Shown: positions 1 to 64,000 of the stretch, in pieces
Numbering within the stretch: position 1 is the stretch's first letter
Layout of the letters: each line of letters opens with the position of its first letter
Source: Escherichia coli
GTDB lineage: Bacteria; Pseudomonadota; Gammaproteobacteria; Enterobacterales; Enterobacteriaceae
Length of the DNA stretch: 64,000 bases
Direction: 5' to 3' (one strand)
Assembly: GCF_051903065.1 (NCBI RefSeq)
Contig: NZ_CP178438.1
The notes under the pieces: generated by a model
What the model was told of the DNA's origin: nothing
The model's database searches: none
Seen by the model: the letters and a program-made list of their open reading frames with translations, nothing else
Position numbers and translations under genes: made by a program

Positions 1-66
1 CGCCACGCACGGATTACCCGCCTGCCCGGTGAGCATAATGAGCATCCGAGGGAGAAAAACGCATGA
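1..66 (+). CDS. lldR: 3' end of the lactate operon regulator (GntR/FadR family), partial at window edge
   Basis: Frame 1 reads ...[21 protein letters not shown] then TGA at 64-66, overlapping the lldD ATG (ATGA). Position directly upstream of lldD fits lldR. Only 22 codons are visible. Confidence 0.6.
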
Positions 67-1253
67 TTATTTCCGCAGCCAGCGATTATCGCGCCGCAGC
101 GCAACGCATTCTGCCGCCGTTCCTGTTCCACTATATGGATGGTGGTGCATATTCTGAATACACGCTGCGCCGCAACGTGGAAGATTTGTCAGAAGTGGCG
201 CTGCGCCAGCGTATTCTGAAAAACATGTCCGACTTAAGCCTGGAAACGACGCTGTTTAATGAGAAATTGTCGATGCCGGTAGCACTGGCACCGGTGGGTT
301 TGTGTGGCATGTATGCGCGTCGTGGCGAAGTTCAGGCAGCCAAAGCGGCGGACGCGCATGGCATTCCGTTTACTCTCTCAACGGTTTCCGTTTGCCCGAT
401 TGAAGAAGTCGCGCCAGCCATCAAGCGCCCAATGTGGTTCCAGCTTTATGTACTGCGCGATCGCGGCTTTATGCGTAACGCGCTGGAGCGAGCAAAAGCA
501 GCGGGTTGTTCGACGCTGGTTTTCACCGTGGATATGCCGACACCGGGCGCACGCTACCGTGATGCGCATTCAGGTATGAGCGGCCCAAATGCGGCAATGC
601 GCCGCTATTTGCAGGCGGTGACACATCCGCAATGGGCGTGGGATGTGGGCCTGAACGGTCGTCCGCATGATTTAGGTAATATCTCAGCTTATCTCGGCAA
701 ACCGACCGGACTGGAAGATTACATCGGCTGGCTGGGGAATAACTTCGATCCGTCCATCTCATGGAAAGACCTTGAGTGGATCCGCGATTTCTGGGATGGC
801 CCGATGGTGATCAAAGGGATCCTCGATCCGGAAGATGCGCGCGATGCAGTACGTTTTGGTGCTGATGGGATTGTAGTTTCTAACCACGGTGGCCGCCAGC
901 TGGACGGTGTACTCTCTTCCGCTCGTGCGTTGCCCGCTATTGCAGATGCGGTGAAAGGTGATATCGCCATTCTGGCGGATAGCGGAATTCGTAACGGGCT
1001 TGATGTCGTGCGTATGATTGCGCTCGGTGCCGACACCGTACTGCTGGGTCGTGCTTTCCTGTATGCGCTGGCAACAGCGGGCCAGGCGGGTGTAGCTAAC
1101 CTGCTAAATCTGATCGAAAAAGAGATGAAAGTGGCGATGACGCTGACTGGCGCGAAATCGATCAGCGAAATTACGCAAGATTCGCTGGTGCAGGGGCTGG
1201 GTAAAGAGTTGCCTGCGGCACTGGCTCCGATGGCGAAAGGGAATGCGGCATAG
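63..1253 (+). CDS. lldD: FMN-dependent L-lactate dehydrogenase
   Basis: 396-aa ORF starting [38 protein letters not shown]; alpha-hydroxy-acid oxidase/dehydrogenase fold; recognised as E. coli LldD. Confidence 0.93.
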
Positions 1254-1261
1254 TCGTTTGC

Positions 1262-1360
1262 GCCCCCTCACCCTAACCCTCTCCCTCAGGGAGCTGTCTC
1301 TTGATCAGATCTCCTGATCAAGAGACAGGGGGAGAGCCGGGGAGAGGGGAAAAGGCCGCA
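1262..1360. repeat. Extragenic GC-rich imperfect palindrome with a perfect 15-bp inverted repeat core (ctgtctcttgatcag / ctgatcaagagacag, 5-bp spacer)
   Basis: Read directly: 1294-1308 and 1314-1328 are exact reverse complements; outer arms ccctc.../...gagggg are imperfectly complementary. Lies between lldD stop and trmL start. Confidence 0.7.
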
Positions 1361-1407
1361 CGGTTCACCAATTTTCTGCTATCCTGCCCCCGCACTAAGG
1401 GGGCAGT

Positions 1408-1881
1408 ATGCTAAACATCGTACTTTACGAACCAGAAATTCCGCCAAATACTGGCAATATCATCCGTCTTTGCGCTAATACCGGCTTTCGTCTGCATATC
1501 ATCGAACCGATGGGATTTGCCTGGGACGATAAGCGCCTGCGCCGCGCGGGGCTGGACTATCACGAGTTTACCGCCGTTACGCGTCATCATGACTTTCGCG
1601 CGTTCCTCGAAGCAGAAAATCCCCAGCGCCTGTTTGCCCTCACCACGAAAGGTACGCCTGCTCACAGCGCCGTAAGCTATCAGGATGGCGATTATCTGAT
1701 GTTCGGCCCGGAAACACGCGGCCTGCCAGCGAGCATTCTTGATGCCCTGCCCGCTGAACAAAAAATTCGCATTCCGATGGTGCCGGACAGCCGCAGCATG
1801 AATCTGTCCAATGCGGTGTCGGTAGTGGTGTATGAAGCCTGGCGGCAGCTGGGATATCCGGGAGCGTTGTTGAGAGATTAG
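1408..1881 (+). CDS. trmL: tRNA (cytidine/uridine-2'-O)-methyltransferase, SpoU family
   Basis: 157-aa [30 protein letters not shown]...; SPOUT methyltransferase; conserved position after lldD. Confidence 0.9.
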
Positions 1882-1884
1882 TTA

Positions 1885-1920
1885 CTGTATGCCGGATAGA
1901 TGATTACATCGCATCCGGCA
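1885..1920. terminator. REP-like hairpin between convergent trmL and cysE
   Basis: gccggat (1891-1897) pairs with atccggc (1913-1919); sits between two converging stop codons. Confidence 0.4.
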
Positions 1921-1933
1921 CGATCACAGGACA

Positions 1934-2755
1934 TTAGATCCCATCCCCATACTCAAATGTATGGTTAATACCGTTGAAATGCTGGTCCATATCCATTGAT
2001 GGCTTATCGCTATCCGGCTTGCCGACAATGCGTGCCGGAACGCCAGCGGCGGTGGTATGCGGCGGCACCGGTTGCAGCACCACGGAACCTGCGCCAATCT
2101 TCGCGCCGCGCCCAACTTCAATATTGCCGAGAATTTTCGCGCCCGCGCCAATCATCACACCTTCACGAATTTTCGGGTGACGGTCACCACCAGATTTACC
2201 CGTACCGCCAAGCGTCACAGATTGCAGAATCGATACGTCGTTTTCAATCACCGCCGTTTCACCCACAACGATGCCCGTGGCGTGGTCAAGCATGATACCG
2301 CGACCAATTTTTGCTGCCGGGTGAATATCAACCTGGAACGTCACAGAAACCTGGTTTTGCAGAAAGATTGCCAGTGCGCGACGTCCCTGATTCCACAACC
2401 AGTGACCGATGCGATACGCCTGCAAGGCATGAAAACCTTTCAGGTATAACAACGGCGTTGAGTATTTATCGACTGCCGGGTCGCGGGTACGCACCGCCTG
2501 AATATCACAGGCCGCAGAGGCGATCATTTCCGGGTCAGCGGCGTAGGCTTCTTCCACCACTTCACGGATAGCAATAGCAGGCATAATTGGCGATGACAGC
2601 TTGTTCGCCAGCATGTAGCTCAGTGCACTACCAAGGTTTTCGTGCTTGAGTAGCGTCGCGTGGTAAAAACTGGCCAGCATTGGCTCACAGTCCGCCAGCG
2701 TTCTGGCTTCGGCTTTAATATTGTTCCAGACAATTTCCAGTTCTTCACACGACAT
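1934..2755 (-). CDS. cysE: Serine O-acetyltransferase
   Basis: 273-aa ORF MSCEELEIVWNNIKAEARTLADCEPMLASFYHATLL...; hexapeptide-repeat C-terminus; recognised as CysE. Confidence 0.93.
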   Translation of the reverse strand: MSCEELEIVWNNIKAEARTLADCEPMLASFYHATLLKHENLGSALSYMLANKLSSPIMPAIAIREVVEEAYAADPEMIASAACDIQAVRTRDPAVDKYSTPLLYLKGFHALQAYRIGHWLWNQGRRALAIFLQNQVSVTFQVDIHPAAKIGRGIMLDHATGIVVGETAVIENDVSILQSVTLGGTGKSGGDRHPKIREGVMIGAGAKILGNIEVGRGAKIGAGSVVLQPVPPHTTAAGVPARIVGKPDSDKPSMDMDQHFNGINHTFEYGDGI

Positions 2756-2834
2756 TGCTTACTCCACACGATGAGATAATGACCGGCCCGTTCTACGCGG
2801 GCCGGGTCATAGCGGTAACAAAGGTTCCTTGGGG

Positions 2835-3854
2835 TTAGTGGCTGCTGCGCTCGTCCTTGCGTGCACGACCTAATAACGTCAATGCTGCCTCGCGCGCGTT
2901 TTTTCCGCAATATAATACTTGATAAATTTCCTCGGTTATTGGCATTTCAACGCCGAAGCGATGCGCCAGTTCGCGGACTTCTTTCGTATTGCGGTAGCCT
3001 TCCACCACCTGACCAATCTTCTCCTGCGCGCTTTGTACATCCATGCCCTGACCGAGCATCATGCCAAAACGGCGGTTACGCGACTGGTTGTCGGTACAGG
3101 TAAGCACAAGATCGCCCAGCCCCGCCATGCCCATAAAGGTGGCAGGATCGGCACCCAGCGCCGCGCCAAGACGCGACATTTCAGCCAGCCCACGGGTGAT
3201 CAGCGCCGTACGCGCATTCGCACCAAAACCGATACCGTCGGACATCCCCGCACCAATGGCAATGACGTTTTTCACCGCGCCGCCAAGCTGCACGCCAATG
3301 AAATCCGGATTGCTGTAAACGCGGAAACTTTTGCCGCAGTGCAGCAGCTGCTGGAGATCATCGGCAAAGGTCTGATCGGTCGAGGCCAGCGAAATAGCTG
3401 TCGGTAAACCTGCCGCCAGTTCTTTCGCAAACGTTGGGCCAGAGATAACCGCCAGCGGAATTTGATCGCCTAACGCCTCGCGCGCCACGTCCTGTAACAG
3501 ACGTCCGGTTTCCGCTTCCAGCCCTTTGGTCGCCCACACCAGACGCGCATCAGGACGCATCAGCGGTTTAATCTGGCGCAGCACTTCACCAAAGACATGG
3601 CTGGGTACGACGACAAGAATATTACGGCTGGCGGCCAACGCGGTGGCGAGATCGCTTTCAAGATGGAGCGTATCGGGAAAAGGCACATCGGGGAGAAACG
3701 CGGCGTTACAGCGGTCGCGTTCAAGCGTTGCGATATGTTCAGGGTCATGGCCCCAGAGGACAACCTCGTGGCCATTTCTTGCCAGGGTGATGGCAAGAGC
3801 GGTGCCGTACGAGCCGGCACCGATCACAGTCATTGAAGCATTACGTTGGTTCAT
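2835..3854 (-). CDS. gpsA: NAD(P)H-dependent glycerol-3-phosphate dehydrogenase
   Basis: 339-aa [40 protein letters not shown]...; Rossmann GxGxxG motif. Confidence 0.93.
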
Positions 3855-4321
3855 CAGGCATCCTGATGTTCTTCAGTACCTTCGCCAGCCTGCTGCTGCA
3901 AATAGTTCATGAACAGCGCATCGAAGTTAACCGGCGCAAGGTTCAGTTGCGGGAATGTACCGCGGGATACCATGCTGGTGATGCACTCACGAGCATACGG
4001 GAACAGAATGTTCGGGCAGTATGCGCCCAGGCAATGTGCCATCTGGGTGCCTTCGATACCCGCGATGGAGAAAATACCGCCCTGCTGAACTTCACACAGG
4101 AACGCGGTTTCTTCGCCCAGGGAGGCCGTTACGGTAACACGCAGTACCACTTCGTAAACGTCATCTGCCAGTTGAGTAGATGCCGTATCCAGATCAAGTT
4201 TAACTTCTGGCTGCCAATCTTTCTGGAAAACGTGCGGCGCGTTCGGCGCTTCGAAAGAAATATCCTTGGTATAAATACGTTGGATCTGGAAAGTCATTTC
4301 GGTGTTGTTTTGTTCTGACAT
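3854..4321 (-). CDS. secB: Protein-export chaperone SecB
   Basis: 155-aa [36 protein letters not shown]...; recognised as SecB. Confidence 0.95.
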
Positions 4322-4383
4322 GTGTAGAAAACCCTTAAGTGTTGTCCTTAAATACTGCGCAATGTAATGCCAACGTTCACACG

Positions 4384-4635
4384 TTATTTCAGCAGGGGAT
4401 CCAGTCCACCACGTGCATCCAATGCATACAAGTCATCACAGCCGCCAATGTGCTGTGCGTCAATAAAAATCTGGGGAACCGTGGTGCGACCGCTGCGTTT
4501 GATCATCTCTTCACGCTTGGCGGCGTTGCCATCGATCGGCAGCTCCTGGAAACTCACGCCCTTGCTGCTCAGCAGTGCTTTTGCACGATGGCAATACGGG
4601 CAGGTTTCTTTGGTATAGATTTCAACATTGGCCAT
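4384..4635 (-). CDS. grxC: Glutaredoxin 3
   Basis: 83-aa [25 protein letters not shown]... with CPYC active site. Confidence 0.93.
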
Positions 4636-4776
4636 AAATTAGCTCCTGTTTTTTTACCCTGAAATTTCATGTTGCAGGGCGGCAGCAAAATGGAGTGTCC
4701 CCAGAAGCTTATAACAATAAGTCGCTGGGGGCCTAATTGCAGCTAACGGCCTGCATCATGAAAGACGACAGGTAAA

Positions 4777-5208
4777 TTATTTGCCGCGCACCAGAGGCAA
4801 GTTTTCGCCAGCCCAGCCAGCAACGCCCTCTTTCAGCACGAATACTTGCGCAAAACCAGCTTTCGTCAGCGCGTTTGCAGGCTCCTGGCACTGCATGCCA
4901 GAACCGTCTACCACGATAACCGGTTTGTCTTTGTGCTTCTCAAGCTCACCAACATTGTTGGCTTTGATTTCGCTCGGCAACAGATTGATAGAACCTGCGA
5001 TATGGCCTTTACGGAAGTCATCACGCTGACGTAAATCCACAACCACAGCGTCTTCTTTGTTGATCAGACGCGTAGCTTCACCACGAGTAATCACCTTCAC
5101 TTTCGAGGTCAGGCTCTTAAACGTAGTCACAAGAACCGCCACCAGTAACGCGATCCAGGCGATACTCAGTATGGGATGACGGCCAACAAATTGCATAATT
5201 TCTTGCAT
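4777..5208 (-). CDS. yibN: Rhodanese-domain membrane protein
   Basis: ORF track gives 4777-5220; the likely start is the internal [15 protein letters not shown]..., giving a hydrophobic N-terminus followed by a rhodanese-like domain. Start is uncertain by about 4 codons. Confidence 0.8.
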
Positions 5209-5451
5209 GGGGGGTAACAACTCCCGACGTAGTGATTAAAAAACCAGGAAAGGAGTATACCTGCGCGGTGCGGCAAATACAGCCAGCGCGTTAACTGGAA
5301 TGCAATTTTGCGGGGCACGACGAAAAAAAAGCGCAAATCTGGCATCGGCTTGCCGCGAGCGGTCGTATATTTTGATCTTCAGAGGCTATTTTATCGATTC
5401 AGCTGTAGTAAAATTACGCAAATTTTGACTCTTGAGTATGAGGTTGTCGCA

Positions 5452-6996
5452 ATGTCGGTTTCTAAAAAACCTATGGTACTGGTGATTCTGGATGGCTATG
5501 GCTATCGTGAAGAACAGCAGGATAACGCCATTTTTAGTGCTAAAACCCCGGTAATGGATGCACTGTGGGCCAATCGTCCGCATACCCTGATCGACGCTTC
5601 CGGTCTGGAAGTCGGTCTGCCTGACCGTCAGATGGGTAACTCCGAAGTAGGCCACGTTAACCTGGGTGCCGGCCGCATCGTGTATCAGGACCTGACTCGT
5701 CTGGACGTTGAAATCAAAGATCGCGCTTTCTTTGCTAATCCAGTGCTGACTGGCGCGGTAGATAAAGCGAAAAACGCAGGTAAAGCAGTACACATTATGG
5801 GTCTGCTCTCCGCAGGCGGCGTACACAGCCACGAAGATCACATCATGGCGATGGTAGAACTGGCAGCTGAACGCGGCGCAGAAAAAATCTACCTGCACGC
5901 ATTCCTTGACGGTCGCGACACCCCGCCGCGCAGTGCTGAATCCTCGCTGAAAAAATTTGAAGAGAAATTTGCTGCGCTGGGTAAAGGCCGCGTAGCGTCC
6001 ATCATTGGTCGTTACTACGCGATGGACCGCGATAACCGTTGGGATCGCGTTGAAAAAGCCTATGACCTGCTGACTCTGGCGCAGGGTGAGTTCCAGGCCG
6101 ATACTGCCGTTGCTGGTTTGCAGGCAGCTTATGCTCGCGACGAAAACGACGAGTTCGTGAAAGCGACCGTTATTCGTGCAGAAGGTCAGCCAGATGCGGC
6201 AATGGAAGACGGCGATGCGCTGATTTTCATGAACTTCCGTGCTGACCGCGCGCGTGAAATCACTCGTGCATTCGTGAACGCTGATTTCGATGGCTTCGCG
6301 CGTAAGAAAGTGGTTAACGTCGATTTCGTGATGCTGACCGAATACGCCGCTGACATCAAAACTGCGGTTGCTTACCCACCCGCTTCCCTGGTTAACACCT
6401 TCGGCGAGTGGATGGCGAAAAACGACAAAACTCAGTTGCGTATTTCCGAAACCGAAAAATATGCTCACGTCACTTTCTTCTTTAACGGTGGCGTAGAAGA
6501 GTCGTTCAAAGGCGAAGATCGCATTCTGATCAACTCACCGAAAGTGGCTACCTACGATCTGCAACCGGAAATGAGCTCCGCAGAGCTGACCGAAAAACTG
6601 GTTGCGGCCATCAAGAGCGGCAAATACGACACCATTATCTGTAACTATCCGAACGGCGACATGGTAGGTCACACCGGGGTGATGGAAGCGGCGGTTAAAG
6701 CGGTTGAAGCACTGGATCACTGCGTGGAAGAAGTCGCGAAAGCGGTTGAGTCCGTGGGTGGACAACTGCTGATCACCGCTGACCACGGTAACGCTGAACA
6801 GATGCGCGATCCGGCAACGGGTCAGGCACACACGGCACACACCAACCTGCCAGTTCCGCTGATTTACGTTGGTGATAAGAACGTGAAAGCGGTTGAAGGC
6901 GGCAAACTTTCTGACATCGCGCCGACCATGTTGTCGCTGATGGGTATGGAAATCCCGCAAGAGATGACTGGTAAGCCGCTGTTCATCGTGGAATAA
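5452..6996 (+). CDS. gpmM: 2,3-bisphosphoglycerate-independent phosphoglycerate mutase
   Basis: ORF 5308-6996 contains the likely start [28 protein letters not shown] at 5452 (514 aa); the upstream extension is probably not translated. Confidence 0.9.
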
Positions 6997-7029
6997 TCCC
7001 TCCCCATGAGGGGAAAGGCGATTAATACC

Positions 7030-8289
7030 ATGACACGGGCCGTGAAACCGCGCAGGTTTGCAATCAGGCCCATCATCTACGCCAGCGTTCTTAGCGCTGG
7101 CGTATTGTTGTGCGCCTTTTCCGCCCACGCGGATGAGCGTGACCAACTCAAATCTATTCAGGCCGATATCGCCGCAAAAGAGCGCGCGGTACGCCAAAAG
7201 CAACAACAACGCGCAAGCCTGCTCGCACAATTGAAAAAGCAGGAAGAAGCGATCTCTGAAGCCACCCGTAAGCTGCGCGAAACGCAAAACACGCTCAATC
7301 AACTCAATAAACAGATTGATGAGATGAACGCGTCGATTGCCAAACTGGAGCAGCAAAAAGCCGCCCAGGAGCGCAGCCTCGCCGCACAACTGGATGCCGC
7401 ATTCCGTCAGGGCGAGCATACCGGTATTCAGCTGATTCTCAGCGGTGAAGAAAGCCAGCGTGGACAGCGTTTACAGGCCTATTTCGGCTATCTCAACCAG
7501 GCGCGACAAGAAACCATTGCCCAGTTGAAGCAAACGCGTGAAGAAGTCGCCATGCAGCGTGCTGAACTGGAAGAGAAACAGAGCGAGCAACAAACGCTGT
7601 TATATGAGCAGCGCGCCCAACAGGCGAAACTGACTCAGGCGCTGAACGAGCGTAAAAAGACGCTGGCAGGGCTGGAGTCTTCCATCCAGCAAGGTCAGCA
7701 ACAGTTGAGCGAGCTGCGCGCCAACGAATCCCGTCTGCGTAACAGCATTGCCCGTGCGGAAGCCGCGGCGAAAGCGCGTGCAGAACGAGAAGCACGTGAG
7801 GCCCAGGCGGTTCGCGACCGCCAGAAAGAAGCGACGCGTAAAGGCACCACCTACAAACCGACTGAAAGCGAAAAATCGCTGATGTCCCGTACCGGTGGTC
7901 TGGGCGCGCCGCGTGGTCAGGCATTCTGGCCGGTTCGCGGGCCGACGCTGCATCGCTATGGCGAACAGCTACAGGGTGAATTACGCTGGAAAGGGATGGT
8001 GATTGGTGCCTCTGAAGGTACTGAAGTTAAAGCGATTGCCGACGGTCGGGTGATTCTGGCTGACTGGCTGCAAGGCTACGGTCTGGTGGTGGTGGTTGAG
8101 CATGGTAAAGGCGACATGAGTCTTTACGGCTATAATCAGAGCGCACTGGTGAGCGTTGGTTCGCAGGTTCGCGCGGGCCAGCCAATTGCACTGGTGGGCA
8201 GCAGTGGCGGTCAGGGTCGGCCTTCACTCTATTTCGAAATTCGCCGCCAGGGTCAGGCGGTCAATCCACAGCCGTGGTTGGGAAGATAA
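7030..8289 (+). CDS. envC: Murein hydrolase activator EnvC (coiled-coil plus degenerate LytM domain)
   Basis: Start at MTRAVKPRRFAIRPIIYASVLSAGVLLCAFSAHA (signal peptide); long Q/A/E-rich coiled coil; C-terminal M23/LytM-like domain. Confidence 0.9.
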   Translation: MTRAVKPRRFAIRPIIYASVLSAGVLLCAFSAHADERDQLKSIQADIAAKERAVRQKQQQRASLLAQLKKQEEAISEATRKLRETQNTLNQLNKQIDEMNASIAKLEQQKAAQERSLAAQLDAAFRQGEHTGIQLILSGEESQRGQRLQAYFGYLNQARQETIAQLKQTREEVAMQRAELEEKQSEQQTLLYEQRAQQAKLTQALNERKKTLAGLESSIQQGQQQLSELRANESRLRNSIARAEAAAKARAEREAREAQAVRDRQKEATRKGTTYKPTESEKSLMSRTGGLGAPRGQAFWPVRGPTLHRYGEQLQGELRWKGMVIGASEGTEVKAIADGRVILADWLQGYGLVVVVEHGKGDMSLYGYNQSALVSVGSQVRAGQPIALVGSSGGQGRPSLYFEIRRQGQAVNPQPWLGR

Positions 8290-8292
8290 GTT

Positions 8293-9252
8293 TTGTTTCC
8301 ATTTCGTCGTAACGTTCTTGCATTTGCCGCTCTGTTGGCGCTCTCCTCCCCCGTACTTGCTGGCAAACTTGCCATCGTCATTGATGATTTTGGGTATCGC
8401 CCGCACAACGAAAACCAGGTGCTGGCGATGCCCTCCGCTATCTCCGTCGCTGTATTACCCGATTCACCGCACGCCAGAGAGATGGCGACCAAAGCGCATA
8501 ACAGCGGGCACGAAGTGTTGATTCATCTCCCGATGGCACCACTGAGTAAACAGCCGCTGGAGAAAAATACGCTGCGCCCGGAGATGAGCAGCGACGAAAT
8601 TGAGCGCATTATTCGTAGTGCGGTCAATAACGTGCCCTATGCCGTGGGGATCAACAACCACATGGGCAGCAAGATGACCTCTAACCTGTTTGGTATGCAG
8701 AAAGTGATGCAGGCGCTGGAGCGTTACAATCTTTACTTCCTCGACAGCGTAACCATTGGTAATACCCAGGCGATGCGCGCCGCGCAAGGCACTGGCGTGA
8801 AGGTTATTAAACGGAAGGTGTTCCTCGACGATTCACAGAACGAAGCGGACATCCGTGTGCAGTTCAATCGCGCAATTGATCTGGCGCGTCGCAACGGTTC
8901 AACCATTGCCATTGGGCATCCTCACCCTTCAACGGTACGCGTGCTACAACAGATGGTTTATAACCTGCCGCCAGACATTACGCTGGTGAAAGCCAGCAGC
9001 TTGCTGAATGAACCGCAGGTTGATACGTCTACACCGCCGAAAAACACTGTGCCCGACACACCGCGTAATCCGTTCCGTGGCGTGAAGCTGTGCAAACCGA
9101 AGAAACCGATAGAACCTGTTTATGCTAATCGCTTCTTTGAAGTATTAAGCGAAAGCATCAGCCAGAGCACGCTGATCGTTTACTTCCAGCATCAGTGGCA
9201 AGGCTGGGGCAAACAGCCCGAAGCGGCGAAACTTAACGCTAGCGCAAATTAA
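8293..9252 (+). CDS. yibQ: Divergent polysaccharide deacetylase family protein
   Basis: 319-aa ORF with signal peptide and conserved position after envC. Confidence 0.85.
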
Positions 9253-10273
9253 AGGCGCTACGCGTAATGCGATGGTGCGACCGCGTTTTGTCGCGCCATT
9301 GCCATAAGCGGAAAGACCACAGTAACGCCTGGTAACCCACCTTCACGCTGCGCACATTGGTAATCAGGCGCTTATACATACCAGAAGTAAATATCTCGGC
9401 AATCATCCGTTGGCGGGTAAGAATATCCGGCTCTTTGCGCACCGCATGGCAAACACGCAATGCTTCGTAAGTTATTTGCTGATGAAATTCCGGATAAATC
9501 GTAATTTTGTCGGCATAATTTCGATTTAATTTCTCCAGCAGGCGGGTAATCTTAATATAGTGACGTTGATAATTAAGGTTTTTATTCCCTTGTCTATGCA
9601 ACCGACTCACTGACGTATTATGCAGATAATATTTATATAATGATTGCTCGGTATATCGCGCACGCAGCGCGTTAAACATAAATTCCGTGGTCCAGATAAT
9701 ATCCTGATGATGTAATCCGGCAATAAATTTAATGTTATTTTTAACAATAACATCGCGGCGATAAACCCCCATCCAGACAACGTGAGTCCAACGGCGCGAA
9801 GAAAGCCCCATCCGCAGCCAGTCCGGGCCGGTTAATACACCGGTTGAGCGAAGGCGATCGCTGGGGATGGATTGCCAGGTTTCTCCCGTTTCACGAAAAC
9901 ACCAGTCAGCGTTGCACTGCGCCACGTCGAGGTCGTCCTCTAACGCCATGGTCATCAGCGTTTCGTACATGGTGGGATAGACTTCATCGTCAGCATCGAC
10001 AAAAGCGACATATTTGCCCGTTGCCACTTCAATCCCACGATTACGCGCCACCGATGCGCCAGCATTCGCCTGATGCAACAAACGAACGTGCGGATAGTTT
10101 TCTGCGTAATGCTTTGCTATTTCAACAGAATTATCCGTTGAACCATCGTTAATAATAATGATTTCCAGAGCAGTCCAGGTTTGCGTAATTAAAGATTCCA
10201 TACAAGTGCGGAAATCATCGCCCGCATTATATAACGGAATAATAACACTAAGTTTATTGGTGCTGTTCATCAT
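9239..10273 (-). CDS. waaH: GT2-family glycosyltransferase (LPS inner-core glucuronic acid transferase)
   Basis: 344-aa [24 protein letters not shown]...[11 protein letters not shown]...VDADDEV; GT2 DXD signature; position between yibQ and tdh. Confidence 0.85.
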
Positions 10274-10482
10274 AAATTACCGACGACCTCTGAAGTTATC
10301 CTGACGTTTTACAGGCTTTGTATTAAGAAACTATTAAGCCTGTGAGATATTATTTTTACAGGTGAGAGAGTCACTTCAGGGTAGAGAGATAATGAGAGCA
10401 GCTATATAAGAGATCAGCACAATTACGAACTCTTTATTACACTGACAGGATTTTACATATTTAACAGATTATCCTCAGATAA

Positions 10483-10504
10483 AAGGGCTGGAATACCAGC
10501 CCTT
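10483..10504 (-). terminator. Rho-independent terminator of the kbl-tdh operon
   Basis: Hairpin gggctgg-aatac-cagccc, followed on the minus strand by a T-run, immediately 3' of the tdh stop. Confidence 0.6.
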
Positions 10505-10511
10505 GTTCGTG

Positions 10512-11537
10512 TTAATCCCAGCTCAGAATAACTTTCCCGGACTGGCCCGAACGCATAGCGTCAAAGCCCTTCTGGAAATCATCGATAGAGAAACGATGGG
10601 TAATGATCGGCGAGAGATCGAGGCCAGACTGAATCAGCGCCGCCATCTTGTACCAGGTTTCAAACATCTCACGACCGTAAATGCCTTTAATGAACAAGCC
10701 CTTAAAGATCACTTTTGTCCAGTCTATCGACATGTCAGAAGGTGGAATACCCAACATCGCAATACGACCGCCGTGGTTCATGGTGTCGAGCATGGTACGA
10801 AACGCTGGCGGCGCACCGGACATTTCCAGACCGACATCAAAGCCTTCGGTCATACCCAGTTCTGCCATCACATCATTAAGGTTTTCTTTAGCGACGTTGA
10901 CCGCACGGGTGATACCCATTTTGCGCGCCAGTTCGAGACGATATTCATTAACATCCGTGATCACCACATTGCGTGCACCAACGTGTTTCGCCACCGCCGC
11001 AGCCATAATACCTATCGGACCTGCACCAGAGACCAGCACATCCTCGCCAACCAGATCGAACGACAGCGCGGTATGCACGGCATTACCGAAGGGATCAAAA
11101 ATGGAAGCCAGATCGTCGGAGATATTGTCGGGAATTTTGAAGGCGTTGAACGCCGGAATCACCAGATATTCGGCGAAGCAGCCCGGGCGGTTAACGCCGA
11201 CGCCGATCGTGTTGCGGCACAGATGGGTACGACCGCCACGACAGTTGCGACAGTGACCGCAAGTGATATGGCCTTCGCCAGAAACGCGATCGCCAATCTT
11301 GAAGCCTTTCACTTCCTGACCAATACCTACCACTTCACCGACATATTCATGGCCCACGACCATCGGCACCGGGATGGTTTTTTGCGACCACTCATCCCAG
11401 TTATAGATGTGAACGTCAGTCCCGCAGATGGCTGTTTTACGGATTTTAATCAGCAGATCGTTATGACCCAGTTCCGGCTCAGGAACGTCGGTCATCCAGA
11501 TGCCCTCTTCCGCTTTCAGTTTGGATAACGCTTTCAT
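10512..11537 (-). CDS. tdh: L-threonine 3-dehydrogenase (zinc-dependent)
   Basis: 341-aa [48 protein letters not shown]...; Zn-ADH motifs. Confidence 0.95.
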
Positions 11538-11546
11538 TTCACATCC

Positions 11547-12743
11547 TCAGGCGATAACGCCCAGTTGTTTACCAATACGCGTGAATGCTTCTACTGCGCG
11601 CGTAATTTGCTCAGGGGTATGCGCCGCAGACATCTGGGTACGAATACGCGCCTGACCTTTCGGAACGACCGGATAGAAGAAACCGGTGACGTAAATCCCC
11701 TCTTTTTGCAGCTCACGAGCAAATTTCTGCGCCACTACCGCATCGCCAAGCATGACCGGAATAATGGCGTGATCGGCTCCCGCCAGGGTAAAGCCCGCCG
11801 CCGACATTTGCTCACGGAACTGACGCGCGTTCGCCCACAGACGGTCACGCAGCTCGCTACCCGCTTCAACCATCTCCAGCACTTTAATGGAAGCGGCGAC
11901 AATAGCCGGTGCCAGCGAGTTGGAGAACAGGTACGGACGAGAACGCTGGCGCAGCCACTCAACCACTTCTTTGCGCGCCGCGGTATAACCACCAGAAGCC
12001 CCGCCCAGCGCTTTACCAAGCGTACCGGTGATAATATCGACCCGGCCCATCACATCGCAGTATTCATGGGAACCACGACCATTTTCACCGACAAAACCGA
12101 CCGCGTGGGAGTCGTCTACCATCACCAGGGCATCGTATTTATCTGCCAGATCGCAAACGCCCTTCAGATTGGCAATCACGCCGTCCATCGAGAACACACC
12201 ATCGGTGGCAATCAGCACATGACGCGCACCGGCTTCACGCGCTTCTTTCAGACGAGCTTCAAGCTCCTGCATATCGTTGTTGGCATAGCGATAGCGTTTA
12301 GCTTTACACAGACGCACACCATCAATAATAGACGCGTGGTTCAGTGCGTCGGAGATAATGGCGTCTTCCGCGCCCAGCAGCGTTTCAAACAGGCCACCGT
12401 TAGCATCAAAGCAGGAAGAGTAGAGAATCGCATCTTCCATCCCCAGGAATGCCGCCAGTTTTTGTTCAAGCTCTTTATGGCTGTCCTGAGTGCCGCAAAT
12501 AAAACGCACCGAAGCCATGCCGAAACCGTGAGAATCCATTCCCGCCTTTGCCGCCGCAATCAGATACGGATGATTCGCCAGCCCGAGATAGTTATTGGCA
12601 CAAAAGTTAATGACGTGGCTTCCATCAGCCACAGTGATATCTGCTTGCTGCGCAGACGTAATAATGCGCTCTTCTTTAAACAACCCTTCCGCCCGTGCGG
12701 TTTCCAGATCGTTGGTTAACTGCTGATAAAATTCTCCACGCAT
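11547..12743 (-). CDS. kbl: 2-amino-3-ketobutyrate CoA ligase (glycine C-acetyltransferase)
   Basis: 398-aa [41 protein letters not shown]...; PLP-dependent alpha-oxoamine synthase. Confidence 0.95.
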
Positions 12744-12956
12744 TGCGATTCTCCAGACAGGGCAAATTCCAGCACATATTACCCAAACTTATAGGTCGCG
12801 ACGAGATGACGCGTTAACACTTCTGCAAAATTCAGGATAAATAACGTCCATCAATCTCACTTTTGGCGAATGGCTGAAGCCAACGCCGTGTAGTGATATG
12901 ATAGAAGTATTCGTGTCTGAGATTGTCTCTGACTCCATAATTCGAAGGTTACAGTT

Positions 12957-13889
12957 ATGATCATCGTTACCGGCGGCGCGGGCTTTATCGGCAGCAACAT
13001 CGTTAAGGCCCTGAATGATAAAGGCATCACCGATATTCTGGTGGTGGACAATCTGAAAGACGGCACCAAGTTTGTGAACCTGGTGGATCTGGATATCGCG
13101 GACTATATGGATAAGGAAGACTTCCTGATCCAGATTATGGCTGGCGAAGAGTTCGGCGATGTCGAAGCGATTTTCCACGAAGGCGCGTGCTCTTCCACCA
13201 CCGAGTGGGATGGCAAGTATATGATGGATAACAACTATCAATACTCCAAAGAGCTGCTGCACTACTGTCTGGAGCGCGAAATCCCGTTCCTGTATGCCTC
13301 TTCCGCAGCCACCTACGGCGGACGCACCTCCGACTTTATTGAATCCCGCGAGTACGAAAAACCGTTGAACGTCTACGGTTACTCAAAATTCCTGTTTGAT
13401 GAATATGTTCGCCAAATCCTGCCTGAAGCGAACTCGCAGATTGTTGGCTTCCGCTATTTCAACGTTTATGGACCGCGTGAAGGCCATAAAGGCAGCATGG
13501 CGAGCGTCGCTTTCCATCTCAACACCCAGCTTAACAACGGTGAATCACCGAAGCTGTTTGAAGGTAGCGAGAACTTCAAACGCGACTTCGTCTATGTGGG
13601 CGACGTGGCTGATGTGAATCTGTGGTTCCTGGAAAATGGCGTTTCCGGCATCTTCAACCTCGGTACTGGTCGTGCGGAATCCTTCCAGGCTGTAGCTGAT
13701 GCTACGCTGGCTTATCACAAGAAAGGCCAGATCGAATACATTCCGTTCCCGGATAAACTGAAAGGCCGCTATCAGGCGTTCACTCAGGCAGATCTGACAA
13801 ATCTGCGCGCGGCGGGTTACGACAAACCGTTCAAAACCGTTGCTGAAGGTGTAACGGAATACATGGCCTGGCTGAATCGCGACGCATAA
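12957..13889 (+). CDS. hldD: ADP-L-glycero-D-manno-heptose 6-epimerase
   Basis: 310-aa [26 protein letters not shown]...; SDR/NAD-binding GxxGxxG. Confidence 0.95.
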
Positions 13890-13898
13890 GAGCTCTGC

Positions 13899-14945
13899 AT
13901 GAAAATACTGGTGATCGGCCCGTCTTGGGTTGGCGACATGATGATGTCGCAAAGTCTCTATCGCACGCTCCAGGCGCGCTATCCCCAGGCGATAATCGAC
14001 GTGATGGCACCGGCATGGTGCCGTCCGTTATTGTCGCGGATGCCGGAAGTTAACGAAGCCATTCCTATGCCGCTTGGTCACGGGGCGCTGGAAATTGGCG
14101 AACGCCGCAAGCTGGGTCATAGCCTGCGTGAAAAGCGCTACGACCGCGCCTACGTCTTACCTAACTCCTTCAAATCCGCATTAGTGCCTTTCTTCGCGGG
14201 TATTCCTCATCGCACCGGCTGGCGCGGCGAGATGCGCTACGGTTTACTCAACGATGTACGTGTGCTCGATAAAGAAGCCTGGCCGCTAATGGTGGAACGC
14301 TATGTGGCGCTGGCCTATGACAAAGGCGTGATGCGTACCGCACAAGATCTACCAAAACCGTTGTTATGGCCGCAATTGCAAGTGAGCGAAGGTGAAAAAT
14401 CATATACCTGTAATCAATTTTCGCTTTCATCAGAACGTCCGATGATTGGTTTTTGCCCGGGTGCGGAGTTTGGTCCGGCAAAACGCTGGCCACACTACCA
14501 CTATGCGGAACTGGCAAAGCAGCTGATTGATGAAGGTTATCAGGTGGTTCTGTTTGGCTCGGCGAAAGATCATGAAGCGGGCAATGAGATTCTTGCCGCT
14601 TTAAATACCGAGCAGCAGGCATGGTGTCGGAACCTGGCGGGGGAAACACAGCTTGATCAAGCGGTTATCCTGATTGCAGCCTGTAAAGCCATTGTCACTA
14701 ACGATTCTGGCCTGATGCACGTTGCGGCGGCGCTCAATCGTCCGCTGGTTGCCCTGTATGGTCCAAGTAGCCCGGACTTCACACCGCCGCTATCACATAA
14801 AGCGCGCGTGATCCGCCTGATTACCGGCTATCACAAAGTGCGTAAAGGTGACGCTGCGGAGGGTTATCACCAGAGCTTAATCGACATTACTCCCCAGCGC
14901 GTACTGGAAGAACTCAACGCGCTATTGTTACAAGAGGAAGCCTGA
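13899..14945 (+). CDS. waaF: ADP-heptose:LPS heptosyltransferase II (GT9)
   Basis: 348-aa ORF MKILVIGPSWVGDMMMSQSLYRTL...; GT9 family. Confidence 0.93.
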   Translation: MKILVIGPSWVGDMMMSQSLYRTLQARYPQAIIDVMAPAWCRPLLSRMPEVNEAIPMPLGHGALEIGERRKLGHSLREKRYDRAYVLPNSFKSALVPFFAGIPHRTGWRGEMRYGLLNDVRVLDKEAWPLMVERYVALAYDKGVMRTAQDLPKPLLWPQLQVSEGEKSYTCNQFSLSSERPMIGFCPGAEFGPAKRWPHYHYAELAKQLIDEGYQVVLFGSAKDHEAGNEILAALNTEQQAWCRNLAGETQLDQAVILIAACKAIVTNDSGLMHVAAALNRPLVALYGPSSPDFTPPLSHKARVIRLITGYHKVRKGDAAEGYHQSLIDITPQRVLEELNALLLQEEA

Positions 14946-14948
14946 CGG

Positions 14949-15905
14949 ATGCGGGTTTTGATCGTTAAAACATCGTCGATGGGCGATGTACTCCATACGT
15001 TGCCCGCACTCACTGATGCCCAGCAGGCAATCCCAGGGATTAAGTTTGACTGGGTGGTGGAAGAAGGGTTCGCACAGATTCCTTCCTGGCACGCCGCCGT
15101 TGAGCGAGTTATTCCTGTGGCAATACGTCGCTGGCGTAAAGCCTGGTTCTCGGCCCCCATAAAAGCGGAACGCAAAGCGTTTCGTGAAGCGCTACAAGCA
15201 GAGAACTATGACGCAGTTATCGATGCTCAGGGGCTGGTAAAAAGCGCGGCGCTGGTGACGCGTCTGGCGCATGGCGTAAAGCATGGAATGGACTGGCAAA
15301 CCGCTCGCGAACCTTTAGCCAGCCTGTTTTACAATCGTAAACATCATATTGCAAAACAGCAGCACGCCGTAGAACGCATCCGCGAACTTTTTGCCAAAAG
15401 TCTGGGCTATAGCAAACCGCAAACCCAGGGCGATTATGCTATCGCACAGCATTTTCTGACGAACCTGCCTACAGATGCTGGCGAATATGCCGTATTTCTT
15501 CATGCGACGACCCGTGATGATAAACACTGGCCGGAAGAACACTGGCGAGAATTGATTGGTTTACTGGCAGATTCAGGGATTCGCATTAAACTTCCGTGGG
15601 GTGCGCCGCATGAGGAAAAACGGGCGAAACGACTGGCGGAAGGATTTGCTTATGTTGAAGTATTGCCGAAGATGAGTCTGGAAGGTGTTGCCCGTGTGCT
15701 GGCCGGAGCGAAATTCGTGGTATCGGTAGACACTGGGTTAAGTCATTTAACTGCAGCACTGGATAGACCGAATATCACGGTTTATGGACCAACCGATCCG
15801 GGATTAATTGGTGGGTATGGGAAGAATCAGGTGGTTTGTAGGGCGCCAGATAAAGATCTTTCTCATCTGACTGCAGAAGCGGTATTTAATAAAATCAATT
15901 CCTGA
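14949..15905 (+). CDS. waaC: ADP-heptose:LPS heptosyltransferase I (GT9)
   Basis: 318-aa ORF MRVLIVKTSSMGDVLHTLPALTDAQQAIPGIKFDWVVEEGF...; GT9 family. Confidence 0.93.
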   Translation: MRVLIVKTSSMGDVLHTLPALTDAQQAIPGIKFDWVVEEGFAQIPSWHAAVERVIPVAIRRWRKAWFSAPIKAERKAFREALQAENYDAVIDAQGLVKSAALVTRLAHGVKHGMDWQTAREPLASLFYNRKHHIAKQQHAVERIRELFAKSLGYSKPQTQGDYAIAQHFLTNLPTDAGEYAVFLHATTRDDKHWPEEHWRELIGLLADSGIRIKLPWGAPHEEKRAKRLAEGFAYVEVLPKMSLEGVARVLAGAKFVVSVDTGLSHLTAALDRPNITVYGPTDPGLIGGYGKNQVVCRAPDKDLSHLTAEAVFNKINS

Positions 15906-15943
15906 TTAATACGTTCTATATTATTTAAGATGGTGGAGAAGCA

Positions 15944-17161
15944 ATGTTAACAGCCTCGCTGGCGCTACGTAATAAAGAAAGCTGGAAACCGTACTGGAAT
16001 AAAACGTTGGTATTCCTCTTTATTGCAACCTTTTTCCTTGATGGTATTACCCGTTATAAACACATCATATCCATACTAATGATTATTACGGTAATCTATC
16101 AAGTTTCTCGTGCTCCAGGAACATTTAAAGTACTCTATAAAAATAATCTTTTTTATAGTGTCCTGGTACTATCATTCATTCTTTTATATGCTACTTTCAT
16201 ATCACCTGATCTGAAAATCAGTTTTAAAGAATTCAGTAATACGGTGCTTAAAGGATTTTTGGCCTATAGTTTACTTATACCTGCATTATTAAAAGATGAA
16301 GATAATGAAAGCATTGGTAAAATTGTACTATACTCATTAGTTACCGGACTTGGCTTACGTTGTCTTGTTGAACTTATTCTTTATATTCAAGATTATAATA
16401 AAGGAATAATGCCATTTTCCACCTATGAACACCGTAGTATTTCCGATTCAATGGTGTTTCTGTTTCCAGCATTATTAAACCTTTGGCTTATCAAGAAAAC
16501 CTCTTATAAAATAGCATTCGTAATTTTTAGTGCAGTTTTCTTATTTCTGCTATTAGGAACGCTGTCTCGTGGTGCATGGCTGGCAGTATTCATAGTGACT
16601 CTGCTATGGTTAATCTTAAATCGTCAGTGGAAATTATTGATGCTGACTTCCATCGTTATTTCTGTTGCCGCAGCGGGTGTATTTACCTATAAAAGTGATC
16701 ATACCGGTAAAGACAGGCTTATTTATAAACTTCAACAGACCGACAGTTCTTATCGCTATACCAATGGTACACAAGGTACGGCGTGGACATTAATTATGGA
16801 AAATCCGCTTAAGGGATATGGCTACGGCGATGATATTTACCATGCAATATATAATAAGCGTGTCGTAGATTTTCCGTCATGGACATTCAGGCAATCAATT
16901 GGACCACACAACATTGTTTTGTCAATTTGGTTTGCAGCAGGTTTAGCTGGACTACTCGCTTTACTTTATCTGTATGGCTCTATTATCAAAGAGACAGCTA
17001 ATGCAACGTTTAAAACAGTTGTCGTCACTCCTTATAATGGTCAATTACTACTATTTTTAACGCTTGTAAGCTTTTATATTATTCGAGGTAACTTCGAGGA
17101 AGTTGATCTCAAACCAATTGGCTTGATTGTTGGTTTACTGTTAGCAATGCGGAATAAATAA
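15944..17161 (+). CDS. waaL: O-antigen ligase (Wzy_C family polytopic membrane protein)
   Basis: 405-aa, low-GC, highly hydrophobic ORF at the end of the hldD-waaFC operon. The sequence differs from the K-12 WaaL as I recall it; the start codon is uncertain. Confidence 0.8.
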   Translation: MLTASLALRNKESWKPYWNKTLVFLFIATFFLDGITRYKHIISILMIITVIYQVSRAPGTFKVLYKNNLFYSVLVLSFILLYATFISPDLKISFKEFSNTVLKGFLAYSLLIPALLKDEDNESIGKIVLYSLVTGLGLRCLVELILYIQDYNKGIMPFSTYEHRSISDSMVFLFPALLNLWLIKKTSYKIAFVIFSAVFLFLLLGTLSRGAWLAVFIVTLLWLILNRQWKLLMLTSIVISVAAAGVFTYKSDHTGKDRLIYKLQQTDSSYRYTNGTQGTAWTLIMENPLKGYGYGDDIYHAIYNKRVVDFPSWTFRQSIGPHNIVLSIWFAAGLAGLLALLYLYGSIIKETANATFKTVVVTPYNGQLLLFLTLVSFYIIRGNFEEVDLKPIGLIVGLLLAMRNK

Positions 17162-17167
17162 AAAAAA

Positions 17168-17197
17168 GCCTGCCTGACATTAAGTTCAGGCAGGCTC
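17168..17197. terminator. Bidirectional Rho-independent terminator between convergent waaL and the waaQ operon
   Basis: Perfect hairpin gcctgcctgac-attaagt-tcaggcaggc, preceded by an A-run and followed by T-rich sequence. Confidence 0.75.
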
Positions 17198-17214
17198 TTC
17201 AAATCCAATAATTT

Positions 17215-18357
17215 TTAACCAAACCAGTCTTGTATTTGTGCTTCAAAACGCTGAGTAACATGTTCCCAGCTATATTTTGAGAAAACAAAATTTCGGGCAT
17301 TTTTAGCAATTTGAGCTCTGTCAGCATCCGCCAAAACTCGCTTAATATCCGCGAGAATACTTTCAGATGTCATAGGCTCTGCAAGGTGATAGCCTGTAAT
17401 TCCTTCCAGAACAAACTCACTAATTCCACCTTTTTGACTGGCAAGTACTGGTTTACCTGCCGCCATCGCTTCAACAGCTACCATACAAAAAGCTTCTTCT
17501 ACCTGAGAAGGAACAACAACTAAATCTGCTAAACGGTAATAGTTATGCATCTGCTCTGGAGGCTGTCCACCCGCCATAATGCATTGCGCTCCAATAGCTT
17601 TCGCTGCATCCAGAACTTTTTTCTGATATTCAGCTTTTTCGCCTTTTTTACTGGCAAAAGGATCTCCGACAATCACCAGTTTGAGGTTATCTTGTATCTT
17701 ATTCAGCTGATTAAAAGCCTCCATAAGCATCAGGCAACCTTTATCTGGTGATATCCTTCCTGCAAATAATAACACGGTATCATTTGCATCAATGTTCAGT
17801 TTCTGCCTCAAATCTTCAGTATTATTTTGTTCATACGATTCAGAACAAAAACCATTAGGCACAATAGCAATATTTGCATCAGGCATTTTTTCCGAATAGA
17901 AATCGAAAAGAAACTGGCTAGGAACAATTATCTTTGCATTTTTGTCTAACTCACCTGGCTCGAAAGCATTATGAAGATGCATAACTAGCTGCGCCTGAGG
18001 GCTTCTGCTACGAATCTGTTTATACAGCTTCATGCTATTGTGGATAACAATAACAGAGTCTTTCGGATCAGTGTTTTTAGGTTGGGTATTTAAAATACGC
18101 TGAGAATATGGCACAGGATCAAGTCGAGTCCACTTTTGGAAAAGTCGTTTATAGACTCGACTAAAACCAATGTAGTGAATATCACAGTGATCATTTACTT
18201 TTGTGTAGGTTGGGTAACCTTCGTTTCGAATACAGGCGATAGTTACTGGAATCGAAAGTCTTTTTGCGACCTGATAAATCCATGTTTCAACCGCTGCAGC
18301 TCCTTTTGGCGGTATAGAAAATATTGGTGTGACGGTAAATATTATTTTTTTAATCAT
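17215..18357 (-). CDS. waaK: GT4-family glycosyltransferase, terminal outer-core transferase (WaaK-like, putative GlcNAc transferase)
   Basis: ORF 17215-18405; likely start MIKKIIFTVTPIF... (about 380 aa); C-terminal GT4 motif EAFCMVAVEAMAAGKPVLASQKGGISEFVLEGITGY. K-12 has a GT9 heptosyltransferase (WaaU) at this position, so the core type here is not K-12. Confidence 0.7.
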   Translation of the reverse strand: MIKKIIFTVTPIFSIPPKGAAAVETWIYQVAKRLSIPVTIACIRNEGYPTYTKVNDHCDIHYIGFSRVYKRLFQKWTRLDPVPYSQRILNTQPKNTDPKDSVIVIHNSMKLYKQIRSRSPQAQLVMHLHNAFEPGELDKNAKIIVPSQFLFDFYSEKMPDANIAIVPNGFCSESYEQNNTEDLRQKLNIDANDTVLLFAGRISPDKGCLMLMEAFNQLNKIQDNLKLVIVGDPFASKKGEKAEYQKKVLDAAKAIGAQCIMAGGQPPEQMHNYYRLADLVVVPSQVEEAFCMVAVEAMAAGKPVLASQKGGISEFVLEGITGYHLAEPMTSESILADIKRVLADADRAQIAKNARNFVFSKYSWEHVTQRFEAQIQDWFG

Positions 18358-18409
18358 TATTAGCCAACTCCAATATAATTTATAACACGTAATAAACACA
18401 TACAAAATA

Positions 18410-19219
18410 TTAGCTTATTTTTTCATAAACACACGGCTCTTCAATTTCGGATATTTTCATATAGGGAATAATATCATATTGAATTGCAGTATCGTCGGAT
18501 AAATTATAAATATTGATATCTTCTATATTTTCACGCATAAAACGGAAAAATGGTAAAATTTTGAATAAATCCCGAGTCAACTCTGAGGGCATAGGATTCT
18601 TATCTTCATCATAGAAACGCGAACAGCTACCCGTTAAATCAAGGCCTGAACAGATAATACGAGCATACTTCAGCGAATAGGCTATTTGGATTGCAGCAAA
18701 AGCAACGGTATGGCATGAACAATAACCGAGGTTAATATCCTTGCAAAAGCCAACCAGACGACCTTTTTTAGAAAAAGGTACAGAGATCAGGAGCTCTTTA
18801 TGAATTCGGCTCAAAATATTAAACTTGATCTTCTTGATCAATCCACCTTTTTCTCTGCGGTAAAATGAACGTAGTACCAGGCAGTTTTGAAGGATGTACC
18901 GCTTATCTTCTTCAGAAGCATGTTCATAAACGTCAACATTTACGATGGTATAACGACTTCTCTGGCTAAATTTATAAAAATCATCACGCCGTTGATGTAA
19001 AAAGCGAACATCGGTAAGTACATAAATATAGGGAATAATATTATGACTTAATAGATATTGTGCAGAACCATTGACAGCAATAACATCCCTTGTCTGCAGC
19101 ACTGACAATGGTGTTTTTTGCGATGTGGGGCCGGAAAGAAAAATAATAACATCATCAGCCGTTTTACTTTCTATCAGGTTTTCAACATCTTTTTTGTCAA
19201 TGTATCTAATATTCTTCAT
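18410..19219 (-). CDS. waaZ: LPS core biosynthesis protein WaaZ (KDO transferase-like)
   Basis: 269-aa low-GC ORF in the conserved waaY-waaZ position; assignment is by synteny more than motif. Confidence 0.65.
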   Translation of the reverse strand: MKNIRYIDKKDVENLIESKTADDVIIFLSGPTSQKTPLSVLQTRDVIAVNGSAQYLLSHNIIPYIYVLTDVRFLHQRRDDFYKFSQRSRYTIVNVDVYEHASEEDKRYILQNCLVLRSFYRREKGGLIKKIKFNILSRIHKELLISVPFSKKGRLVGFCKDINLGYCSCHTVAFAAIQIAYSLKYARIICSGLDLTGSCSRFYDEDKNPMPSELTRDLFKILPFFRFMRENIEDINIYNLSDDTAIQYDIIPYMKISEIEEPCVYEKIS

Positions 19220-19290
19220 GATAAACCTGTGAAATAAGAACTCCGCATAGAAATGTCCTGACGAAGACGTTTAAATGTAAGACTTTTACT

Positions 19291-19989
19291 TTATCGTGCT
19301 GGCTTCCCTTTCAAACGCCGCATAAGATTACGTATTTTTTTACGATAAACTAAAAGATAATAACCGAGATCTTTAACCTCATTCTTAATACCATAATGTC
19401 GCTCTAAATCAATACGATCTTTCGCTTTACGTTGTGCAGATGCCCGTTTTCCTGAAAGATCAATAATGCGTACTTCACCATTTTCAATAATAAAATTACC
19501 GCGGTGAGGATCACCAGATACCATACCGTGTTCGTGTAATGAACGAATTGATTGTTGAATTTTATTTTTTAGCGAATCATCAATATCGGGGATATCACAC
19601 AACTCTACGCCATCGATATATTCGATAAGCATGATATAAGTATGGACAAAACGTAATGTTTTCCGTTCTGCCAACAAATAAAAATCATTGAGAGAATGTA
19701 GCCCCTCGTTACGCACTTTTTGAGTTTGCTCAAAAAGGCGTTCATAATAATCTCCCTTTAAAAGAGATTTAAAGAAACGTTCGTTGCGTTTTACTTTAGG
19801 CGAAAAAACTTTAAGTATCAATTTACCGTAATCGGTATCAATAAGCATGACTTTTGTATCATCTATAGAACGAAAAACTTTGATGATATTAATATCATAA
19901 GAAAGAAAGTCATTTAATACATTGAGATACTTTGAGTTATTTTCATCGGTAAAAACAACTAAATCTTTGATTTTATTCTTCTGAATCAT
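19291..19989 (-). CDS. waaY: LPS core heptose(II) kinase
   Basis: 232-aa ORF with kinase-like HRGN motif (SGDPHRGNFI); position between waaZ and waaJ. Confidence 0.8.
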   Translation of the reverse strand: MIQKNKIKDLVVFTDENNSKYLNVLNDFLSYDINIIKVFRSIDDTKVMLIDTDYGKLILKVFSPKVKRNERFFKSLLKGDYYERLFEQTQKVRNEGLHSLNDFYLLAERKTLRFVHTYIMLIEYIDGVELCDIPDIDDSLKNKIQQSIRSLHEHGMVSGDPHRGNFIIENGEVRIIDLSGKRASAQRKAKDRIDLERHYGIKNEVKDLGYYLLVYRKKIRNLMRRLKGKPAR

Positions 19990-20006
19990 GTTAAACCAGT
20001 TAAATG

Positions 20007-21023
20007 TTATTTACGGTAATATTTTCGGCAAAGATAACACACTCCTGCAATGAGTCCTGAGATATAATGATGTTGCACTAACAGATGTTTATATCTTTTT
20101 TTGAATTCAATAATTGATTTTGCATCTCGTGGTGAGTCATCTTTCCAGGGGGATCTTTCTAAAGCTATTTTATAGTATTTTACCGATGGATAAATTGCCC
20201 ATTTGTGCCACGGCTTGGTGGCCCCAGTATAATGAATAAGAAGAGTATCCTCTTTTATCAACTCTTTATATTTTTGATGCGTTTTATCTTTTAACTCACT
20301 TTTTATTGTATATATAGTATTGAACTCACGTGGCAGGAATATTGTCATCCCTTTTAGTAGGACATTCATAACGTCCTGGTCAGGATACTTATAAATACTA
20401 TCTTTACTCATAAGAATAGACAGTGCTTTTTCGGTTAGTTTTGCTTCTGTCCATTTTTTTAGGTCTAAGTAAACGACACCAGAATTAAAATACTGCCCCC
20501 GAAGTTCAGGATCAGATAATCTGACTACCGCCTTTTCCTGCATTGGGTCTACATCCCTGACTACTGCAGCCACCGCTCCATTAAACTCTAAATGCAATAG
20601 TTGACTAATATCTCCCTTACAAACTACATCTGCATCAAGATAAAGCAAACGATCAAGAGTTAAACCCAATAATTGAAATGCAAATAAACGGAAGTACATT
20701 GCTCTTGACCAGACCTGTGTACAAGGCAAGCACTGGAGCTTATCAGTGTTAATTCTATATAACGTGATTCTTAATTGGTATTGCTCTGCAAGCTTTGCAA
20801 CTTTTTGAAAAAAAGCATCATTATAAACATCAGCAATAATATAAAAATCAAGATTAATATGTCGATTATTTAGGACAATTGATGTGATGGAAACACCTAC
20901 ACCATCAAGATAATTAGCATCGACACCATAGGCAACATTTAAACATTCACAAGTATTTATATTAGCCAGCCGAAAATCCCAGGCTTTAACTTTATCTATC
21001 TCTATGGCAGGAAATGAGTCCAC
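20007..21023 (-). CDS. waaJ: GT8-family LPS outer-core 1,2-glycosyltransferase
   Basis: 338-aa ORF with GT8 motifs (YLDADVVC, FNSGVVYLDLKKW, DQDVMNVLL, HYTGATKPW). Confidence 0.8.
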   Translation of the reverse strand: MDSFPAIEIDKVKAWDFRLANINTCECLNVAYGVDANYLDGVGVSITSIVLNNRHINLDFYIIADVYNDAFFQKVAKLAEQYQLRITLYRINTDKLQCLPCTQVWSRAMYFRLFAFQLLGLTLDRLLYLDADVVCKGDISQLLHLEFNGAVAAVVRDVDPMQEKAVVRLSDPELRGQYFNSGVVYLDLKKWTEAKLTEKALSILMSKDSIYKYPDQDVMNVLLKGMTIFLPREFNTIYTIKSELKDKTHQKYKELIKEDTLLIHYTGATKPWHKWAIYPSVKYYKIALERSPWKDDSPRDAKSIIEFKKRYKHLLVQHHYISGLIAGVCYLCRKYYRK

Positions 21024-21062
21024 AATGCTACCCTTATATCATTACTTTATAGTTTCCCAGTT

Positions 21063-22082
21063 TTAATGCTTTATCTTTTCAATAAAATAAAAAAGATAGT
21101 TGCTAAACCCTTTTAGATATCTATGTTTTTTAAGCATATGTTTTGCGCTATATCTTAATTGATTGCTATTATTCGGTTTCAGCAACGCCGTATTCTTCCA
21201 TGGCGAAGCATTTTTTGCCTCCATAAATGCTTGTGATACAGGATAATCCCAGGCCCAATCATGCCAGGGCTTGGTTGGCCCGATATAATGGATAAAAATA
21301 GTATCGTTGGTAATTGGGTTTATAAAGTTATCTTTTAGTTGATAATTTAAGCTAAACTGGGTGTTATATTTAATATCAGCGAAAATAAGTTTATCTGCCA
21401 GCAACATATTTAATACATCCTGATCAGGATGTGTTATTTTTTTGATTATTTCTGGCTCATTTAGCATTGCAATGGCTCGTGTAGAAACCTGCTGAGCCGC
21501 CCATTTGGCAGTATTAATCAATAAAAAACCGGAGTTAAAGTAACCTTTAGCAATTCCCGCAACACCTAACGAATGGGCGCGTTTTTCCCACCAGTCAGCT
21601 TGCCCTTCAGAAACAACCATTGCGACTTTATCGTCAGGAAATGAGAATTTAATTAGTGGCTCAATAGTCCCCTGACAAATGATATCTGCATCCAGATAAA
21701 GGACTTTAGCCGCCTTATTAATAAAGTAATCTGCAATAACAAAACGGAAATATATTGCATGAGTCCAGTTCTTTGTGCTAGGCAATGAGCGTAGTCGGTC
21801 ACCATTAATCAGATATATTTTTATTCTGGTTTTATACTGTAACGCTAGGGCATCAAAATACTTACGATCATCATCACCAAAATAATCAGTAAAAATGTGG
21901 AAACACAACCGACTTCCTTCATTATACTTTAATATTGAAGCAATCGAAATTCCGCAACCAAATAGAAAGTTTTTGTCAGTTCCATAAGCGATGTCCAGAC
22001 AAAGATTTTCCGTTTCTACTTTATGATTATAATCAATAACTGAATTTAGAAACTCAGTTTCCTGGAATAATACCTGCTGCAT
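21063..22082 (-). CDS. waaI: GT8-family LPS outer-core 1,3-glycosyltransferase
   Basis: 339-aa ORF with GT8 motifs (YLDADIIC, FNSGFLLINTAKW, DQDVLNMLL, HYIGPTKPW); also known as waaO. Confidence 0.8.
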   Translation of the reverse strand: MQQVLFQETEFLNSVIDYNHKVETENLCLDIAYGTDKNFLFGCGISIASILKYNEGSRLCFHIFTDYFGDDDRKYFDALALQYKTRIKIYLINGDRLRSLPSTKNWTHAIYFRFVIADYFINKAAKVLYLDADIICQGTIEPLIKFSFPDDKVAMVVSEGQADWWEKRAHSLGVAGIAKGYFNSGFLLINTAKWAAQQVSTRAIAMLNEPEIIKKITHPDQDVLNMLLADKLIFADIKYNTQFSLNYQLKDNFINPITNDTIFIHYIGPTKPWHDWAWDYPVSQAFMEAKNASPWKNTALLKPNNSNQLRYSAKHMLKKHRYLKGFSNYLFYFIEKIKH

Positions 22083-23161
22083 TATTTCCTCCGGGAAATA
22101 GCAGAAATAATTATATTATGTAATCTATCGTAATACTTCAATTGATAAAACTTATCGATCGACGCAGGAATTTTTTCATGTTCGATATGAATTTCACCTG
22201 CTATATATTTATTTAGAAGAGTTACAAAACCAGCAATATCTCCCGGTTGATACAGATGGCCATTGACATCAGATTGAATAATGTCAGCAGGCCCGGAGAC
22301 ACAATCGGCACTAATACAAGGAATCCCCCATGATAAGGCTTCAAGCAGGGTCATTGGGAAACCTTCAAAAGATGACGTGAGCAGTAACGCACTCACTTTT
22401 TTAATATCTTGCTGGACCAATTCCCAGGGATGTTGTTGCCAACCATACCAGTCAATTCGATTATCAATATTTAGTTCTCTACTATAAGCCTGGCATTTTT
22501 CGAAATCGGAACCATCACCCAATACATGGAGTTTCCAGTTACCTTGCGCTTGTGATAAGCCATCAAACAGGTCTTTAACCCTCTTCTGGCCTTCAAATTT
22601 CATACGCCCAACATAAATGAATGTTGCCGTTTCGCCTTCCCCGGGTGCAGGAATGACTGAATTTTTCGCCTCGACGGGATTAAAAATAACGTTTATTGTC
22701 GATTCTGGTACACCCCGGCTAATCATTTGCCGTTTAATACCAGAGCTGATGGCTAAATGATAGTCGGCACAGGTGATATATTCAGCATGTTTTTTATGAT
22801 CTAAAGAAAAATGCGGCCATGAAAATACAGGTACATCAATCCCCGATTTTTTACGAGCTTTGGACGCATACAAACACGAGATCACGTCAATACAAATAAC
22901 AACATCTGGCTGATAATCCTGAAGCCATTTGCTTAAAGCATGAATATGTTTCGCGCGACGCAAAAAACCTAAGCGAATATTGGAAAATGAACAAGAGTAC
23001 TTAATATCTTCCAGCCACCCCTTATCCATTTTGTCATTACGACAAAAGAAAAACATTTCACTTTGGATATGTTGTTGCCTGAAGGTAGTAATAACATCAC
23101 GAATGACTGTTTCCATGCCGCCAAAACCAGAAACAGCTTCGCCAATAAAGGCTATTTTCAT
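22082..23161 (-). CDS. waaB: GT4-family LPS 1,6-galactosyltransferase
   Basis: 359-aa ORF MKIAFIGEAVSGFGGMETV... with C-terminal GT4 motif SSFEGFPMTLLEALSWGIPCIS. Confidence 0.85.
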   Translation of the reverse strand: MKIAFIGEAVSGFGGMETVIRDVITTFRQQHIQSEMFFFCRNDKMDKGWLEDIKYSCSFSNIRLGFLRRAKHIHALSKWLQDYQPDVVICIDVISCLYASKARKKSGIDVPVFSWPHFSLDHKKHAEYITCADYHLAISSGIKRQMISRGVPESTINVIFNPVEAKNSVIPAPGEGETATFIYVGRMKFEGQKRVKDLFDGLSQAQGNWKLHVLGDGSDFEKCQAYSRELNIDNRIDWYGWQQHPWELVQQDIKKVSALLLTSSFEGFPMTLLEALSWGIPCISADCVSGPADIIQSDVNGHLYQPGDIAGFVTLLNKYIAGEIHIEHEKIPASIDKFYQLKYYDRLHNIIISAISRRK

Positions 23162-23174
23162 AATTACATTCCAG

Positions 23175-24155
23175 CTAAATATTTAAGCAAAACAATTTAA
23201 CAAGTAAATACTTATAATAATAAGAAATGGCTTTCCAATATTTTCCTTCTAACCAAAAAACTTTAGACTTTAACCTAATCTCACTTGATGATGGAGCTAG
23301 TTTTCTTTTATAGTTCTTCCATGGGGAATTTGAAAAATAATGATCAAAATTTTGCGCTCTAAATATTTTGTACCATGGTTTATTCGGAGTTACATAATGC
23401 ATTATAATTGTGTTTGGCAAGTTTTTTTGCTCTTCATCACATCGTACTGACAATGTTGTCTTATTATTGTACTTGTTATTAAGGTAATGTACTCGTCCAT
23501 TAAGTAAAATATTAAGCACATCCTGATCTGCATATCTATATACTTTCCCACTGTTGATCATCTCTAAAGCTTTTTGTGTTATATTATGTTTTTTCCATGC
23601 GCTGGTATTAATAAGCATAACCCCGGCATTAAAATAATCCACAAACTCAATGCCATAATCTAATTTTTTTACACGTTCTTGCATTTCTGGTGAGTCTGGA
23701 ATTACACATGCAATATTAGCATTTAAATTATAATCAACCAGTTCATCTAAATGGCTATTACATATGACATCACAGTCAAGATAAAGTATATTATTTATTT
23801 TATCATCAATAACTTCTGGGATTAAGAAACGTAAACATGTTGATAAAGGAATACCAAGAACTAATGTATCCGGATTAATGTCAAATTTATCAGTTATATA
23901 ATATACAGATATTGATGTATGAGGACCTTCTAGCTCGTAAAAAGCTGAACACTCTTTTTCTTCTATGCCTGATATAAGAAGGTGAAAATGAAGGTTAATA
24001 TGACTATTGTTGGATATAATTGAATATAATGCAACGCCTGCTGGCATTATGAATTCATAATCAAAGCATAGTGCAATATGTAAATGTTTAACATATGACA
24101 GTTCGTTTTGGAATAAATCTTGCCTCTTAGCAACGAAATTTCTATATTTCAACAA
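23175..24155 (-). CDS. GT8-like glycosyltransferase occupying the waaS position (very AT-rich)
   Basis: 326-aa ORF with GT8 motifs (YLDCDVICN, FNAGVMLINTSAW, DQDVLNILL, HYVTPNKPW), between waaP and waaB. I cannot confirm from memory whether it is orthologous to K-12 WaaS. Confidence 0.6.
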   Translation of the reverse strand: MLKYRNFVAKRQDLFQNELSYVKHLHIALCFDYEFIMPAGVALYSIISNNSHINLHFHLLISGIEEKECSAFYELEGPHTSISVYYITDKFDINPDTLVLGIPLSTCLRFLIPEVIDDKINNILYLDCDVICNSHLDELVDYNLNANIACVIPDSPEMQERVKKLDYGIEFVDYFNAGVMLINTSAWKKHNITQKALEMINSGKVYRYADQDVLNILLNGRVHYLNNKYNNKTTLSVRCDEEQKNLPNTIIMHYVTPNKPWYKIFRAQNFDHYFSNSPWKNYKRKLAPSSSEIRLKSKVFWLEGKYWKAISYYYKYLLVKLFCLNI

Positions 24156-24187
24156 TTTTAGAATCCCTTACTGTAATAAAATATTAT

Positions 24188-24985
24188 TTACAAGTTTTTT
24201 CTTATTGTTCTTTCTTCTATTTTTTTTGCTTTAATTTTTGCCTTTTTAAGTAAATCAGTCTCAAGTTTAAAAATATCGCGTAAAGGCATCCCAAAATAAA
24301 CCTTCATAAATCGCCAGATATCTCTCTGCGTCAGACCAATATTCATTGATGAGAAATACAAACCAATCAAATCTTTATCGCGCCAACGACGTGGAACGCG
24401 CGTGCGAAGCTGCGCCCGGTGCAGGTCAATTACCGAAATTTTTAACTCCTCTTCCTTACCGGAAAAAGGCAAGTGCAGCAGGAAATGACAGATATAACAG
24501 TCACGGTGGTTAATGCCCGCAGCATGCATATCGCGCACCATCGTCGCGACACGCTTAATAAGCATACGCTTTACGCGAACATCTGGTGGGTTGGTCGCCC
24601 AGTCAGCACAGTAATCTTCCAGACTGATGGTTGGTGTCAGATCTTCGGTAATAATAAATGAAGTTCTGGTCAGCGGATTCATGCCTTTTTCGCCAAATGC
24701 CACCCCATACATAGTATCAACGCCGACATCCCGCAGTCGATGAATCGCATTCCATTCGCGGTCTGCGCCTAATACTGGCATCCGCAATGAGAGTAAATTT
24801 TTGATTATCTCTTTCAGAGTCGTGCCGCGATGCCATTTGAGAAAATAGCTTTTGCCCGCCATTTCAAAGCGCAGAGTACGGCGAGTTTCCAGTTCACGAA
24901 ATACCTCACCCTGCAAGGTTTTAACTTCCTCAAAAGGATCTTTACCGCGCCATAACGTGGCAAACGGCTCTTTAAGTTCAACCAT
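24188..24985 (-). CDS. waaP: LPS core heptose(I) kinase
   Basis: Likely start [21 protein letters not shown]...; kinase-like fold; conserved position. Confidence 0.9.
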
Positions 24986-26102
24986 CCAGACCACCCGTTA
25001 TGATATCCGCCGCTTTCTCTGGCAGACTGTATAAATCTTGTGTATCAGCATAATGTCGCGCATTTTCCGCCCAGGCCTGGCGCAATGAAGATTGCGTTAA
25101 CGCTTTGCGTAAAATCTCATTCAATGTTTCCTGGCGGAATGGCTCAGCAATAGCCTCGCCGCAATTGGCGTCGACAATATAATGCGCATAGCCGCAAACG
25201 GCAGTTGTTAGTACCGGTAATCCTGCAGTAATCGCTTCCAGCAGCACAATTCCCGCCGCTTCCTGGTAGGCAGGATGCAGTAATAAATCCGCCGCCGCCA
25301 TTAATTCCGAGACATCGTTGCGCCCCGAGAAGAAGTGAACATTACTGCGCACGCCGCGTTTTTCTGCCAGTGCCTCAAATTTTCGCGGTTTATCCTGCCC
25401 AACAACATATAGCAATGTGTTGTGGCGCAGCGAATCCGGTAACGAAGCAAGTGCTTCAATGGAACGATCGACACCTTTACGCGTGAAGTCTGAACCGACC
25501 TGCAACAATAAATATTGTTGTTCGGTTATTCCATTCTTCTTACGGAAGATTTCACGGCTATTGGCTGGCTGCTGGCTATATTTACGATCAGGATAAATCC
25601 CCGGTGGCAGAATATGAAAACGCTCCACTTCAGTCTGATAATGTTTCTGGAAATCGGCGATTTGCTTATCTGTCAGCATCAGCAGCTGTGTCGGCTTGCC
25701 CTGTTCGAAGGTTGCCCGCTCAAAGGCGGCATAATGGCGATAACGTGACGTCAGGCGATAGAAAAAGCCTTTTTCCTGCGCTACTTTCTCGGCATAACAA
25801 ACATCAGCGGCATAATAAACGTCCAGCCCCGGCATTTTATTAAATCCAACGACTTTATCGACGGGATGTTCGCGTAAATGTTTTTGCACCCAGGCAAAAT
25901 ACTCCGCATTGCGCCCGTGATTGGTATGCGATTTAACCGGCACTTTGATCAGTTCAAATACATCAGGGCATTCGCCTTCCCACGACTGGGCATAAACCCG
26001 AACATGATGACCTCGGGCGGCGACTGTCTGAGCAATACGCATAAAATCGCGCTGCAAACCGCCAAAGGGAAAATATTTATATAAACAAAAAGCAACGATC
26101 AT
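24978..26102 (-). CDS. waaG: LPS glucosyltransferase I (GT4)
   Basis: 374-aa [40 protein letters not shown]...; GT4. Confidence 0.93.
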
Positions 26103-27157
26103 AACGACGTACCTGTCGTGGAGGAGGGCAGTAATTTATCGACAGCAGCAATGACATCTGCCGCCGGAATAACCGAAAGATACATCTCATTTCGGTCACG
26201 CTGATCGCGCGTTGGCATTTCCCGGTAATCTCCCGCCCAGAATTGAATCATGTTATTTGACCAGGGACGCCAGAAAATATGATCTGTTGCGCCAAACAGC
26301 GATATCAGCGGCGTATTAACTGCAGCGGCAATATGCGCCGGTGCGGAATCAACGCCAATAAACAGCTGCGCATGATCGATTAACGCACCAAGTTCCGGGA
26401 AGGTCACCTTTCCAGCCAGCGCCGTTACTGGTGGCGTCTGGCATCCCTGCGCAATTTCATTGACGCAGGCCAGATCGTCTTTATCTGGGCCGGACGTCAG
26501 AACGACTTCATAACCACGAGCATGTAAGGCATCAATCACAGCGGAAAACTTGGCGTTGTCCCAGCATTTGAAGATTTGCCGCGCCGTAGGTTGGATAACC
26601 ACATAATTTTGTCCAACACCAGCGTGATCAAGTTCGCGACGCATACGTTTCCAGCTTGCAGGCGGGTAACTCATGGTTGTCTGCTTCACCAACGAATCAA
26701 GTCCCAATGGCGTCAGCACGGATAAGTTACTTTCCACCACATTTCCACCCTGCAACGGCACCAAATGGGTGAAACTATTACGCCAAAAAGCAGACTGCCG
26801 ATGATGATAATCCTGGGAAATTTTCACACGGGCATTTAATAAGCGAACCAGTATAGCAACCATCCATTGATCGGTAAGATTGACGATAAGGTCATACTTA
26901 TTGGCACGTAATACCTTGATGAGATGAAAAAAGTTGGCAATTTTTTCTGAGGCTTTTGCTTTTTTATTTTTTATGCCGTAGAGCGCGTTAATCTCTGGAT
27001 TTTCAGACAGGATCGGGATGGTGTCCTGATAAAGCAGCACATCGATTTTTGCGTCAGGGTAATTTTTTTTCAGCGAACTAATGACGGGAGTAGTTAATAA
27101 CATATCCCCATGAAAACGCATCTTAATGAGCAAAATTCTTCGAAATGGCTTATCCAC
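26099..27157 (-). CDS. waaQ: LPS heptosyltransferase III (GT9)
   Basis: 352-aa ORF MDKPFRRILLIKMRFHGDMLLTTPVISSLKKNYPDAKIDVL...; GT9; first gene of the long core operon. Confidence 0.9.
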   Translation of the reverse strand: MDKPFRRILLIKMRFHGDMLLTTPVISSLKKNYPDAKIDVLLYQDTIPILSENPEINALYGIKNKKAKASEKIANFFHLIKVLRANKYDLIVNLTDQWMVAILVRLLNARVKISQDYHHRQSAFWRNSFTHLVPLQGGNVVESNLSVLTPLGLDSLVKQTTMSYPPASWKRMRRELDHAGVGQNYVVIQPTARQIFKCWDNAKFSAVIDALHARGYEVVLTSGPDKDDLACVNEIAQGCQTPPVTALAGKVTFPELGALIDHAQLFIGVDSAPAHIAAAVNTPLISLFGATDHIFWRPWSNNMIQFWAGDYREMPTRDQRDRNEMYLSVIPAADVIAAVDKLLPSSTTGTSL

Positions 27158-27206
27158 AAGTAACTCTTTTTGTTGAGATTATCCGATTAAGGTGAAGCAG
27201 AAAAAG

Positions 27207-27245
27207 CACGCTACCGCCCCAGGCTCAACAGCTACCTGAATACTG
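27207..27245 (-). promoter_or_regulatory. JUMPstart element with ops site (GGCGGTAGCGTG) in the waaQ operon leader (RfaH-dependent antitermination)
   Basis: Minus strand reads cagtattcaggtagctgttgagcctggggcggtagcgtg; the 12-nt ops consensus is exact at 27207-27218 (forward cacgctaccgcc). Confidence 0.85.
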
Positions 27246-27569
27246 ATACCGCACTGATATTGACGCGCTAGTGTATCACTTCTTTCGCGGCAATCCGACC
27301 CGAATGATTTTTAAGCACATTGTTGATTTTCAATAAAGAAATCAATCAAATAAAATCATTAGCAACCATATTCTTTCACTGTTGCTCTGCGATTCCTTCC
27401 TGCACGTACAGCAGAAATCAATGAATCGCATAAAAATACAAAAAAAGTATAGATGTTCAGCAAGAATTGGCGGGTAAATTGCTATTTAAGTCAAAAACGG
27501 GAAAAGTAATGGTAATGCCACAGCTAAATACATAGAATCCCCAGCACATCCATAAGTCAGCTATTTACT

Positions 27570-29334
<1,765 letters not shown>

Positions 29335-29341
29335 CGTTTAT

Positions 29342-29363
29342 GCCGGATGGTATGCCATCCGGC
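29342..29363. terminator. Hairpin between convergent coaD and mutM
   Basis: gccggatgg-tat-gccatccggc perfect stem. Confidence 0.6.
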
Positions 29364-29372
29364 GCGCATGAA

Positions 29373-30182
29373 TTACTTCTGGCACTGCCGACAATAAAAC
29401 GTTGCCCGCTGCGCATGTTTAGTCGCCACAATCGGCGTACCGCACACCCGACAGGGCTCGCCTTTTCGCCCGTAAACCTGCAATTCCTGCGCGAAATAGC
29501 CCGGTTTACCATCACTTTGCAGAAAATCTTTCAGCGTTGTACCACCCTGCTCAATCGAACGCAGCAACACCGCTTTAATCACCCGAGCCAGCAATTCACA
29601 CTCTGCCAGCGACAGTGATGACGCCAGCCGATCCGGATGGATCCCCGCCGCAAACAGTGATTCGCTGGCATAGATATTCCCTACGCCTACCACCAGCTTG
29701 TTATCCATCAGCCACGGTTTGATCGCCGTTTTTTTCTTCGCGCACTTCTGATGCAGGTACTCACCGTTGAAATCGTCGCTAAGCGGCTCCGGTCCAAGAT
29801 GGGCCAGCACATTATGCCCTTCCAGCTCTTTGGTCCACAGCCAGGCACCAAAGCGGCGCGGATCGGTGTAGCGCAGCACTTTACCGTTGCTCATCACCAA
29901 ATCCACATGGTCATGCTTTTCAGGGGGAAGTTCTTCTGGAAGGATGCGCAGGCTGCCAGACATCCCCAAATGAATGATAATCCAGCCCTCAGGCAGCTCC
30001 AGCAGCAGATATTTAGCCCGCCGCTGCACGCTAAGCACTGGTTGGTCGCTTAAACGGTAGATCTCTTCTGAAACCGGCCAGCGCAAGCGTCCGTTGCGCA
30101 CCACCGCATGAAGAATGGTTGCACCAACGAGATGCGGTTCTATGCCGCGGCGGCTGGTTTCAACTTCGGGTAATTCAGGCAT
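29373..30182 (-). CDS. mutM: Formamidopyrimidine-DNA glycosylase
   Basis: Start [20 protein letters not shown] (N-terminal Pro catalytic residue after Met); C-terminal zinc finger [26 protein letters not shown]. Confidence 0.93.
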
Positions 30183-30279
30183 AGCATCTCCAGGAATGAA
30201 CAGATGCAATCAATATGGGGGTAAGCAGATAACAAAAAACCCCGCCGGAGCGAGGTTTTTCGTTACATCAAAGCGAGAA

Positions 30280-30450
<171 letters not shown>

Positions 30451-30467
30451 TTATTTCCTCTAAGTAC

Positions 30468-30725
<258 letters not shown>

Positions 30726-30920
30726 TTAGCTCGAGCTTCGTATGGGGTATTGGCGCCTCGTCAGGCTTTACAGCCCGGTCATCGCAGTTCTATGTGAACT
30801 CTCGATTGCCAGGCCCAAATGCCAAACCCGAGATTCTCAAAGGTGGCGTAGTATACGCTGACTCAGCGATGTGCTCAAGTCCCGAACAGACAAAGATCCC
30901 GAAGGATCGCGCATAGCGGG

Positions 30921-31595
30921 TTAAATCCAGCCGCGTTCGGCAAAAGAAACATACTCTCCACGCCCAATCACGATATGGTCGAGCACGCGTAAATCCATGA
31001 ACTGACAACTCTTTATTATCCGTTCAGTAATGAGTTTATCCGCTTTACTGGGTTCAGCACAACCCGAAGGGTGATTATGTGCAAGGATCAGCGCCGAGGC
31101 GTTTATTTTTATCGCTTCGCGGATAATTTCCCGAGGATGGACTTCAACATGGTTTAGCGTGCCGGAAAAAAGACGGCTATGCGTTATAACCCGGTGTTGG
31201 GAGTCGAGAAAGATCACCATAAAGATCTCCCGCTCCTCACCCGTGAGCTGGCTTTGTAAAAATTCCCGCGTCATCTCCGGGCTGAGTAAAGGGCTTTCTT
31301 CACGCATCCGCACGTTGTAGTAACGCCGCGCCAGTTCAGCAATCCCCTTTAACTGGGCAAATTTCGCTACGCCAATTCCATGAACACCACTAAATTGTTC
31401 ATATTCAGAGGTTAACAAGCCATAAAGAGAGCCGAAATTCTCCAGCATCTCTTTTGCCAGGGTTAATACATCTTTACCGCGCGTTCCGGTACGCAGAAAT
31501 AGCGCCAGCAGCTCGACATCCGTTAAGGCGCTAATACCAAACTTCAGCATTTTTTCGCGCGGCATCAACAGCTGTGCATTGTTTTTCACCTTCAC
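30921..31595 (-). CDS. yicR: RadC-like JAB-domain protein (UPF0758)
   Basis: 224-aa ORF with C-terminal JAMM-like motif HNHPSG...; conserved position upstream of rpmBG. Confidence 0.85.
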
Positions 31596-31760
31596 CTCCT
31601 TTGTGGTGCTCGCATCCTGTCATAGCCGTTCCGTTAAATCGACGGCCAGTTTTCAATCCTGGAAAGTGCCTCGCAAAGTGAATCTCAGGTGAAGGCACGA
31701 CAACAAAAGTATTGTGATAAAATCGCCAACTTCTGGTGTCACCCAACAGGAAAAATCATC

Positions 31761-32981
31761 ATGAGCCTGGCCGGTAAAAAAATCGTTCTCGGCGTTAGCG
31801 GCGGTATTGCTGCCTATAAAACCCCTGAACTGGTGCGTCGTTTGCGCGATCGCGGGGCCGACGTCCGCGTAGCCATGACCGAAGCGGCAAAAGCCTTTAT
31901 CACCCCACTTAGCTTGCAGGCGGTTTCTGGTTATCCCGTTTCCGACAGTCTGCTGGACCCGGCAGCCGAAGCCGCTATGGGCCATATTGAGCTGGGTAAA
32001 TGGGCTGATTTAGTGATTCTCGCCCCTGCCACGGCAGATTTGATTGCCCGTGTTGCTGCCGGAATGGCAAATGATCTGGTATCGACGATTTGTCTGGCTA
32101 CACCTGCGCCTGTAGCCGTGCTCCCCGCCATGAACCAGCAGATGTACCGTGCCGCTGCCACGCAGCATAATTTAGAGGTGCTTGCTTCCCGTGGTTTGCT
32201 CATCTGGGGGCCAGACAGTGGCAGTCAGGCTTGTGGTGATATCGGTCCTGGGCGAATGCTCGATCCGTTAACCATTGTGGATATGGCAGTAGCGCATTTT
32301 TCGCCCGTCAACGACCTGAAACATCTGAACATTATGATTACCGCCGGCCCGACGCGTGAACCGCTCGATCCCGTGCGTTATATCTCTAATCACAGCTCCG
32401 GCAAGATGGGTTTTGCTATCGCCGCCGCCGCTGCCCGTCGTGGCGCGAACGTCACGCTGGTATCAGGTCCGGTTTCACTACCGACGCCACCGTTTGTTAA
32501 ACGTGTTGATGTGATGACCGCGCTGGAAATGGAAGCCGCCGTGAATGCTTCTGTACAGCAGCAAAATATTTTTATCGGTTGCGCCGCCGTGGCGGATTAT
32601 CGCGCAGCTACCGTGGCCCCAGAAAAAATCAAAAAGCAGGCCACGCAGGGTGATGAATTAACAATAAAAATGGTTAAAAACCCCGATATCGTCGCAGGCG
32701 TTGCCGCACTAAAAGACCATCGACCCTACGTCGTTGGATTTGCCGCCGAAACAAATAATGTGGAAGAATACGCCCGGCAAAAACGTATCCGTAAAAACCT
32801 TGATCTGATCTGCGCGAACGATGTTTCCCAGCCAACTCAAGGATTTAACAGCGACAACAACGCATTACACCTTTTCTGGCAGGACGGAGATAAAGTCTTA
32901 CCGCTTGAGCGCAAAGAGCTCCTTGGCCAATTATTACTCGACGAGATCGTGACCCGTTATGATGAAAAAAATCGACGTTAA
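31761..32981 (+). CDS. coaBC: Bifunctional phosphopantothenoylcysteine decarboxylase / phosphopantothenate-cysteine ligase
   Basis: Start [28 protein letters not shown] (flavoprotein domain); 406 aa; the upstream extension is rejected. Confidence 0.92.
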
Positions 32982-33417
32982 GATTCTGGACCCGCGCGTT
33001 GGGAAGGAATTTCCGCTCCCGACTTATGCCACCTCTGGCTCTGCCGGACTTGACCTGCGTGCCTGTCTCGACGACGCCGTAGAACTGGCTCCGGGTGACA
33101 CTACGCTGGTTCCGACCGGGCTGGCGATTCATATTGCCGATCCTTCACTGGCGGCAATGATGCTGCCGCGCTCCGGATTGGGACATAAGCACGGTATCGT
33201 GCTTGGTAACCTGGTAGGATTGATCGATTCCGACTATCAGGGCCAGTTGATGATTTCCGTGTGGAACCGTGGTCAGGACAGCTTCACCATTCAACCTGGC
33301 GAACGCATCGCCCAGATGATTTTTGTTCCGGTAGTACAGGCTGAATTTAATCTGGTGGAAGATTTCGACGCCACCGACCGCGGTGAAGGCGGCTTTGGTC
33401 ACTCTGGTCGTCAGTAA
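32959..33417 (+). CDS. dut: dUTP diphosphatase
   Basis: [36 protein letters not shown]...; start may be the second ATG at 32962. Confidence 0.93.
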
Positions 33418-33523
33418 CACATACGCATCCGAATAACGTCATAACATAGCCGCAAACATTTCGTTTGCGGTCATAGCGTGGGTGCCGCCTGGCAAGTGCT
33501 TATTTTCAGGGGTATTTTGTAAC

Positions 33524-34120
33524 ATGGCAGAAAAACAAACTGCGAAAAGGAACCGTCGCGAGGAAATACTTCAGTCTCTGGCGCTGATGCTGGAATCCAG
33601 CGATGGAAGCCAACGTATCACGACGGCAAAACTGGCCGCCTCTGTCGGCGTTTCCGAAGCGGCACTGTATCGCCACTTCCCCAGTAAGACCCGCATGTTC
33701 GATAGCCTGATTGAGTTTATCGAAGATAGCCTGATTACTCGCATCAATCTGATTCTGAAAGATGAGAAAGACACCACAGCGCGCCTGCGTCTGATTGTGT
33801 TGCTGCTTCTCGGTTTTGGTGAGCGTAATCCTGGCCTGACCCGCATCCTCACTGGTCATGCGCTAATGTTTGAACAGGATCGCCTGCAAGGGCGCATCAA
33901 CCAGCTGTTCGAGCGTATTGAAGCGCAGCTGCGCCAGGTATTGCGTGAAAAGAGAATGCGTGAGGGTGAAGGTTACACCACCGATGAAACCCTGCTGGCA
34001 AGCCAGATCCTGGCCTTCTGTGAAGGTATGCTGTCACGTTTTGTCCGCAGCGAATTTAAATACCGCCCGACGGATGATTTTGACGCCCGCTGGCCGCTAA
34101 TTGCCGCGCAGTTGCAGTAA
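33524..34120 (+). CDS. slmA: Nucleoid occlusion factor SlmA (TetR family)
   Basis: Start [52 protein letters not shown] (TetR helix-turn-helix); 198 aa. Confidence 0.92.
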
Positions 34121-34122
34121 TA

Positions 34123-34146
34123 TGACGCCGGATGAATTTTCATCCG
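34123..34146. terminator. Bidirectional terminator between convergent slmA and pyrE
   Basis: gccggatgaa-ttt-tcatccggc hairpin followed by gagtttcttt. Confidence 0.7.
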
Positions 34147-34156
34147 GCGAGTTTCT

Positions 34157-34798
34157 TTAAACGCCAAACTCTTCGCGATAGGCCTTAACCGCCGCCAGAT
34201 GTTCCGCCATTTCCGGCTTCTCTTCCAGGTAAGCAATCAGATCTTTCAGGGTGATGATAGAGATCACTTTGCAGTTGTAATCACGCTCAACTTCCTGAAT
34301 CGCCGAAATCTCGCCGCGCCCCCGTTCCTGACGATCGAGCGAAATCAACACGCCAGCAAGCGTCGCGCCATTGGCCTGAATAATTTCCATCGACTCACGA
34401 ATCGCCGTTCCGGCGGTGATCACATCATCTACCAGCATTACGCGTCCTTGTAACGCGCTACCAACCAGATTGCCGCCTTCACCGTGGTCTTTTGCCTCTT
34501 TGCGGTTAAAGCAGTACGGCAGGTCCAGGTCATGATGCTCCGCCAACGCCACGGCGGTTGTGGTGGCAATCGGGATCCCTTTGTAAGCAGGGCCAAACAG
34601 CAGATCGAACTCAATGCCGGAGTCCACCAATGCTTCAGCGTAAAAACGGCCTAACAGTGCCAGGTCGCGCCCGGTATTAAACAGCCCGGCGTTGAAGAAA
34701 TAGGGGCTTTTACGCCCGGATTTCAGCGTAAACTCGCCAAACTTTAACACCTGCTTGCTAAGCGCAAATTCAATAAACTGGCGCTGATATGGTTTCAT
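34157..34798 (-). CDS. pyrE: Orotate phosphoribosyltransferase
   Basis: Start [38 protein letters not shown]; 213 aa. Confidence 0.93.
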
Positions 34799-34862
34799 GC
34801 CTTCGCTCCTCATCTTACTTTTCTACAGACAAAAAAAAGCGACTCATCAGTCGCCTTAAAAA

Positions 34863-35579
34863 TCAGTTTGCCAGCGCCGCCTTCTGCGTCGCTACAATGG
34901 ATTCGATTCCCCCTCGGGCCAGCGCCAACAAGGTGAGTAGCTCTTCATGGGTGAACGGCTCGCCTTCTGCCGTCCCCTGCACTTCAATGATGCGCCCGTC
35001 TTCGGTCATCACTACGTTCATGTCGGTCTCTGCGGCAGAGTCTTCAACGTATTCCAGATCGCAAACCGCTTCGCCGTTCACAATCCCGACAGAAACCGCG
35101 GCTACCATCCCTTTCATCGGGTTGGTTTTCAGCTTGCCGTTTTCCACCAGCTTCTGTAGCGCATCTGCCAGCGCCACACAGGCACCCGTAATCGAAGCGG
35201 TACGCGTGCCACCATCAGCCTGAAGCACGTCGCAGTCCAGCGTAATGGTGAACTCACCCAGCGCTTTCAAATCTACTGCCGCGCGAAGCGCACGGGCGAT
35301 CAGACGCTGGATTTCCATTGTGCGTCCACCCTGCTTACCTTTCGCCGCTTCACGAGCGTTACGGGTGTGGGTAGAACGTGGCAGCATGCCGTACTCTGCG
35401 GTGATCCAGCCCTGGCCCTGACCTTTCAGGAAGCGCGGCACGCCTTCTTCAATAGAGGCGGTACACAACACTTTGGTATCGCCAAATTCGACCAGCACCG
35501 AGCCTTCTGCATGTTTTGTATAGTTACGAGTCAGGGTAACGGGACGCACCTGATTATTGCTACGGCCTGCTGGACGCAT
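34863..35579 (-). CDS. rph: Ribonuclease PH (apparently full length)
   Basis: Start [39 protein letters not shown]; 238 aa, ending ...ATQKAALAN. Confidence 0.9.
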
Positions 35580-35705
35580 ATTGAAATCTCCGGCTTGAAA
35601 CAAATGTGGCTGCGCATTATACGGACTTCCGGCGGTTATTCCTATCCTGACAAGGCATCGATGGCTATAATCCTTCCACCTCTCCTTTTATAAACAGGAA
35701 CGTCT

Positions 35706-36569
35706 ATGATCCGCAGTATGACCGCCTACGCCCGGCGTGAAATCAAGGGTGAATGGGGGAGCGCAACCTGGGAAATGCGCTCGGTAAACCAGCGTTATCT
35801 GGAAACTTACTTTCGTCTGCCGGAGCAGTTCCGTAGCCTTGAACCTGTCGTTCGCGAGCGTATTCGTTCTCGCCTGACGCGCGGTAAAGTGGAATGTACC
35901 CTGCGCTATGAGCCAGATGTTAGCGCGCAAGGTGAGCTGATCCTCAACGAAAAACTGGCTAAACAGCTGGTAACTGCCGCGAACTGGGTAAAAATGCAGA
36001 GTGACGAAGGGGAAATCAACCCGGTTGATATTCTACGCTGGCCGGGCGTGATGGCAGCCCAGGAGCAGGATCTTGACGCCATTGCCGCTGAAATTCTCGC
36101 GGCGCTGGATGGTACGCTGGACGACTTTATTGTCGCGCGCGAAACCGAAGGTCAGGCACTGAAAGCATTGATCGAGCAGCGTCTGGAAGGCGTCACCGCC
36201 GAAGTGGTCAAAGTCCGCTCCCATATGCCGGAAATCCTGCAATGGCAGCGTGAACGCTTGGTCGCGAAGCTGGAAGATGCTCAGGTTCAGTTGGAAAACA
36301 ACCGTCTGGAGCAGGAGTTGGTTCTGCTGGCACAACGAATTGACGTTGCCGAAGAACTGGACCGCCTCGAAGCGCATGTCAAAGAGACCTACAACATTCT
36401 GAAGAAAAAAGAAGCCGTTGGTCGTCGTCTGGACTTTATGATGCAGGAGTTCAACCGCGAGTCGAACACTCTTGCGTCGAAGTCTATCAATGCCGAAGTG
36501 ACAAACTCCGCGATTGAGCTGAAAGTGTTGATTGAGCAGATGCGCGAGCAGATTCAGAATATTGAATAA
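35706..36569 (+). CDS. yicC: YicC-family stress-induced protein (endoribonuclease-like)
   Basis: 287-aa ORF MIRSMTAYARREIKGEWGSATWEMRSVNQRYLETYFRLPEQFR... Confidence 0.9.
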   Translation: MIRSMTAYARREIKGEWGSATWEMRSVNQRYLETYFRLPEQFRSLEPVVRERIRSRLTRGKVECTLRYEPDVSAQGELILNEKLAKQLVTAANWVKMQSDEGEINPVDILRWPGVMAAQEQDLDAIAAEILAALDGTLDDFIVARETEGQALKALIEQRLEGVTAEVVKVRSHMPEILQWQRERLVAKLEDAQVQLENNRLEQELVLLAQRIDVAEELDRLEAHVKETYNILKKKEAVGRRLDFMMQEFNRESNTLASKSINAEVTNSAIELKVLIEQMREQIQNIE

Positions 36570-36605
36570 CTCGTAACGCCAATTCTTACTTTTCAGCCTT
36601 CACAA

Positions 36606-36638
36606 ATGCCGCCCACTCAAACAGAGCGGCATTTTTCT
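36606..36638 (+). terminator. Rho-independent terminator after yicC
   Basis: atgccgc-ccactcaaacagag-cggcat followed by tttttcttcc. Confidence 0.7.
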
Positions 36639-36729
36639 TCCCCGCAACTTTCAATTCTGTTTTTCGTGCCTGCTCCAGATTTTGCGATGTTTTTTTGCCC
36701 AGCACACTGAGAACGTGAGATACTCACAA

Positions 36730-36745
36730 CTGTATATAAATACAG
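36730..36745. promoter_or_regulatory. LexA (SOS) box upstream of dinD
   Basis: ctgtatataaatacag is a perfect CTGT-N8-ACAG palindrome about 45 bp upstream of the dinD start. Confidence 0.85.
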
Positions 36746-36790
36746 TTACAGATTTACTTTCTTTGCAATTGATATCACATGGAGTGGGCA

Positions 36791-37615
36791 ATGAACGAAC
36801 ATCATCAACCTTTTGAAGAGATAAAACTGATTAATGCAAACGGAGCAGAACAATGGTCAGCAAGACAACTTGGGAAACTACTGGGTTATTCAGAGTATCG
36901 TCACTTTATACCTGTATTAACGCGCGCCAAAGAAGCCTGTGAGAACAGTGGTCACACAATTGATGACCATTTCGAGGAGATCCTCGATATGGTCAAAATT
37001 GGCTCAAATGCCAAAAGAGCATTAAAAGACATCGTACTCTCCCGCTATGCCTGTTACCTGGTAGTACAAAACGGCGACCCTGCGAAACCGGTCATTGCGT
37101 CAGGGCAGACTTATTTTGCTATCCAGACCCGACGGCAGGAGCTTGCTGACGATGAAGCATTTAAGCAACTTCGTGAAGACGAAAAGCGTCTGTTTCTGAG
37201 AAATGAGTTGAAAGAACATAACAAACAATTGGTTGAGGCAGCACAGCAAGCTGGGGTAGCGACAGCTACTGATTTCGCCATATTTCAGAATCATGGTTAC
37301 CAGGGGCTGTATGGTGGATTAGATCAGAAAGCTATTCATCAGCGGAAGGGGCTGAAAAAGAATCAGAAGATCCTGGATCATATGGGTTCAACAGAACTGG
37401 CGGCTAATCTCTTTCGAGCTACCCAAACAGAAGAAAAACTCAAGCGGGATGGCGTGAATTCAAAACAGCAAGCTAATACCACACACTTTGACGTGGGTAG
37501 CAAGGTGAGGCAAACCATTCAGGAACTTGGCGGAACCATGCCTGAGGAGTTGCCGACCCCGCAGGTCAGCATCAAGCAGTTGGAAAACAGTGTAAAAATT
37601 ACAGAGAAGAAATAG
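36791..37615 (+). CDS. dinD: DNA-damage-inducible protein D
   Basis: Start MNEHHQPFEEIKLINANGAEQWSARQLGKLLGYSEYRHF; preceded by the LexA box. Confidence 0.88.
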   Translation: MNEHHQPFEEIKLINANGAEQWSARQLGKLLGYSEYRHFIPVLTRAKEACENSGHTIDDHFEEILDMVKIGSNAKRALKDIVLSRYACYLVVQNGDPAKPVIASGQTYFAIQTRRQELADDEAFKQLREDEKRLFLRNELKEHNKQLVEAAQQAGVATATDFAIFQNHGYQGLYGGLDQKAIHQRKGLKKNQKILDHMGSTELAANLFRATQTEEKLKRDGVNSKQQANTTHFDVGSKVRQTIQELGGTMPEELPTPQVSIKQLENSVKITEKK

Positions 37616-37906
37616 CAGAAACTAAAAACTCTTTTTGTTGATTGAGATACCCGATGCGTAAGCCAAAGTCCAGGTGCGGTGAACACAATGGCTAAACATT
37701 GCACCTTTCTTTTCCACCCCTCAATTTTAACCTATTTTTTCTTATGCATTTTCTCAGACAAGAAGTCAGAAGAATGCATCTACGCTACAGAAAATAGCGA
37801 TTTCACATAACTACAAGTTATCAATTTCCTCTCACCTTAAAAAATCTCAATCGTGACAATACGCACAAATCGCTACCCTGCCAGACAGATTTTTAGGGAG
37901 AGAACC

Positions 37907-41084
<3,178 letters not shown>

Positions 41085-41138
41085 ACCTGATTTCAGTATC
41101 ATGCCCAGTCATTTCTTCACCTGTGGAGCTTTTTAAGT

Positions 41139-41414
41139 ATGGCACGCGTAACTGTTCAGGACGCTGTAGAGAAAATTGGTAACCGTTTTGACCTGGTACT
41201 GGTCGCCGCGCGTCGCGCTCGTCAGATGCAGGTAGGCGGAAAGGATCCGCTGGTACCGGAAGAAAACGATAAAACCACTGTAATCGCGCTGCGCGAAATC
41301 GAAGAAGGTCTGATCAACAACCAGATCCTCGACGTTCGCGAACGCCAGGAACAGCAAGAGCAGGAAGCCGCTGAATTACAAGCCGTTACCGCTATTGCTG
41401 AAGGTCGTCGTTAA
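41139..41414 (+). CDS. rpoZ: RNA polymerase omega subunit
   Basis: 91-aa [62 protein letters not shown]... Confidence 0.95.
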
Positions 41415-41432
41415 TCACAAAGCGGGTCGCCC

Positions 41433-43541
41433 TTGTATCTGTTTGAAAGCCTGAATCAACTGATTCAAACCTACCTGCCGGAAGACCAAATCAAGCGTCT
41501 GCGGCAGGCGTATCTCGTTGCACGTGATGCTCACGAGGGGCAAACACGTTCAAGCGGTGAACCCTATATCACGCACCCGGTAGCGGTTGCCTGCATTCTG
41601 GCCGAGATGAAACTCGACTATGAAACGCTGATGGCGGCGCTGCTGCATGACGTGATTGAAGATACTCCCGCCACCTACCAGGATATGGAACAGCTTTTTG
41701 GTAAAAGCGTCGCCGAGCTGGTAGAGGGGGTGTCGAAACTTGATAAACTCAAGTTCCGCGATAAGAAAGAGGCGCAGGCCGAAAACTTTCGCAAGATGAT
41801 TATGGCGATGGTGCAGGATATCCGCGTCATCCTCATCAAACTTGCCGACCGTACCCACAACATGCGCACGCTGGGCTCACTTCGCCCGGACAAACGTCGC
41901 CGCATCGCCCGTGAAACTCTCGAAATTTACAGCCCGCTGGCGCACCGTTTAGGTATCCACCACATTAAAACCGAACTCGAAGAGCTGGGTTTTGAGGCGC
42001 TGTATCCCAACCGTTATCGCGTAATCAAAGAAGTGGTGAAAGCCGCGCGCGGCAACCGTAAAGAGATGATCCAGAAGATTCTTTCTGAAATCGAAGGGCG
42101 TTTGCAGGAAGCGGGAATACCGTGCCGCGTCAGTGGTCGCGAAAAGCATCTTTATTCGATTTACTGCAAAATGGTGCTCAAAGAGCAGCGTTTTCACTCA
42201 ATCATGGACATCTACGCTTTCCGCGTGATCGTCAATGATTCTGACACCTGTTATCGCGTGCTGGGCCAGATGCACAGCCTGTACAAGCCGCGTCCGGGCC
42301 GCGTGAAAGACTATATCGCCATTCCAAAAGCGAACGGCTATCAGTCTTTGCACACCTCGATGATTGGCCCGCACGGCGTGCCGGTTGAGGTCCAGATCCG
42401 TACCGAAGATATGGATCAGATGGCGGAGATGGGTGTTGCCGCGCACTGGGCTTATAAAGAGCACGGCGAAACCAGTACTACCGCACAAATCCGCGCCCAG
42501 CGCTGGATGCAAAGCCTGCTGGAGCTGCAACAGAGCGCCGGTAGTTCGTTTGAATTTATCGAGAGCGTTAAATCCGATCTCTTTCCGGATGAGATTTACG
42601 TTTTCACACCGGAAGGGCGCATTGTCGAGCTGCCTGCCGGTGCAACGCCCGTCGACTTCGCTTATGCAGTGCATACCGATATCGGTCATGCCTGCGTGGG
42701 CGCACGCGTTGACCGCCAGCCTTACCCGCTGTCGCAGCCGCTTACCAGCGGTCAAACCGTTGAAATCATTACCGCACCGGGCGCTCGCCCGAATGCCGCG
42801 TGGCTGAACTTTGTCGTTAGCTCAAAAGCGCGCGCCAAAATTCGTCAGTTGCTGAAAAACCTCAAGCGTGATGATTCTGTAAGCCTGGGCCGTCGTCTGC
42901 TCAACCATGCTTTGGGTGGTAGCCGTAAGCTGAATGAAATCCCGCAGGAAAATATTCAGCGCGAGCTGGATCGCATGAAGCTGGCAACGCTTGACGATCT
43001 GCTGGCTGAAATCGGCCTTGGTAACGCAATGAGCGTGGTGGTCGCGAAAAATCTACAACATGGGGACGCCTCCATTCCACCGGCAACCCAAAGTCACGGA
43101 CATCTGCCAATTAAAGGTGCCGATGGCGTGCTGATCACCTTTGCGAAATGCTGCCGCCCTATTCCTGGCGACCCGATTATCGCCCACGTCAGCCCCGGTA
43201 AAGGTCTGGTGATCCACCATGAATCCTGCCGTAACATCCGTGGCTACCAGAAAGAGCCAGAGAAGTTTATGGCTGTGGAATGGGATAAAGAGACGGCGCA
43301 GGAATTCATCACCGAAATCAAGGTGGAGATGTTCAATCATCAGGGTGCGCTGGCAAACCTGACGGCGGCAATTAACACCACGACCTCGAATATTCAAAGT
43401 TTGAATACGGAAGAGAAAGATGGTCGCGTCTACAGCGCCTTTATTCGTCTGACCGCTCGTGACCGTGTGCATCTGGCGAATATCATGCGCAAAATCCGCG
43501 TGATGCCAGACGTGATTAAAGTCACCCGAAACCGAAATTAA
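41433..43541 (+). CDS. spoT: Bifunctional (p)ppGpp synthetase/hydrolase
   Basis: 702-aa ORF beginning at TTG (LYLFESLNQLIQTYLPEDQIKRL...); HD, synthetase, TGS and ACT domains. Confidence 0.95.
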   Translation: MYLFESLNQLIQTYLPEDQIKRLRQAYLVARDAHEGQTRSSGEPYITHPVAVACILAEMKLDYETLMAALLHDVIEDTPATYQDMEQLFGKSVAELVEGVSKLDKLKFRDKKEAQAENFRKMIMAMVQDIRVILIKLADRTHNMRTLGSLRPDKRRRIARETLEIYSPLAHRLGIHHIKTELEELGFEALYPNRYRVIKEVVKAARGNRKEMIQKILSEIEGRLQEAGIPCRVSGREKHLYSIYCKMVLKEQRFHSIMDIYAFRVIVNDSDTCYRVLGQMHSLYKPRPGRVKDYIAIPKANGYQSLHTSMIGPHGVPVEVQIRTEDMDQMAEMGVAAHWAYKEHGETSTTAQIRAQRWMQSLLELQQSAGSSFEFIESVKSDLFPDEIYVFTPEGRIVELPAGATPVDFAYAVHTDIGHACVGARVDRQPYPLSQPLTSGQTVEIITAPGARPNAAWLNFVVSSKARAKIRQLLKNLKRDDSVSLGRRLLNHALGGSRKLNEIPQENIQRELDRMKLATLDDLLAEIGLGNAMSVVVAKNLQHGDASIPPATQSHGHLPIKGADGVLITFAKCCRPIPGDPIIAHVSPGKGLVIHHESCRNIRGYQKEPEKFMAVEWDKETAQEFITEIKVEMFNHQGALANLTAAINTTTSNIQSLNTEEKDGRVYSAFIRLTARDRVHLANIMRKIRVMPDVIKVTRNRN

Positions 43542-43547
43542 TGTTTT

Positions 43548-44237
43548 ATGAACCCAACACGTTATGCACGCATCTGCGAAATGCTCGCCAGGCGGCAGCC
43601 TGACCTGACCGTCTGCATGGAGCAGGTCCACAAACCTCATAACGTTTCTGCGATTATTCGTACCGCAGATGCCGTTGGCGTACATGAAGTTCACGCCGTC
43701 TGGCCTGGTAGCCGGATGCGCACCATGGCTTCGGCAGCGGCGGGTAGTAACAGCTGGGTACAGGTGAAAACACACCGCACCATTGGCGATGCCGTCGCTC
43801 ATCTGAAAGGCCAGGGCATGCAGATTCTGGCAACCCATCTTTCTGATAATGCTGTCGATTTCCGCGAAATTGATTACACTCGCCCGACCTGCATTTTGAT
43901 GGGACAGGAGAAAACGGGCATCACGCAGGAAGCATTGGCCCTGGCGGATCAGGACATCATCATTCCGATGATCGGCATGGTGCAGTCGCTGAATGTTTCC
44001 GTTGCCTCAGCCCTCATTCTTTACGAAGCCCAGCGTCAGCGGCAAAATGCAGGCATGTACCTGCGTGAAAACAGCATGTTGCCGGAAGCAGAGCAACAAC
44101 GCCTGTTGTTTGAAGGCGGCTATCCGGTGCTGGCGAAAGTCGCAAAACGCAAAGGCCTGCCTTACCCCCACGTCAATCAGCAAGGCGAAATCGAAGCTGA
44201 TGCTGACTGGTGGTCCACCATGCAGGCCGCAGGGTAA
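43548..44237 (+). CDS. trmH: tRNA (Gm18) 2'-O-methyltransferase
   Basis: 229-aa ORF MNPTRYARICEMLARRQPDLTVCMEQVHKPHNVSAIIRTADAVGVHEVH...; SpoU family. Confidence 0.93.
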   Translation: MNPTRYARICEMLARRQPDLTVCMEQVHKPHNVSAIIRTADAVGVHEVHAVWPGSRMRTMASAAAGSNSWVQVKTHRTIGDAVAHLKGQGMQILATHLSDNAVDFREIDYTRPTCILMGQEKTGITQEALALADQDIIIPMIGMVQSLNVSVASALILYEAQRQRQNAGMYLRENSMLPEAEQQRLLFEGGYPVLAKVAKRKGLPYPHVNQQGEIEADADWWSTMQAAG

Positions 44238-44242
44238 GCGCC

Positions 44243-46324
44243 ATGAAAGGCCGCCTGTTAGATACTGTCCCGCTCAGTTCCCTAACGGGCGTTGGCGCAG
44301 CGCTTAGTAACAAACTGGCGAAAATCAACCTGCATACCGTGCAGGATTTACTCTTACACCTTCCCCTGCGCTACGAAGATCGCACCCATCTCTACCCCAT
44401 CGGAGAACTACTGCCGGGCGTTTATGCCACGGTGGAAGGCGAAGTGCTGAACTGCAATATCTCCTTCGGCGGTCGGCGGATGATGACCTGCCAGATCAGC
44501 GACGGTTCCGGCATCCTCACCATGCGCTTTTTCAATTTCAGCGCGGCAATGAAAAATAGCCTGGCGACGGGCCGCCGTGTACTGGCTTATGGCGAAGCAA
44601 AGCGCGGTAAATATGGTGCGGAGATGATCCACCCGGAATACCGCGTGCAGGGCGATCTCAGCACGCCAGAATTACAGGAAACGCTCACGCCGGTTTATCC
44701 AACAACGGAAGGCGTAAAGCAGGCCACGCTGCGTAAATTAACCGACCAGGCGCTGGATCTGCTCGACACCTGCGCCATTGAAGAACTCCTGCCGCCGGAA
44801 CTGTCACAAGGAATGATGACGCTACCGGAAGCGTTGCGCACTTTGCACCGCCCGCCACCGACGCTACAGCTTAGCGATCTGGAAACCGGGCAGCATCCGG
44901 CGCAACGTCGTCTGATTCTGGAAGAACTGCTGGCGCACAACCTCAGCATGTTAGCCTTACGTGCCGGAGCACAGCGTTTTCATGCCCAGCCGCTGAGCGC
45001 CAATGACACGCTGAAAAATAAACTCCTCGCCGCCTTACCGTTCAAGCCAACGGGCGCACAGGCACGCGTAGTGGCGGAGATCGAGCATGATATGGCGCTG
45101 GATGTGCCGATGATGCGCCTGGTACAGGGCGATGTAGGTTCCGGTAAAACGCTGGTCGCCGCCCTCGCCGCGCTGCGTGCGATTGCCCACGGCAAACAGG
45201 TGGCACTGATGGCACCAACCGAATTACTCGCCGAGCAGCACGCCAATAACTTCCGCAACTGGTTTGCACCGCTCGGTATCAAAGTGGGCTGGCTCGCCGG
45301 TAAGCAGAAAGGCAAAGCGCGACTGTCTCAGCAGGAAGCCATCGCCAGCGGTCAGGTGCAGATGATTGTCGGTACACACGCCATCTTCCAGGAACAGGTG
45401 CAGTTTAACGGCCTGGCGCTGGTGATTATCGACGAACAGCATCGTTTTGGCGTGCATCAGCGTCTGGCATTGTGGGAGAAAGGCCAGCAGCAGGGCTTCC
45501 ATCCGCATCAGTTGATCATGACCGCCACGCCGATCCCCCGCACGCTGGCAATGACGGCGTATGCCGATCTCGATACCTCGGTGATAGATGAGCTGCCGCC
45601 AGGCCGCACGCCAGTGACTACGGTCGCTATTCCTGATACCCGCCGTACCGACATCATTGACCGCGTGCGCCACGCCTGCATAACTGAAGGTCGTCAGGCG
45701 TACTGGGTTTGTACGTTGATTGAAGAGTCAGAGTTACTGGAAGCGCAGGCGGCGGAAGCTACCTGGGAAGAGTTGAAACTGGCGCTACCAGAATTGAATG
45801 TTGGCCTGGTACACGGGCGGATGAAACCAGCCGAGAAACAGGCGGTGATGGCGTCGTTTAAACAAGGTGAGCTACATCTGCTGGTTGCCACTACCGTTAT
45901 TGAAGTCGGTGTTGATGTGCCTAACGCCAGCCTGATGATTATCGAAAACCCTGAGCGTCTGGGTCTGGCGCAGTTACACCAGCTGCGCGGGCGCGTAGGT
46001 CGTGGCGCGGTGGCTTCTCACTGCGTGCTGCTCTACAAAACGCCGCTTTCTAAAACGGCGCAAATTCGCCTGCAAGTGCTGCGCGACAGTAACGACGGTT
46101 TTGTGATTGCGCAAAAAGATCTGGAGATTCGCGGCCCTGGCGAATTGTTAGGCACGCGTCAGACGGGTAATGCTGAATTTAAAGTGGCGGATTTACTGCG
46201 CGATCAGGCGATGATCCCGGAAGTTCAGCGCCTGGCGCGACATATTCACGAACGTTACCCACAACAGGCAAAAGCCTTGATAGAACGCTGGATGCCGGAG
46301 ACAGAACGTTACTCGAATGCGTAA
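44243..46324 (+). CDS. recG: ATP-dependent DNA helicase RecG
   Basis: Start MKGRLLDTVPLSSLTGVGAALSNKLAKINLHTVQDLLLHLPLRYEDRT; 693 aa; helicase motifs (GDVGSGKT, DEQHRFG). Confidence 0.93.
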   Translation: MKGRLLDTVPLSSLTGVGAALSNKLAKINLHTVQDLLLHLPLRYEDRTHLYPIGELLPGVYATVEGEVLNCNISFGGRRMMTCQISDGSGILTMRFFNFSAAMKNSLATGRRVLAYGEAKRGKYGAEMIHPEYRVQGDLSTPELQETLTPVYPTTEGVKQATLRKLTDQALDLLDTCAIEELLPPELSQGMMTLPEALRTLHRPPPTLQLSDLETGQHPAQRRLILEELLAHNLSMLALRAGAQRFHAQPLSANDTLKNKLLAALPFKPTGAQARVVAEIEHDMALDVPMMRLVQGDVGSGKTLVAALAALRAIAHGKQVALMAPTELLAEQHANNFRNWFAPLGIKVGWLAGKQKGKARLSQQEAIASGQVQMIVGTHAIFQEQVQFNGLALVIIDEQHRFGVHQRLALWEKGQQQGFHPHQLIMTATPIPRTLAMTAYADLDTSVIDELPPGRTPVTTVAIPDTRRTDIIDRVRHACITEGRQAYWVCTLIEESELLEAQAAEATWEELKLALPELNVGLVHGRMKPAEKQAVMASFKQGELHLLVATTVIEVGVDVPNASLMIIENPERLGLAQLHQLRGRVGRGAVASHCVLLYKTPLSKTAQIRLQVLRDSNDGFVIAQKDLEIRGPGELLGTRQTGNAEFKVADLLRDQAMIPEVQRLARHIHERYPQQAKALIERWMPETERYSNA

Positions 46325-46489
46325 AAGGCGGCAGTGAGAAGACCGCCATTTCAGGTTACCCTACCTTCCTGCCGGATGCGATTCACCCTACAAATTCAAT
46401 AAATTATGAATCAATACGCAGGCTTGATAAGCGAAGCGTATCAGGCATTTGTCTTTGTTGCGGCGGCACTTCTACCGCCGCTTCATCGG

Positions 46490-47695
46490 TTAACCGGCAA
46501 AAATCGGCAACATCAAATACAACTTAATTACCAGCGCATTGACGATATCGATAAAGAACGCACCGACCATCGGCACCACCAAAAACGCCATGTGCGACGG
46601 GCCAAAGCGTTCAGTGATCGCCTGCATGTTGGCGATTGCCGTTGGCGTTGCACCGAGGCCAAAACCACAGTGACCCGCAGCCAGCACTGCCGCATCGTAG
46701 TTTTTGCCCATCATGCGCCAGGTAACGAAGATGGCATACAACGCCATGAAGATGGTCTGTACCACCAGAATCGCCAGCATCGGCAGCGCCAGCGAAGCCA
46801 GCTCCCACAGTTTCAGCCCCATCAACGCCATCGCCAGGAACAACGACAAGCTTACGTTACCCAGCACGGATACCGCACGCTCAAAGACGCGGTAAAAGCC
46901 CATTATTGACAGACCGTTGCTCAGAATCACGCCAACAAACAGTACACAGACGAAGGTCGGCAGTTCAAAAGCAGTGCCAGCCAAAAGTTGCGCAACAATT
47001 TTCCCCACCGTCAGGCAGATAGCAATCAGCGCGATAGTTTCAATCAGCACCAACGAGGTGATCATGCGGCCCACATCCGGCTTTTCAAACGCCGTCGGGA
47101 CTTCCTGGTCATCCGGAATACCGTTCGGCGTGGTGGAGTGTTTCACCAGATAGCGCGCCACCGGACCGCCAATCAAGCCGCCCAGCACCAGACCGAACGT
47201 TGCACAGGCCATCGCCACTTCCGTCGCATTGGTGAAGCCATAACGTTCAATGAACAATTTACTCCACGCAGCGCCCGTACCGTGACCGCCGGAAAGCGTA
47301 ATAGAACCGGCCAACAGCCCCATCAGCGGATCAAGCCCTAACAGGCTAGCCATACCAATGCCAATGGCATTTTGCATCACCAACAGACCAACAACCACAA
47401 TCAAGAAGATGCCAACCACACGCCCACCGGCACGCAAACTGGCAATGTTGGCGTTCAGGCCAATGGTGGCGAAGAAAGCCAGCATTAACGGATCGCGCAG
47501 GGACATATCAAAGTTGACTTCCCAGCCCATGCTTTTTTTCAGTACTAGTAGCGCCAGCGCCACCAACAAACCACCCGCAACAGGTTCCGGTATGGTGTAT
47601 TTCTTCAAAAAGGAGACGGAATGGACCAACTTACGCCCGAGCAGCAACGTCAGCGTTGCGGCAACAAGCGTTGCTAAAGTATCGAGATGAAACAT
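46490..47695 (-). CDS. gltS: Sodium/glutamate symporter
   Basis: 401-aa ORF MFHLDTLATLVAATLTLLLGRKLVHSVSFLKKYTIPEPVAGG...; polytopic. Confidence 0.92.
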   Translation of the reverse strand: MFHLDTLATLVAATLTLLLGRKLVHSVSFLKKYTIPEPVAGGLLVALALLVLKKSMGWEVNFDMSLRDPLMLAFFATIGLNANIASLRAGGRVVGIFLIVVVGLLVMQNAIGIGMASLLGLDPLMGLLAGSITLSGGHGTGAAWSKLFIERYGFTNATEVAMACATFGLVLGGLIGGPVARYLVKHSTTPNGIPDDQEVPTAFEKPDVGRMITSLVLIETIALIAICLTVGKIVAQLLAGTAFELPTFVCVLFVGVILSNGLSIMGFYRVFERAVSVLGNVSLSLFLAMALMGLKLWELASLALPMLAILVVQTIFMALYAIFVTWRMMGKNYDAAVLAAGHCGFGLGATPTAIANMQAITERFGPSHMAFLVVPMVGAFFIDIVNALVIKLYLMLPIFAG

Positions 47696-47974
47696 AGTTA
47701 CTCCTTTGTATCCGCATCACTCTTTCATACTCGTCATACTTCATCGCGCAGTGGCAACTTCATGAACTATGACGGGTATCGAGTTATGCTTTCCTGGGTC
47801 AAATTCTCAGCTGTTAATGAACAAATGGCATGGATTTTAAGCAGAAAAATACCAAAAGTTATATAAAAAAGTGCATTTATCTCATTTAAATATTTAGATG
47901 AGGATGTGGCAAACGTTTGCTTTTCTCTTTCGGTCAGCTAAAATGCCCGCTTTGCTACCACGGGATTGTTTTCG

Positions 47975-49366
47975 ATGTCTGTTTCCACCCTCGAGTCAGA
48001 AAATGCGCAACCGGTTGCGCAGACTCAAAACAGCGAACTGATTTACCGTCTTGAAGATCGTCCGCCGCTTCCTCAAACCCTGTTTGCCGCCTGTCAGCAT
48101 CTGCTGGCGATGTTCGTTGCGGTGATCACGCCAGCGCTATTAATCTGCCAGGCGCTGGGTTTACCGGCACAAGACACGCAACACATTATTAGTATGTCGC
48201 TGTTTGCCTCCGGTGTGGCATCGATTATTCAAATTAAGGCCTGGGGTCCGGTTGGCTCCGGGCTGTTGTCTATTCAGGGCACCAGCTTCAACTTTGTTGC
48301 CCCGCTGATTATGGGCGGTACCGCGCTGAAAACCGGTGGTGCTGATGTTCCTACCATGATGGCGGCTTTGTTCGGCACGTTGATGCTGGCAAGTTGCACC
48401 GAGATGGTGATCTCCCGCGTTCTGCATCTGGCGCGCCGCATTATTACGCCGCTGGTTTCTGGCGTTGTGGTGATGATTATCGGCCTGTCGCTAATTCAGG
48501 TTGGGTTAACGTCCATTGGCGGCGGTTACGCAGCCATGAGCGATAACACCTTCGGCGCACCGAAAAATCTGCTGCTGGCAGGCGTGGTCTTAGCCTTAAT
48601 TATCCTGCTTAACCGTCAACGTAACCCTTACTTACGCGTGGCCTCACTGGTGATTGCGATGGCGGCCGGATATGCGCTGGCGTGGTTTATGGGCATGTTG
48701 CCAGAAAGCAACGAACCGATGACGCAAGAACTGATTATGGTGCCAACGCCGCTCTATTACGGTCTTGGCATTGAATGGAGTCTGCTGCTGCCGCTGATGC
48801 TGGTCTTTATGATCACTTCGCTGGAAACCATTGGCGATATCACGGCGACCTCTGACGTTTCCGAACAGCCAGTGTCCGGTCCGCTGTACATGAAACGCCT
48901 GAAAGGTGGCGTGCTGGCAAACGGCCTGAACTCGTTTGTTTCGGCGGTGTTTAACACCTTCCCGAACTCCTGCTTCGGGCAAAACAACGGAGTGATCCAG
49001 TTGACTGGTGTTGCCAGCCGCTATGTCGGTTTTGTCGTCGCGCTGATGTTGATCGTGCTGGGTCTGTTCCCGGCAGTGAGCGGTTTTGTACAACACATTC
49101 CAGAACCGGTTCTGGGCGGCGCAACGCTTGTAATGTTTGGCACCATCGCCGCCTCCGGTGTGCGTATCGTTTCTCGTGAGCCGCTGAACCGTCGGGCGAT
49201 TCTGATTATCGCGCTGTCGCTGGCGGTTGGTCTGGGCGTGTCTCAGCAGCCGCTGATTTTGCAGTTTGCCCCTGAATGGCTGAAAAACCTGCTCTCCTCC
49301 GGGATCGCCGCGGGCGGTATTACTGCCATCGTGCTGAATCTGATTTTCCCACCAGAAAAACAGTAA
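47975..49366 (+). CDS. xanP: Xanthine permease (NCS2 family)
   Basis: Start [55 protein letters not shown]... Confidence 0.9.
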
Positions 49367-49372
49367 TTCACT

Positions 49373-49400
49373 GGCGGCGGTAAGATAATTACCGCCGCAG
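49373..49400 (+). terminator. Rho-independent terminator after xanP
   Basis: ggcggcggtaa-gat-aattaccgccgc hairpin. Confidence 0.65.
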
Positions 49401-49486
49401 TCTCACCTCTTTCACCATTCCCGCCTTGAGGATTGCACGTAAATCGTGCATAACTCCCTTATGTGCATTTCACGGGATGGAAGACC

Positions 49487-51196
49487 ATGAAATTTATTGG
49501 GAAGCTGCTTCTCTACATTCTCATCGCTCTGTTAGTGGTGATCGCTGGCCTCTATTTTCTTCTGCAAACCCGCTGGGGAGCAGAACATATCAGCGCATGG
49601 GTTTCCGAGAATAGCGACTATCATCTGGCCTTCGGGGCGATGGATCACCGTTTTTCCGCGCCATCTCATATCGTGCTGGAGAATGTCACGTTTGGTCGTG
49701 ATGGCCAGCCCGCGACCCTGGTGGCCAAAAGTGTCGACATTGCGCTAAGTAGTCGGCAACTGACCGAACCACGCCATGTCGATACCATCCTGCTGGAAAA
49801 CGGGACGCTGAATCTCACCGACCAGACCGCGCCGCTACCGTTCAAAGCCGATCGTCTGCAACTGCGTGATATGGCGTTTAATAGCCCGAATAGCGAATGG
49901 AAACTGAGCGCGCAGCGGGTAAATGGCGGCGTGGTTCCGTGGTCACCAGAAGCCGGTAAAGTGCTGGGTACGAAGGCGCAGATTCAGTTTAGTGCCGGAT
50001 CGCTTTCGCTCAATGATGTTCCTGCCACCAATGTACTGATTGAAGGCAGTATTGATAACGATCGCGTTACGCTGACTAACCTGGGTGCCGACATCGCGCG
50101 CGGGACATTAACCGGAAACGCGCAGCGTAACGCCGACGGCAGCTGGCAAGTGGAAAACCTGCGCATGGCGGATATCCGTCTACAAAGCGAAAAATCGCTA
50201 ACCGACTTCTTTGCGCCATTACGCTCTGTCCCGTCGTTGCAGATTGGTCGCCTGGAAGTGATCGATGCTCGTTTGCAAGGTCCGGACTGGGCGGTGACCG
50301 ACCTCGATCTCAGCTTGCGCAACATGACCTTCAGTAAAGATGACTGGCAGACACAAGAAGGCAAACTGTCGATGAACGCTAGCGAGTTCATTTATGGTTC
50401 GCTGCATTTATTTGACCCGATTATAAACGCGGAATTTTCCCCGCAGGGCGTAGCGCTGCGCCAGTTCACCAGCCGCTGGGAAGGGGGTATGGTCAGAACG
50501 TCAGGGAACTGGCTGCGTGACGGGAAAACGTTGATCCTTGATGATGCGGCAATTGCCGGGCTGGAATATACCTTGCCGAAAAACTGGCAACAGTTGTGGA
50601 TGGAAACGACACCCGGTTGGTTAAACAGCCTGCAACTGAAGAGATTTAGCGCCAGCCGCAATCTGATCATTGATATCGACCCTGACTTCCCGTGGCAGCT
50701 CACCACGCTCGATGGTTACGGTGCCAACCTGACGCTGGTTACCGATCATAAATGGGGCGTCTGGAGTGGCTCGGCGAATCTGAATGCCGCCGCCGCGACA
50801 TTCAATCGTGTTGATGTTCGTCGCCCGTCGCTGGCGCTGACCGCCAACAGCAGCACGGTGAATATCAGCGAACTGAGTGCATTTACTGAAAAAGGCATTC
50901 TGGAAGCCACTGCCAGTGTTTCACAAACGCCACAACGTCAGACCCATATCAGCCTGAATGGACGCGGTGTGCCGGTGAATATTTTGCAACAATGGGGATG
51001 GCCTGAATTACCGTTGACTGGCGACGGCAATATTCAGCTTACCGCCAGTGGAGATATTCAGGCCAATGCCCCGCTGAAACCTACGGTTAGCGGGCAATTG
51101 CATGCCGTGAACGCCGCAAAGCAGCAAGTGACTCAAACCATGAATGCGGGCGTCGTTTCCAGCGGTGAAGTTACATCGACGGAGCCGGTGCAGTAA
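49487..51196 (+). CDS. yicH: AsmA-family protein
   Basis: Start MKFIGKLLLYILIALLVVIAGLYFLLQTRW (N-terminal anchor); 569 aa. Confidence 0.88.
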   Translation: MKFIGKLLLYILIALLVVIAGLYFLLQTRWGAEHISAWVSENSDYHLAFGAMDHRFSAPSHIVLENVTFGRDGQPATLVAKSVDIALSSRQLTEPRHVDTILLENGTLNLTDQTAPLPFKADRLQLRDMAFNSPNSEWKLSAQRVNGGVVPWSPEAGKVLGTKAQIQFSAGSLSLNDVPATNVLIEGSIDNDRVTLTNLGADIARGTLTGNAQRNADGSWQVENLRMADIRLQSEKSLTDFFAPLRSVPSLQIGRLEVIDARLQGPDWAVTDLDLSLRNMTFSKDDWQTQEGKLSMNASEFIYGSLHLFDPIINAEFSPQGVALRQFTSRWEGGMVRTSGNWLRDGKTLILDDAAIAGLEYTLPKNWQQLWMETTPGWLNSLQLKRFSASRNLIIDIDPDFPWQLTTLDGYGANLTLVTDHKWGVWSGSANLNAAAATFNRVDVRRPSLALTANSSTVNISELSAFTEKGILEATASVSQTPQRQTHISLNGRGVPVNILQQWGWPELPLTGDGNIQLTASGDIQANAPLKPTVSGQLHAVNAAKQQVTQTMNAGVVSSGEVTSTEPVQ

Positions 51197-51212
51197 ACAT
51201 CAATCTCGTCGG

Positions 51213-51237
51213 GTACGACTCAGACGTACCCGGCATT
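51213..51237. terminator. Hairpin between convergent yicH and yicI
   Basis: cgggtacg-actcagac-gtacccg stem. Confidence 0.55.
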
Positions 51238-51248
51238 CCATCAATAGA

Positions 51249-53567
51249 TTACAACGTAATTGTCAGCGCATTCCCTTGAGGCTTCACCACCAGCCCCTGC
51301 TCACTTTCAGCCTGCGAACCGCCTTGCAGACCATTTACTTTCACAACATTGCGCAAGCACAGTGTCCAGTTCCTCGCCTCGCCCGCACCAATCACAGTAA
51401 TCGTGTTACCAGTACGTGTTGCTTTTAGAGTAAAGATCACCGAACCGTCAGCAGCGGGCACTTCACAGACGGCTTCATGCCCGTCTTGCTGATTAAAGAG
51501 GTGGAATGCCGTGCCTTCGTGCCACGCGTAATCGGGACGTTGATCGTTGTTGCCCAGCGCCAGTAGAGTGTTATCACGCACATAAACGGGCAGACTCAGG
51601 AAGCTGTGCTGCTGTTTATGCCAGCGACTACCGTCGAGTTCATCGTTGTGCCACAGGTGTGTCCAGCGACCTTCCGGCAGGTAGAACTGCACATCGCCCG
51701 CTTCAGTGAACACCGGCGCAACCATCACGTTGTCGCCTAACATGTATTGACGGTCAAGGTAATCACAAGCCGGATCGTCCGGGAACTCCATCATCATGGC
51801 CCGCATCATCGGCGTACCCCGCGTGTTTGCACGCGCAGCTTCACGATACAGATACGGCATCATGCGGCATTTCAGTTGCGTGAAGAAGCGCACCACATCA
51901 CAGGACTCATCATCGTAGGCCCACGGCACACGATAAGATTTGCTGCCATGTAAACGGCTATGGCTGGAGAGCAAACCAAACGCGCACCAGCGTTTGTAAA
52001 CGTGTGCCGGAGCGGTATTTTCAAAGCCGCCGATATCGTGGCTCCAGAAGCCAAAACCTGAAAGGCCAATAGACAAACCACCGCGCAGGCTTTCCGCCAT
52101 TGATTCGTAGTTAGCGTAACAGTCACCACCCCAGTGTACCGGGAATTTCTGCGCACCAACGGAGGCCGAGCGGGCAAACAAGACGGCTTCTTCCTCACCA
52201 ACGGTGTCCTTGAGCACGTTCCACACCAGTTCGTTGTAGATGTACGCATAATGGTTATGCATTTTCTGCGGATCGGAACCGTCAAACCACTGAACATCGG
52301 TTGGGATACGTTCGCCAAAGTCGGTCTTAAAGCAATCAACGCCCATCGCGACCAGACCTTTCAGTTTGTCGGCGTACCATGTGCAGGCATCCGGATTGGT
52401 AAAGTCATAAATCGCCAGACCTGGCTGCCATTTATCCCACTGCCACAGCGAACCGTCCGGGCGTTTGAGTAAATAGCCTTTCTCTTGTAACTCTTTAAAG
52501 ACGGGGGATTTTTGCCCGATATAGGGGTTAATCCAGACGCAGATTTTCAGCCCTTTCGCTTTCAGGCGGCGGATCATCCCTTCCGGGTCCGGGAAAGTCA
52601 GCGGGTCCCACTCAAAATCGCACCACTGGAAGGCTTTCATCCAGAAACAGTCAAAGTGGAAAACATGCAGTGGCAGATTGCGTTCCGCCATACCATCGAT
52701 AAAGCTGTTTACTGTCGCCTCGTCGTAGTTGGTGGTAAATGAAGTGGTTAGCCACAGACCGAAGGACCACGCGGGCGGCAGCGCCGGACGACCAGTAAAG
52801 CGGGTATAACGATCAAGTACCGCTTTCGGCGTCGGACCGTCGATAACAAAGTATTCGAGATATTCACTCTCAACGCTGAACTGCACTTTGGAGACTTTCT
52901 CCGATCCCACTTCAAAAGAGACGCATTGGGGATGATTGACCAGTACCCCATAACCACGGTTAGTCATGTAGAACGGGATATTTTTATACGCCTGTTCAGT
53001 ACTTGTGCCGCCGTCCCGGTTCCAGGTCTCTACCGTTTGACCATTGCGCACCAGGGCAGTGAAGCGCTCTCCCAGACCATAAACTGTTTCGCCAACGCCA
53101 AGATCCAGCCGCTCAAACATATAATTTCGTTGATTATTCGTGTCCTGCACGTAGCCATTATTTTTCACCTGACTACCGGTAATACGTTCGCCGTTGCGCA
53201 GAAAATCCAGTGACCAGAACTCACCTTTGCTGACACGCGCACTTAAGTTGCCACTTTTAAACTCAGCATAACGCTCTGTGTTTTCGATTGTGACCTTCAC
53301 GTCCTGCAAAATATTGAGTGGGTAATGAGGACCGTTATTCAGCGCCCCCTGAAAATGCTCAATCCGTACACCGACAATACCTTCCTGTGGGGAGAAAAAG
53401 CGCAGCGTAAATAAAGGCGTATCAAGCTGCCAGGTACGTTCACGCACATCACGGGGGGCAGCATAGACCACCATTTCATTACCCTGCTGTTCAACCTCGA
53501 ACACCTGAAGCGGGTGAATCAAATTGAGGCCAGGTTGAATCAACCAGTTTCCATCGCTAATTTTCAT
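51249..53567 (-). CDS. yicI: Alpha-xylosidase (GH31)
   Basis: 772-aa [44 protein letters not shown]...; GH31 catalytic region. Confidence 0.92.
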
Positions 53568-53576
53568 TGCCGTTCC

Positions 53577-54959
53577 TTAGTTCTGCACTTCTTGAGAGGT
53601 GAATTGTTGCTGGCAACGGCGTTTGCCCTGGGCCAGCTGTTCCATAACGGTTTTCAGATTGTGCGTCGTGAGTGAGTAGTAGCGTTTAGCGATAATCGCG
53701 CTCAGCAAATAACAGATCGCCGGAACAATCGTGAATAGCGCAATAATGATGCTAATCGTGGCGCTGTTCTGCGCTTTTTCTGCCGCATCATATCCGCCAT
53801 AAGCCAGCATCCAGCCGATAAGAGCGCCGCCGAAGGCCAACCCCAGTTTGAGCACAAACAGCGTGCCAGCAAAACTGATCCCGGTCAGGCGTTTACCATT
53901 GCACCACTCGCCGTAGTCGACGGTATCGGACATCATTACCCACTGGATAGGTGTCACCAGTTGATGCAACACACCAATCACGAAGATGAAGACAAACATA
54001 GTGATGCTGGCCTGCATGGGAACAAAGAACATCGCGAGGCTAATCACTGCCAGCAGGGCGTTCGTCCACCAGAAAATAGTGACTTTACATTTCCAGTCGG
54101 TCAGCGGTTTTGCCAGAGCGGAACCAATCAGGTTACCCACGCAATAAGTGGTGAGAAAAGCGACAAACACTTCCGGCGTACCCAAAATCCATGTGACGTA
54201 ATACATCATCGCTCCACCGCGTACGCACACCGCCAGGATATTGAAAATGGTTAGTAAACCGACAATCCGCCACTGGTCGTTTTGCCAGATATCACGTAAA
54301 TCTTCCCGCATAGACGTCGTTGTAGGTGGTGCTTCAACGCGTTCTTTAGTGGTGAAGAAACAGAATGCCAGCATCATGAATGCCACCACGGAAAGGACCG
54401 CGATACCACCCTGGAAACCGAGTGGTTTATTATCACCACCAATTAAATTAACCAGTGGCATCATCAGAACCGTAGAAAGCATGCCTCCCGCGGTCGCCAG
54501 CACAAAACGCCAGGATTGCAGCGAGATACGCTGAGTCGGGTCATTGGTGATTACACCACCCAATGCGCAGTAAGGGATATTGACGACGGTATAAAGTAAG
54601 GTAAGTAGGGTGTAAGTAATTGCTGCATAAATCATTTTTCCGTTCATACTGAGATCTGGCGTGCTATAGGCCAGTACACAGACGATCCCAAATGGCAGTG
54701 CGCCAAACAGTACCCACGGACGAAATTTACCCCAGCGAGAGCGCGTTCGATCGGCCAACAACCCCATGCAAGGATCGGAAATCGCATCCAGTGCACGAGC
54801 GACCAAAAACATGGTTCCGACAAATCCGGCAGGAATGCCAAAAATATCGGTATAAAAGAACATCATATATAACATTACGTTATCGAAAATAATGTGGCTG
54901 GCGGCGTCTCCCATGCCATAACCAATTTTCTCTTTAACGGACAACACTTCACTCTTCAT
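53577..54959 (-). CDS. yicJ: GPH-family sugar:cation symporter
   Basis: 460-aa polytopic ORF MKSEVLSVKEKIGYGMGDAASHIIFDNVMLYMMFFYTDIFGIPAGFVG...; cotranscribed with yicI. Confidence 0.9.
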   Translation of the reverse strand: MKSEVLSVKEKIGYGMGDAASHIIFDNVMLYMMFFYTDIFGIPAGFVGTMFLVARALDAISDPCMGLLADRTRSRWGKFRPWVLFGALPFGIVCVLAYSTPDLSMNGKMIYAAITYTLLTLLYTVVNIPYCALGGVITNDPTQRISLQSWRFVLATAGGMLSTVLMMPLVNLIGGDNKPLGFQGGIAVLSVVAFMMLAFCFFTTKERVEAPPTTTSMREDLRDIWQNDQWRIVGLLTIFNILAVCVRGGAMMYYVTWILGTPEVFVAFLTTYCVGNLIGSALAKPLTDWKCKVTIFWWTNALLAVISLAMFFVPMQASITMFVFIFVIGVLHQLVTPIQWVMMSDTVDYGEWCNGKRLTGISFAGTLFVLKLGLAFGGALIGWMLAYGGYDAAEKAQNSATISIIIALFTIVPAICYLLSAIIAKRYYSLTTHNLKTVMEQLAQGKRRCQQQFTSQEVQN

Positions 54960-55251
54960 CTACTTTTCCTTGATGCTATAGGGGTGCTGAGACCGATAAC
55001 GCATTTTGTAAACCATCCCTGTGAGAGCGAATATTCCGATATCTGGTTATTAATTTATGATTCTTGTTTTATGTGATCGTGGTAGCGTTAATTCCGCTCA
55101 TATGTCATTGTAAAATATGGATTTTATATGAACTATAATGCTTTCGTGATAATACGCTGCGTGTATTAGGCGGAAAAAACTGATCTGGGGGATGTAGAAA
55201 CTCAAGGAAGTAGCTATAATGCGCCCCGCCTCCATGTAGCAATCGAGGCGC

Positions 55252-55346
55252 GGAAGATCGTCGTCTCCGGTGAGGCGGCTGGACTTCAAATCCAGTTGGG
55301 GCCGCCAGCGGTCCCGGGCAGGTTCGACTCCTGTGATCTTCCGCCA
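55252..55346 (+). tRNA. selC: tRNA-Sec (selenocysteine, anticodon UCA)
   Basis: 95-nt sequence ggaagatcgtcgtctccggtgaggcggctggacttcaaatccagttggggccgccagcggtcccgggcaggttcgactcctgtgatcttccgcca, with long variable arm, UCA anticodon and encoded CCA. Confidence 0.95.
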
Positions 55347-55645
55347 GTTTACCTCTTCTGAACTCTCCCAATGTCAATAAATCTCTTCTAATCCCTTGTA
55401 TATCAGTATTTATTTGTATCCAGAGGTCAACCTACTTCACCCCGTATCAAGTTTCTTTTGGGGGTACTTTAGGGGGTGTTATTTCCTATTGAAATACCAG
55501 CACCCCCATAATAGGAAAAATGTGATATATAACAACGGCTTTTAACAACATCTTTGTTATACAAGGGGTGTATTGGGGGTATCAGGTTAGTTACTGGCAG
55601 AAATCCCCCTCAGGAACATGAATTCATCAAAAGCCGGAGGATGTC

Positions 55646-56437
55646 ATGGCATTAACCGATATCAAAGTGAAAACCGCAAAACCCAAAGACAAACCCTATA
55701 AGCTTGCTGATGGCGGCGGTATGTATCTACTGATTAACACTAATGGTTCTAAATACTGGCGCATGAAGTACCGCTTTGCTGGTAAAGAAAAGATGCTTTC
55801 TATTGGCGTATACCCCGATGTAACGCTAGCCGATGCTCGCGAGAAACGCAGTGAAGCCAGGAAACTCCTCGCTGCTGGAGGCGATCCAGGGGAGGCAAAA
55901 AAGGAAGAAAAAATCGCGCAGCAAATGAGTCTGCAAAATACGTTCGAGGCTATTGCTCGCGAATGGCACCAGTCAAAAGCCGATCGGTGGTCATTACGCT
56001 ATCGTGATGAAATCATTGATACCTTTGAAAAAGACATTTTTCCCTACATTGGCAAGCGCCCTATTGCCGAAATCAAACCAATGGAGTTACTGGAAGCACT
56101 GCGTAAAATGGAAAAACGTGGAGCTCTGGAGAAAATGCGCAAGGTCCGCCAGCGCTGTGGTGAGGTGTTCCGCTATGCAATTGTTACTGGCCGGGCAGAC
56201 TATAACCCAGCCCCCGATCTTGCCAGTGCTTTAGCTACACCGAAAAAAGTACATTTTCCCTTTCTTACTGCTAATGAACTTCCCCACTTCCTCAACGATC
56301 TGGCGGGTTATACCGGAAGTATAATCACTAAGACAGCTACTCAGATCATTATGTTAACCGGCGTACGAACACAAGAACTGCGTTTTGCACGCTGGGAAGA
56401 TATCGATTTTGAGACAAAATTGGGCTTTGTTGAATAA
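55646..56437 (+). pseudogene. Truncated P4-type tyrosine integrase (N-terminal arm-binding and core-binding part only)
   Basis: 263-aa ORF MALTDIKVKTAKPKDKPYKLADGGGMYLLINTNGSKYWRMKYRFAGKEKMLSIGVYPDV... (typical P4-family integrase N-terminus), 300 bp downstream of selC. Native sequence ends at 56422; the frame runs 4 codons into the IS left inverted repeat and stops. The catalytic R..HxxR..Y domain is absent. Confidence 0.85.
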
Positions 56438-57479
56438 ATCGAACTTTTGCTGAGTTGAAGGATCAGATCACGTATCTTCCCGACAACGCAGACCGTTCCG
56501 TGGCAAAGCAAAAGTTCAAAATCACCAACTGGCCCACCTACAATAAAGCCCTCATCAACCGTGGCTCCATAACTTTCTGGCTGGATGATGAAGCTATTCA
56601 GGCCTGGTATGAGTCAGCAACACCTTCTTCACGAGGCAGACCTCAGCGCTATTCTGACCTTGCCATCACGACTGTGCTGGTCATTAAACGCGTATTCAGG
56701 CTGACCCTGCGCGCTGCGCAGGGCTTTATTGATTCCATTTTTTCTCTGATGAACGTTCCGCTACGCTGCCCGGATTACAGCTGTGTCAGCAGGCGGGCAA
56801 AGTCGGTTAATGTCAGTTTCAAAACGCCCACCCGGGGTGAAATCGCACACCTGGTAATTGATTCCACCGGGCTGAAGGTCTTCGGTGAAGGCGAGTGGAA
56901 AGTCAAAAAGCATGGCCAGGAACGCCGCCGTATCTGGCGTAAGCTGCATCTCGCCGTTGACAGTAAAACACATGAAATCATCTGCGCTGACCTGTCGCTG
57001 AACAACGTTACGGACTCAGAGGCCTTCCCCGGGTTAATCCGGCAAACCCACCGGAAAATCAGGTCAGCCGCCGCCGATGGCGCTTACGATACCCGGCTAT
57101 GTCACGATGAACTGCGGCGTAAGAAAATCAGCGCGCTTATCCCTCCCCGAAAAGGTGCGGGTTACTGGCCCGGTGAATATGCAGACCGTAACCGTGCAGT
57201 GGCTAATCAGCGAATGACCGGGAGTAATGCGCGGTGGAAATGGACAACAGATTACAACCGTCGCTCGATAGCGGAAACGGCGATGTACCGGGTAAAACAG
57301 CTGTTCGGGGGTTCACTGACACTGCGTGACTACGATGGTCAGGTTGCAGAGGCTATGGCCCTGGTACGAGCGCTGAACAAAATGACGAAAGCAGGTATGC
57401 CTGAAAGCGTGCGTATTGCCTGAAAACACAACCCGCTACGGGGGAGACTTACCCGAAATCTGATTTATTCAACAAAGCC
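56423..57479 (+). mobile_element. IS903-group (IS5-family) insertion sequence, 1057 bp, intact 18-bp terminal inverted repeats, no target-site duplication
   Basis: Left end ggctttgttgaataaatc (56423-56440) and right end gatttattcaacaaagcc (57462-57479) are exact inverted repeats. The left-end sequence matches the IS903 end of Tn903 as I recall it. Flanking 9-mers acaaaattg and ggatttcat are not identical. Confidence 0.88.
56455..57423 (+). CDS. IS903-family DDE transposase
   Basis: 322-aa ORF (TTG start in the track) ...YLPDNADRSVAKQKFKITNWPTYNKALINRGSITFWLDD...; it fills the IS between the inverted repeats. The true start may be downstream. Confidence 0.85.
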   Translation: MKDQITYLPDNADRSVAKQKFKITNWPTYNKALINRGSITFWLDDEAIQAWYESATPSSRGRPQRYSDLAITTVLVIKRVFRLTLRAAQGFIDSIFSLMNVPLRCPDYSCVSRRAKSVNVSFKTPTRGEIAHLVIDSTGLKVFGEGEWKVKKHGQERRRIWRKLHLAVDSKTHEIICADLSLNNVTDSEAFPGLIRQTHRKIRSAAADGAYDTRLCHDELRRKKISALIPPRKGAGYWPGEYADRNRAVANQRMTGSNARWKWTTDYNRRSIAETAMYRVKQLFGGSLTLRDYDGQVAEAMALVRALNKMTKAGMPESVRIA

Positions 57480-57770
57480 GGATTTCATCTGAACAACGGC
57501 CCACAGGCCGATCGACTTGCCGACCTGGAAAGAATGCTGCATCTGTTCAGCGGCAAACCGATCCCCGACAACCGGGAAAACATCACTATTCATCTGAATG
57601 AGCACATCCGGTCTGTTCAGGGTAAAGAGTGCTATGAAGATGAAATGTTCAGCATCAGATACTTTAAGAAGGGCTCCGCGCACATCACGTTCAGGAAACC
57701 AGAACTGGTTGATCGGCTAAATGATATTATAGCCAGACACTATCCGGAAATGTTACCTTCACAATAGAGT
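57480..57770 (+). pseudogene. Orphan 3' gene fragment (C-terminal 96 codons of an unidentified protein) abutting the IS right end
   Basis: The frame is open from the first base after the IS right repeat (GFHLNNGPQADRLADLERMLHLFSGKPIPDNRENITIHLNEHIRSVQGKECYEDEMFSIRYFKKGSAHITFRKPELVDRLNDIIARHYPEMLPSQ) with no start or ribosome-binding context. Family not recognised. Confidence 0.5.
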
Positions 57771-57899
57771 ACTAAGAATTGATTCAATTATGTATTTTAG
57801 CTTCATTCCTTCATGCAAAATCATTTGGGGGTTCTTATGGGGGTTACTCATTTATCCAACACATACAAATTATTTAAGATCAATGCATTAATACTTATA

Positions 57900-57921
57900 T
57901 TCGACTCCTGTGATCTCCGCC
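57900..57921 (+). repeat. Imperfect direct repeat of the selC 3' end (attR-like island boundary)
   Basis: tcgactcctgtgatctccgcca matches selC 55324-55346 (tcgactcctgtgatcttccgcca) apart from a single T deletion; the following ~50 nt also resemble the sequence just downstream of selC. Confidence 0.8.
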
Positions 57922-58559
57922 AAAATGCCTCTCCTGACGTTCTCCAACCCCTTGTAATACTGTCAATCCAGATATTTTCTACTGCTCAATATTCAATCGG
58001 CTTCAGGAATACCTGGTCTAAGGTTTTGTGATGGACGATGAGCGGCTGAAGAATCCGCCTGTCGGTTCTTCTGTCCTCGAACGCATCCGCGATATTCACG
58101 CCAGTATGCGCCGTGTTTATTTGCAGGTGATTTGCCCCCCTGCTGACTCTCAGCCAACTGTATCGCCATTAAGGTGAAGATGTTGTTTTACTCGCCCCAG
58201 AACACCCTTTTTTATACGACTATTCTATTTCTTTAACCGCTGGCGAAAAAAAACTGACTATAAACTTCACCAATAATCAGACTGCCATCAAGATTAATTT
58301 GTTCATTTAATATATCAAATCAACTTGTTTTATTTTTACTATCAAAAATAGCTCATTGCCTTACTATAATTAATATATAAATTCGGTAATTAATTCTTAA
58401 CATGCTTTTACTAATAATCTCAATTGCTGGCCCTATAATATTGCGCTAGCATTGCTTTCTGGTTGTATCAGCGATACTCAAAAATTCTTAATACAATACT
58501 CATTCGACTGGTACTTATTTGTAACTCAGTTATATTTTTTCGCCCGGTGATTCAGAAGA

Positions 58560-59744
58560 ATGCAAAAAACGGCTACCACTCCATCAAAAATACTTGATCT
58601 CACTGCCGCGGCATTTTTACTTGTCGCCTTTCTGACGGGTATTGCGGGCGCTCTTCAGACTCCTACCCTAAGTATATTCCTCGCAGATGAACTGAAAGCC
58701 CGTCCTATAATGGTAGGTTTTTTCTTCACCGGTAGCGCTATTATGGGAATTCTGGTCAGTCAATTTCTGGCAAGGCACTCCGATAAACAAGGCGACCGTA
58801 AATTACTGATTCTGCTATGTTGCTTATTTGGAGTGCTGGCCTGCACGCTTTTTGCGTGGAATCGCAACTACTTCATTCTCCTCTCAACGGGCGTACTTCT
58901 GAGTAGTTTTGCTTCCACCGCAAACCCGCAAATGTTCGCCCTCGCCCGTGAACACGCCGACAGAACAGGCCGTGAGACGGTCATGTTCAGTACATTTTTA
59001 CGTGCTCAGATCTCGCTTGCCTGGGTTATCGGGCCACCGCTCGCTTATGAACTGGCAATGGGATTTAGTTTTAAAGTGATGTATCTCACCGCTGCCATCG
59101 CATTTGTTGTTTGCGGACTGATAGTCTGGTTGTTTTTGCCATCAATACAAAGAAATATTCCTGTCGTTACCCAACCCGTAGAAATTTTACCCTCCACCCA
59201 CAGGAAGCGGGATACGCGGCTACTTTTTGTGGTCTGTTCAATGATGTGGGCGGCGAATAATCTCTACATGATAAATATGCCGCTATTTATTATTGATGAA
59301 CTGCATCTAACCGATAAACTGGCTGGAGAAATGATTGGTATCGCTGCCGGTCTGGAAATTCCGATGATGTTAATCGCAGGCTATTACATGAAACGTATTG
59401 GCAAGCGACTATTAATGCTCATTGCTATCGTGAGTGGAATGTGTTTTTACGCCAGCGTACTCATGGCGACGACTCCGGCGGTTGAGCTGGAATTGCAAAT
59501 TCTTAATGCCATCTTCCTTGGTATTCTCTGTGGTATCGGCATGCTTTATTTTCAGGACTTGATGCCTGAAAAAATAGGCTCTGCGACAACGTTATATGCA
59601 AATACTTCACGCGTCGGCTGGATTATCGCCGGCTCTGTTGACGGAATTATGGTTGAAATCTGGAGCTACCATGCGTTGTTCTGGCTGGCGATAGGGATGT
59701 TGGGTATTGCGATGATTTGCCTGCTGTTTATTAAAGATATTTAG
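58560..59744 (+). CDS. setC: Sugar efflux transporter (MFS, SET family)
   Basis: 394-aa ORF MQKTATTPSKILDLTAAAFLLVAFLTGIAGALQTPTLSIFLADELKARP...; clear similarity to SetA/SetB as I recall them. Confidence 0.88.
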   Translation: MQKTATTPSKILDLTAAAFLLVAFLTGIAGALQTPTLSIFLADELKARPIMVGFFFTGSAIMGILVSQFLARHSDKQGDRKLLILLCCLFGVLACTLFAWNRNYFILLSTGVLLSSFASTANPQMFALAREHADRTGRETVMFSTFLRAQISLAWVIGPPLAYELAMGFSFKVMYLTAAIAFVVCGLIVWLFLPSIQRNIPVVTQPVEILPSTHRKRDTRLLFVVCSMMWAANNLYMINMPLFIIDELHLTDKLAGEMIGIAAGLEIPMMLIAGYYMKRIGKRLLMLIAIVSGMCFYASVLMATTPAVELELQILNAIFLGILCGIGMLYFQDLMPEKIGSATTLYANTSRVGWIIAGSVDGIMVEIWSYHALFWLAIGMLGIAMICLLFIKDI

Positions 59745-59854
59745 CTCACCAGTCTGGGCTAAGAAAAATCGGCGTGGCGCAAACAGAGCCATCCTCGCCA
59801 TTTTTGCTATCATGCCTGCATACATAAACGACAAAACAGTATGCAGAGGGAAAA

Positions 59855-60778
59855 ATGGGTTCCACCAGAAAGGGGATGCTGAACGTTCTGATTGCCGCCG
59901 TGTTGTGGGGAAGTTCAGGGGTCTGCGCGCAATACATCATGGAGCAAAGCCAGATGTCGTCGCAGTTTTTGACTATGACGCGTTTGATATTCGCCGGTTT
60001 GATTCTACTGACGCTGTCATTTGTTCATGGCGATAAAATCTTTTCTATTATTAACAATCATAAAGATGCCATTAGCCTGCTGATTTTTTCCGTGGTTGGC
60101 GCGCTAACTGTACAGCTCACTTTTTTGCTAACCATCGAAAAATCGAACGCAGCCACGGCAACGGTGCTGCAATTCCTCTCACCGACGATTATCGTCGCCT
60201 GGTTCTCACTGGTGCGTAAATCGCGCCCGGGCATTCTGGTTTTCTGCGCTATTTTGACATCGCTGGTCGGGACTTTTTTATTGGTGACACACGGTAATCC
60301 GACGTCATTATCGATCTCTCCTGCCGCGTTGTTCTGGGGCATTGCCTCGGCATTTGCTGCTGCATTCTATACCACCTATCCCTCAACGCTAATTGCCCGC
60401 TATGGCACGTTACCAGTCGTCGGCTGGAGTATGCTGATTGGCGGTCTGATTCTGTTGCCTTTTTATGCCAGACAAGGAACAAACTTTGTCGTTAACGGCA
60501 GTTTGATTCTGGCGTTTTTTTATTTGGTGGTCATTGGTACGTCCCTGACATTTAGTCTGTACCTGAAAGGAGCACAATTAATTGGCGGTCCAAAAGCCAG
60601 CATTTTGAGCTGTGCAGAACCATTAAGTAGCGCGCTACTCTCTTTGCTGTTGCTGGGGATCACGTTCACATTACCGGACTGGCTGGGAACGCTGCTGATT
60701 CTGTCATCGGTGATTTTGATTTCAATGGATTCCCGTCGCCGCGCCAGAAAAATAAATCGTCCGGCGCGGCATAAGTGA
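59855..60778 (+). CDS. yicL: EamA/DMT-family inner membrane transporter
   Basis: 307-aa polytopic [36 protein letters not shown]...; two EamA-like halves. Confidence 0.85.
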
Positions 60779-60781
60779 GAA

Positions 60782-61600
60782 TTACCAGCCAGGCACCGCG
60801 CCACCGTTAAAAATGGTTTCTGCCGCTTTAGCGACTTCGGGTGATTGATAAGATTGCAGAAATTCCTTCACGTTTTCTGCATTCTTATTATCTTCCCGTG
60901 CCACCAAAATATTCACATACGGCGAATTCTTATCTTCAATAAATACGCTGTCGTGCACCGGAGAAAGCCCGGTCTGCTGAATGTAAGTGGTGCTGATAAT
61001 CGCTACATCAACTTTGGGATCATCCAGTACGCGCGGGAGCTGCGCCCCCTCGAGTTCCATAATCTGCAAATGACGAGGATTATCGGTTATATCCAGCGCG
61101 GTAGGTAATAACCCTTTTCCCTCTTTCAGAGTAATTAGCTTCTCTTTTTGCAACAGTAAAAGTGCGCGACCAAGGTTGGTCGGGTCGTTGGGGATCGCCA
61201 CTGTCGCGCCTTCTTTTATTTGCGCCACGGTTTTGATTTTTTTGGAATAACCCGCCATAGGGAAGACAAACGTATTTCCCACCGCTACCAGTTTATAACC
61301 ATGCGCCTGATTATCTTGTTCAAGAAAGGGTCGATGCTGGAAGACATTCGCATCAAGTTCGCCATGATTTGTCGCATCGTTCGGTAGCAACGAACCGCTA
61401 AATCCTACCAGTTCAACATCGAGGCCATATTTCTCTTTTGCCACCTTTTTAGCGACTTCCGCGACATCTTGTTCTGCGCCATTTATAACGCCAACTTTAA
61501 TGTGTTTTGCATCGCTGCTACTCTGGTCGCAACCTGCCAGCAGAATTCCGGCCAGCAATAATGCGGCCCCTGTCCGTAGATGATGTGTTGTCAGTTTCAT
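60782..61600 (-). CDS. nlpA: Lipoprotein 28 (MetQ-like methionine-binding lipoprotein)
   Basis: 272-aa ORF MKLTTHHLRTGAALLLAGILLAGCDQSS (lipobox LAGC); NlpA/MetQ fold. Confidence 0.9.
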   Translation of the reverse strand: MKLTTHHLRTGAALLLAGILLAGCDQSSSDAKHIKVGVINGAEQDVAEVAKKVAKEKYGLDVELVGFSGSLLPNDATNHGELDANVFQHRPFLEQDNQAHGYKLVAVGNTFVFPMAGYSKKIKTVAQIKEGATVAIPNDPTNLGRALLLLQKEKLITLKEGKGLLPTALDITDNPRHLQIMELEGAQLPRVLDDPKVDVAIISTTYIQQTGLSPVHDSVFIEDKNSPYVNILVAREDNKNAENVKEFLQSYQSPEVAKAAETIFNGGAVPGW

Positions 61601-61821
61601 TTTTTTATCCTTTTATTAATGATTACCTGACTATAGCGGTAAGGTCGCTGCGGTTTAAAAAACGAAACGCTATCGATAAGAATAAAAAGGAATAAAAGTG
61701 GAATATAAAGTCTGGCACTTCTTACTGACCACGCAAGCGCGTTTCGTACAGCATGATGAGAGCGATGAAAGCAAACTACACTTATGCTTCATTCGATACA
61801 CATTTGTAAAAGGTTGAATCC

Positions 61822-62115
61822 ATGAAACCAACGACACTACTGCTTATTTTCACTTTTTTCGCTATGCCAGGCATCGTATACGCCGAGTCGCCTTTTAGCT
61901 CACTGCAGTCCGCAAAAGAGAAAACCACGGTATTACAAGATTTACGTAAAATTTGCACGCCACAGGCGTCATTATCAGATGAAGCGTGGGAAAAGTTAAT
62001 GTTGTCAGATGAAAACAATAAACAACATATACGCGAGGCCATCGTGGCGATGGAACGTAATAATCAGAGCAATTATTGGGAAGCGTTGGGTAAGGTAGAA
62101 TGCCCGGATATGTAA
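61822..62115 (+). CDS. yicS: Small secreted protein of unknown function
   Basis: 97-aa ORF MKPTTLLLIFTFFAMPGIVYAESPF... with signal peptide; conserved position between nlpA and nepI. Confidence 0.75.
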   Translation: MKPTTLLLIFTFFAMPGIVYAESPFSSLQSAKEKTTVLQDLRKICTPQASLSDEAWEKLMLSDENNKQHIREAIVAMERNNQSNYWEALGKVECPDM

Positions 62116-62155
62116 GAACAGCAACAACTACTGACCAACGCTTCTTTACCTGATA

Positions 62156-63346
62156 TCAGGATTTCTTCATTTTCACCTTTGCAGTAACCAACAATGCAGT
62201 CAGCAACATCAATGTGCCGGACAACATCAACGGCGAAGTCAGACCAATATTATCCAGCGCATAACCGCCGATTGCCGCGCCACAGGTATTAGCAAGCTGA
62301 ATAACCGCCACCTGAATAGACCCGGCTTTTTCTGCCTGATCGGCCAGCGAGCGGGTGATCCACGTTGACCAGCCGACGGGAACCAATGCAAAAGTTAGCC
62401 CCCAGATAATCGCCACGCCGGTAGCAACGATTTTATCGCTTCCCCACAACGTCAGTACCAACGCACTCACAGCCAGTATTAACGGCGCGCCTGCTAAGGC
62501 CAGTTTTACCGAACGTTTAAGAATGAACGACGAAAGCGACGTACCAATAAAGCTGGCGATACCAAAACTCAACAGCACCAGCGTTAAGCCATCCACGCCG
62601 AATCCCGCCAGGTTCATATACACCGGGCGAATATACGTGAAGAAAGCAAACTGCCCGGCGAAAGACATGAAGATGGCGATCATCCCTGCCATCACACCCG
62701 GACGTTGTAATAAGCGGAAAGTATTTTGTTTCTGATGCGAGGGTTCGCCTGGCAGTGAAGGCAATGATTTGATAATCCAGAAAATACACAGCACGCCCAT
62801 CACCGCCGCCGCATTAAAGACATTGCGCCAACCGATAAGCTCGCCTAAAAAACTTCCCAACGGCGCGGCAATCACCAGCGCAATAGAAACCGCGCCGAAG
62901 ATCACCGACAGCGCCTTCGGCACCGTACGCGGCGGCACCAGACGCATGGTCAGCGACGCCGACATCGCCCAGAACCCGCCCAGCGCCAGCCCCAGACAGG
63001 CACGACCGATTAAAAGCAAACTGAATGAGTTAGCAAAGGAAACCAGCAAGCAGGAGAGCGTCAGCAAAACGGCAAACAAAATAACAACGTAGCGGCGGTC
63101 AGTAGCCTGAATTGTCTGGGTAATAAACAAACTGGCAAACATTGCCACAAAGGCGGTCACGGTCACCGATTGCCCGGCAACCCCTTCCGAAATGCCTAAA
63201 TCCTGGGCCATTGGCGTCAACAAACTGACGGGCAAAAACTCAACGATAATCAGACAGGCGACACAAAACGCCACCGAGAAAACGGCTGACCAGTTCGGTC
63301 GGGTGATGGCATCCGCGCCGCGGTTTTCGGCAATAAATTCACTCAT
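62156..63346 (-). CDS. nepI: Purine ribonucleoside efflux pump (MFS)
   Basis: Likely start [59 protein letters not shown] (396 aa); the ORF-track extension to 63511 is rejected. Confidence 0.88.
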
Positions 63347-63556
63347 GGTGTTACCCGTGGCATGTTTCAGGGGAAAAGCCGACCACTTTAACATTGAAAT
63401 GTGTGACGCATTTAACGTTTTTGCAACTTTTACGGTGTTGCTTGAGCTGGAGTTAAGATCGAAACGGAACAGGGCAAAGATTACCGGATGCGGCGTGAAC
63501 GTCTTATCCACCCGACAGGTCAGGCGCGGTCTGTAGGCTGATAAGACGAAACGGTT

Positions 63557-63997
63557 TCAATGCAACCAGTGAACGCCCTCGGCAGGCTGAAAGAACGCGT
63601 TATAGCGCATCTGAAAAGCATTAATATCCTGCATTTCAGGTTCGGTTTCGCGCAGAAAACCTAGCGCCAGCCTGACCTGAGCGTCGGTAATCGGCGCGGC
63701 GAGGCGAGCTTTTTGTAAAATCCGATGCCATTGCAGCAGGTTCTGTTCGCTACCATCGACAATGACAATTTGCCAGATGAGCAACACCTGCGCGGCGTTT
63801 TGCAGGTGCGACTCAACCGGACGATGCAAATAACGTAAAAATTCGTCACCAGCTGACTTTCCCATTTGATCGACCATCGACTCCACGGGTACGACATCGA
63901 TGTTCAGCCGATCGCTGAGACGGCGAATCGCTTTTCTGGCCCCGGATGTCAGCACCCGAAAACCAACCACAAACACTACCGCCAGCGTGGCGAGCAT
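63557..63997 (-). CDS. yicN: Uncharacterised protein (YicN-like), start at or near the window edge
   Basis: 146-aa ORF MLATLAVVFVVGFRVLTSGARKAIRRLSDRL...; N-terminal hydrophobic segment; position after nepI. Confidence 0.6.
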   Translation of the reverse strand: MLATLAVVFVVGFRVLTSGARKAIRRLSDRLNIDVVPVESMVDQMGKSAGDEFLRYLHRPVESHLQNAAQVLLIWQIVIVDGSEQNLLQWHRILQKARLAAPITDAQVRLALGFLRETEPEMQDINAFQMRYNAFFQPAEGVHWLH

Positions 63998-64000
63998 TAT

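Follow-up and report, generated by a model that had tools for sequence, protein, structure and literature searches.

A probable insertion sequence relic with ISEc13 termini inside a BoxC/TMECO pair of the Escherichia coli lldD-trmL spacer

The lldD-trmL spacer and its alleles

The window, by which we mean the whole 64,000-nucleotide stretch of Escherichia coli DNA that was analysed (contig NZ_CP178438.1 of assembly GCF_051903065.1), carries the genes lldD (63-1253, + strand) and trmL (1408-1881, + strand), which flank a spacer of 154 bp. A reading made from the sequence alone, without database searches, had named these two genes and had placed between them a GC-rich imperfect palindrome of about 100 bp with a perfect 15-bp inverted repeat, and both statements are borne out. 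The core of the palindrome, 35 bp at 1294-1328, consists of perfectly complementary arms at 1294-1308 and 1314-1328 on either side of a 5-nt centre, while the GC-rich outer arms at 1264-1286 and 1327-1349 are 74% complementary. Folded as RNA, the segment 1250-1415 forms a single long hairpin of -79.7 kcal/mol (z = -4.95 against shuffled sequences). The first part of the core, the 19-mer CTGTCTCTTGATCAGATCT at 1294-1312 on the + strand, is unique in the 64 kb when up to three mismatches are permitted, and the number of matches expected by chance is 0. Two Dam GATC sites had been pointed out in this 19-mer, as is correct, and the core holds three in all (1303-1306, 1308-1311 and 1316-1319), which lie within 17 bp.

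A search of Rfam returned no family at the site of the palindrome. Elsewhere in the window, matches at the gathering score were obtained for tRNA-Sec (55252-55342, + strand, 83.8 bits) and for the JUMPstart element (27207-27245, - strand, 55.2 bits), both of which are ordinary for this chromosomal region. A REP/PU-like palindrome, gccggatagatgattacatcgcatccggc, can be read from the sequence at about 1889-1920, between the convergent genes trmL and cysE. The spacer itself contains a second hairpin at 1381-1409, ATCCTGCCCCC-GCACTAA-GGGGGCAGTAT, which spans the ribosome-binding region of trmL together with its ATG at 1408; it is unchanged in all five of the aligned spacer alleles, unlike all of the sequence upstream of it, and could control the translation of trmL.

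The spacer is highly polymorphic in E. coli. Of 5,426 complete E. coli genomes, 790 (14.6%) carry the allele of the window, counted wherever coverage of 1262-1360 reached at least 80%. Each of them has it once, always between lldD and trmL, and strains B, C, ATCC 8739 and HS are among them. Of 16 metagenome matches to the 35-mer, 13 come from the same locus. The other alleles are a K-12 type, an O157 type and two short forms (PA11 and FAH) which have little or no BoxC sequence, and the core is missing from all four. Among strains which do carry the core, the right junction reads GGGGAGAGCC, GGGGAG-GCC, GGGGAGGGCC or GGAGAGGGCC, and one junction variant lacks 10 bp on the left, so that its hairpin is more symmetric. 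The observation that was to count against a transposon origin, namely a single-copy element conserved at this locus and without likeness to IS ends, was found in part only: the element is single-copy, but it is polymorphic and clearly derived from an IS. A miniature inverted-repeat family in E. coli, which had also been proposed, does not fit one locus per genome and a site without target duplication.

ISEc13 termini in the core and BoxC/TMECO remnants in the arms

The 19-mer at 1294-1312 had been matched to the inside end of IS50, and the match is exact. On the natural Tn5 of the Salmonella plasmid pSTM6-275, the terminus of IS50L, just upstream of the aph(3')-IIa leader, reads ...AAGATCTGATCAAGAGACAG|GATGAGGATCG, and the window is identical to this inside end at 19 of 19 positions, sharing with it the transposase-recognition sequence and its two Dam sites. 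The two diverge from nt 20 inward, where IS50 continues as TGATCCCC / TGATCCCCTGCGCC whereas the core reads CCTGATCAAGAGAC, as in ISEc13, and the window does not run on from the 19-mer into the end of the IS50 transposase reading frame. The window also has the end duplicated in inverted orientation, which the inside end of IS50 does not.

Nucleotides 1-33 of the core are identical (33/33) to the inside-end terminus of ISEc13, as found in enteropathogenic strain E2348/69 (locus L040) and in many pseudogene copies. The same 33-mer forms the ends of genes and pseudogenes annotated as IS4/Tn5 family transposase on plasmids and chromosomes, among them copies on F-type plasmids (L005, L006 and L009), a 1,445-bp copy adjoining espL2 in O157:H7 (L007) and a 1,539-bp copy adjoining a tRNA-Arg gene in Nissle/CFT073-like strains (L011). 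Transposase fragments of this type of element match the Tn5 transposase in the PDB with E = 2.6e-43 and 2.4e-27, as distant homologues only. The intact element is named ISEc13 in RefSeq; it is a relative of IS50 in the IS4 family, 1,550 bp long with a 457-aa transposase (WP_000244358.1), and it is present in about 30 copies in EPEC O127:H6 E2348/69. In the searchable literature ISEc13 is named only in lists. Its termini are CTGTCTCTTGATCAGATCT and CTGTCTCTTATACACAAAT, and the latter, an outside-type end, matches the IS50 outside end at 17 of 19 positions and the engineered mosaic end also at 17 of 19, the sequences of both having been confirmed from oligonucleotides in PMC3347997. Position 4 of CTGTCTCTTATACACAAAT (L040 4564-4582) is T, as in the engineered hyperactive Tn5 mosaic end, where the IS50 outside end has A.

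In every copy, the inside end of ISEc13 contains 13 bp of its terminus a second time in inverted orientation, nt 21-33 being the inverse of nt 3-15 (L040 3033-3065). This inverted copy overlaps the last transposase codons and the stop (...KSLDQEI*), and it may drive the formation of the 35-mer. At nt 34-35, where ISEc13 has TT, the window has AG, and these two bases complete a second terminus, …AAGAGACAG. Thus, the core corresponds to an ISEc13 of which only nt 1-33 and the final two bases are left. The sequence at 1294-1328 on the + strand, CTGTCTCTTGATCAG-ATCTC-CTGATCAAGAGACAG, is in this sense a two-ended relic, whose second, inverted end lies on the minus strand at 1310-1328 (CTGTCTCTTGATCAGGAGA) and repeats the inside end over its first 15 nt. 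The two 19-bp ends have 3 nt in common, and therefore both cannot be complete. What the window retains of the second ISEc13 end is just the terminal AAGAGACAG, which is common to both ends of the IS, so that the last nine bases of the core fit either terminus; neither sub-terminal sequence of the outside end nor an ORF was found in the element. Compared with ISEc13, the relic keeps the same nt 1-33 but lacks the transposase gene, the interior and a target duplication, and measures 35 bp against 1,550 bp. The earlier proposal of a transposase-recognition relic was therefore right in kind, the core being the relic of a transposon end, but its source is ISEc13, matched over 33 nt, and not IS50, matched over 19 nt.

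The outer arms have a different origin. BoxC/PIT/TMECO repeats have been known since the 1990s. Their motif is CCCTCNCCC-N3-6-GGGNGAGGG-N3-GGGNGAGGG, in which the second loop is TTA in type A and CCG in type B (PMC4666352). They lie head to head as a pair in the lldD-trmL spacer of many E. coli strains. K-12 has 23 TMECOs, and two of them are catalogued in its lldD-trmL spacer, namely TMECO 17 (type A, antisense, 3,781,061-3,781,028) and TMECO 18 (type B, sense, 3,781,121-3,781,156) (Table 1 of PMC4666352), and the flanks of this pair (3,781,028-3,781,156, directly after lldD) align with the window. The left arm of the window, 1263-1293 on the minus strand, is a type A remnant equivalent to TMECO 17, as judged from its sequence, the published motif and coordinates, and the alignment of alleles. 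It comprises a C-stem CTCCC (1293-1289) reduced from 9 to 5 nt, a TGA loop (1288-1286), GGGAGAGGG (1285-1277), a TTA loop (1276-1274) and GGGTGAGGGGG (1273-1263), so that both G blocks and the TTA loop are intact. The right arm, 1329-1349 on the + strand, is a type B remnant equivalent to TMECO 18, in which a damaged first G block, GGGGAGAG (1329-1336), is followed by the CCG loop (1337-1339) and a second G block, GGGAGAGGGG (1340-1349), while the C-stem and the first loop are absent. In the alignment, the 35-mer stands in place of the central 76 bp of K-12, that is, both C-stems and the 59-bp spacer between them.

The window arms thus show the GGGNGAGGG-N3-GGGNGAGGG blocks and the TTA and CCG loops of the described repeats (Bachellier; Hoyne and Maher; Holder et al. 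2015, PMC4666352), but the centre is foreign IS DNA, and because both C-stems are truncated or absent, the arms no longer make up the full three-block triplex motif as published. The window contains no other BoxC-like sequences. About 20 nt just outside the TMECO C-stem are shared by two TMECO loci (GAGGGGACCGTTCGGCGCTGTATGT and GAGGGGACCGATCGCGCTCAATGT), at about 440-465 of the K-12-type lldD-trmL allele (L001) and at about 4590-4615 in the right flank of ISEc13 in L040, and the repeat unit therefore appears to be longer than the published 34-37-nt motif. The sequence-only reading had offered a transposase-recognition relic and a conserved extragenic palindrome family as alternatives, and each was half right; they apply to different parts of the element, the former to the core and the latter to the arms.

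Target choice of ISEc13 and recurrence of the 35-mer

Insertion into such palindromes is a habit of ISEc13. Target sites were taken from ten sites of an identical transposase gene in one genome, plus the copy in E2348/69. Seven of ten full copies have clean 8-9-bp duplications which form the loop of a C-run/G-run hairpin, as in CTCCCCC[GCTTCACGC]GGGGGAG or in CCCTCT[GTTACTAC]AGAGGG followed by a T-run. One of the seven, the E2348/69 copy, lies in the TMECO between tusA and zntA with a perfect 9-bp duplication, AGAGGAGCG, at the part of the motif where the window has its relic. The reconstructed empty sites (about 41 nt each) have folding energies of -12 to -25 kcal/mol and rank in the top 0.05-8% of the window background. 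Inside ends of ISEc13 also adjoin BoxC-like motifs on F-type plasmids, in E. whittamii and in S. silvae; in Budvicia their neighbour is another palindromic repeat, and both orientations occur. ISEc13 accordingly prefers the loop or centre of hairpins made of C-runs and G-runs, a preference which the searchable literature does not describe. Insertion sequences that target palindromes are a known category, which includes ISRm22 of the IS4 family (Tobes and Pareja 2006, PMC1525189). Like IS1397, ISKpn1, IS621, ISPpu9 and ISRm22 (PMC1525189), ISEc13 favours extragenic palindromic repeats, but these elements hit REP/PU, whereas the targets of ISEc13 are BoxC/TMECO and terminator-like C-run/G-run hairpins.

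A truncated ISEc13 end joined to a BoxC-like motif is found at L005 2999-3061 and on about 330 E. coli plasmids, where the fusion immediately follows an ABC-transporter substrate-binding gene. The arrangement, which F-type plasmids widely carry, is a second case, independent of the first, of an IS end joined to BoxC.

The remnant recurs outside E. coli. In a cross-species scan for exact matches to the 33-mer or 35-mer in one genome per species, which under-samples diverged relics and other types of remnant, the 33-mer was found in Serratia, Budvicia, Rahnella, Salmonella and other Escherichia. At all ten non-IS sites, in five other species (Serratia silvae, S. proteamaculans, Budvicia aquatica, Salmonella diarizonae and Escherichia sp. 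MOD1), it is followed by AG and by no further IS sequence. One S. silvae genome accounts for five of them, none with a target duplication. Most of the ten are central in palindromes of a BoxC-like or another C-run/G-run kind, and within 2.5 kb of each there is no further IS end. Three metagenome relics occupy yet another family of palindromes.

Target duplications, which are usual for the full element, are missing from the relics: a duplication of 8-9 bp, the kind of short direct repeat which the sequence-only reading had proposed to look for beside the copies, was found at none of 16 relic sites in any species. In the window, the flanks CTCAGGGAG and GGGGAGAGC contain no duplication of this length, and their best direct match is 5 nt. 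The flanks of the 16 relics match better as inverted repeats, with a mean score of 7.5 against 4.2 for direct ones.

Two candidates for full ISs, S. silvae L017 and Rahnella L031, were rejected, being an end fragment of 82-88 bp and a variant of the 33-bp relic, respectively. At L017, about 82-88 bp of the inside end are kept beside a host peptidase gene and are joined to one half of a BoxC through CCTCCC..TAT microhomology, and it represents an intermediate-size deletion product at the same type of site. The F-plasmid IS (L006) and the Salmonella relic (L037) were considered as the same site before and after loss of the IS and were downgraded; the homology of their flanks amounts to no more than 23 bp and about 15 bp, and their 5-nt centres have opposite orientations. 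Budvicia L027 and Salmonella diarizonae L037 have about 31 bp in common beside the relic (AGCCTGGCTGGGrGTTTTCyATAGACAAAAA) while their remaining flanks are unrelated, and an 84-bp block which holds the relic in L037 is missing from the neighbouring copy of the same local repeat. Both findings suggest that a small segment travels or recombines along with the relic.

Proposed origin, competing explanations and significance

Taken as a whole, the element is very probably a relic of an ISEc13-family IS within a BoxC/TMECO pair; that it arose by the specific deletion mechanism set out here is about an even chance. The identity of the two layers, the polymorphism of the locus, the target habit of ISEc13 and the recurrence of the 35-mer are direct observations, and it is the order of events and the way of deletion that we infer. 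An ISEc13-family IS would have entered the C-stem/loop of a BoxC, and all of its sequence except inside-end nt 1-33 and the terminal AG would then have been lost through replication slip or template switch, independently of the transposase. The candidate slip repeat is the 7-bp AAGAGAC, of which one copy lies at nt 27-33 and another at the far terminus of the IS, so that one deletion between the two would yield exactly the 35-mer, and the flanking palindrome would favour the slip by bringing the IS ends together. Small deletions would finally have trimmed the duplicated target and the BoxC C-stems, leaving a longer and more perfect hairpin. For the window, a reconstruction with CTCAGGGAG as the duplicated target and subsequent loss of CTCAG by CAG/CAG slip would reproduce the ws5-3 right junction. 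A simple internal deletion predicts that the 8-9-bp duplication is retained, and none of the 16 relic sites has one. Since the duplication is absent and the flanks tend to resemble inverted copies of each other, the model requires a further event, which would be either a template switch by fold-back at the hairpin of the IS end or, at a later stage, correction of the quasipalindrome. The presumed precursor, whether a full or partial ISEc13 or an uninterrupted BoxC, is present at lldD-trmL in no complete E. coli genome: a chimeric query of flank and IS had its best matches at other loci, and a synthetic query for the uninterrupted BoxC gave as top matches only two-piece relic alleles or alleles of the O157 or K-12 type. 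Lacking a transposase gene, and with 19-bp ends that overlap, the relic would form no paired-end complex and should be immobile. Its likely activities are structural only, namely a very stable hairpin in the 3' region of lldD and three clustered Dam sites.

The nearest known parallel is Tn10. This is a composite transposon with inverted 1.3-kb copies of IS10, and its remnant is roughly 50 bp; the window element would instead descend from a single IS in a palindromic target, and it is a remnant of 35 bp whose target duplication is lost. For Tn10, it is established that 'nearly precise excision' between short repeats leaves short remnants (Ross 1979; Foster 1981). These resemble the window element in being short palindromes of two transposon termini, and are products of host-mediated deletion between short direct repeats that is stimulated by inverted repeats.

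A more ambitious account, which we consider unlikely, would regard the ISEc13 family and BoxC-type palindromes as a specific system of insertion and collapse, in which the transposase targets hairpin centres and the IS end, with its inverted copy of the terminus, would act together with the palindromic target to drive a deterministic fold-back that leaves the same 35-bp palindrome each time. If it were true, the 35-mer would represent a footprint that is programmed, or perhaps a mini-element that can be mobilised in trans, it would lengthen and stabilise host hairpins, and it would be a main cause of TMECO hypervariability and of the 'palindrome effect'.

Alternatively, there may have been one ancient collapse in a BoxC, after which the relic-bearing BoxC was copied to other BoxC sites by gene conversion, by recombination between repeats, or by whatever disperses BoxC. 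The relics do lie in members of repeat families without target duplications, the block shared by L027 and L037 and its absence from the neighbouring repeat copy would suit such copying, and TMECO loci have been reported to be hypervariable (PMC4666352). However, the relic in E. coli is confined to one BoxC locus despite tens of BoxC copies per genome, and the palindromes which harbour relics belong to at least three unrelated families (BoxC, the CCCCTGCGAA type and the Budvicia type), which points to several independent events. Passive spread is therefore improbable as a general explanation, and it bears on the multiplicity of relics in other species, the reading of the window being unchanged by it.

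It is just as improbable that the palindrome is a selected functional signal in which IS-like sequence was co-opted, for instance as a terminator or 3' stabiliser of lldPRD, as a protein-binding site or as a Dam-regulated site. A very stable hairpin directly after the lldD stop codon, three GATC sites in close succession and the frequency of the allele count in its favour. The hairpin of a Rho-independent terminator is present, but the U-tract is not: the + strand continues after it with GGGGAAAAGGCCGCACGG, no T-run follows on either strand, and a terminator scan returned a trivial 5-bp stem only. Promoter and terminator activity of PIT/BoxC elements has been reported absent (PMC4666352). Alleles that lack the structure are common; at least four others are without the core, two of them with almost no BoxC, so the structure is dispensable, and the junction sequences drift between strains. 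Thus, while the sequence-only reading was right that an extragenic palindrome family is involved, the arms being BoxC/PIT/TMECO 17/18, its suggestion that this family acts as the lldPRD terminator is not supported, and nothing indicates a present-day role of the relic.

Still less probable is a minimal non-autonomous transposon, a mini-MITE, moved in trans into hairpin loops by the transposase of the ISEc13 family. The perfect 15-bp terminal inverted repeats are those of a real transposase-binding end (ISEc13/IS50), hence related to an autonomous IS as in MITEs, and the identical 35-mer occurs at five S. silvae loci and at several loci elsewhere, in the same type of target as the full IS. Dispersed E. 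coli copies with duplications are not found, though; an 8-9-bp duplication accompanies seven of ten full IS copies but no relic, and E. coli has one locus in 790 genomes, including genomes which also carry ISEc13 remnants. To judge from the architecture of the Tn5 synaptic complex, a duplex of 35 bp with overlapping 19-bp ends could not loop so as to pair them, and L017 offers a longer deletion product at the same type of site. Finally, a remnant of IS50/Tn5 itself, or a scar of laboratory Tn5 or mini-Tn5, has the identity of the 19-mer in its favour but is practically untenable given the divergence past nt 19 and an allele found in 790 natural and classical strains and in gut metagenomes, and chance resemblance to the IS50 end is likewise rejected on sequence and distribution.

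On the preferred reading, then, the element at lldD-trmL is an ordinary kind of thing, a strain-variable IS scar in an extragenic palindrome, and no effect on the expression of lldD or trmL is implied. What is modestly new is that an element of the IS50 group targets BoxC and terminator-type hairpins, that a two-ended remnant of 35 bp recurs in several genera, and that a transposon remnant is present at a TMECO locus, since the published survey (PMC4666352) states that no transposase remnants had ever been seen near TMECOs. A caution also follows for Tn5-based mapping and primer design, as the exact 19-mer of the Tn5 inside end occurs naturally in many E. coli chromosomes, including those of B, C and ATCC 8739. 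With ISEc13, the palindrome-targeting ISs gain a member of the IS50 group. About one in seven E. coli genomes carries a transposon scar amid a catalogued TMECO pair, and this scar, together with the targeting by ISEc13 and the recurrence of the remnant, provides a concrete and testable contributor to the variability of TMECO loci.

Follow-up and report, generated by a model that had tools for sequence, protein, structure and literature searches.

In the window, by which we mean the whole 64,000-nt stretch of Escherichia coli DNA that was analysed, kbl and hldD (rfaD) are divergently transcribed, kbl from the minus strand and hldD from the plus strand, and the spacer between them is gene-free (Table 1). 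The original prediction put about 210 bp and no gene here, and the exact length is 213 bp. The Kbl protein is 100% identical to that annotated in E. coli SC516 and 99.7% identical to that of K-12, and the hldD ORF matches the annotated rfaD in every E. coli match. The ORFs that touch the spacer, namely an antisense frame that runs into hldD (12789..13262, minus strand) and several short overlaps, are antisense or overlapping artefacts. Three blocks on the kbl side are conserved across genera and presumably are promoter or regulator sites of kbl-tdh. One strand of the spacer would therefore form the kbl-tdh promoter side, while the other is predicted to carry an extended -10 promoter for hldD, a short hairpin in the leader and the ribosome-binding site of hldD.

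Table 1. Features of the kbl-hldD locus in the window, with the stretches matched in the K-12 sequence (L001)
Feature	Coordinates	Strand	Details
kbl (glycine C-acetyltransferase)	11547..12743	-	398-aa ORF; first gene of the kbl-tdh operon; left flank
Left match to K-12	12644-12847		K-12 L001 3201-3404; 99.5% identity, pairwise blastn
kbl-hldD intergenic region	12744..12956	.	Empty (ancestral-type) allele of the htrL site
kbl-proximal half of the spacer	12744..12847	-	Common to K-12 (99.5%); delimited by blastn breakpoints and cross-genus conservation
kbl Shine-Dalgarno	12750-12756	-	Complement of TCTCCAG
Conserved block GCACATATTACCCAAA	12772-12787		kbl side; cross-genus alignment
Conserved block ACGAGATGA	12801-12809		kbl side; cross-genus alignment
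Conserved block CAGGATAAATAACG	12833-12846		kbl side; cross-genus alignment
Segment missing from the K-12-type allele	12848..12908		61 bp; 1283-bp htrL cassette there in K-12
Putative sigma-70 hldD promoter	12874..12902	+	-35-like CTGAAG 12874-12879, 17-bp spacer, extended -10 TGaTATGAT 12894-12902
Right match to K-12	12909-13056		K-12 L001 4688-4835; 98.6% identity, pairwise blastn
hldD leader hairpin	12915..12933	+	GTCTGAGA / loop TTG / TCTCTGAC; 8 pairs, one T.T mismatch
hldD Shine-Dalgarno AAGG	12945-12948	+	12 nt downstream of the hairpin
hldD/rfaD (ADP-glyceromanno-heptose 6-epimerase)	12957..13889	+	310-aa ORF; first gene of hldD-waaF-waaC-waaL; right flank

In the annotation of K-12 MG1655, the interval between kbl and rfaD measures 1435 bp and holds yibB (synonym htrL; 858 bp, minus strand). 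The gene's position as given in the original prediction was thus correct, and its proviso that K-12 might also have only about 200 bp here fell away. The K-12 locus (b3617-b3619) and that of the window share the flanking genes, their orientation and the leader, and they are 98.6-99.5% identical over the 104 bp beside kbl and the final 48 bp before the hldD ATG. They are unlike each other in between. The blastn breakpoints fall at 12847/12909 in the window and at 3404/4688 in K-12 (L001), and they enclose 61 bp in the window versus 1283 bp in K-12, which comprise yibB, a terminator, an AT-rich H-NS-bound spacer and a variant hldD -35 to -10 stretch. The right ~40 of the 61 bp correspond, in diverged form, to the K-12 sequence that precedes the common leader (GGCTGAAG ... 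TGnTATGAT). The difference between the window and K-12 is a replacement, not a clean indel, and the replaced stretch takes in part of the hldD promoter. Within the 61 bp, conservation is lowest at ~12848-12864, which is the insertion zone in other taxa, and the right part (12865-12908) corresponds to the native hldD promoter.

An alignment to the K-12 interval and a search for htrL remnants had been proposed as a check. The alignment yielded the breakpoints given above, but remnants did not come to light. K-12 HtrL searched by tblastn against the whole 64-kb window gave a best E value of 5.5 and no homologue, the K-12 cassette searched by blastn gave one 14-bp chance match in the whole window, outside the spacer, and no ORF in the window resembles a member of the HtrL_YibB family (PF09612). 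The window strain is without the accessory HtrL enzyme.

How common are the two arrangements? An 813-bp query (12444-13256) was compared by megablast with 5426 complete E. coli genomes, and 5424 of these matched. The empty form is unbroken in 3465 of the 5426 genomes. The rest of the matching genomes (5424 - 3465 = 1959) have a spacer match that is split into a kbl half and a hldD half, and the 1283-bp cassette, used as a query in its own right, was found in 1959 of the 5426, nearly full length in 1950. Because the count of split matches equals the count of cassette matches, complete E. coli genomes fall into two states with no third cargo, bar rare partial deletions such as that in PKF8. The 64/36% split is a database census in which K-12 derivatives and O157:H7 are over-represented, and not a population frequency. 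Even so, the 3465 contiguous versus 1959 cassette-bearing genomes bear out the presence/absence polymorphism proposed in the original prediction. Variation of this type is already known for accessory genes, and htrL was among the variable genes in a pangenome comparison of urinary tract infection (UTI) isolates (PMC8303582).

In E. coli PKF8 (NZ_CP156813.1, ~2949605-2950170), only the hldD-proximal 17% of the cassette is left and the kbl side is unmatched, a rare case of partial deletion.

The empty allele is 213 bp long in all seven other empty E. coli alleles compared, and in E. albertii. The window spacer is identical to that of E. coli 19KM1776. The spacers of LS4, ETEC4067 and BMH-17-0027 depart from it by 1-2 SNPs and that of 04-00955 by 7; E. 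coli SC516 is 100% identical to the window across the 813-bp query. A divergent empty allele occurs in E. coli 51008369SK1 (L096 590-802), with differences from the window at 34 of 213 positions, compared with 14 for E. albertii. About 483 genomes lie in the identity band of this divergent allele (90-95% by megablast), and the sequence of the 51008369SK1-type allele suggests import from outside typical E. coli.

Species-representative genomes were scanned with the window HldD, and the resulting 80 loci, which do not include Salmonella or E. fergusonii, were sorted by tblastn for Kbl and HtrL. In 63 Enterobacterales loci kbl is upstream of hldD, and 57 of these 63 have gaps of 212-306 bp. The gap is 213 bp in E. 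albertii and in the GTDB E. coli representative, 214 bp in Citrobacter sp. FP75 and C. werkmanii, 215 bp in Enterobacter, 216 bp in Kluyvera and Pluralibacter, and ~230-280 bp in Erwinia, Pantoea, Serratia, Yersinia, Photorhabdus and Providencia. Only one of the 63 gaps (Enterobacter sp. Ag1) contains htrL. The window spacer, including the 61 bp that are missing in K-12, aligns over its full length with 17 other Enterobacteriaceae spacers (212-216 bp), among them those of E. albertii, Citrobacter, Enterobacter and Kluyvera. The predominance of short gaps, the full-length alignment with outgroups and the lack of any htrL trace together argue that the empty form is ancestral. The short 213-bp layout is the majority state in E. 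coli and appears to be ancestral in Enterobacterales, and K-12 appears to carry a derived insertion or replacement. The description of htrL as absent from this locus is thus right in that the gene is missing from the window, but its polarity is reversed: the window has the majority form, very probably the ancestral one, and K-12 would have gained a gene.

Adjacent divergent genes, a spacer of ~213 bp, no cassette DNA and a spacer that can be aligned with outgroups are all found in the window, as in an empty allele. We read the interval as a gene-free divergent control region that represents the empty allele of an insertion polymorphism, with the K-12-type cassette spread by recombination, and assign this reading a probability of about 0.88. 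In K-12, O157:H7, O104:H4 and others, a low-GC cassette of ~1.28 kb would have replaced 61 bp of ancestral spacer. For annotation, this means that nothing is missing or broken in the window, that there is no pseudogene to record, and that the empty allele is not to be scored as a deletion. It is the K-12 reference that is in the unusual state at the kbl-hldD site.

Could the window lineage nonetheless once have carried the cassette? It may have done so and then regained the empty state through homologous replacement from another E. coli. Both K-12-type and R4-type LPS cores occur with and without htrL, and a very divergent empty allele is in circulation, as might be expected if alleles are exchanged in this way. 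However, nothing specific to the window chromosome points to such an event, its spacer being identical to common empty alleles, and the product of a replacement looks the same as vertical inheritance in the present data; we consider this history unlikely. Far less probable is a simple deletion from a K-12-like, htrL-bearing ancestor. That htrL is carried by K-12 and by 36% of complete genomes, and that PKF8 displays a partial deletion of the cassette, gives the idea some initial appeal, but a deletion cannot recreate the 61 bp at 12848-12908, which can be aligned with E. albertii, Citrobacter and other genera and which, by blastn, are not a rearranged piece of the cassette. It also sits poorly with the lack of htrL remnants in the window and with the invariable 213-bp length of the seven further empty E. 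coli alleles that were compared.

The GC content of the K-12 cassette, 0.36, is below that of kbl (0.54), hldD (0.51) and the window (0.49). From the kbl side, the cassette opens with ~95 bp of unique sequence, followed by a terminator-like hairpin that is bidirectional (L001 3500-3531), yibB (L001 3575-4432, minus strand), an AT-rich spacer and the variant hldD promoter stretch. It is a self-contained unit of terminator, htrL and AT-rich promoter spacer, to which the variant promoter stretch of hldD is joined. The K-12 htrL-hldD spacer has been listed as H-NS-bound with RpoD promoters (Shimada et al., PMC3946193), and H-NS binding fits the foreign, AT-rich nature of the cassette. The K-12 junctions show neither terminal inverted repeats nor a target duplication, and the cassette has no transposase, integrase or recombinase gene, yibB being its sole CDS; with no such signatures a transposon, insertion sequence or integron cassette was rejected. 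The one repeat connected with the K-12 junctions, an inverted match of 11 bp (blastn E = 0.28) that lies 160 bp into the cassette, is probably due to chance.

A protein search recovered HtrL orthologues with 67-82% amino acid identity in Cedecea davisae, Citrobacter amalonaticus, Atlantibacter hermannii and one further genome. All are encoded between hldD and kbl in the K-12 orientation, and the orthologue of Enterobacter sp. Ag1 lies at the same junction. The insertion in K-12, Enterobacter sp. Ag1 and C. youngae starts right after an ATAAAT(A/C)ACG block and ends before GGCTGAAG; the left ends in C. amalonaticus, Cedecea davisae and the further genome fit the same point, and all resume at GGCTGAAG. 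Across genera, htrL-bearing alleles have one common hldD promoter haplotype (GGCTGAAGGGAT..ATGTGATGGTATGATTA). In Cedecea davisae, the first 150 nt of hldD are 79% identical to K-12 and the leader is nearly identical, and Cedecea neteri, which is without htrL, has a different leader. The simplest reading of these sequences is a joint transfer of cassette, promoter and leader between genera, in recombination events whose limits lay in the conserved blocks and at the beginning of hldD. Exchange both within E. coli and between genera would then occur through recombination in the conserved flanks. A leader of the E. coli/Citrobacter type combined with a native hldD coding sequence was observed in Cedecea davisae, Atlantibacter hermannii, Enterobacter sp. 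Ag1 and C. amalonaticus (L102, L103, L026 and L100).

Citrobacter youngae has a low-GC gene for a WaaB-like GT4 glycosyltransferase of 383 aa at the exact htrL insertion point (L072 3052-4203). The protein scores 383 bits with NF007396, for which the cut-off is 385. Because this is a different glycosyltransferase gene at the same point, the variable middle of the spacer is a recurrent landing place for LPS genes.

More distant YibB homologues (53-61%) occur elsewhere in the genomes of Salmonella, C. freundii and some E. coli, and the Salmonella and E. coli copies adjoin icd. The paralogues beside icd in Salmonella Saintpaul (L098 4001-4858) and E. coli (L101 4001-4975) have 59-61% amino acid identity to K-12 YibB, and the E. 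coli copy has an IS1 transposase gene adjacent. Salmonella was considered as an htrL-bearing outgroup at the kbl-hldD site and rejected, as its yibB homologue (61% amino acid identity) is the paralogue near icd.

The cassette may also bear on the control of hldD. The arrangement GGCTGAAG, 17 bp, TGnTATGAT is conserved in all aligned Enterobacteriaceae, with or without htrL, and the TGn directly before a TATAAT-like hexamer, as in an extended -10 element, is invariant or near-invariant across genera. The putative -35 element matches the consensus at only 3 of 6 positions. A consensus scan of the spacer called neither a promoter nor a terminator, and the scanner missed the putative hldD promoter because its -35 is weak. 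The predicted transcription start of hldD lies near the invariant ATT at 12909-12911. In K-12, heat induction of rfaD/htrM has been reported. A sigma-32-like motif, CATGAA-N13-CCCAAACT, was observed upstream of hldD in the K-12 cassette DNA (L001 4584-4610), and it might be linked to this induction; it is absent from the window and unconserved in the other htrL-bearing genera. As the hldD promoter haplotype that comes with the cassette is a different one, the two allele classes may differ in how the first inner-core operon is regulated.

Between the predicted start and the hldD Shine-Dalgarno lies a hairpin with a folding energy of -6.4 kcal/mol (z -2.24). Its 8-pair helix was set by hand and then tested with controls. 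In a plain MAFFT alignment of 26 Enterobacteriaceae (A1), 79.8% of cells are paired versus 70.4% after shuffling, with 28 double changes versus 9.1, and no slid control exceeds 57.6%. The alignment fitted to the model (A3; 47 sequences), which leans towards structure, gives 84.8% paired versus 64.6% and 73 double changes versus 25.7, with slid controls of at most 53.5%. Of the 8 pairs, 6 have double changes on A1 and 7 on A3, and the covariation score is above that of all 500 shuffles. In an alignment-free test of 64 kbl-adjacent loci, the segment -55..-12 had a z of -1.35 on average. RNAalifold, run on the MAFFT alignment, retrieved only the 5 inner pairs, owing to a register shift in the 3' arm.

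The hairpin in the predicted hldD leader is kept by compensatory substitutions across genera. Stems are GUCCGGG/CCCGGAC in Enterobacter, CCCUGGA/UCCAGGG in Kluyvera, GUGAAAC/GUUUCAC in Erwinia, GUGGAGCAC/GUGCUCCAC in Dickeya and AAUCACGCA/UGCGUGAUU in Rahnella, and hairpins with unrelated stems occupy the same place in Erwinia, Dickeya, Serratia, Yersinia and Rahnella. In the minimum free energy fold of the predicted leader, the hairpin is separate from the Shine-Dalgarno, which stays unsequestered. A classical RNA thermometer was considered and is disfavoured: unlike in RNA thermometers, the hldD Shine-Dalgarno is free, the hairpin ending 12 nt before AAGG. The hairpin is perhaps a 5'-proximal leader stem-loop that stabilises the message. 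It resembles the ompA-type stabilising stem-loops in that it is short and lies a few nucleotides from the predicted 5' end, but its 5'-proximity depends on a predicted start, and it has no match in Rfam.

More speculatively, the hairpin could be an undescribed, Enterobacterales-wide cis-regulatory RNA of heptose and inner-core synthesis, and the promoter swap that comes with the cassette (in K-12 together with ~1.2 kb of H-NS-bound DNA upstream) could make regulation of hldD-waaFCL differ between htrL-plus and htrL-minus strains. We hold this as a tentative idea that is rather doubtful as it stands. If it were true, the K-12 picture of rfaD/htrM heat induction might fail for roughly two thirds of strains, those with the empty allele.

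That a small protein or small RNA missed by annotation is encoded in the spacer and takes over the function of htrL is highly improbable, for although a 49-codon ATG-started ORF (12789-12938, minus strand) and a conserved hairpin are present, the 49-aa product has zero NCBIfam matches, the ORF spans the least conserved part of the spacer with indels between related genera, and the hairpin, which lies between the hldD -10 and the Shine-Dalgarno and is best read as hldD leader, is accompanied by no terminator-like site and by no match at E ≤ 1 in a scan of 12000-13700 with the Rfam 15 covariance models.

What does HtrL do in the strains that have it? K-12 YibB matches Pfam PF09612 (HtrL_YibB) with 435.9 bits as well as the NCBIfam YibB equivalogs TIGR02192 and NF008462, and NCBI gives distant members the name ‘WlaTC/HtrL family glycosyltransferase’. 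Family members are encoded in LPS or LOS loci of Acinetobacter, Campylobacter and Salmonella, those of Acinetobacter being in LOS loci (PMC4172580), whereas the window encodes none. A search of PDB sequences with HtrL gave no significant match. An AlphaFold2 model built from 34 homologues has a pLDDT of 91.9 and resembles GT-A glycosyltransferases, among them the GT6 blood-group transferases, alpha-1,3-GalT, xyloside xylosyltransferase and GfsA, at TM scores of only 0.38-0.46. Based on the model, HtrL is a probable LPS glycosyltransferase of GT-A fold. The 36/64 split of htrL, which in some lineages does not follow core type, provides natural isogenic-like contrasts that could help to find the HtrL product.

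The nearby waa locus is known for replacement polymorphism, with LPS core types R1-R4 and K-12 in the Heinrichs/Whitfield/Amor classification, and polysaccharide loci undergo similar cassette exchange by recombination in conserved flanks. The htrL site is alike in that conserved housekeeping flanks enclose a low-GC, LPS-related gene in some genomes and not in others, mobile-element signatures are lacking, and another glycosyltransferase gene occupies the site in another species. It is unlike waa core-type variation in that htrL forms a unit of one gene that belongs to none of the three waa operons and is not strictly bound to core type. We read the waa region in 17 E. coli loci, 9 htrL-bearing and 8 empty, including MG1655 and SC516, and tabulated them alongside the window; core types were assigned from gene content with reference to the published schemes. 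The htrL-bearing loci have a K-12-type core in MG1655 and BH212, an R3-type core in O157, O104:H4, 2012EL-2448, Z1323PEC0013, STN0717-11 and 26a, and an R4-type core in H6. Among the empty loci, the core is R2-like in the window, SC516 and 51008369SK1, R4-type in 19KM1776, BMH-17-0027 and 04-00955, R1-type in ETEC4067 and K-12-type in LS4. In this sample, R3 and K-12 cores mostly come with htrL, R1 and R2-like cores come without it, and R4 and K-12-type cores occur with both states. Across the 17 loci and the window, htrL status correlates with core type and is not fixed to it. A strict linkage was rejected on account of LS4, whose K-12-type core comes without htrL, and H6, in which htrL accompanies an R4-type core. 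The suggestion that this locus is prone to recombination finds support in this uncoupling, in the empty allele that diverges at 34 of 213 positions, and in the presence of the cassette at the same point in other genera.

The window itself encodes an R2-like outer core at 17215-24155, judged from gene content only, with a waaK-type GlcNAc transferase gene (17215-18405) followed by waaZ, waaY, waaJ, waaO and waaB. A GT8-family gene (23175-24155) lies at the position of waaS in K-12. On the other side of kbl, a waaH/yibD-like glycosyltransferase gene (9239-10273) is intact in the window and encodes 344 aa, and the copy in SC516 (L083 2053-3864) is interrupted by IS1.

Follow-up and report, generated by a model that had tools for sequence, protein, structure and literature searches.

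A recombinant waa (rfa) locus of Escherichia coli that very probably specifies an R2-type lipopolysaccharide core

Introduction

The R2 outer core of Escherichia coli is an already-known system, and the roles of its enzymes reportedly go back, together with work on K-12, to Heinrichs et al. 1998 and the R2 strain F632. JUMPstart/ops leaders are sites at which RfaH-dependent antitermination acts, and in Salmonella the WaaI enzyme makes a galactose residue of the core backbone. The composition of the R2 core has been given as Glc3-GlcNAc-Gal-Hep3-Kdo (PMC7504096). The name wabA is given in PMC13293308, where R2 typing primers are also published (Table 2, with a 610-bp product), and low GC content, without remnants of mobile elements, has been reported for all five core types (PMC8715443).

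Here, we describe the corresponding region in a window of 64,000 nucleotides from the E. coli contig NZ_CP178438.1. Gene annotation was taken from PGAP on a record that differs at two positions from nucleotides 1 to 50000 of the window. As judged from homology, from which both the core structure and the enzyme roles are inferred, this is very probably the chromosomal waa (rfa) locus, mosaic in its makeup and specifying lipopolysaccharide of the R2 outer-core type. It is an ordinary R2 locus except that known alleles are combined in it in a rare recombinant arrangement.

Results

Gene content and core type. The genes and elements of the locus, with their predicted roles, are as follows.

12957 to 13889, plus strand: hldD (rfaD), ADP-heptose epimerase, opening the hldD-waaF-waaC-waaL operon (open reading frame, PGAP)
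13899 to 14945, plus strand: waaF, heptosyltransferase II (99.1% amino acid identity to K-12)
14949 to 15905, plus strand: waaC, heptosyltransferase I, chimeric (mismatch maps)
15944 to 17161, plus strand: waaL, O-antigen ligase, R2/Salmonella type (NF012031, Pfam, identities)
17163 to 17200, minus strand: terminator-like GC-rich hairpin and T-tract where waaL and waaK converge (consensus scan)
17215 to 18357, minus strand: waaK, GT4 UDP-GlcNAc:(glucosyl)LPS alpha-1,2-GlcNAc transferase, final gene of the waaQ operon
18264 to 18873: in silico R2 typing amplicon (waaK-waaZ), 610 bp
18410 to 19219, minus strand: waaZ, KdoIII transferase (NF007333, 548.8 bits)
19291 to 19989, minus strand: waaY, HepII kinase (NF007684, 396.8 bits)
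20007 to 21023, minus strand: waaJ (= waaR), GT8 alpha-1,2-glucosyltransferase (GlcIII), chimeric (Pfam GT8 and GT8C)
21063 to 22082, minus strand: waaO (old name rfaI), GT8 alpha-1,3-glucosyltransferase (GlcII), K-12-like allele
22082 to 23161, minus strand: waaB, GT4 alpha-1,6-galactosyltransferase (NF007396, 600.4 bits)
23175 to 24155, minus strand: wabA, R2-specific GT8 glycosyltransferase, divergent allele (Pfam GT8 and GT8C)
24188 to 24985, minus strand: waaP, HepI kinase, majority (R1/R3/R4-like) allele (NF011703, 475 bits)
24978 to 26102, minus strand: waaG, GT4 glucosyltransferase I (GlcI), majority allele
26099 to 27157, minus strand: waaQ, heptosyltransferase III, majority allele, first in the long operon (NF007742, 713.6 bits)
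27207 to 27245, minus strand: JUMPstart element of the waaQ leader, containing the ops sequence GGCGGTAGCGTG (Rfam RF01707)

The variable block, 15944 to 24155, runs from the start codon of waaL on the plus strand to the start of the GT8 gene on the minus strand, so that the interval spans waaL, then waaK-waaZ-waaY-waaJ(R)-waaO-waaB-wabA on the opposite strand. It is bounded by hldD-waaF-waaC on one side and by waaP-waaG-waaQ on the other, and open reading frames and annotation agree with the gene order claimed by a sequence-only reading of this DNA (waaQ-G-P-GT8-B-O(I)-J(R)-Y-Z-GT4, with waaL after hldD-waaF-waaC).

Every gene that separates R2 from K-12 is of the R2 type, namely, waaK, the R2 waaL, and wabA where K-12 has waaS, and tblastn across the whole window found no K-12 WaaL, WaaU, or WaaS at an E value of ≤1e-3. 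In an in silico search, the published R2 primers match exactly at 18264 to 18284 and 18853 to 18873 and delimit a product of the published size, while the published K-12 forward typing primer has no match; this is the core-type PCR check that had been suggested. Strain MB53, 99.9% identical across the locus, is typed as plain R2 in the data published with LPSTyper. The R2 gene set occurs in 502 of 5,426 complete E. coli genomes (about 9%). The earlier claim of a non-K-12 outer core with a WaaK-like GT4 enzyme and a variant ligase is thus borne out by identities, protein families, primers, and the typing of MB53.

The ligase and the terminal transferase. WaaL matches the NCBIfam model NF012031 (RfaL) with 651.6 bits (cutoff, 277), a profile with which K-12 WaaL gives no match, and Pfam Wzy_C is also found. 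It shares 97.8% of its amino acids with the common R2 ligase, 67% with that of Salmonella enterica subsp. diarizonae, and only 23.8% with K-12 WaaL, so the ligase is indeed unlike that of K-12, as had been suspected. WaaK matches NF012028 (LPS N-acetylglucosaminyltransferase) with 724.8 bits (cutoff, 618) and PF00534 (1.4e-40), and is 99.5% identical to the common R2 protein and 73% identical to that of S. enterica diarizonae. K-12 WaaU is a GT9 protein (PF01075) without a match to NF012028 in the profile search, and its global identity to WaaK is 19.9%; the long operon ends, as proposed, with a GT4 gene that is WaaK-like. Neither the terminal product nor the ligase is closest to its K-12 counterpart. 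The start of waaK is annotated at 18357, and the longest open reading frame begins at a TTG codon at 18405. About 490 genomes have the common R2 allele of WaaK/WaaL. The hairpin between the two genes (a stem of 15 pairs, 7 of them GC, in the consensus scan) is a predicted terminator.

The GT8 gene wabA. This gene, noted earlier only as "GT8-like," occupies the slot held by waaS in K-12. Its product is 91.7% identical to the common R2 protein and 22% identical to K-12 WaaS, and among the 502 genomes with wabA, 16 have it at an identity of at least 99%. An alignment with LgtC shows that the DXD, NAGV, DQD, and HY..P.KPW motifs are conserved, and WabA is apparently an intact retaining GT8 enzyme. 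The published R2 composition is already covered by the transferases other than WabA.

Other genes of the two operons. Amino acid identities to R2 and K-12, respectively, are 99.3% and 85.5% for WaaZ and 97.8% and 93.1% for WaaY, while WaaB is 93 to 94% identical to both alike. WaaO is closest to K-12 (97.1%), with lower values against the common R2 allele (85.8%) and the WaaI homolog of Salmonella (55%). The conserved end carries a different allele: WaaP is 85% identical to K-12, 88% to the common R2 protein, and 95% to R4 strain C9; WaaG, 90% to K-12 and 99% to C9 (77 to 81% to K-12 and common R2 and 99 to 100% to R4 at the DNA level); and WaaQ, 71.5% to K-12 and 99% to C9. This waaQGP allele is at least 95% identical in 4,469 genomes and 60 to 80% identical in 956. 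Upstream, the JUMPstart element scores 55.2 bits (gathering score, 35) and its ops sequence has a single exact match in the window; we predict that the leader is an RfaH-dependent antitermination site. At the other end of the locus, HldD is 99.7% identical to that of K-12.

GC content. The GC content is 0.31 to 0.39 over about 15.5 to 24.5 kb and 0.50 to 0.55 in the flanks (0.355 for the block, 0.521 for hldD-waaC, and 0.492 for the whole window). The block is therefore AT rich relative to its flanks, as the sequence-only reading had it, but low GC is no marker of a non-K-12 core, because the equivalent blocks of K-12 (0.333) and an R4 strain (0.346) are low as well.

Mosaic structure. Identities in 250-bp and 1-kb tiles, crossover maps, amino acid site maps, and population counts divide the locus into three segments.

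9001 to 15223: left backbone (waaH, tdh, kbl, hldD, waaF, 5' waaC), compared with strain ET201 in 1-kb tiles
15224 to 20625: R2-type module of about 5.4 kb (3' waaC, waaL, waaK, waaZ, waaY, 3' waaJ)
20631 to 27500: right backbone (5' waaJ, waaO, waaB, wabA, waaP, waaG, waaQ, leader), compared with ET201

The left backbone has 0 to 1 differences per kb from ET201, with a single SNP, at 14603, in the mismatch map, and the right backbone is equally close up to 27000, with 4 differences in its final kb, spanning the boundary at about 27.5 kb. Site-by-site maps show sharp crossovers within waaC and waaJ. In waaC, the ET201-type backbone extends to about 15223 and canonical R2-type sequence begins at about 15224 to 15290, the protein being R2 type at informative sites from residue 144 onward. 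In WaaJ, residues 1 to 138 are backbone/K-12-like and 146 to 338 canonical R2, and the crossover is bracketed at 20604 to 20631. ET201 has a K-12-type module in place of the R2 module, only 85 to 90% identical where alignable. The module is at least 99% identical in 487 genomes, and the 3' waaC allele (15330 to 15860) in 484; at the same threshold, the stretch from 20660 to 24180 recurs in only 17 genomes and the whole combination in only 10 of 5,426, MB53 and 23CRST027 being among these 10. The waaQGP end and a number of genes inside the block differ in allelic origin, and we conclude that the locus is mosaic, a feature that the sequence-only reading had not noted.

Discussion

Proposed functioning and origin. 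Homologous recombination within waaC and waaJ very probably produced the mosaic arrangement, in which the module of about 5.4 kb carries the ligase and the terminal transferase as a coupled pair and the backbone has the species-majority waaQGP, the K-12-like waaO, and the divergent wabA. The waaQ operon would be transcribed from a promoter upstream of the JUMPstart/ops leader, which would let RfaH take RNA polymerase across the AT-rich genes. WaaG would add GlcI to HepII, WaaP and WaaY would phosphorylate HepI and HepII, respectively, and WaaQ would add HepIII, while WaaB would provide the alpha-1,6 Gal branch. GlcII would be added by WaaO and GlcIII by WaaJ/R, and WaaK would cap GlcIII with alpha-1,2 GlcNAc; WaaZ would give rise to minor KdoIII glycoforms. 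The R2-type ligase WaaL, convergent at the end of hldD-waaFC, would require the GlcNAc branch made by WaaK for attachment of the O antigen. The chimeric WaaJ or the WabA protein, which diverges by 8%, may have an altered specificity.

Alternative explanations. The patchwork raises the question of whether the core is a K-12/R2 hybrid as the LPSTyper paper uses the term, i.e., a K-12 set with its terminal genes swapped, perhaps matching neither parent structure. Similar hybrids have already been published (PMC13293308), waaO is K-12-like, and the backbone outside the module is identical to that of strains with waaU and a K-12-type waaL. We nevertheless consider this very unlikely, as all the discriminating genes are of the R2 type, the same reaction is credited to the WaaO proteins of K-12 and R2, and the near-identical MB53 is typed as plain R2. 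The drop in GC from about 0.52, which falls over exactly the variable genes, could also be read as the recent, strain-specific acquisition of a genomic island. We give that reading even less credence, given that the same drop is found in K-12 and R4 and in all five core types (PMC8715443), that the borders, at 15.5 and 24.5 kb, are without an annotated integrase or other mobility gene, IS element, tRNA, or att-like repeat, and that 5,424 of 5,426 genomes have the block at the same, conserved place in the chromosome; the recent event would rather be allelic exchange by homologous recombination.

The least probable explanation, in our judgment a nearly negligible one, is that a Salmonella-type (Ra) core was imported into E. 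coli, with a WaaI galactosyltransferase building a Glc-Gal-Glc backbone. WaaK and WaaL do belong to the same families as their Salmonella counterparts, and both NCBIfam and PGAP call the product of 21063 to 22082 a lipopolysaccharide 3-alpha-galactosyltransferase. However, the name does not discriminate, since the model behind it (NF011718) also matches K-12 WaaO, a glucosyltransferase, with 581.8 bits, and the identities of this product, as those of WaaK and WaaL, are far higher to E. coli than to Salmonella. The Salmonella locus examined, that of S. enterica diarizonae, has no wabA homolog, as the only match of WabA there (about 29%) falls under the waaO/I homolog. Of the likeness to R2 and Salmonella that had been proposed from the sequence, the R2 part holds and the Salmonella type does not.

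Comparison with known systems. Preferring the R2 reading, we find the closest relative in the R2 core-type locus (prototype strain F632, Heinrichs et al. 1998, J Biol Chem 273:8849; ECOR11 in LPSTyper, PMC13293308), which shares the order waaQ-G-P-wabA-B-O-R-Y-Z-K with a convergent waaL. The products of waaL, waaK, waaZ, and waaY are 98 to 99.5% identical to those of the common R2 allele, and the typing amplicon has the same size and exact primer matches. The differences from common R2 are the majority (R1/R3/R4-like) waaQGP, with WaaQ 71% identical to both the common R2 and K-12 alleles, the K-12-like waaO (86%), the divergent WabA, the chimeric WaaJ and WaaC, and the absence of an intergenic element of about 124 bp between waaJ and waaO. 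In F632, the WaaQ, WaaG, and WaaP products are reportedly more than 90% similar to those of K-12 (Heinrichs et al. 1998); by that measure, with 71%, 90%, and 85% identity to K-12, the conserved end studied here departs from canonical R2.

S. enterica subsp. diarizonae CCUG 30040T also has a terminal GT4 WaaK, a ligase of the same family, and the order B-I-J-Y-Z-K plus L, with 55 to 73% protein identity in the outer-core products. K-12 (MG1655 b3619-b3632) has the same architecture, position, and low GC, with WaaO 97% and WaaB, WaaJ, and WaaY 93% identical, but it has waaU (GT9) instead of waaK (GT4), an unrelated waaL (24%), waaS in the place of wabA (22%), htrL upstream of hldD, and a minority waaQGP allele. 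Finally, the R2/K-12 hybrid loci, represented by GF4-3 (PMC13293308) and here by six genomes with the same backbone (ET201, LHM10-1, CP52E, 6EVA, YZLc4-1, and WEC), carry waaU and K-12-type waaL, waaZ, and waaY at the position of our R2 module. ET201 equals the window in 9.0 to 15.2 kb and 20.6 to 27.5 kb, sharing its WabA, WaaP, WaaG, and WaaQ proteins, with near-identical waaO and waaB.

Gene content and core type of the waa locus

By its gene set, the waa (rfa) locus of the window is of the E. coli R2 core type. ORF listing and family scans place the complete locus at 12957-28847, with hldD, waaF, waaC and waaL on the plus strand and, converging on waaL, the minus-strand genes waaQ, waaG, waaP, a GT8 gene (wabA), waaB, waaO (formerly rfaI), waaJ, waaY, waaZ and a GT4 gene (waaK); waaA lies beyond these, also on the plus strand. 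The interval 15944-24155, marked out in the sequence-only reading as a non-K-12 outer-core block, is bounded exactly by the start codons of waaL and the GT8 gene. Over its first 50,000 positions, the window has two differences from E. coli 23CRST027 (NZ_AP045789.1), and the PGAP annotation of that record agrees with the window in genes and coordinates. All genome counts are out of 5,426 complete E. coli genomes in RefSeq, a biased sample. R2 genomes typical of the population and S. enterica subsp. diarizonae served as comparators in place of F632, the R2 prototype strain, and S. Typhimurium LT2. The features on which the argument turns are the following.

17215-18357, minus strand: waaK, GT4 gene, last gene of the waaQ operon
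23175-24155, minus strand: wabA, GT8 gene (PF01501, 3.6e-48, and PF08437)
27207-27245, minus strand: JUMPstart element in the waaQ leader (Rfam RF01707, 55.2 bits; gathering score, 35)

Terminal transferase and ligase

Both family models and identities bear out the suggestion that the end gene is a GT4 transferase like WaaK and not the GT9 WaaU of K-12. Its product matches Pfam Glycos_transf_1 (GT4, PF00534) at 1.4e-40 and NCBIfam NF012028, "lipopolysaccharide N-acetylglucosaminyltransferase," at 724.8 bits (curated cut-off, 618), while the control, K-12 WaaU, is a GT9 protein (PF01075) with no match to NF012028. WaaK is identical at 99.5% of amino acids to the common R2 allele, 73% to the S. 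enterica subsp. diarizonae protein and 19.9% to WaaU. The longest waaK ORF starts with TTG at 18405 (396 aa) and the PGAP start is the ATG at 18357 (380 aa); the NF012028 alignment begins at residue 17 of the longest ORF, and the 380-aa protein from 18357 is likely the product.

WaaL (405 aa) is, as the earlier reading had it, unlike the K-12 ligase: the two are 23.8% identical, and the window protein matches NF012031 (RfaL) at 651.6 bits, a model that K-12 WaaL does not match. The ligase found in common E. coli with waaK is 97.8% identical to it, and that of S. enterica subsp. diarizonae 67%. A tblastn search of the whole 64 kb (E<=1e-3) found none of K-12 WaaL, WaaU and WaaS, so that a best fit of the end gene to K-12 WaaU and of waaL to the K-12 ligase, the outcome that would have spoken against a non-K-12 core, is not what the locus shows. 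The set that defines the K-12 core type (a GT9 waaU for heptosyltransferase IV, K-12 waaL and waaS) is accordingly absent.

Evidence for the R2 assignment

The locus has the terminal waaK, the R2/Salmonella-type WaaL, the order waaQ-G-P-wabA-B-O-R-Y-Z-K with wabA and not waaS (waaR being waaJ), and a positive typing result. In the R2 order of the 2025 LPSTyper paper, "wabA" stands where K-12 has waaS, and the R2 typing primers published there, one in waaK and one in waaZ, amplify 610 bp (PMC13293308). Run in silico, this core-type PCR was positive: the R2 primers match exactly at 18264-18284 and 18853-18873, spanning 610 bp, and the K-12 forward primer matches nowhere in the window even when three mismatches are allowed. 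The locus of strain MB53, classed as R2 in the LPSTyper data (PMC13293308), is 99.9% identical to that of the window. Identities, primers and MB53 all agree with a non-K-12 core of the R2/Salmonella-like kind, as had been proposed. About 9% of complete E. coli genomes carry the R2 gene set. By mass spectrometry, the R2 core is Glc3-GlcNAc-Gal-Hep3-Kdo with a terminal alpha-GlcNAc-(1->2)-alpha-Glc (PMC7504096).

A core of the Salmonella (Ra) type was considered and rejected. It would have a WaaI alpha-1,3-galactosyltransferase ortholog and outer-core products orthologous to those of Salmonella, whereas the product of 21063-22082 shares 97.1% of its residues with K-12 WaaO and 55% with the homolog from Salmonella. 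The NCBIfam/PGAP name of this product is "3-alpha-galactosyltransferase," as the underlying "equivalog" model, NF011718, scores K-12 WaaO, a glucosyltransferase (L003, 12040-13059), above its cut-off at 581.8 bits, and PGAP therefore calls E. coli waaO a galactosyltransferase. Since K-12 WaaO also matches, the name does not discriminate the Salmonella from the E. coli type, and it is an annotation trap for anyone inferring backbone sugars.

The block was also described as AT-rich, and it is, with GC of 0.31-0.39 over ~15.5-24.5 kb and 0.50-0.55 on both sides (mean of 0.355 for the block and 0.521 for hldD-waaC). This is not peculiar to non-K-12 loci, as the equivalent blocks of K-12 and R4 have means of 0.333 and 0.346 and a survey found the same GC trough in all five core types (PMC8715443). 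AT-richness is a general property of the locus and not a trait of its non-K-12 version.

The GT8 gene wabA

WabA belongs to the retaining, LgtC-like GT8 family. In an alignment with LgtC, a GT8 enzyme of solved structure (1GA8/1G9R; E of 6.6e-20), it keeps the DXD (LYLDCDV), YFNAGV (NAGV), DQD and HY..P.KPW motifs. It is unrelated to K-12 WaaS (22% identical), a protein of the WaaS/CpsH family without a Pfam GT8 match. The gene is present in 502 of the 5,426 genomes, about the same number as those in which the whole locus is covered (508). WabA is a conserved GT8 enzyme and, by its motifs, apparently a functional one; because the other enzymes wholly cover the R2 composition, it is the one product of the R2 locus left without an assigned sugar.

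A third wabA allele, 79% identical at the amino acid level, adjoins waaK-type loci in E. coli E69 (L009, 4198-5175) and E. albertii (L010, 4207-5160), and E. whittamii has waaK and an R2-like waaL without wabA. Taken together, these cases mean that wabA assorts independently of waaK/waaL across Escherichia.

Core assembly and regulation

The roles given here are homology assignments from work on K-12 and F632. WaaG would add GlcI and WaaQ HepIII, WaaP and WaaY would phosphorylate HepI and HepII, and WaaB would add the alpha-1,6 Gal, with GlcII and GlcIII predicted to come from WaaO and WaaJ/R and the KdoIII glycoforms from WaaZ. WaaK would then put a terminal alpha-1,2 GlcNAc on GlcIII, after which the R2 WaaL would join the O antigen.

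The JUMPstart element contains the ops sequence GGCGGTAGCGTG, its sole exact occurrence in the window, which places the long waaQ operon among JUMPstart/ops operons. This is the signature of RfaH-dependent antitermination, the predicted mode of control. The Rfam scan of 12-29 kb gave JUMPstart only, and the K-12 sRNA rirA of the waaQ leader was not recovered by it. The 53-bp gap across which waaL and waaK converge holds a putative terminator, a GC-rich hairpin with a T-tract.

Mosaic structure of the locus

The locus, which the sequence-only reading had treated as one block, is a mosaic in its pattern of identities. No single ancestry fits the individual genes: waaL, waaK, waaZ and waaY are 98-99.5% identical (aa) to common R2, while WaaO is closer to K-12 (97.1%) than to common R2 (85.8%), WabA shares 91.7% of its residues with common R2, and WaaP, WaaG and WaaQ are 85%, 90% and 71.5% identical to K-12, with common R2 similarly distant. 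Tiling against reference loci gave sharp switches. At ~9.0-15.22 kb and 20.63-~27.5 kb, the window is identical (0-1 difference/kb) to E. coli ET201, which has wabA together with waaU and K-12-type waaL, waaZ and waaY; the sequence between these segments is common R2, at least 99% identical in 487 genomes. The right crossover lies in waaJ, bracketed at 20604-20631, and the left one in waaC, at ~15224-15290. As the right crossover falls inside waaJ, the encoded WaaJ is chimeric, with residues 1-138 of the backbone (ET201) type and 146-338 of the R2 type, and WaaC is likewise chimeric. About 25 sites in the 3' end of waaC differed from both ET201 and the R2 strain Z1323CEC0014 (L002), at first suggesting a third parent; this was rejected, as the 3' allele of the window is found at >=99% in 484 genomes, making Z1323CEC0014 atypical at this point.

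The whole allele combination is rare, found at >=99% in only 10 of the 5,426 genomes. The backbone at 20660-24180 occurs at >=99% in 17, and six of these carry the waaU/K-12-type module (ET201, LHM10-1, CP52E, 6EVA, YZLc4-1 and WEC), an arrangement of the wabA backbone that has been reported for one strain, GF4-3 (PMC13293308). Six of the 10 R2-ended genomes, the SC516 group, have backbone-type waaC up to ~15770, while the window is R2-type from ~15224. They share the right crossover of the window, so the left boundaries are ~550 bp apart, which implies either a second, small conversion event or another resolution of the same event.

In the ordinary R2 strain RM10410 (L026, 21024-21186), as in common R2 loci, ~124 bp of extra sequence lies between waaJ and waaO, with inverted-repeat-like ends (…AATTCGAGTTGCAGGA … TGCAACTTGAAGTATAACGAGTAT) that resemble an ERIC/IRU repeat. 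The extra sequence is absent from K-12 and from the window, where the gap between the two genes is 21024-21062.

Independence of the waaQGP alleles

The supposedly conserved end of the locus, waaP-waaG-waaQ and the leader (24188-27560 in the window), has two deeply divergent alleles in E. coli. That of the window is the majority one, at least 95% identical in 4,469 complete genomes; it is R1/R3/R4-like and 99-100% identical to an R4-type strain. K-12 and common R2 have the minority allele (956 genomes), with 60-80% DNA identity to the window and ~71% aa identity in WaaQ. Import from another species, to which the 71% identity of WaaQ to K-12 might have pointed, was rejected, as this is the majority E. 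coli allele. The waaQGP allele is not strictly tied to the outer-core type and assorts independently of it, which matters for single-amplicon typing schemes.

This bears on one point at which the window departs from the prototype. Heinrichs et al. (1998), who reportedly worked out the R2 system, are said to have found the remaining F632 products, including WaaQ, WaaG and WaaP, >90% similar to those of K-12, and those of the window are 71.5% (WaaQ), 84.9% (WaaP) and 90.1% (WaaG) identical. The departure concerns the ancestry of the conserved end and not the outer-core chemotype.

Direction of the exchange

Outside ~9.0-27.5 kb, the window and ET201 differ at 3-34 sites/kb (tiles over 50 kb), so the two are not clonal. 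At 33-50 kb, the window is nearly identical (0-2 differences/kb) to RM10410, and the next-best matches to the right flank are many ordinary R2 strains. A simple R2 patch in an ET201-like clone was therefore rejected: the shared segment extends only over ~9.0-27.5 kb and the right flank is R2-strain-like. Two accounts remain, one in which the ET201-type segment was gained first and the terminal module was then swapped for R2 DNA, and one in which a strain of R2 background kept its native R2 module and acquired ET201-type DNA to either side of it. We consider the latter at least as likely and slightly favor it on account of the right flank, nearly identical to that of an ordinary R2 strain, although the best ordinary R2 genomes match the R2 module itself at only 99.2% identity. 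The K-12-type module of ET201 shows 96.2% identity with standard K-12-type loci and 97.6% with GF4-3, and these module divergences indicate a long, tangled history. Under either account, the ligase remains on one tract with the transferase that builds its acceptor, which fits their known functional coupling.

It is improbable, in our estimation, that the rare combination of R2 WaaL/WaaK, chimeric WaaJ, K-12-like WaaO, 8%-diverged WabA and majority WaaQGP makes a core glycoform other than that of F632, for example, one in which WabA supplies an additional alpha-hexose or one at another position. If it does, the 5.4-kb swap between R2 and K-12 type, inside an 18.5-kb segment that is otherwise identical, would be a natural and very recent switch of O-antigen attachment chemistry, one that spreads between unrelated lineages.

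Neighboring regions

Just upstream of the locus, 9239-10273 is waaH (yibD), a GlcUA:HepIII transferase gene; it lies inside the ET201-identical segment of ~9.0-15.2 kb, and the shared recombinant tract thus reaches past the classical waa locus. The kbl-hldD intergenic region (12744-12956) is 213 bp, where K-12 has htrL (yibB); htrL had no tblastn match in the window and is also missing from the R2, R4 and ET201 loci examined. Farther along (55252-58161), tRNA-Sec (selC, 55252-55346) is followed in a near-identical RefSeq record by a truncated tyrosine integrase, a frameshifted IS5 transposase, a DUF4942 fragment and a rhuM fragment. This selC-associated remnant is an eroded, decayed island.

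Comparison with known systems

Core type sets the terminal sugars exposed in rough and semi-rough cells, the site of O-antigen ligation and recognition by phages, antibodies and protist predators, and for this reason the R2 assignment is useful for typing. The R2 type, its genes, its likeness to Salmonella at WaaK/WaaL and the low-GC region are textbook knowledge (PMC8715443; PMC13293308), and several strains in RefSeq have exactly this sequence, one of them already typed as R2. This allele combination and the independence of waaQGP do not seem to be set out explicitly in the published descriptions that we compared. Exchange of core types by homologous recombination, including R2/K-12 hybrids, has already been published (PMC13293308; PMC8715443), and the mosaic is a further instance of this described phenomenon, to which it adds a natural modular exchange in which the ligase and the acceptor-making transferase are found on one 5.4-kb tract with crossovers in waaC and waaJ.

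Follow-up and report, generated by a model that had tools for sequence, protein, structure and literature searches.

The open reading frame located between waaP and waaB in the analysed stretch of Escherichia coli chromosomal DNA (64,000 nt; hereafter the window) is, judging from its sequence and gene neighborhood, wabA, which belongs to the R2 lipopolysaccharide core type of this species. Our overall reading, to which we assign a probability of about 0.85, is that wabA is an R2-specific, RfaH-dependent gene of glycosyltransferase family 8 (GT8), whose product is predicted to transfer an alpha-linked hexose to lipid A-core. The feature is real but ordinary: the gene already bears a name, its core type is known, and its RefSeq annotation as a GT8 gene is correct. 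Slightly unusual is the presence of a minor wabA allele inside a three-way mosaic locus. The coordinates of the relevant features are given in Table 1.

Table 1. Features of the waa locus in the window, with the predicted functional sites of WabA.
Feature	Position	Strand	Description
wabA CDS	23175..24155	(-)	326 aa, TTG start, TAG stop; GT8 glycosyltransferase
wabA RBS AAGGGA and TTG start	24153..24170	(-)	read from sequence
Predicted DxD metal/UDP-binding motif D127-C128-D129	23769..23777	(-)	aligns with LgtC D103-x-D105
D210-Q211-D212, predicted sugar-transfer centre	23520..23528	(-)	equivalent to LgtC D188/Q189 ('DQD/DED' segment)
H253...K259-P260-W261, predicted third metal ligand and diphosphate-binding Lys	23373..23399	(-)	LgtC H244...K250-P-W
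GT8 C-terminal domain, residues 267-320	23196..23357	(-)	PF08437; helices in the AlphaFold2 model
waaP (Hep I kinase)	24188..24985	(-)	NCBIfam RfaP, 475 bits; RefSeq coordinates; 32-bp gap to wabA
waaB (alpha-1,6-galactosyltransferase)	22082..23161	(-)	NCBIfam, 600 bits; 93% to K-12 WaaB; 13-bp gap
waaO, GT8 gene	21063-22082		97% identical to K-12 WaaO
waaR, GT8 gene	20007-21023		93% identical to K-12 WaaR
JUMPstart/ops element in the waaQ leader; RfaH loading site	27207..27245	(-)	Rfam RF01707, 55.2 bits (gathering threshold 35)
ops sequence in the waaQ leader, GGCGGTAG	27211-27218
Strong intrinsic terminator after waaK, end of operon	17163..17200	(-)	15-bp stem followed by a T-run

The list of open reading frames and the translation showed that the wabA frame runs through all of its codons without interruption. 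A Shine-Dalgarno sequence, AAGGGA, lies 8 nt upstream of the TTG start codon, and both elements are kept in the alleles of E. coli strains ESY001 and E69. The homologue of Citrobacter T1.2D-1 also starts with TTG, and in the proteins of Citrobacter NCU1 and Pseudocitrobacter Met is found first at the aligned start position. The waa region is 100% identical in strain SC516 and about a dozen other strains, and in SC516 RefSeq gives the same 981-nt CDS, annotated as 'glycosyltransferase family 8 protein'. The interior of the gene is free of competing ORFs of at least 50 aa in both strands and of Rfam matches. The ORF is not a product of chance, as follows from the 981-nt stop-free frame at 30% GC, a profile match with an E value of 1e-48 and a dN/dS ratio of 0.12-0.23. 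The location of the ORF between waaP and waaB, given in a preliminary description of this DNA, agrees with the ORF list, the profile matches and the RefSeq coordinates. The same description called it the most AT-rich gene of the cluster, which also holds: the GC content of wabA is 29.7% (GC3 22.9%), the lowest among the 14 waa genes, and the next lowest is that of waaY (33.0%), in a window of 49.2% GC. The K-12 waaS gene, which occupies the same slot, has a GC content of 26.8%.

On the minus strand of the window the locus reads waaQ-G-P-[GT8]-B-O-R-Y-Z-K, and on the plus strand waaL-C-F. Every protein of the K-12 MG1655 waa region was compared with the proteins of the window. The window WaaF, C, Z, Y, R, O, B, P, G and A are 85-100% identical to their K-12 counterparts (88-97% for WaaB, O, R, Y and Z), and WaaQ is 73% identical. 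The window WaaK matches the N-acetylglucosaminyltransferase profile (725 bits), and WaaL is of the Salmonella-type RfaL (652 bits), giving no alignment to K-12 WaaL. The R2 core type has been known since 1998. We take the name wabA to originate from Heinrichs et al. (1998), with F632 (GenBank AF019375) as the R2 prototype strain. The published R2 arrangement has been described as 'a hybrid of K-12 and Salmonella'. In a recent study, wabA is named as an R2 gene (Trofimova et al., 2025; PMC13293308), the supplementary gene order of the R2 strain ECOR11 is given as ...waaO, waaB, wabA, waaP, waaG..., and strains ESY001 and NCTC86 are typed as R2 (PMC13293308); both of these strains carry wabA. 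The assignment of the ORF to wabA, a name that the preliminary description had overlooked, is based on its slot, the R2 type of the locus, an R2-like distribution and the R2-typed carriers. In R2-type E. coli, WabA is found in the same waaP-waaB slot, in the company of waaK and a Salmonella-type waaL, and the window WabA is 92% identical at the amino acid level to WabA of the R2-typed ESY001. The window gene represents a minor allele, the major R2 allele being 94.4% identical in nucleotide sequence.

The window differs from the major R2 type in being a mosaic, with waaQ-G-P of the R1/R3 'common' type and a K-12-like waaO. Four blocks were delimited by sliding-window comparison. From 15000 to 20700, the window and the major R2 type are 97-100% identical. 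In the segment 20700-22500, which comprises the 5' end of waaR, waaO and the 3' end of waaB, identity to K-12 is 96-99%, compared to only 83-90% for the major R2 type. The segment 22500-24200 (the 5' part of waaB, and wabA) is R2-like, with 92-98% identity. Finally, the segment 24200-27500 (waaP, G, Q) is 94-100% identical to the R1/R3/ST131 K-12-type common module (98-100% from about position 24600), and reaches only 69-86% identity with major R2 or MG1655. These identities place the recombination junction at or just upstream of wabA.

The signals found at its two ends suggest that wabA is the fourth gene of a 10-gene RfaH-type operon, waaQ-G-P-wabA-B-O-R-Y-Z-K (Table 1). A promoter scan inside the waaQ operon yielded no more matches than were obtained in shuffled sequence, and therefore no internal wabA promoter is claimed.

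The WabA protein matches Pfam family PF01501 (Glyco_transf_8) with 164.8 bits (cut-off 24.3, E 3.6e-48), residues 26-263 spanning profile positions 1-251 of 253. The match of residues 267-320 to the GT8 C-terminal family PF08437 is marginal (26.1 bits, cut-off 23). The motifs D127-x-D129, F175-N-A-G178, D210-Q-D212, H253 and K259-P-W261 were found to be invariant in an alignment of 43 homologues, and likewise in every core GT8 paralogue of E. coli and Salmonella. When the PDB was searched by sequence, Neisseria LgtC came out best (E 4e-20), and its catalytic residues line up with those of WabA. The 43-homologue alignment was also used to build an AlphaFold2 model, which reached a pLDDT of 92.4 and a pTM of 0.91. 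Its top Foldseek matches were WbbM, LgtC and GlyE (E ~1e-17 to 1e-14), followed by further GT8 proteins (3TZT, LARGE1 and glycogenin) and then by the related catalytic domain of UGGT, with a probability of 1.0 throughout. Sequence and model together indicate that WabA is a GT8 enzyme of the GT-A type with an intact metal and nucleotide-sugar site, in agreement with the full GT8 signatures that the ORF had been said to carry.

LgtC (PDB 1GA8/1G9R/1SS9), an alpha-1,4-galactosyltransferase and the structural prototype of bacterial GT8 enzymes, is similar to WabA in its GT-A fold and DxD motif, and the equivalents of its residues Q189, H244 and K250 are present in WabA as Gln, His and Lys. The comparison of LgtC with the WabA model gave a Foldseek E value of ~1e-17 and TM scores of 0.65/0.75. 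However, the two proteins are only 26% identical and the C-terminal membrane-binding tail of LgtC is different; the acceptor of LgtC is lactose on LOS. In the AlphaFold2 model the C-terminal domain of WabA forms two long basic/aromatic helices (residues 290-302 and 306-322). By analogy with WaaJ, this domain is presumed to be a membrane-association region.

WabA is a third GT8 paralogue of the locus, as had been proposed; the two neighbors that had been taken for waaI and waaJ equivalents turned out to be WaaO and WaaR rather than Salmonella-type WaaI/WaaJ, given their identity to the K-12 glucosyltransferases (Table 1). WabA has the GT8 catalytic and GT8C domains, the motifs and the operon in common with the WaaO/WaaI and WaaR/WaaJ/WaaT/WaaW enzymes, but differs from both groups in a loop that reads GIPLSTCLRF in WabA and W-S/T-x-A-x-Y-F-R in the other proteins. 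Its closest relatives in the K-12 MG1655 waa region are WaaR (31%) and WaaO (28%). Against the WaaI/WaaO equivalog NF011718 of NCBIfam, WabA scored 176.1 bits, below the cut-off of 461, compared to 576.5 bits for the window WaaO. In a neighbor-joining (NJ) tree, WabA and its homologues formed a clade apart from the HexII (WaaO/WaaI) and HexIII (WaaR/J/T/W) enzymes, to which WabA is 25-31% identical. Placement of WabA in either the WaaI/O or the WaaR/J/T/W group was rejected on the basis of the NCBIfam cut-off and the tree. Some database records label WabA as 'lipopolysaccharide 1,3-galactosyltransferase', which is a mislabel.

The wabA gene was found in 502 of the 5426 complete E. coli genomes, always as a single chromosomal copy. 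The R2 waaL-waaK pair is present in 500 and K-12 waaS in 1031 of the same 5426 genomes; the wabA and waaS counts agree with the published frequencies of the R2 (8.15%) and K-12 (18.4%) core types. The window allele was matched at at least 99% identity in 16/5426 genomes. Exceptions to the R2 distribution are hybrids such as strain LHM10-1, in which wabA is accompanied by waaU. A scan of genome contigs with the WabA protein retrieved two close relatives only (E. coli E69 and E. albertii), and the wider distribution was drawn from the protein database and contig look-ups. Homologues located directly after waaP occur in Salmonella enterica, including subsp. salamae (61-62% identity), Citrobacter (62-64%) and Pseudocitrobacter (58-60%), and the E. 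albertii homologue is found in the same slot. Distant relatives (~43%) exist in Gilliamella/Orbaceae in another gene context. Between E. coli and Salmonella, WabA is 62% identical, compared to 64% for WaaB, 67% for WaaY and 70% for WaaZ. The divergence of WabA is thus close to that of its neighbors, which argues for long travel with the cluster rather than a recent insertion.

Three other explanations of the gene as such were considered. It is very improbable that wabA is a decaying relic that has lost its function and is carried along in the operon as an AT-rich hitchhiker. The gene is annotated as frameshifted in NCTC86 (an A8-to-A7 homopolymer change), one of the 30 sampled copies is fragmented, and no wabA phenotype is known. 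Nevertheless, wabA is intact in the window and is annotated as one intact gene in 29 of the 30 sampled copies, its slot is conserved across four genera, and from Escherichia to Gilliamella no catalytic residue varies. Comparison with the major R2 allele (ESY001) gave a dN/dS ratio of 0.23; the alleles of E. coli E69 and E. albertii, which are 79% identical, gave 0.12-0.16, with dS up to 0.96. Purifying selection is thus clear, and the pseudogene idea was dismissed on the grounds of dN/dS and motif conservation. Hardly any credence can be given to WabA as a redundant back-up that duplicates the linkage and acceptor of WaaO or of WaaR. The three proteins do belong to one family and are encoded in one operon, but WabA is only ~27% identical to WaaO and WaaR, and it has long been conserved as a clade of its own, and all loci examined also have genes of the WaaO and WaaR types beside it. 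This long independent conservation argues for a distinct specificity. The preliminary description had not decided between an orthologue of K-12 waaS and a distinct transferase. The findings settle this in favor of the latter, and orthology, with WaaS being a diverged GT8 protein, is close to impossible. Both genes lie between waaP and waaB, their products are similar in length (326 and 311 aa), and each gene is the most AT-rich of its own cluster. However, no similarity was detected between WabA and K-12 WaaS: in place of a full-length match of high identity, the best BLASTP alignment covers 35 aa with an E value of 4.4. In the Pfam search K-12 WaaS showed neither a GT8 domain nor any other significant match, and in Gilliamella ESL0443 a WaaS-like and a WabA-like gene are adjacent in one region. 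The orthology was discarded on account of the BLASTP result and the absence of a GT8 domain in WaaS. Position between waaP and waaB is by itself insufficient to make wabA a member of waaS, and waaS is the wrong name for this gene. The single A lost from the A8 run in NCTC86 could be either a sequencing error or a genuine slip.

GT8 enzymes are retaining and, with Mn2+, use UDP-alpha-D-sugars to form alpha-linked products; those acting in core synthesis modify lipid A-core on the cytoplasmic side of the inner membrane. In the proposed mechanism, WabA would bind a UDP-hexose and Mn2+ via D127-x-D129 and H253, use the D210-Q211-D212 centre in an LgtC-like manner and, probably docked to the inner membrane from the cytoplasmic side by its helical C-terminal domain, move one alpha-linked hexose onto nascent lipid A-core before flipping by MsbA. 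The GT8 sequence does not reveal the donor sugar, since such close paralogues as WaaO (Glc) and WaaI (Gal), members of the same clade with roughly 55% identity, differ in their donor. Net charge and pI, compared across the GT8 paralogues as a hint of an anionic (Kdo) acceptor, gave no discriminating signal.

The product of WabA would be an extra, non-stoichiometric branch. The R2 core oligosaccharide has the composition Glc3-GlcNAc-Gal-Hep3-Kdo (PMC7504096), and its five outer-core sugars (Glc3, Gal, GlcNAc) are paired one-to-one with the predicted WaaG, WaaO, WaaR, WaaB and WaaK. As no outer-core sugar is left unassigned, the WabA product would be additional and sub-stoichiometric, and the addition of a non-stoichiometric side-branch sugar by WabA is plausible.

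As to the site of this branch, WaaZ is the Kdo III transferase, and the donors would be dTDP-L-Rha for WaaS and a UDP-hexose for WabA. K-12 WaaS is a rhamnosyltransferase of the Kdo region that requires Kdo III (PMC4651636). An identical WabA is found with an R2 end (waaK and R2 waaL) in the window and with a K-12 end (waaU and K-12-type waaL) in LHM10-1. More generally, wabA follows waaP in loci with waaK and a Salmonella-type waaL (E. coli R2, Salmonella) as well as in loci ending with waaU or a waaU-like gene and a K-12-type waaL (LHM10-1, Citrobacter, Pseudocitrobacter), and the Pseudocitrobacter locus has no waaB. The waaZ gene is present in every wabA locus examined, and the R1 and R3 loci have neither waaZ nor any gene in the wabA slot, although this co-occurrence is confounded by the linkage of the whole K-12/R2/Salmonella-type gene block. 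The varied distal ends, the missing waaB, the company of waaZ and the presence of WaaS in the same slot point to the inner part of the core, away from the distal outer core. K-12 WaaS (RfaS) and WabA are alike in slot, extreme AT-richness, waaZ co-occurrence and in being encoded by core-type-specific accessory genes; sharing no sequence similarity, and WaaS not being a GT8 protein, they are analogous rather than homologous. By this analogy, WabA is probably a decorator of the inner-core Kdo region.

A more specific proposal, which we put forward tentatively and at somewhat less than even odds, is that WabA is a UDP-Gal:Kdo II alpha-1,7-galactosyltransferase acting non-stoichiometrically. The alpha-1,7-linked Gal on Kdo II would then be the R2 counterpart of the WaaS-dependent rhamnose of K-12. 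Vinogradov and co-workers are said to have described, in 1999, a minor glycoform with Gal on Kdo in the R2 strain F576. An alpha-Gal linkage fits the retaining chemistry of GT8 enzymes, and a published supplementary annotation table places alpha-1,7-Gal/Kdo II under 'waaS' (PMC13293308). The main rival, which we find rather unlikely, is that WabA attaches a hexose to heptose or in the outer core, not to Kdo, and that this residue is non-stoichiometric or has so far escaped notice. To our knowledge, every core GT8 enzyme characterised in enterobacteria glycosylates an outer-core hexose, which makes an outer-core acceptor the default for the family; WabA also has the same C-terminal domain as WaaO/R/I/J/T/W, and automated database names read '1,3-galactosyltransferase'. 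On the other hand, the outer-core sugars of the R2 composition all have assigned enzymes, WabA falls in a clade separate from the HexII/HexIII enzymes and far below the WaaI/O equivalog cut-off, and the gene is found with different distal outer-core ends, with or without waaB. In the accessible literature, no biochemical or mutant test of WabA was found; searches for wabA and for R2 combined with Kdo and Gal returned only the typing study (PMC13293308) and papers on R2 composition. WabA is among the few E. coli core glycosyltransferases without a demonstrated reaction in accessible papers.

A broader and doubtful extension of the Kdo II proposal is that the slot downstream of waaP constitutes an exchangeable 'Kdo-decoration cassette', with WabA, as a Kdo II alpha-1,7-galactosyltransferase, being its ancestral occupant. 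The unrelated WaaS (K-12) and WabA (R2) would provide alternative non-stoichiometric substituents on the WaaZ-dependent Kdo region. The divergence of WabA (~62% identity to Salmonella), which tracks that of waaB, waaY and waaZ, would on this proposal make it the original holder of this slot in the Escherichia/Salmonella/Citrobacter lineage. If this is true, many Salmonella, Citrobacter and E. albertii strains make a core glycoform that is absent from textbook structures.

The carriers of wabA comprise ~9% of sequenced E. coli and many Salmonella, and a substituent in the Kdo region could affect recognition by phages, antibodies or antimicrobial peptides. Because the distal end that accompanies wabA can be of the R2 or the K-12 type, typing based on waaK/waaU, by PCR or in silico, can mis-predict the full core. 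Strain LHM10-1, a wabA carrier, is typed as 'K-12' in a published table (PMC13293308).

The waa locus of the window (13800-28900) is a three-way mosaic. Its waaP-G-Q block (24200-27500) shows 94-100% identity to the module of R1/R3/ST131-type strains, rising to 98-100% from about position 24600, and just 69-86% identity to typical R2 (ESY001) or to K-12 strain MG1655. The segment 20700-22500, comprising the 5' end of waaR, waaO and the 3' end of waaB, is K-12-like (96-99%), while the remainder of the locus is R2-like. One of the junctions lies at wabA, the GT8 glycosyltransferase gene located between waaP and waaB, or just upstream of it.

At an identity of at least 99%, the wabA gene of the window was matched in 16 genomes, compared to only 10 for its waaL-waaK segment. 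In strain LHM10-1, the WabA, WaaB and WaaO proteins are identical to those of the window's strain, and the distal end is of K-12 type (waaZ-waaU-waaL). The LPSTyper table (PMC13293308) gives LHM10-1 as 'K-12'; the strain is a hybrid carrying wabA that was overlooked by typing based on waaY-waaU.

Coordinates of wabA-related loci and of the ops 8-mers
Feature	Locus	Coordinates	Content or basis
Gilliamella sp. ESL0443	L015	379-1374 and 7894-10964	WaaS-like, WabA-like and further GT8 genes
Pseudocitrobacter	L014	8182-11086	waaP, wabA-like gene directly after it, then HexII-type GT8 gene
Salmonella enterica wabA homologue	L003	1-951	waaP-waaB slot
Salmonella enterica wabA homologue	L004	7905-8873	waaP-waaB slot
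Salmonella enterica wabA homologue	L005		waaP-waaB slot
E. coli LHM10-1	L016, NZ_CP037903	2074-13258	wabA-carrying locus with K-12-type distal end
E. coli NCTC86 (Escherich's strain, R2)	L008	18263-20336	wabA and waaB
ops 8-mer GGCGGTAG	window	20525, 27211, 38112, 46472, 63976	all minus strand; sequence match

The exact WabA protein encoded in the window (23175-24155) is present on 642 contigs. In some sources it goes under the name 'lipopolysaccharide 1,3-galactosyltransferase' or 'UDP-D-galactose:(glucosyl)LPS alpha-1,3-D-galactosyltransferase'. These unsupported names were carried over from the HexII enzyme WaaI; WabA reaches 176 bits, where the WaaI/WaaO equivalog model requires 461.

A homologue with 61-62% identity occupies the waaP-waaB slot in Salmonella enterica, including subsp. 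salamae, and its 90%-identity cluster has 4127 member sequences. Gene callers frequently shorten it to 290 or 316 aa or report it as 'partial', apparently because its start codon is not ATG or because contigs break within the AT-rich stretch; it is also found at full length (326 aa). To our knowledge, no known Salmonella core structure explains this enzyme. The Pseudocitrobacter locus with a wabA-like gene lacks waaB. A single Gilliamella sp. ESL0443 region contains an ORF resembling K-12 WaaS (29% identity), a WabA-like gene (43%) and three more GT8 genes; WaaS-like and WabA-like enzymes are therefore able to coexist.

In NCTC86, the annotation marks wabA as well as waaB as frameshifted. The change in wabA, an A8 run short of one A, may reflect either a sequencing error or a genuine slip. 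The homopolymer runs in the window's copy are A7, A6, A7 and T6.

The ops 8-mer GGCGGTAG occurs five times in the window, compared to 1.15 occurrences expected; five occurrences were reached in 2 of 100 shuffles. Only the site at 27211 falls within a recognised JUMPstart.

Follow-up and report, generated by a model that had tools for sequence, protein, structure and literature searches.

The intergenic region between the divergent genes waaA and waaQ of Escherichia coli raises the question of what the conserved leader sequence in front of waaQ is: a loading site for RfaH, as a sequence-only reading had proposed, the source of a small RNA, an attenuator or a chance match. The region was analysed within a stretch of 64,000 nucleotides (the window), which is E. 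coli chromosome with the element in the waaA–waaQ intergenic region. The 501 bases around the element matched 5424 of 5426 complete E. coli genomes, with 100% identity to strain SC516, where the annotated features are rfaQ and waaA. The genes concerned are the following.

27570–28847, plus strand: waaA
26099–27157, minus strand: waaQ (rfaQ, heptosyltransferase III), the first gene of the operon, from the list of open reading frames and the PGAP annotation of an identical genome
17215–27263, minus strand: the presumed RfaH-dependent transcription unit, from the open reading frames on one strand, the annotation and the GC profile

The annotated neighbourhood runs from spoT-rpoZ-gmk to coaD-waaA, followed by the divergent rfaQ-waaG-rfaP-(GT8)-waaB-waaO-rfaJ-rfaY-waaZ-(GlcNAc transferase) and next by rfaL-rfaC-rfaF-rfaD. 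The gene order of the operon is waaQ, waaG, waaP, a GT8 gene, waaB, waaO, waaJ, waaY, waaZ and waaK, and the sequence points to an R2-like core locus. The ten co-oriented genes occupy approximately 10 kb, and the GC content of the distal part is 31–39% compared with about 50% in the flanks, a profile that is typical of an RfaH target. The ops element thus heads a long, polarity-prone operon, whose sensitivity to H-NS and Rho is presumed. The orientation deduced earlier from ops agrees with this arrangement, as waaQ-waaG-waaP and the rest lie downstream on the same minus strand.

The start codon of waaQ was taken to be the GTG at 27157, which is the start used by PGAP in the identical E. coli genome. 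The K-12 annotation of waaQ begins at the ATG equivalent to 27121 (MRYHGDM...) and loses the RILLIK strand, the counterpart in the alignment of the N-termini MRVLIVK of WaaC and MKILVIG of WaaF. In the tblastn comparison with other genera, the alignments begin at residue 1 of the GTG-start WaaQ. Judged by these alignments, GTG 27157 is the likelier start. The Shine-Dalgarno sequence in front of it is very weak (AAGAG at 27168–27164, with an anti-SD duplex of -2.4 kcal/mol), which fits the ribosome-recruitment role that the reviews ascribe to RfaH.

Upstream of this start codon, the minus strand contains the following features.

27207–27218, minus strand: the ops element GGCGGTAGCGTG, an exact match
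27218, 27217, 27214 and 27213, minus strand: the ops bases G1, G2, G5 and T6, the last being the base flipped into RfaH
27208 and 27207, minus strand: the pause position U11 and G12 in the 3' part of ops
27207–27245, minus strand: the JUMPstart element of 39 nt, CAGTATTCAGGTAGCTGTTGAGCCTGGGGCGGTAGCGTG, a full-length match to Rfam RF01707
27220–27238, minus strand: the JUMPstart RNA hairpin of the Rfam consensus structure
27238–27234, 27233–27225 and 27224–27220, minus strand: the 5' arm CAGGU, the 9-nt loop AGCUGUUGA and the 3' arm GCCUG of this hairpin
27239 with 27219, minus strand: an optional extra U-G pair of the same hairpin

The 12-nt ops sequence GGCGGTAGnnTG is present exactly as GGCGGTAGCGTG at 27218–27207 on the non-template (coding) strand of the waaQ operon, and the minus strand around it reads ...CAGTATTCAGGTAGCTGTTGAGCCTGGGGCGGTAGCGTGCTTTTTCTGC.... 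No other exact copy exists in the 64 kb of the window, and the 12-mer did not arise in any of 100 dinucleotide-preserving shuffles. Matches with up to two mismatches occurred in the window at chance level (7 found, 4.94 expected). All the bases shown by experiment to matter (C3, G4, G5, T6, A7, G8, T11 and G12) are present, as are the features of the consensus pause, namely the G at -10 (G2, 27217), T11 (27208) and G12 (27207). The distance of ops from the waaQ start, previously given as about 50 nt, holds for the GTG codon, with 49 nt between G12 and 27157; counted to the ATG at 27121, it is 85 nt.

The 8-nt core of ops, GGCGGTAG, was found five times in the window, always on the minus strand, with 1.15 copies expected and five copies reached in 2 of 100 shuffles. 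The copies besides that in the leader are located as follows.

20525–20532, minus strand: 8-nt core of ops
38112–38119, minus strand: 8-nt core of ops
46472–46479, minus strand: 8-nt core of ops
63976–63983, minus strand: 8-nt core of ops

One of them (GGCGGTAGTCAG) falls within waaJ, a gene of the same waa operon, on its coding strand. These copies were rejected as functional sites: none of them is accompanied by the full 12-mer or by a JUMPstart, at least three are intragenic (in waaJ, antisense in yicG and one apparently in a reading frame at the window edge), and intragenic ops sites bound no RfaH in published ChIP (PMC9765446). Neither a second RfaH-dependent operon nor the rfaH gene itself is present in the 64-kb window.

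The whole window was scanned against Rfam at gathering thresholds. JUMPstart (RF01707) was matched over model positions 1–38 of 38 with 55.2 bits, compared with a gathering score of 35, and E = 6.4e-10. The match covers exactly the segment 27207–27245 on the minus strand that had been described from the letters as a 39-nt JUMPstart-like element, and the 39-mer is identical to the waaQ JUMPstart of K-12. The only other match in the window that reached the gathering score was tRNA-Sec (83.8 bits), which corresponds to selC, the gene for the selenocysteine tRNA, at 55252–55342 on the plus strand. The selC gene is well known as a site at which islands integrate.

A pattern scan of one genome per species returned at least 120 loci, mostly from Enterobacterales, Aeromonas and Shewanella. 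Approximately 7 of the 120 loci listed are chance matches, which is near the number of about 9 expected for the pattern. Among the same loci, 23 are waaQ leaders, and in most of these the WaaQ homology begins about 40–65 nt past ops. All five stem pairs of the JUMPstart hairpin are formed in 100 of the 120 loci among the matches listed, and the stem variants found among them include CUGGU/GCCAG, CAGGU/GCCUG, CGGGU/GCCCG and CUGGA/UUCAG. The second stem pair is A-U in the waaQ leader and U-A in the rfb leaders, which is a compensatory change. The 5-bp hairpin just 5' of ops is backed by this covariation.

Enterobacterial-type JUMPstart elements without a fault were also seen in contigs labelled Arthrobacter (2x coverage), Erysipelotrichia (a metagenome-assembled genome) and Chryseobacterium; these are probably the result of contamination or mis-binning.

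The start of transcription was placed by homology. In the RefSeq annotation of MG1655, a 73-nt ncRNA, rirA (b4760), lies at 3808166–3808238 on the minus strand just upstream of waaQ, and pairwise alignment placed it at 27263–27192 on the minus strand of the window. According to the reviews, RirA lies within the waaQ 5' UTR, contains ops and JUMPstart, and has its transcription start in common with the waaQ mRNA (PMC5736990, PMC8745692). For RirA and for the waaQ start alike, the sources are the RefSeq annotation and reviews from the authors who described this RNA. The features of this part of the leader are as follows.

27298–27293, minus strand: the -35 region TCGGAT of the waaQ promoter, a poor match, yet with a box conserved across genera
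27270–27278, minus strand: the putative sigma70 promoter of waaQ/rirA with the extended -10 TG-a-TACACT (hexamer 27275–27270)
27263, minus strand: the predicted transcription start, the counterpart of the 5' end of rirA and of the waaQ mRNA in K-12
27192–27263, minus strand: the homologue of the RirA leader RNA, 72 nt (73 nt in K-12), with 91.8% identity to K-12 rirA

From the end of the extended -10 element it is 7 nt to the position that corresponds to the 5' end of K-12 rirA. The sequence TGnTACA(C/A)T is kept at a constant distance from ops in the waaQ leaders of Escherichia, Citrobacter, Pluralibacter, Silvania, Cedecea, Shimwellia, Kosakonia and others. A generic promoter scan did not call this promoter, because its -35 region is weak, and returned only a weak TTGAAA-18-AATCAT candidate at 27333–27304. 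The -35 region falls into the box (G)TCGGAT(T/C)G (27293–27300, minus strand), which is conserved in many enterobacterial genera in spite of its poor match to a sigma70 -35; this box may be the site of a regulator.

A transcription start downstream of ops, which would leave the element out of the nascent RNA, is at odds with the evidence from other E. coli strains. The K-12 rirA 5' end maps to 27263, and ops should be transcribed because this position is 45 nt upstream of its G1. A sigma70 ChIP-seq peak has also been reported at the predicted start upstream of ops in strain CFT073 (PMC9765446). The start region proposed for waaQ in the sequence-only reading is therefore borne out by homology. 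By the same homology, the leader that has ops on its non-template strand is transcribed and untranslated, and the 3' ends of K-12 RNAs show that transcripts reach ops.

These 3' ends were taken from the Term-seq data of Adams et al. (2021), who found abundant ends at MG1655 positions 3808184 and 3808183 on the minus strand in two conditions, with 62,669 and 116,952 reads (PMC7815308 and its supplements). The site has a Rho score of 1.04, i.e., it is not Rho-dependent, and an intrinsic terminator score of 6.28 (threshold 3.0; PMC7815308). As the K-12 ops occupies 3808193–3808182, the ends coincide with G10 and U11 of ops (27209 and 27208 in the window), the known pause position. Ends at these bases imply a leader RNA of 55–56 nt. 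No RNA 3' end was found in the Term-seq tables near the annotated 73-nt end of rirA, equivalent to 27192 (PMC7815308).

The leader RNA can also be drawn as a longer hairpin that takes in ops. Two further features belong to it.

27242–27255, minus strand: the segment AGUGCG-g-UAUC-a-GU upstream, which can pair with the ops RNA and with the two bases after it (27217–27205) as the outer part of the long leader hairpin
27201–27205, minus strand: a U5 tract one base past ops (the intervening C is 27206), read from the sequence

The predicted fold is an imperfect hairpin of 51 nt (27255–27205) followed by the U tract, with a minimum free energy of -19.3 kcal/mol, which is no better than that of shuffled sequences (z = -0.66). 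In 17 distinct waaQ leaders from about a dozen genera, ops lies in the 3' arm of this hairpin, and a U tract usually follows. Across these leaders, 97.1% of the cells are paired, compared with 28–53% in the slid controls. Nearly all substitutions in the 5' arm leave it able to pair with the invariant ops; a double change, from G-C to A-U, is seen in one pair. In all, two pairs have double changes, a number reached in 77 of 500 shuffles. These counts come from few independent substitution events and from a structure that was itself derived from one of the leaders; because the events are few and common to related genera, the support from covariation is thin. A run of at least four T after ops occurs in 17 of the 23 waaQ leaders and in 15 of the 97 other JUMPstart loci among the matches listed.

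Three other explanations of the leader were weighed against an RfaH loading site. That the ops match is a chance or relic sequence without function in this genome has next to no probability. The 8-nt cores elsewhere in the window, five copies in all, would speak for it, but it is refuted by conservation and position: the full 12-mer did not arise in any shuffle, the covariance-model E-value is as low as given above, and the leader is conserved in 5424 of 5426 E. coli genomes, with its place ahead of waaQ kept in many genera. It is also improbable, though far less so, that the main product is the small RNA RirA and that ops/JUMPstart acts chiefly as RNA, namely as a decoy that ties up RfaH and restrains LPS synthesis, instead of as a loading site in the DNA. 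RirA has been described as a discrete RfaH-binding RNA (PMC5736990, PMC8745692), with 73 nt in the annotation and 55–56 nt in Term-seq. K-12 annotates rirA over the homologous stretch, the short leader RNA is very abundant in Term-seq (PMC7815308), and the potential for a long hairpin in it is conserved. However, structural and biochemical work has shown that RfaH recognises ops as non-template DNA within the paused complex (PMC5995543), RfaH ChIP covers the rfa operon (PMC9765446), the phenotype of the RNA stems from its overexpression, and in Term-seq the abundant end falls on ops U11 and not on the 73-nt end of the annotation. Since the two roles are mutually compatible, a role of RirA would be an added layer and not a replacement.

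It is likewise unlikely, if slightly less so than the decoy, that the waaQ leader is an attenuator of the intrinsic-terminator type, in which the hairpin 27255–27205 and the U tract 27205–27201 terminate transcription just past ops unless RfaH is loaded, the product being the short leader RNA. The 51-nt imperfect hairpin with U5 behind it, the 97% pairing over 17 leaders with a U tract of 5–8 past ops in most, the enrichment of U runs in waaQ leaders among the matches listed, and the terminator score of Adams et al. in the non-Rho class (PMC7815308) are all in line with it. Against it, the K-12 3' ends at G10/U11 are upstream of the U tract and mark the pause position instead of the release point of a terminator, the fold energy does not exceed that of shuffles, the terminator scan of the window was negative, the stem base is weak (two G-U pairs and one A-U pair), and the support from covariation is thin, as set out above. 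An intrinsic terminator that makes the leader RNA was accordingly not supported, and the combination of a stable GC-rich hairpin, a U tract and 3' ends within it was not found at the waaQ leader.

We conclude that the element is almost certainly the ops/JUMPstart in the leader of the LPS-core operon that begins with waaQ (rfaQ) in E. coli, a site encoded in the DNA at which RfaH is loaded. Its sequence, position, strand, family, conservation and operon architecture were observed, and from the published work on K-12 and CFT073 we infer the start site, the pausing, the RfaH binding and the anti-termination. The RfaH dependence of the waaQ operon, which had been claimed from ops, is supported in the same way from other E. 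coli strains, by the RfaH ChIP-seq signal on the rfa locus of CFT073 (PMC9765446) and by the reviews.

The published mechanism accounts for the bases that are present. The ops sequence is a consensus pause of the backtrack type, at which polymerase is halted at U11. In the non-template strand it forms a hairpin with a C3:G8 pair, in which T6 is flipped into a pocket of the RfaH N-terminal domain and G5 is packed beside it; RfaH is no longer recruited after the changes G4C, G5A, A7T or G8C, and T11G causes a strong drop in RfaH-dependent expression in vivo, as would be expected if the pause is essential (PMC5995543). The C-terminal domain of the recruited RfaH refolds and binds S10, while NusG is excluded and pausing and premature termination are suppressed, as summarised in the reviews. 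RfaH also counter-silences the H-NS/StpA filaments on the operon (PMC9765446).

For the waaQ leader of the window, this suggests the following course. Transcription from the sigma70 promoter with its extended -10 would begin at about 27263, as placed by homology, and RNA polymerase would pause at ops U11 (27208) after 56 nt, because ops fits the consensus pause with G at -10 and T-G at positions 11–12. In the paused bubble, the non-template ops would fold into a small hairpin and offer G5 and the flipped-out T6 to the N-terminal domain of RfaH. RfaH would then stay on the polymerase, exclude NusG, suppress pausing as well as Rho- and H-NS-dependent premature termination, and bring the ribosome via S10 to a message whose first gene is nearly without a Shine-Dalgarno sequence. 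The expected outcome is full-length transcription of the AT-rich operon of approximately 10 kb from waaQ to waaK.

The leader was also followed across E. coli genomes. The 72-nt leader has a match with at least 80% coverage in 5424 of 5426 complete genomes and at least 99% identity in 4412 records, with a median of two places per genome. The second JUMPstart place is between galF and rfbB; it was seen in K-12 and on a plasmid-borne O-antigen cluster. The latter is carried by the 52-kb E. coli plasmid p21AR0133D (JUMPstart at 3992–4030) in the order wcaL-wcaM-galF-JUMPstart-rfbBDA, the head of an O-antigen cluster with its own ops. Meanwhile, the waaA–waaQ spacer (approximately 27330–27480) exists as diverged haplotypes within E. 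coli, with at least 99% identity in 4395 genomes, 80–90% in 479 and 60–80% in 477. Between K-12 and the window, the differences are mainly in the middle of the spacer, and the waaA-proximal part, the waaQ -10, the RirA stretch and the JUMPstart are kept.

The waaQ ops/JUMPstart is an already known, ordinary and correctly placed element, and the earlier description of it as expected and well characterised holds. Nothing new about RfaH is learned from it, since the waaQ ops was among the founding examples. Its use is in the annotation of the window, where it identifies the LPS-core operon as a target of RfaH control and shows which way the operon runs and in which region it starts. The conserved structure around the native ops, together with the 3' ends at the pause, is of modest value. 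The conserved RNA structure around ops and the abundant 3' end at the pause pose a testable question about the rest of the JUMPstart, because the mechanistic work used the isolated 12-mer.

The comparison with known systems begins with this question. The 3' base of the JUMPstart hairpin (27220, or 27219 with the optional pair) is 11–12 nt upstream of U11. A hairpin base 11–12 nt upstream of the paused 3' end is the geometry of the class I his pause hairpins. The two are alike in the 5-bp stem, the 9-nt loop and this spacing, whereas work on templates that lacked the native hairpin described the ops pause as backtrack-stabilised or pre-translocated and as biochemically distinct from hairpin pauses. 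The likeness should therefore be read as a resemblance, and membership in the his class is not claimed. RfaH counteracts hairpin-stabilised pausing. Tentatively, and with a low probability, the native JUMPstart hairpin, which abuts the RNA–DNA hybrid, could stabilise the pause in the manner of the his hairpin or stand in the way of deep backtracking, keeping polymerase in register until the scarce RfaH arrives and releases the complex; in waaQ leaders, the ops-pairing helix and the U tract might decide whether unloaded complexes yield the abundant 55–56 nt RNA.

Compared with K-12 RirA (b4760), the leader of the window has the same position, the same predicted 5' end and 91.8% identity, with an identical JUMPstart/ops part, and is thus its homologue. 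It differs at six positions (five substitutions and one U fewer in the tract), all outside the 39-mer. The dominant 3' end in K-12 Term-seq is at ops U11 and not at the 73-nt end of the annotated RirA, and Rfam holds no family for RirA beyond JUMPstart. With the Rfam JUMPstart, i.e., the 39-bp element of Hobbs and Reeves, it shares the full length, the 5-bp hairpin and ops at the 3' end. The differences are one additional loop nucleotide and the 5' box, which is CAGUAU, not CAGCGC/CAGUGC, with a copy of CAGUGCGGUAU just upstream. Finally, the 12-nt sequence is identical to the ops (operon polarity suppressor) of the RfaH operons rfaQ/waaQ, rfb, hly, kps and tra. The setting is also shared, with a long AT-rich operon behind an untranslated leader that carries the element on its non-template strand, and the bases needed for contact and pausing are all there. 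No difference from this class was found, as what is seen here is the waaQ ops of one more E. coli strain.

Follow-up and report, generated by a model that had tools for sequence, protein, structure and literature searches.

The rph and pyrE genes of E. coli form an operon whose wild-type organization is shared by strains such as O157:H7, ST648, JJ2434, and 23CRST027. In these strains, the genes lie in the order yicC / rph-pyrE / slmA, and the rph stop codon adjoins a hairpin upstream of pyrE. In the canonical form of the operon, the spacer between the two genes is 65 nt long. The hairpin is regarded as the pyrE attenuator in a model that goes back to Bonekamp 1984 and Jensen 1993, as it is relayed in PMC2784333 and the supplement of PMC5933015. 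According to these accounts, RNA polymerase would lag when UTP is low, and the ribosome finishing rph would then cover the 5' arm of the hairpin. With the 5' arm covered, no hairpin would form, termination would not occur, and transcription would enter pyrE.

The best-known departure from this organization is the rph-1 allele of MG1655, whose mechanism and phenotype are summarized in PMC2784333, the PMC5933015 supplement, and PMC9997739 (citing Jensen 1993 and Bonekamp 1984). In these summaries, rph-1 is a deletion that leaves four G in what was a run of five. As a result, the ribosome would leave the message 29 nt earlier, the hairpin would be out of its reach, and termination would prevail. 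The consequence would be an under-expression of pyrE and hence the partial pyrimidine starvation of MG1655. The defect is readily reverted or bypassed when MG1655 is placed under selection: restoration of the run by an extra C, a deletion (Δ82-bp), and terminator mutations have all been described (PMC5691611, PMC5933015, PMC2784333).

The locus described here lies in a stretch of 64,000 nucleotides of E. coli DNA, referred to as the window. Its rph gene occupies positions 34863-35579 on the minus strand and consists of 717 nt, that is, 238 codons and a native TGA stop codon (34863-34865, minus strand). The encoded protein ends in ...ATQKAALAN. A first-pass annotation of the window had proposed a full-length rph of 238 codons with this same end, and the proposal is accurate to the base. 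The start codon is the ATG at 35579, as annotated in every RefSeq genome inspected; a program-made list of open reading frames starts rph at an upstream TTG at 35603. A scan for sigma-70 consensus sequences upstream of rph yielded no promoter at its threshold. Taken as a whole, the locus is best explained as an rph-pyrE operon in its usual wild-type form, from an E. coli isolate that is natural and not of K-12 origin, a reading to which we assign a probability of about 97% on the strength of the sequence comparisons given below.

The integrity of the rph gene can be read directly from its product. The protein matches the TIGR01966 profile (RNase PH equivalog, cut-off 141.5 bits) with a score of 380.8 bits, and residues 2-236 cover positions 1-235 of the 236 in the profile. 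Two Pfam domains are also present, RNase_PH (PF01138, 107 bits) and RNase_PH_C (PF03725, 58 bits). Furthermore, the solved structure of P. aeruginosa RNase PH (1R6L) aligns with the product from end to end, including the C-terminal helix. The C-terminal segment that is missing from the rph-1 product is intact here, with residues 208-237 corresponding to residues 209-238 of 1R6L. The open reading frame is a real gene and not a chance one, judging by a profile score far above the cut-off, the coverage of nearly the whole profile, and the alignment with 1R6L. The conserved stretches GGRT (residues 84-87) and DGGTRTAS (residues 122-129) are present, and the protein would be expected from the literature on RNase PH to act as a phosphorolytic 3'-5' exoribonuclease. 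Its sequence is the same as that of WP_001247093.1, which is the RNase PH of the ST648, O157:H7, O157:H16, JJ2434, and STLIN_13 strains and of 23CRST strains including 23CRST027.

The site of the rph-1 mutation differs between the window and MG1655. In MG1655 (NC_000913.3), rph (b3643) is annotated as a truncated RNase PH gene of 687 nt. A pairwise alignment of rph-pyrE with NC_000913.3 covered 1,622 positions and gave 27 differences, including two indels. The first indel is at the rph-1 site, where the coding strand of the window has a run of five G (34909-34913, minus strand) and MG1655 and W3110 have only four; the window reads CCCGAGGGGGAATC and MG1655 reads CCCGAGGGGAATC. With four G, the MG1655 frame is shifted at codon 224 and runs into a TAG after 228 amino acids, ending in ...ARGESNPL. 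The same TAG triplet is found in the window at 34892-34894 (minus strand), where it falls outside the reading frame (ATT GTA GCG) and is unused. W3110 carries the four-G sequence of MG1655, as shown by a 71/71 probe match through GGGGA. These observations bear out the earlier statement that the MG1655 gene is frameshifted and truncated. The first-pass annotation also held that an identical 3' sequence in MG1655 would speak against an intact rph in the window. The last 100 nt of rph show three differences from MG1655, namely C/T at 34933, G/T at 34923, and the extra G, so the two ends are not identical. The rph-1 allele, in which the five-G run is one G·C pair shorter and the product has 228 aa, is absent from the window, which has five G and a 238-aa product. 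The absence of rph-1 is explained by the window not being descended from the W1485 laboratory lineage. In other respects the two loci are alike: the position and orientation are the same, the nucleotide identity over rph-pyrE is 98.3%, and the PyrE proteins are identical. Besides the four-G run and the shortened product, MG1655 differs in having V138 and I216 in RNase PH and 65 nt between the native stop position and pyrE.

The region between rph and pyrE has the anatomy of the described attenuator. The intercistronic spacer spans 34799-34862 (minus strand) and is exactly 64 nt long, in agreement with the 64-bp gap reported in the first pass; this length is itself unlike K-12, which shares a 65-nt spacer with most E. 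coli. The TGA of rph is followed by UUUUU (5 nt), then by a GC-rich hairpin beginning at 34857, and then by a T-tract running to 34831. The hairpin (34836-34857, minus strand), recovered by a terminator scan and by folding, consists of AAGGCGACU-GAUG-AGUCGCUUU, with nine pairs, one of them G·U. The T-tract contains eight T (34831-34838, minus strand), the first three of which are pulled into the stem in this allele. The predicted folding energy is -13.8 kcal/mol (z = -4.7 versus shuffles). An Rfam search of the window returned no family for the attenuator and matched only tRNA-Sec and JUMPstart. The rph stop codon is 5 nt away from the hairpin, and the rph-1 stop lies 29 nt further upstream. 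The window keeps the native geometry, in which, if the coupling described in the literature operates here, a ribosome finishing rph would mask the hairpin.

Downstream of the attenuator, GAGGAG (34806-34811, minus strand) is located 7 nt before the pyrE ATG and is the likely Shine-Dalgarno sequence of pyrE. The pyrE gene (34157-34798, minus strand) encodes an orotate phosphoribosyltransferase of 213 amino acids that begins with MKPYQRQF, matches TIGR00336 with 240.6 bits (cut-off 106.8), and is identical to the PyrE of MG1655. Among the wild-type strains named above, the RNase PH proteins are identical to that of the window, and the PyrE proteins are identical or near-identical. Between the convergent ends of slmA and pyrE lies a GC-rich, perfect palindrome of ten pairs (34126-34149), found by pattern matching, which is probably a bidirectional terminator closing the operon. 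The stretch it occupies is highly divergent among strains; ST648 and MS10495, for example, carry many substitutions there.

Does an intact rph tell where a sequence comes from? The first-pass annotation had taken it as an indicator that the window is not derived from MG1655. To count alleles, a set of 5,426 complete E. coli genomes was searched with probes centred on the G-run. A 71-nt MG1655 probe whose 3' end fell on the G-run gave 348 matches, which comprise rph-1 and rph+ K-12 genomes together. The 75-mer of MG1655 rph-1 was found exactly in 167 genomes (only laboratory strains among the matches listed), and the K-12 sequence with the G restored, a 76-mer, was found exactly in 180 genomes, nearly all of them K-12 laboratory strains. 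The latter include DH10B, DH1, DH5alpha, C600, MC4100, BW2952, NCM3722, and RR1. Thus, on these sequence counts, rph-1 marks the W1485/EMG2/MG1655/W3110 branch and does not mark K-12 in general: of the complete K-12 genomes, about half (180 versus 167) are rph+. The report that EMG2 carries rph-1 and WG1 does not (PMC9997739) agrees with this reading. The rph+ state of DH1 genomes also accounts for the finding that evolved DH1 acquired no pyrE or rph mutations, even though DH1 was said to share the defect (PMC5691611). The 180 genomes even include eight RefSeq records named 'K-12 MG1655' (CP010438-CP010445, e.g. NZ_CP010445.1), which have a five-G rph+ gene, unlike the plain MG1655 sequence.

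In the comparison set, all eight of the eight genomes other than MG1655 have five G, and the intact rph is the ancestral and normal state of E. coli. The finding of an intact rph is therefore correct but ordinary and already known. Of the earlier claim, two parts stand, namely that rph is intact and that the window does not come from MG1655; the intact gene by itself is a weak indicator that excludes very little. Used alone, rph status is unfit to separate K-12 from non-K-12, as roughly one in two of the K-12 strains sequenced is rph+. An intact gene only places a sequence outside the MG1655/W3110 sub-lineage, and a sequence divergence of 2-9% shows the same far more strongly.

This divergence is seen across most of the window. 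Most blocks of the 64-kb sequence are 96.5-98.5% identical to MG1655, and the waa cluster is 91% identical. Over rph-pyrE alone, the window has 26-27 differences from DH10B and MG1655 (98.3-98.4% identity), and six of its SNPs are private to it among the nine sequences compared. The nearest genome is that of a natural isolate, 23CRST027 (human faeces, Ecuador), with 2 mismatches over 49,499 nt (99.996% identity). Its rph is annotated as a 717-nt ribonuclease PH gene, and the gap to pyrE is 64 nt as in the window. In RNase PH, the window has A138 and T216. The two K-12 genomes in the comparison, MG1655 and DH10B, carry V138 and I216 instead, and the A138V and T216I substitutions are private to K-12 in the comparison set. 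The window does not have the K-12 haplotype (V138, I216, the 65-nt spacer, and the K-12 synonymous SNPs). On this evidence, the window is not derived from MG1655. K-12 lines with rph-1 and those with rph+ are both excluded because of the SNP background, the A138/T216 residues, the 91-98% identity with a different waa cluster, and the match to 23CRST027.

Larger differences from MG1655 are found elsewhere in the window. The htrL region of MG1655 (about 1.3 kb) is missing, and the waa cluster for the LPS core is of a type unlike that of MG1655, with two segments unmatched and the rest only 91% identical. The coordinates of the htrL and waa differences are 12847-12909, 15854-24278, and 27207-27245. 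In the waa region, the annotation of the nearest genome lists a GlcNAc transferase and a GT8 protein, and a JUMPstart element is present upstream of waaQ. Beside tRNA-Sec (selC), at 55252-57900, there is a 2.5-kb insert that MG1655 lacks. It contains a truncated phage-type integrase gene (55646-56437), which a DDE transposase gene (56455-57423) interrupts, together with a DUF4942 fragment. Across selC, the identity to MG1655 leaps from 96.5% on the left to 99.9% on the right (57900-64000), a jump that suggests a recombination boundary.

Could the intact gene nevertheless be of K-12 origin? One route would be descent from a K-12 line that never carried rph-1, for example DH10B, DH1, C600, MC4100, or NCM3722, in which case the intact rph would be uninformative. 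In favour of this route are the 180 complete genomes that combine K-12 SNPs with five G, nearly all of them laboratory strains, and the rph of DH10B, which is 717 nt long. However, these genomes have V138, I216, and a 65-nt spacer where the window has A138, T216, and 64 nt, and 26-27 differences over 1.6 kb, a non-K-12 waa cluster, and only 91-98% identity over most of the window make this origin very improbable. Even less probable is a derivative of MG1655 or W3110 in which engineering, or adaptive evolution in minimal medium, had reverted or repaired rph-1. Both true reversion, through an extra C in the run, and repair by engineering are on record (a table in PMC5691611; PMC5933015), and the window also carries a one-base attenuator deletion, described below, that is known as a laboratory suppressor in MG1655. 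Yet a revertant would retain the K-12 SNPs, whereas the window has 25 other differences in rph-pyrE and differs by 2-9% elsewhere. Moreover, its attenuator deletion is linked to the six private SNPs in a haplotype carried by hundreds of natural isolates.

The intact frame might also be an artefact of assembly, in which a homopolymer miscall added a G to a frameshifted gene, since the difference is one base of a G homopolymer, a classic type of error. Against this stand the five-G run as the norm of the species (8/8 non-MG1655 genomes examined), the 1,621-nt rph-pyrE segment that is 100% identical in dozens of independently sequenced genomes, and a resulting C-terminus that matches the conserved C-terminal helix of RNase PH. 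A miscall thus has hardly any likelihood, and the wild-type operon of a natural isolate remains the preferred reading.

The second indel relative to MG1655 is located inside the attenuator, and it is here that the operon of the window departs from the canonical wild type. The window reads GAGTCGC followed by eight T, whereas MG1655 reads GAGTCGCC followed by eight T. The missing C is at about 34839-34841 in the 3' arm of the stem. The spacer is 64 nt instead of 65 nt because of this one absent C, and the variant is referred to as ΔC. The sequence GAGTCGCC is found in MG1655 and in all seven other genomes compared, two of which have a T7 or T9 tract. These eight genomes comprise several very different strain types and two K-12 strains. 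By parsimony, ΔC would be the derived state, given that all eight of them have CC. An exact match to the canonical 82-mer (65-nt form) was counted in 4,577 of 5,415 matching genomes, and the 81-mer of the window was exact in 484. The remaining genomes have other spacer variants, including T7, T9, and IS insertions. For example, T7 is found in O157:H16 and T9 in MS10495; in 23CRST050, an IS200/IS605 tnpA is inserted just after the T-tract, and in PEC399 an ISApl1 element lies under the spacer match.

The loss of the C replaces a G-C pair of the stem with G·U, draws one more U of the tract into the stem, and so shortens the free part of the tail by one U. Compared with the MG1655-type hairpin (-15.8 kcal/mol), the ΔC hairpin is predicted to be weaker by about 2 kcal/mol; as a minority variant, the attenuator of the window may differ from the canonical one in its quantitative behaviour.

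The same sequence change is described in laboratory evolution. Positions -41/-42 upstream of pyrE in MG1655, which read GG on the plus strand, are this stem CC, and a mutation designated pyrE(G-41ΔG terminator) recurs in several independently evolved MG1655 lineages according to Table S2 of Knöppel et al. 2018 (PMC5933015). In that source, the authors propose that the mutation increases read-through of the attenuator. The attenuator that results from it has the same sequence as that of the window, GAGTCGC followed by eight T. The two differ in their origin: the laboratory mutation arose de novo in rph-1 MG1655 under selection for more pyrE, whereas the allele of the window is natural, accompanies an rph+ gene, and is linked to a distinct haplotype. 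The deletion together with the private SNPs fits a haplotype of single origin that is carried along by a lineage, and it may be neutral. A more speculative possibility, which we consider rather unlikely, is that the ΔC attenuator, present in about 9% of complete genomes, is a functional regulatory variant in nature that would raise the basal read-through into pyrE or flatten the response to UTP in rph+ strains. If so, a pyrE mutation regarded as a laboratory adaptation would already be segregating in natural populations. The natural polymorphism of the spacer (65-nt, ΔC, T7, T9, and IS forms) could also concern those who make use of pyrE regulation or of natural isolates as chassis strains.
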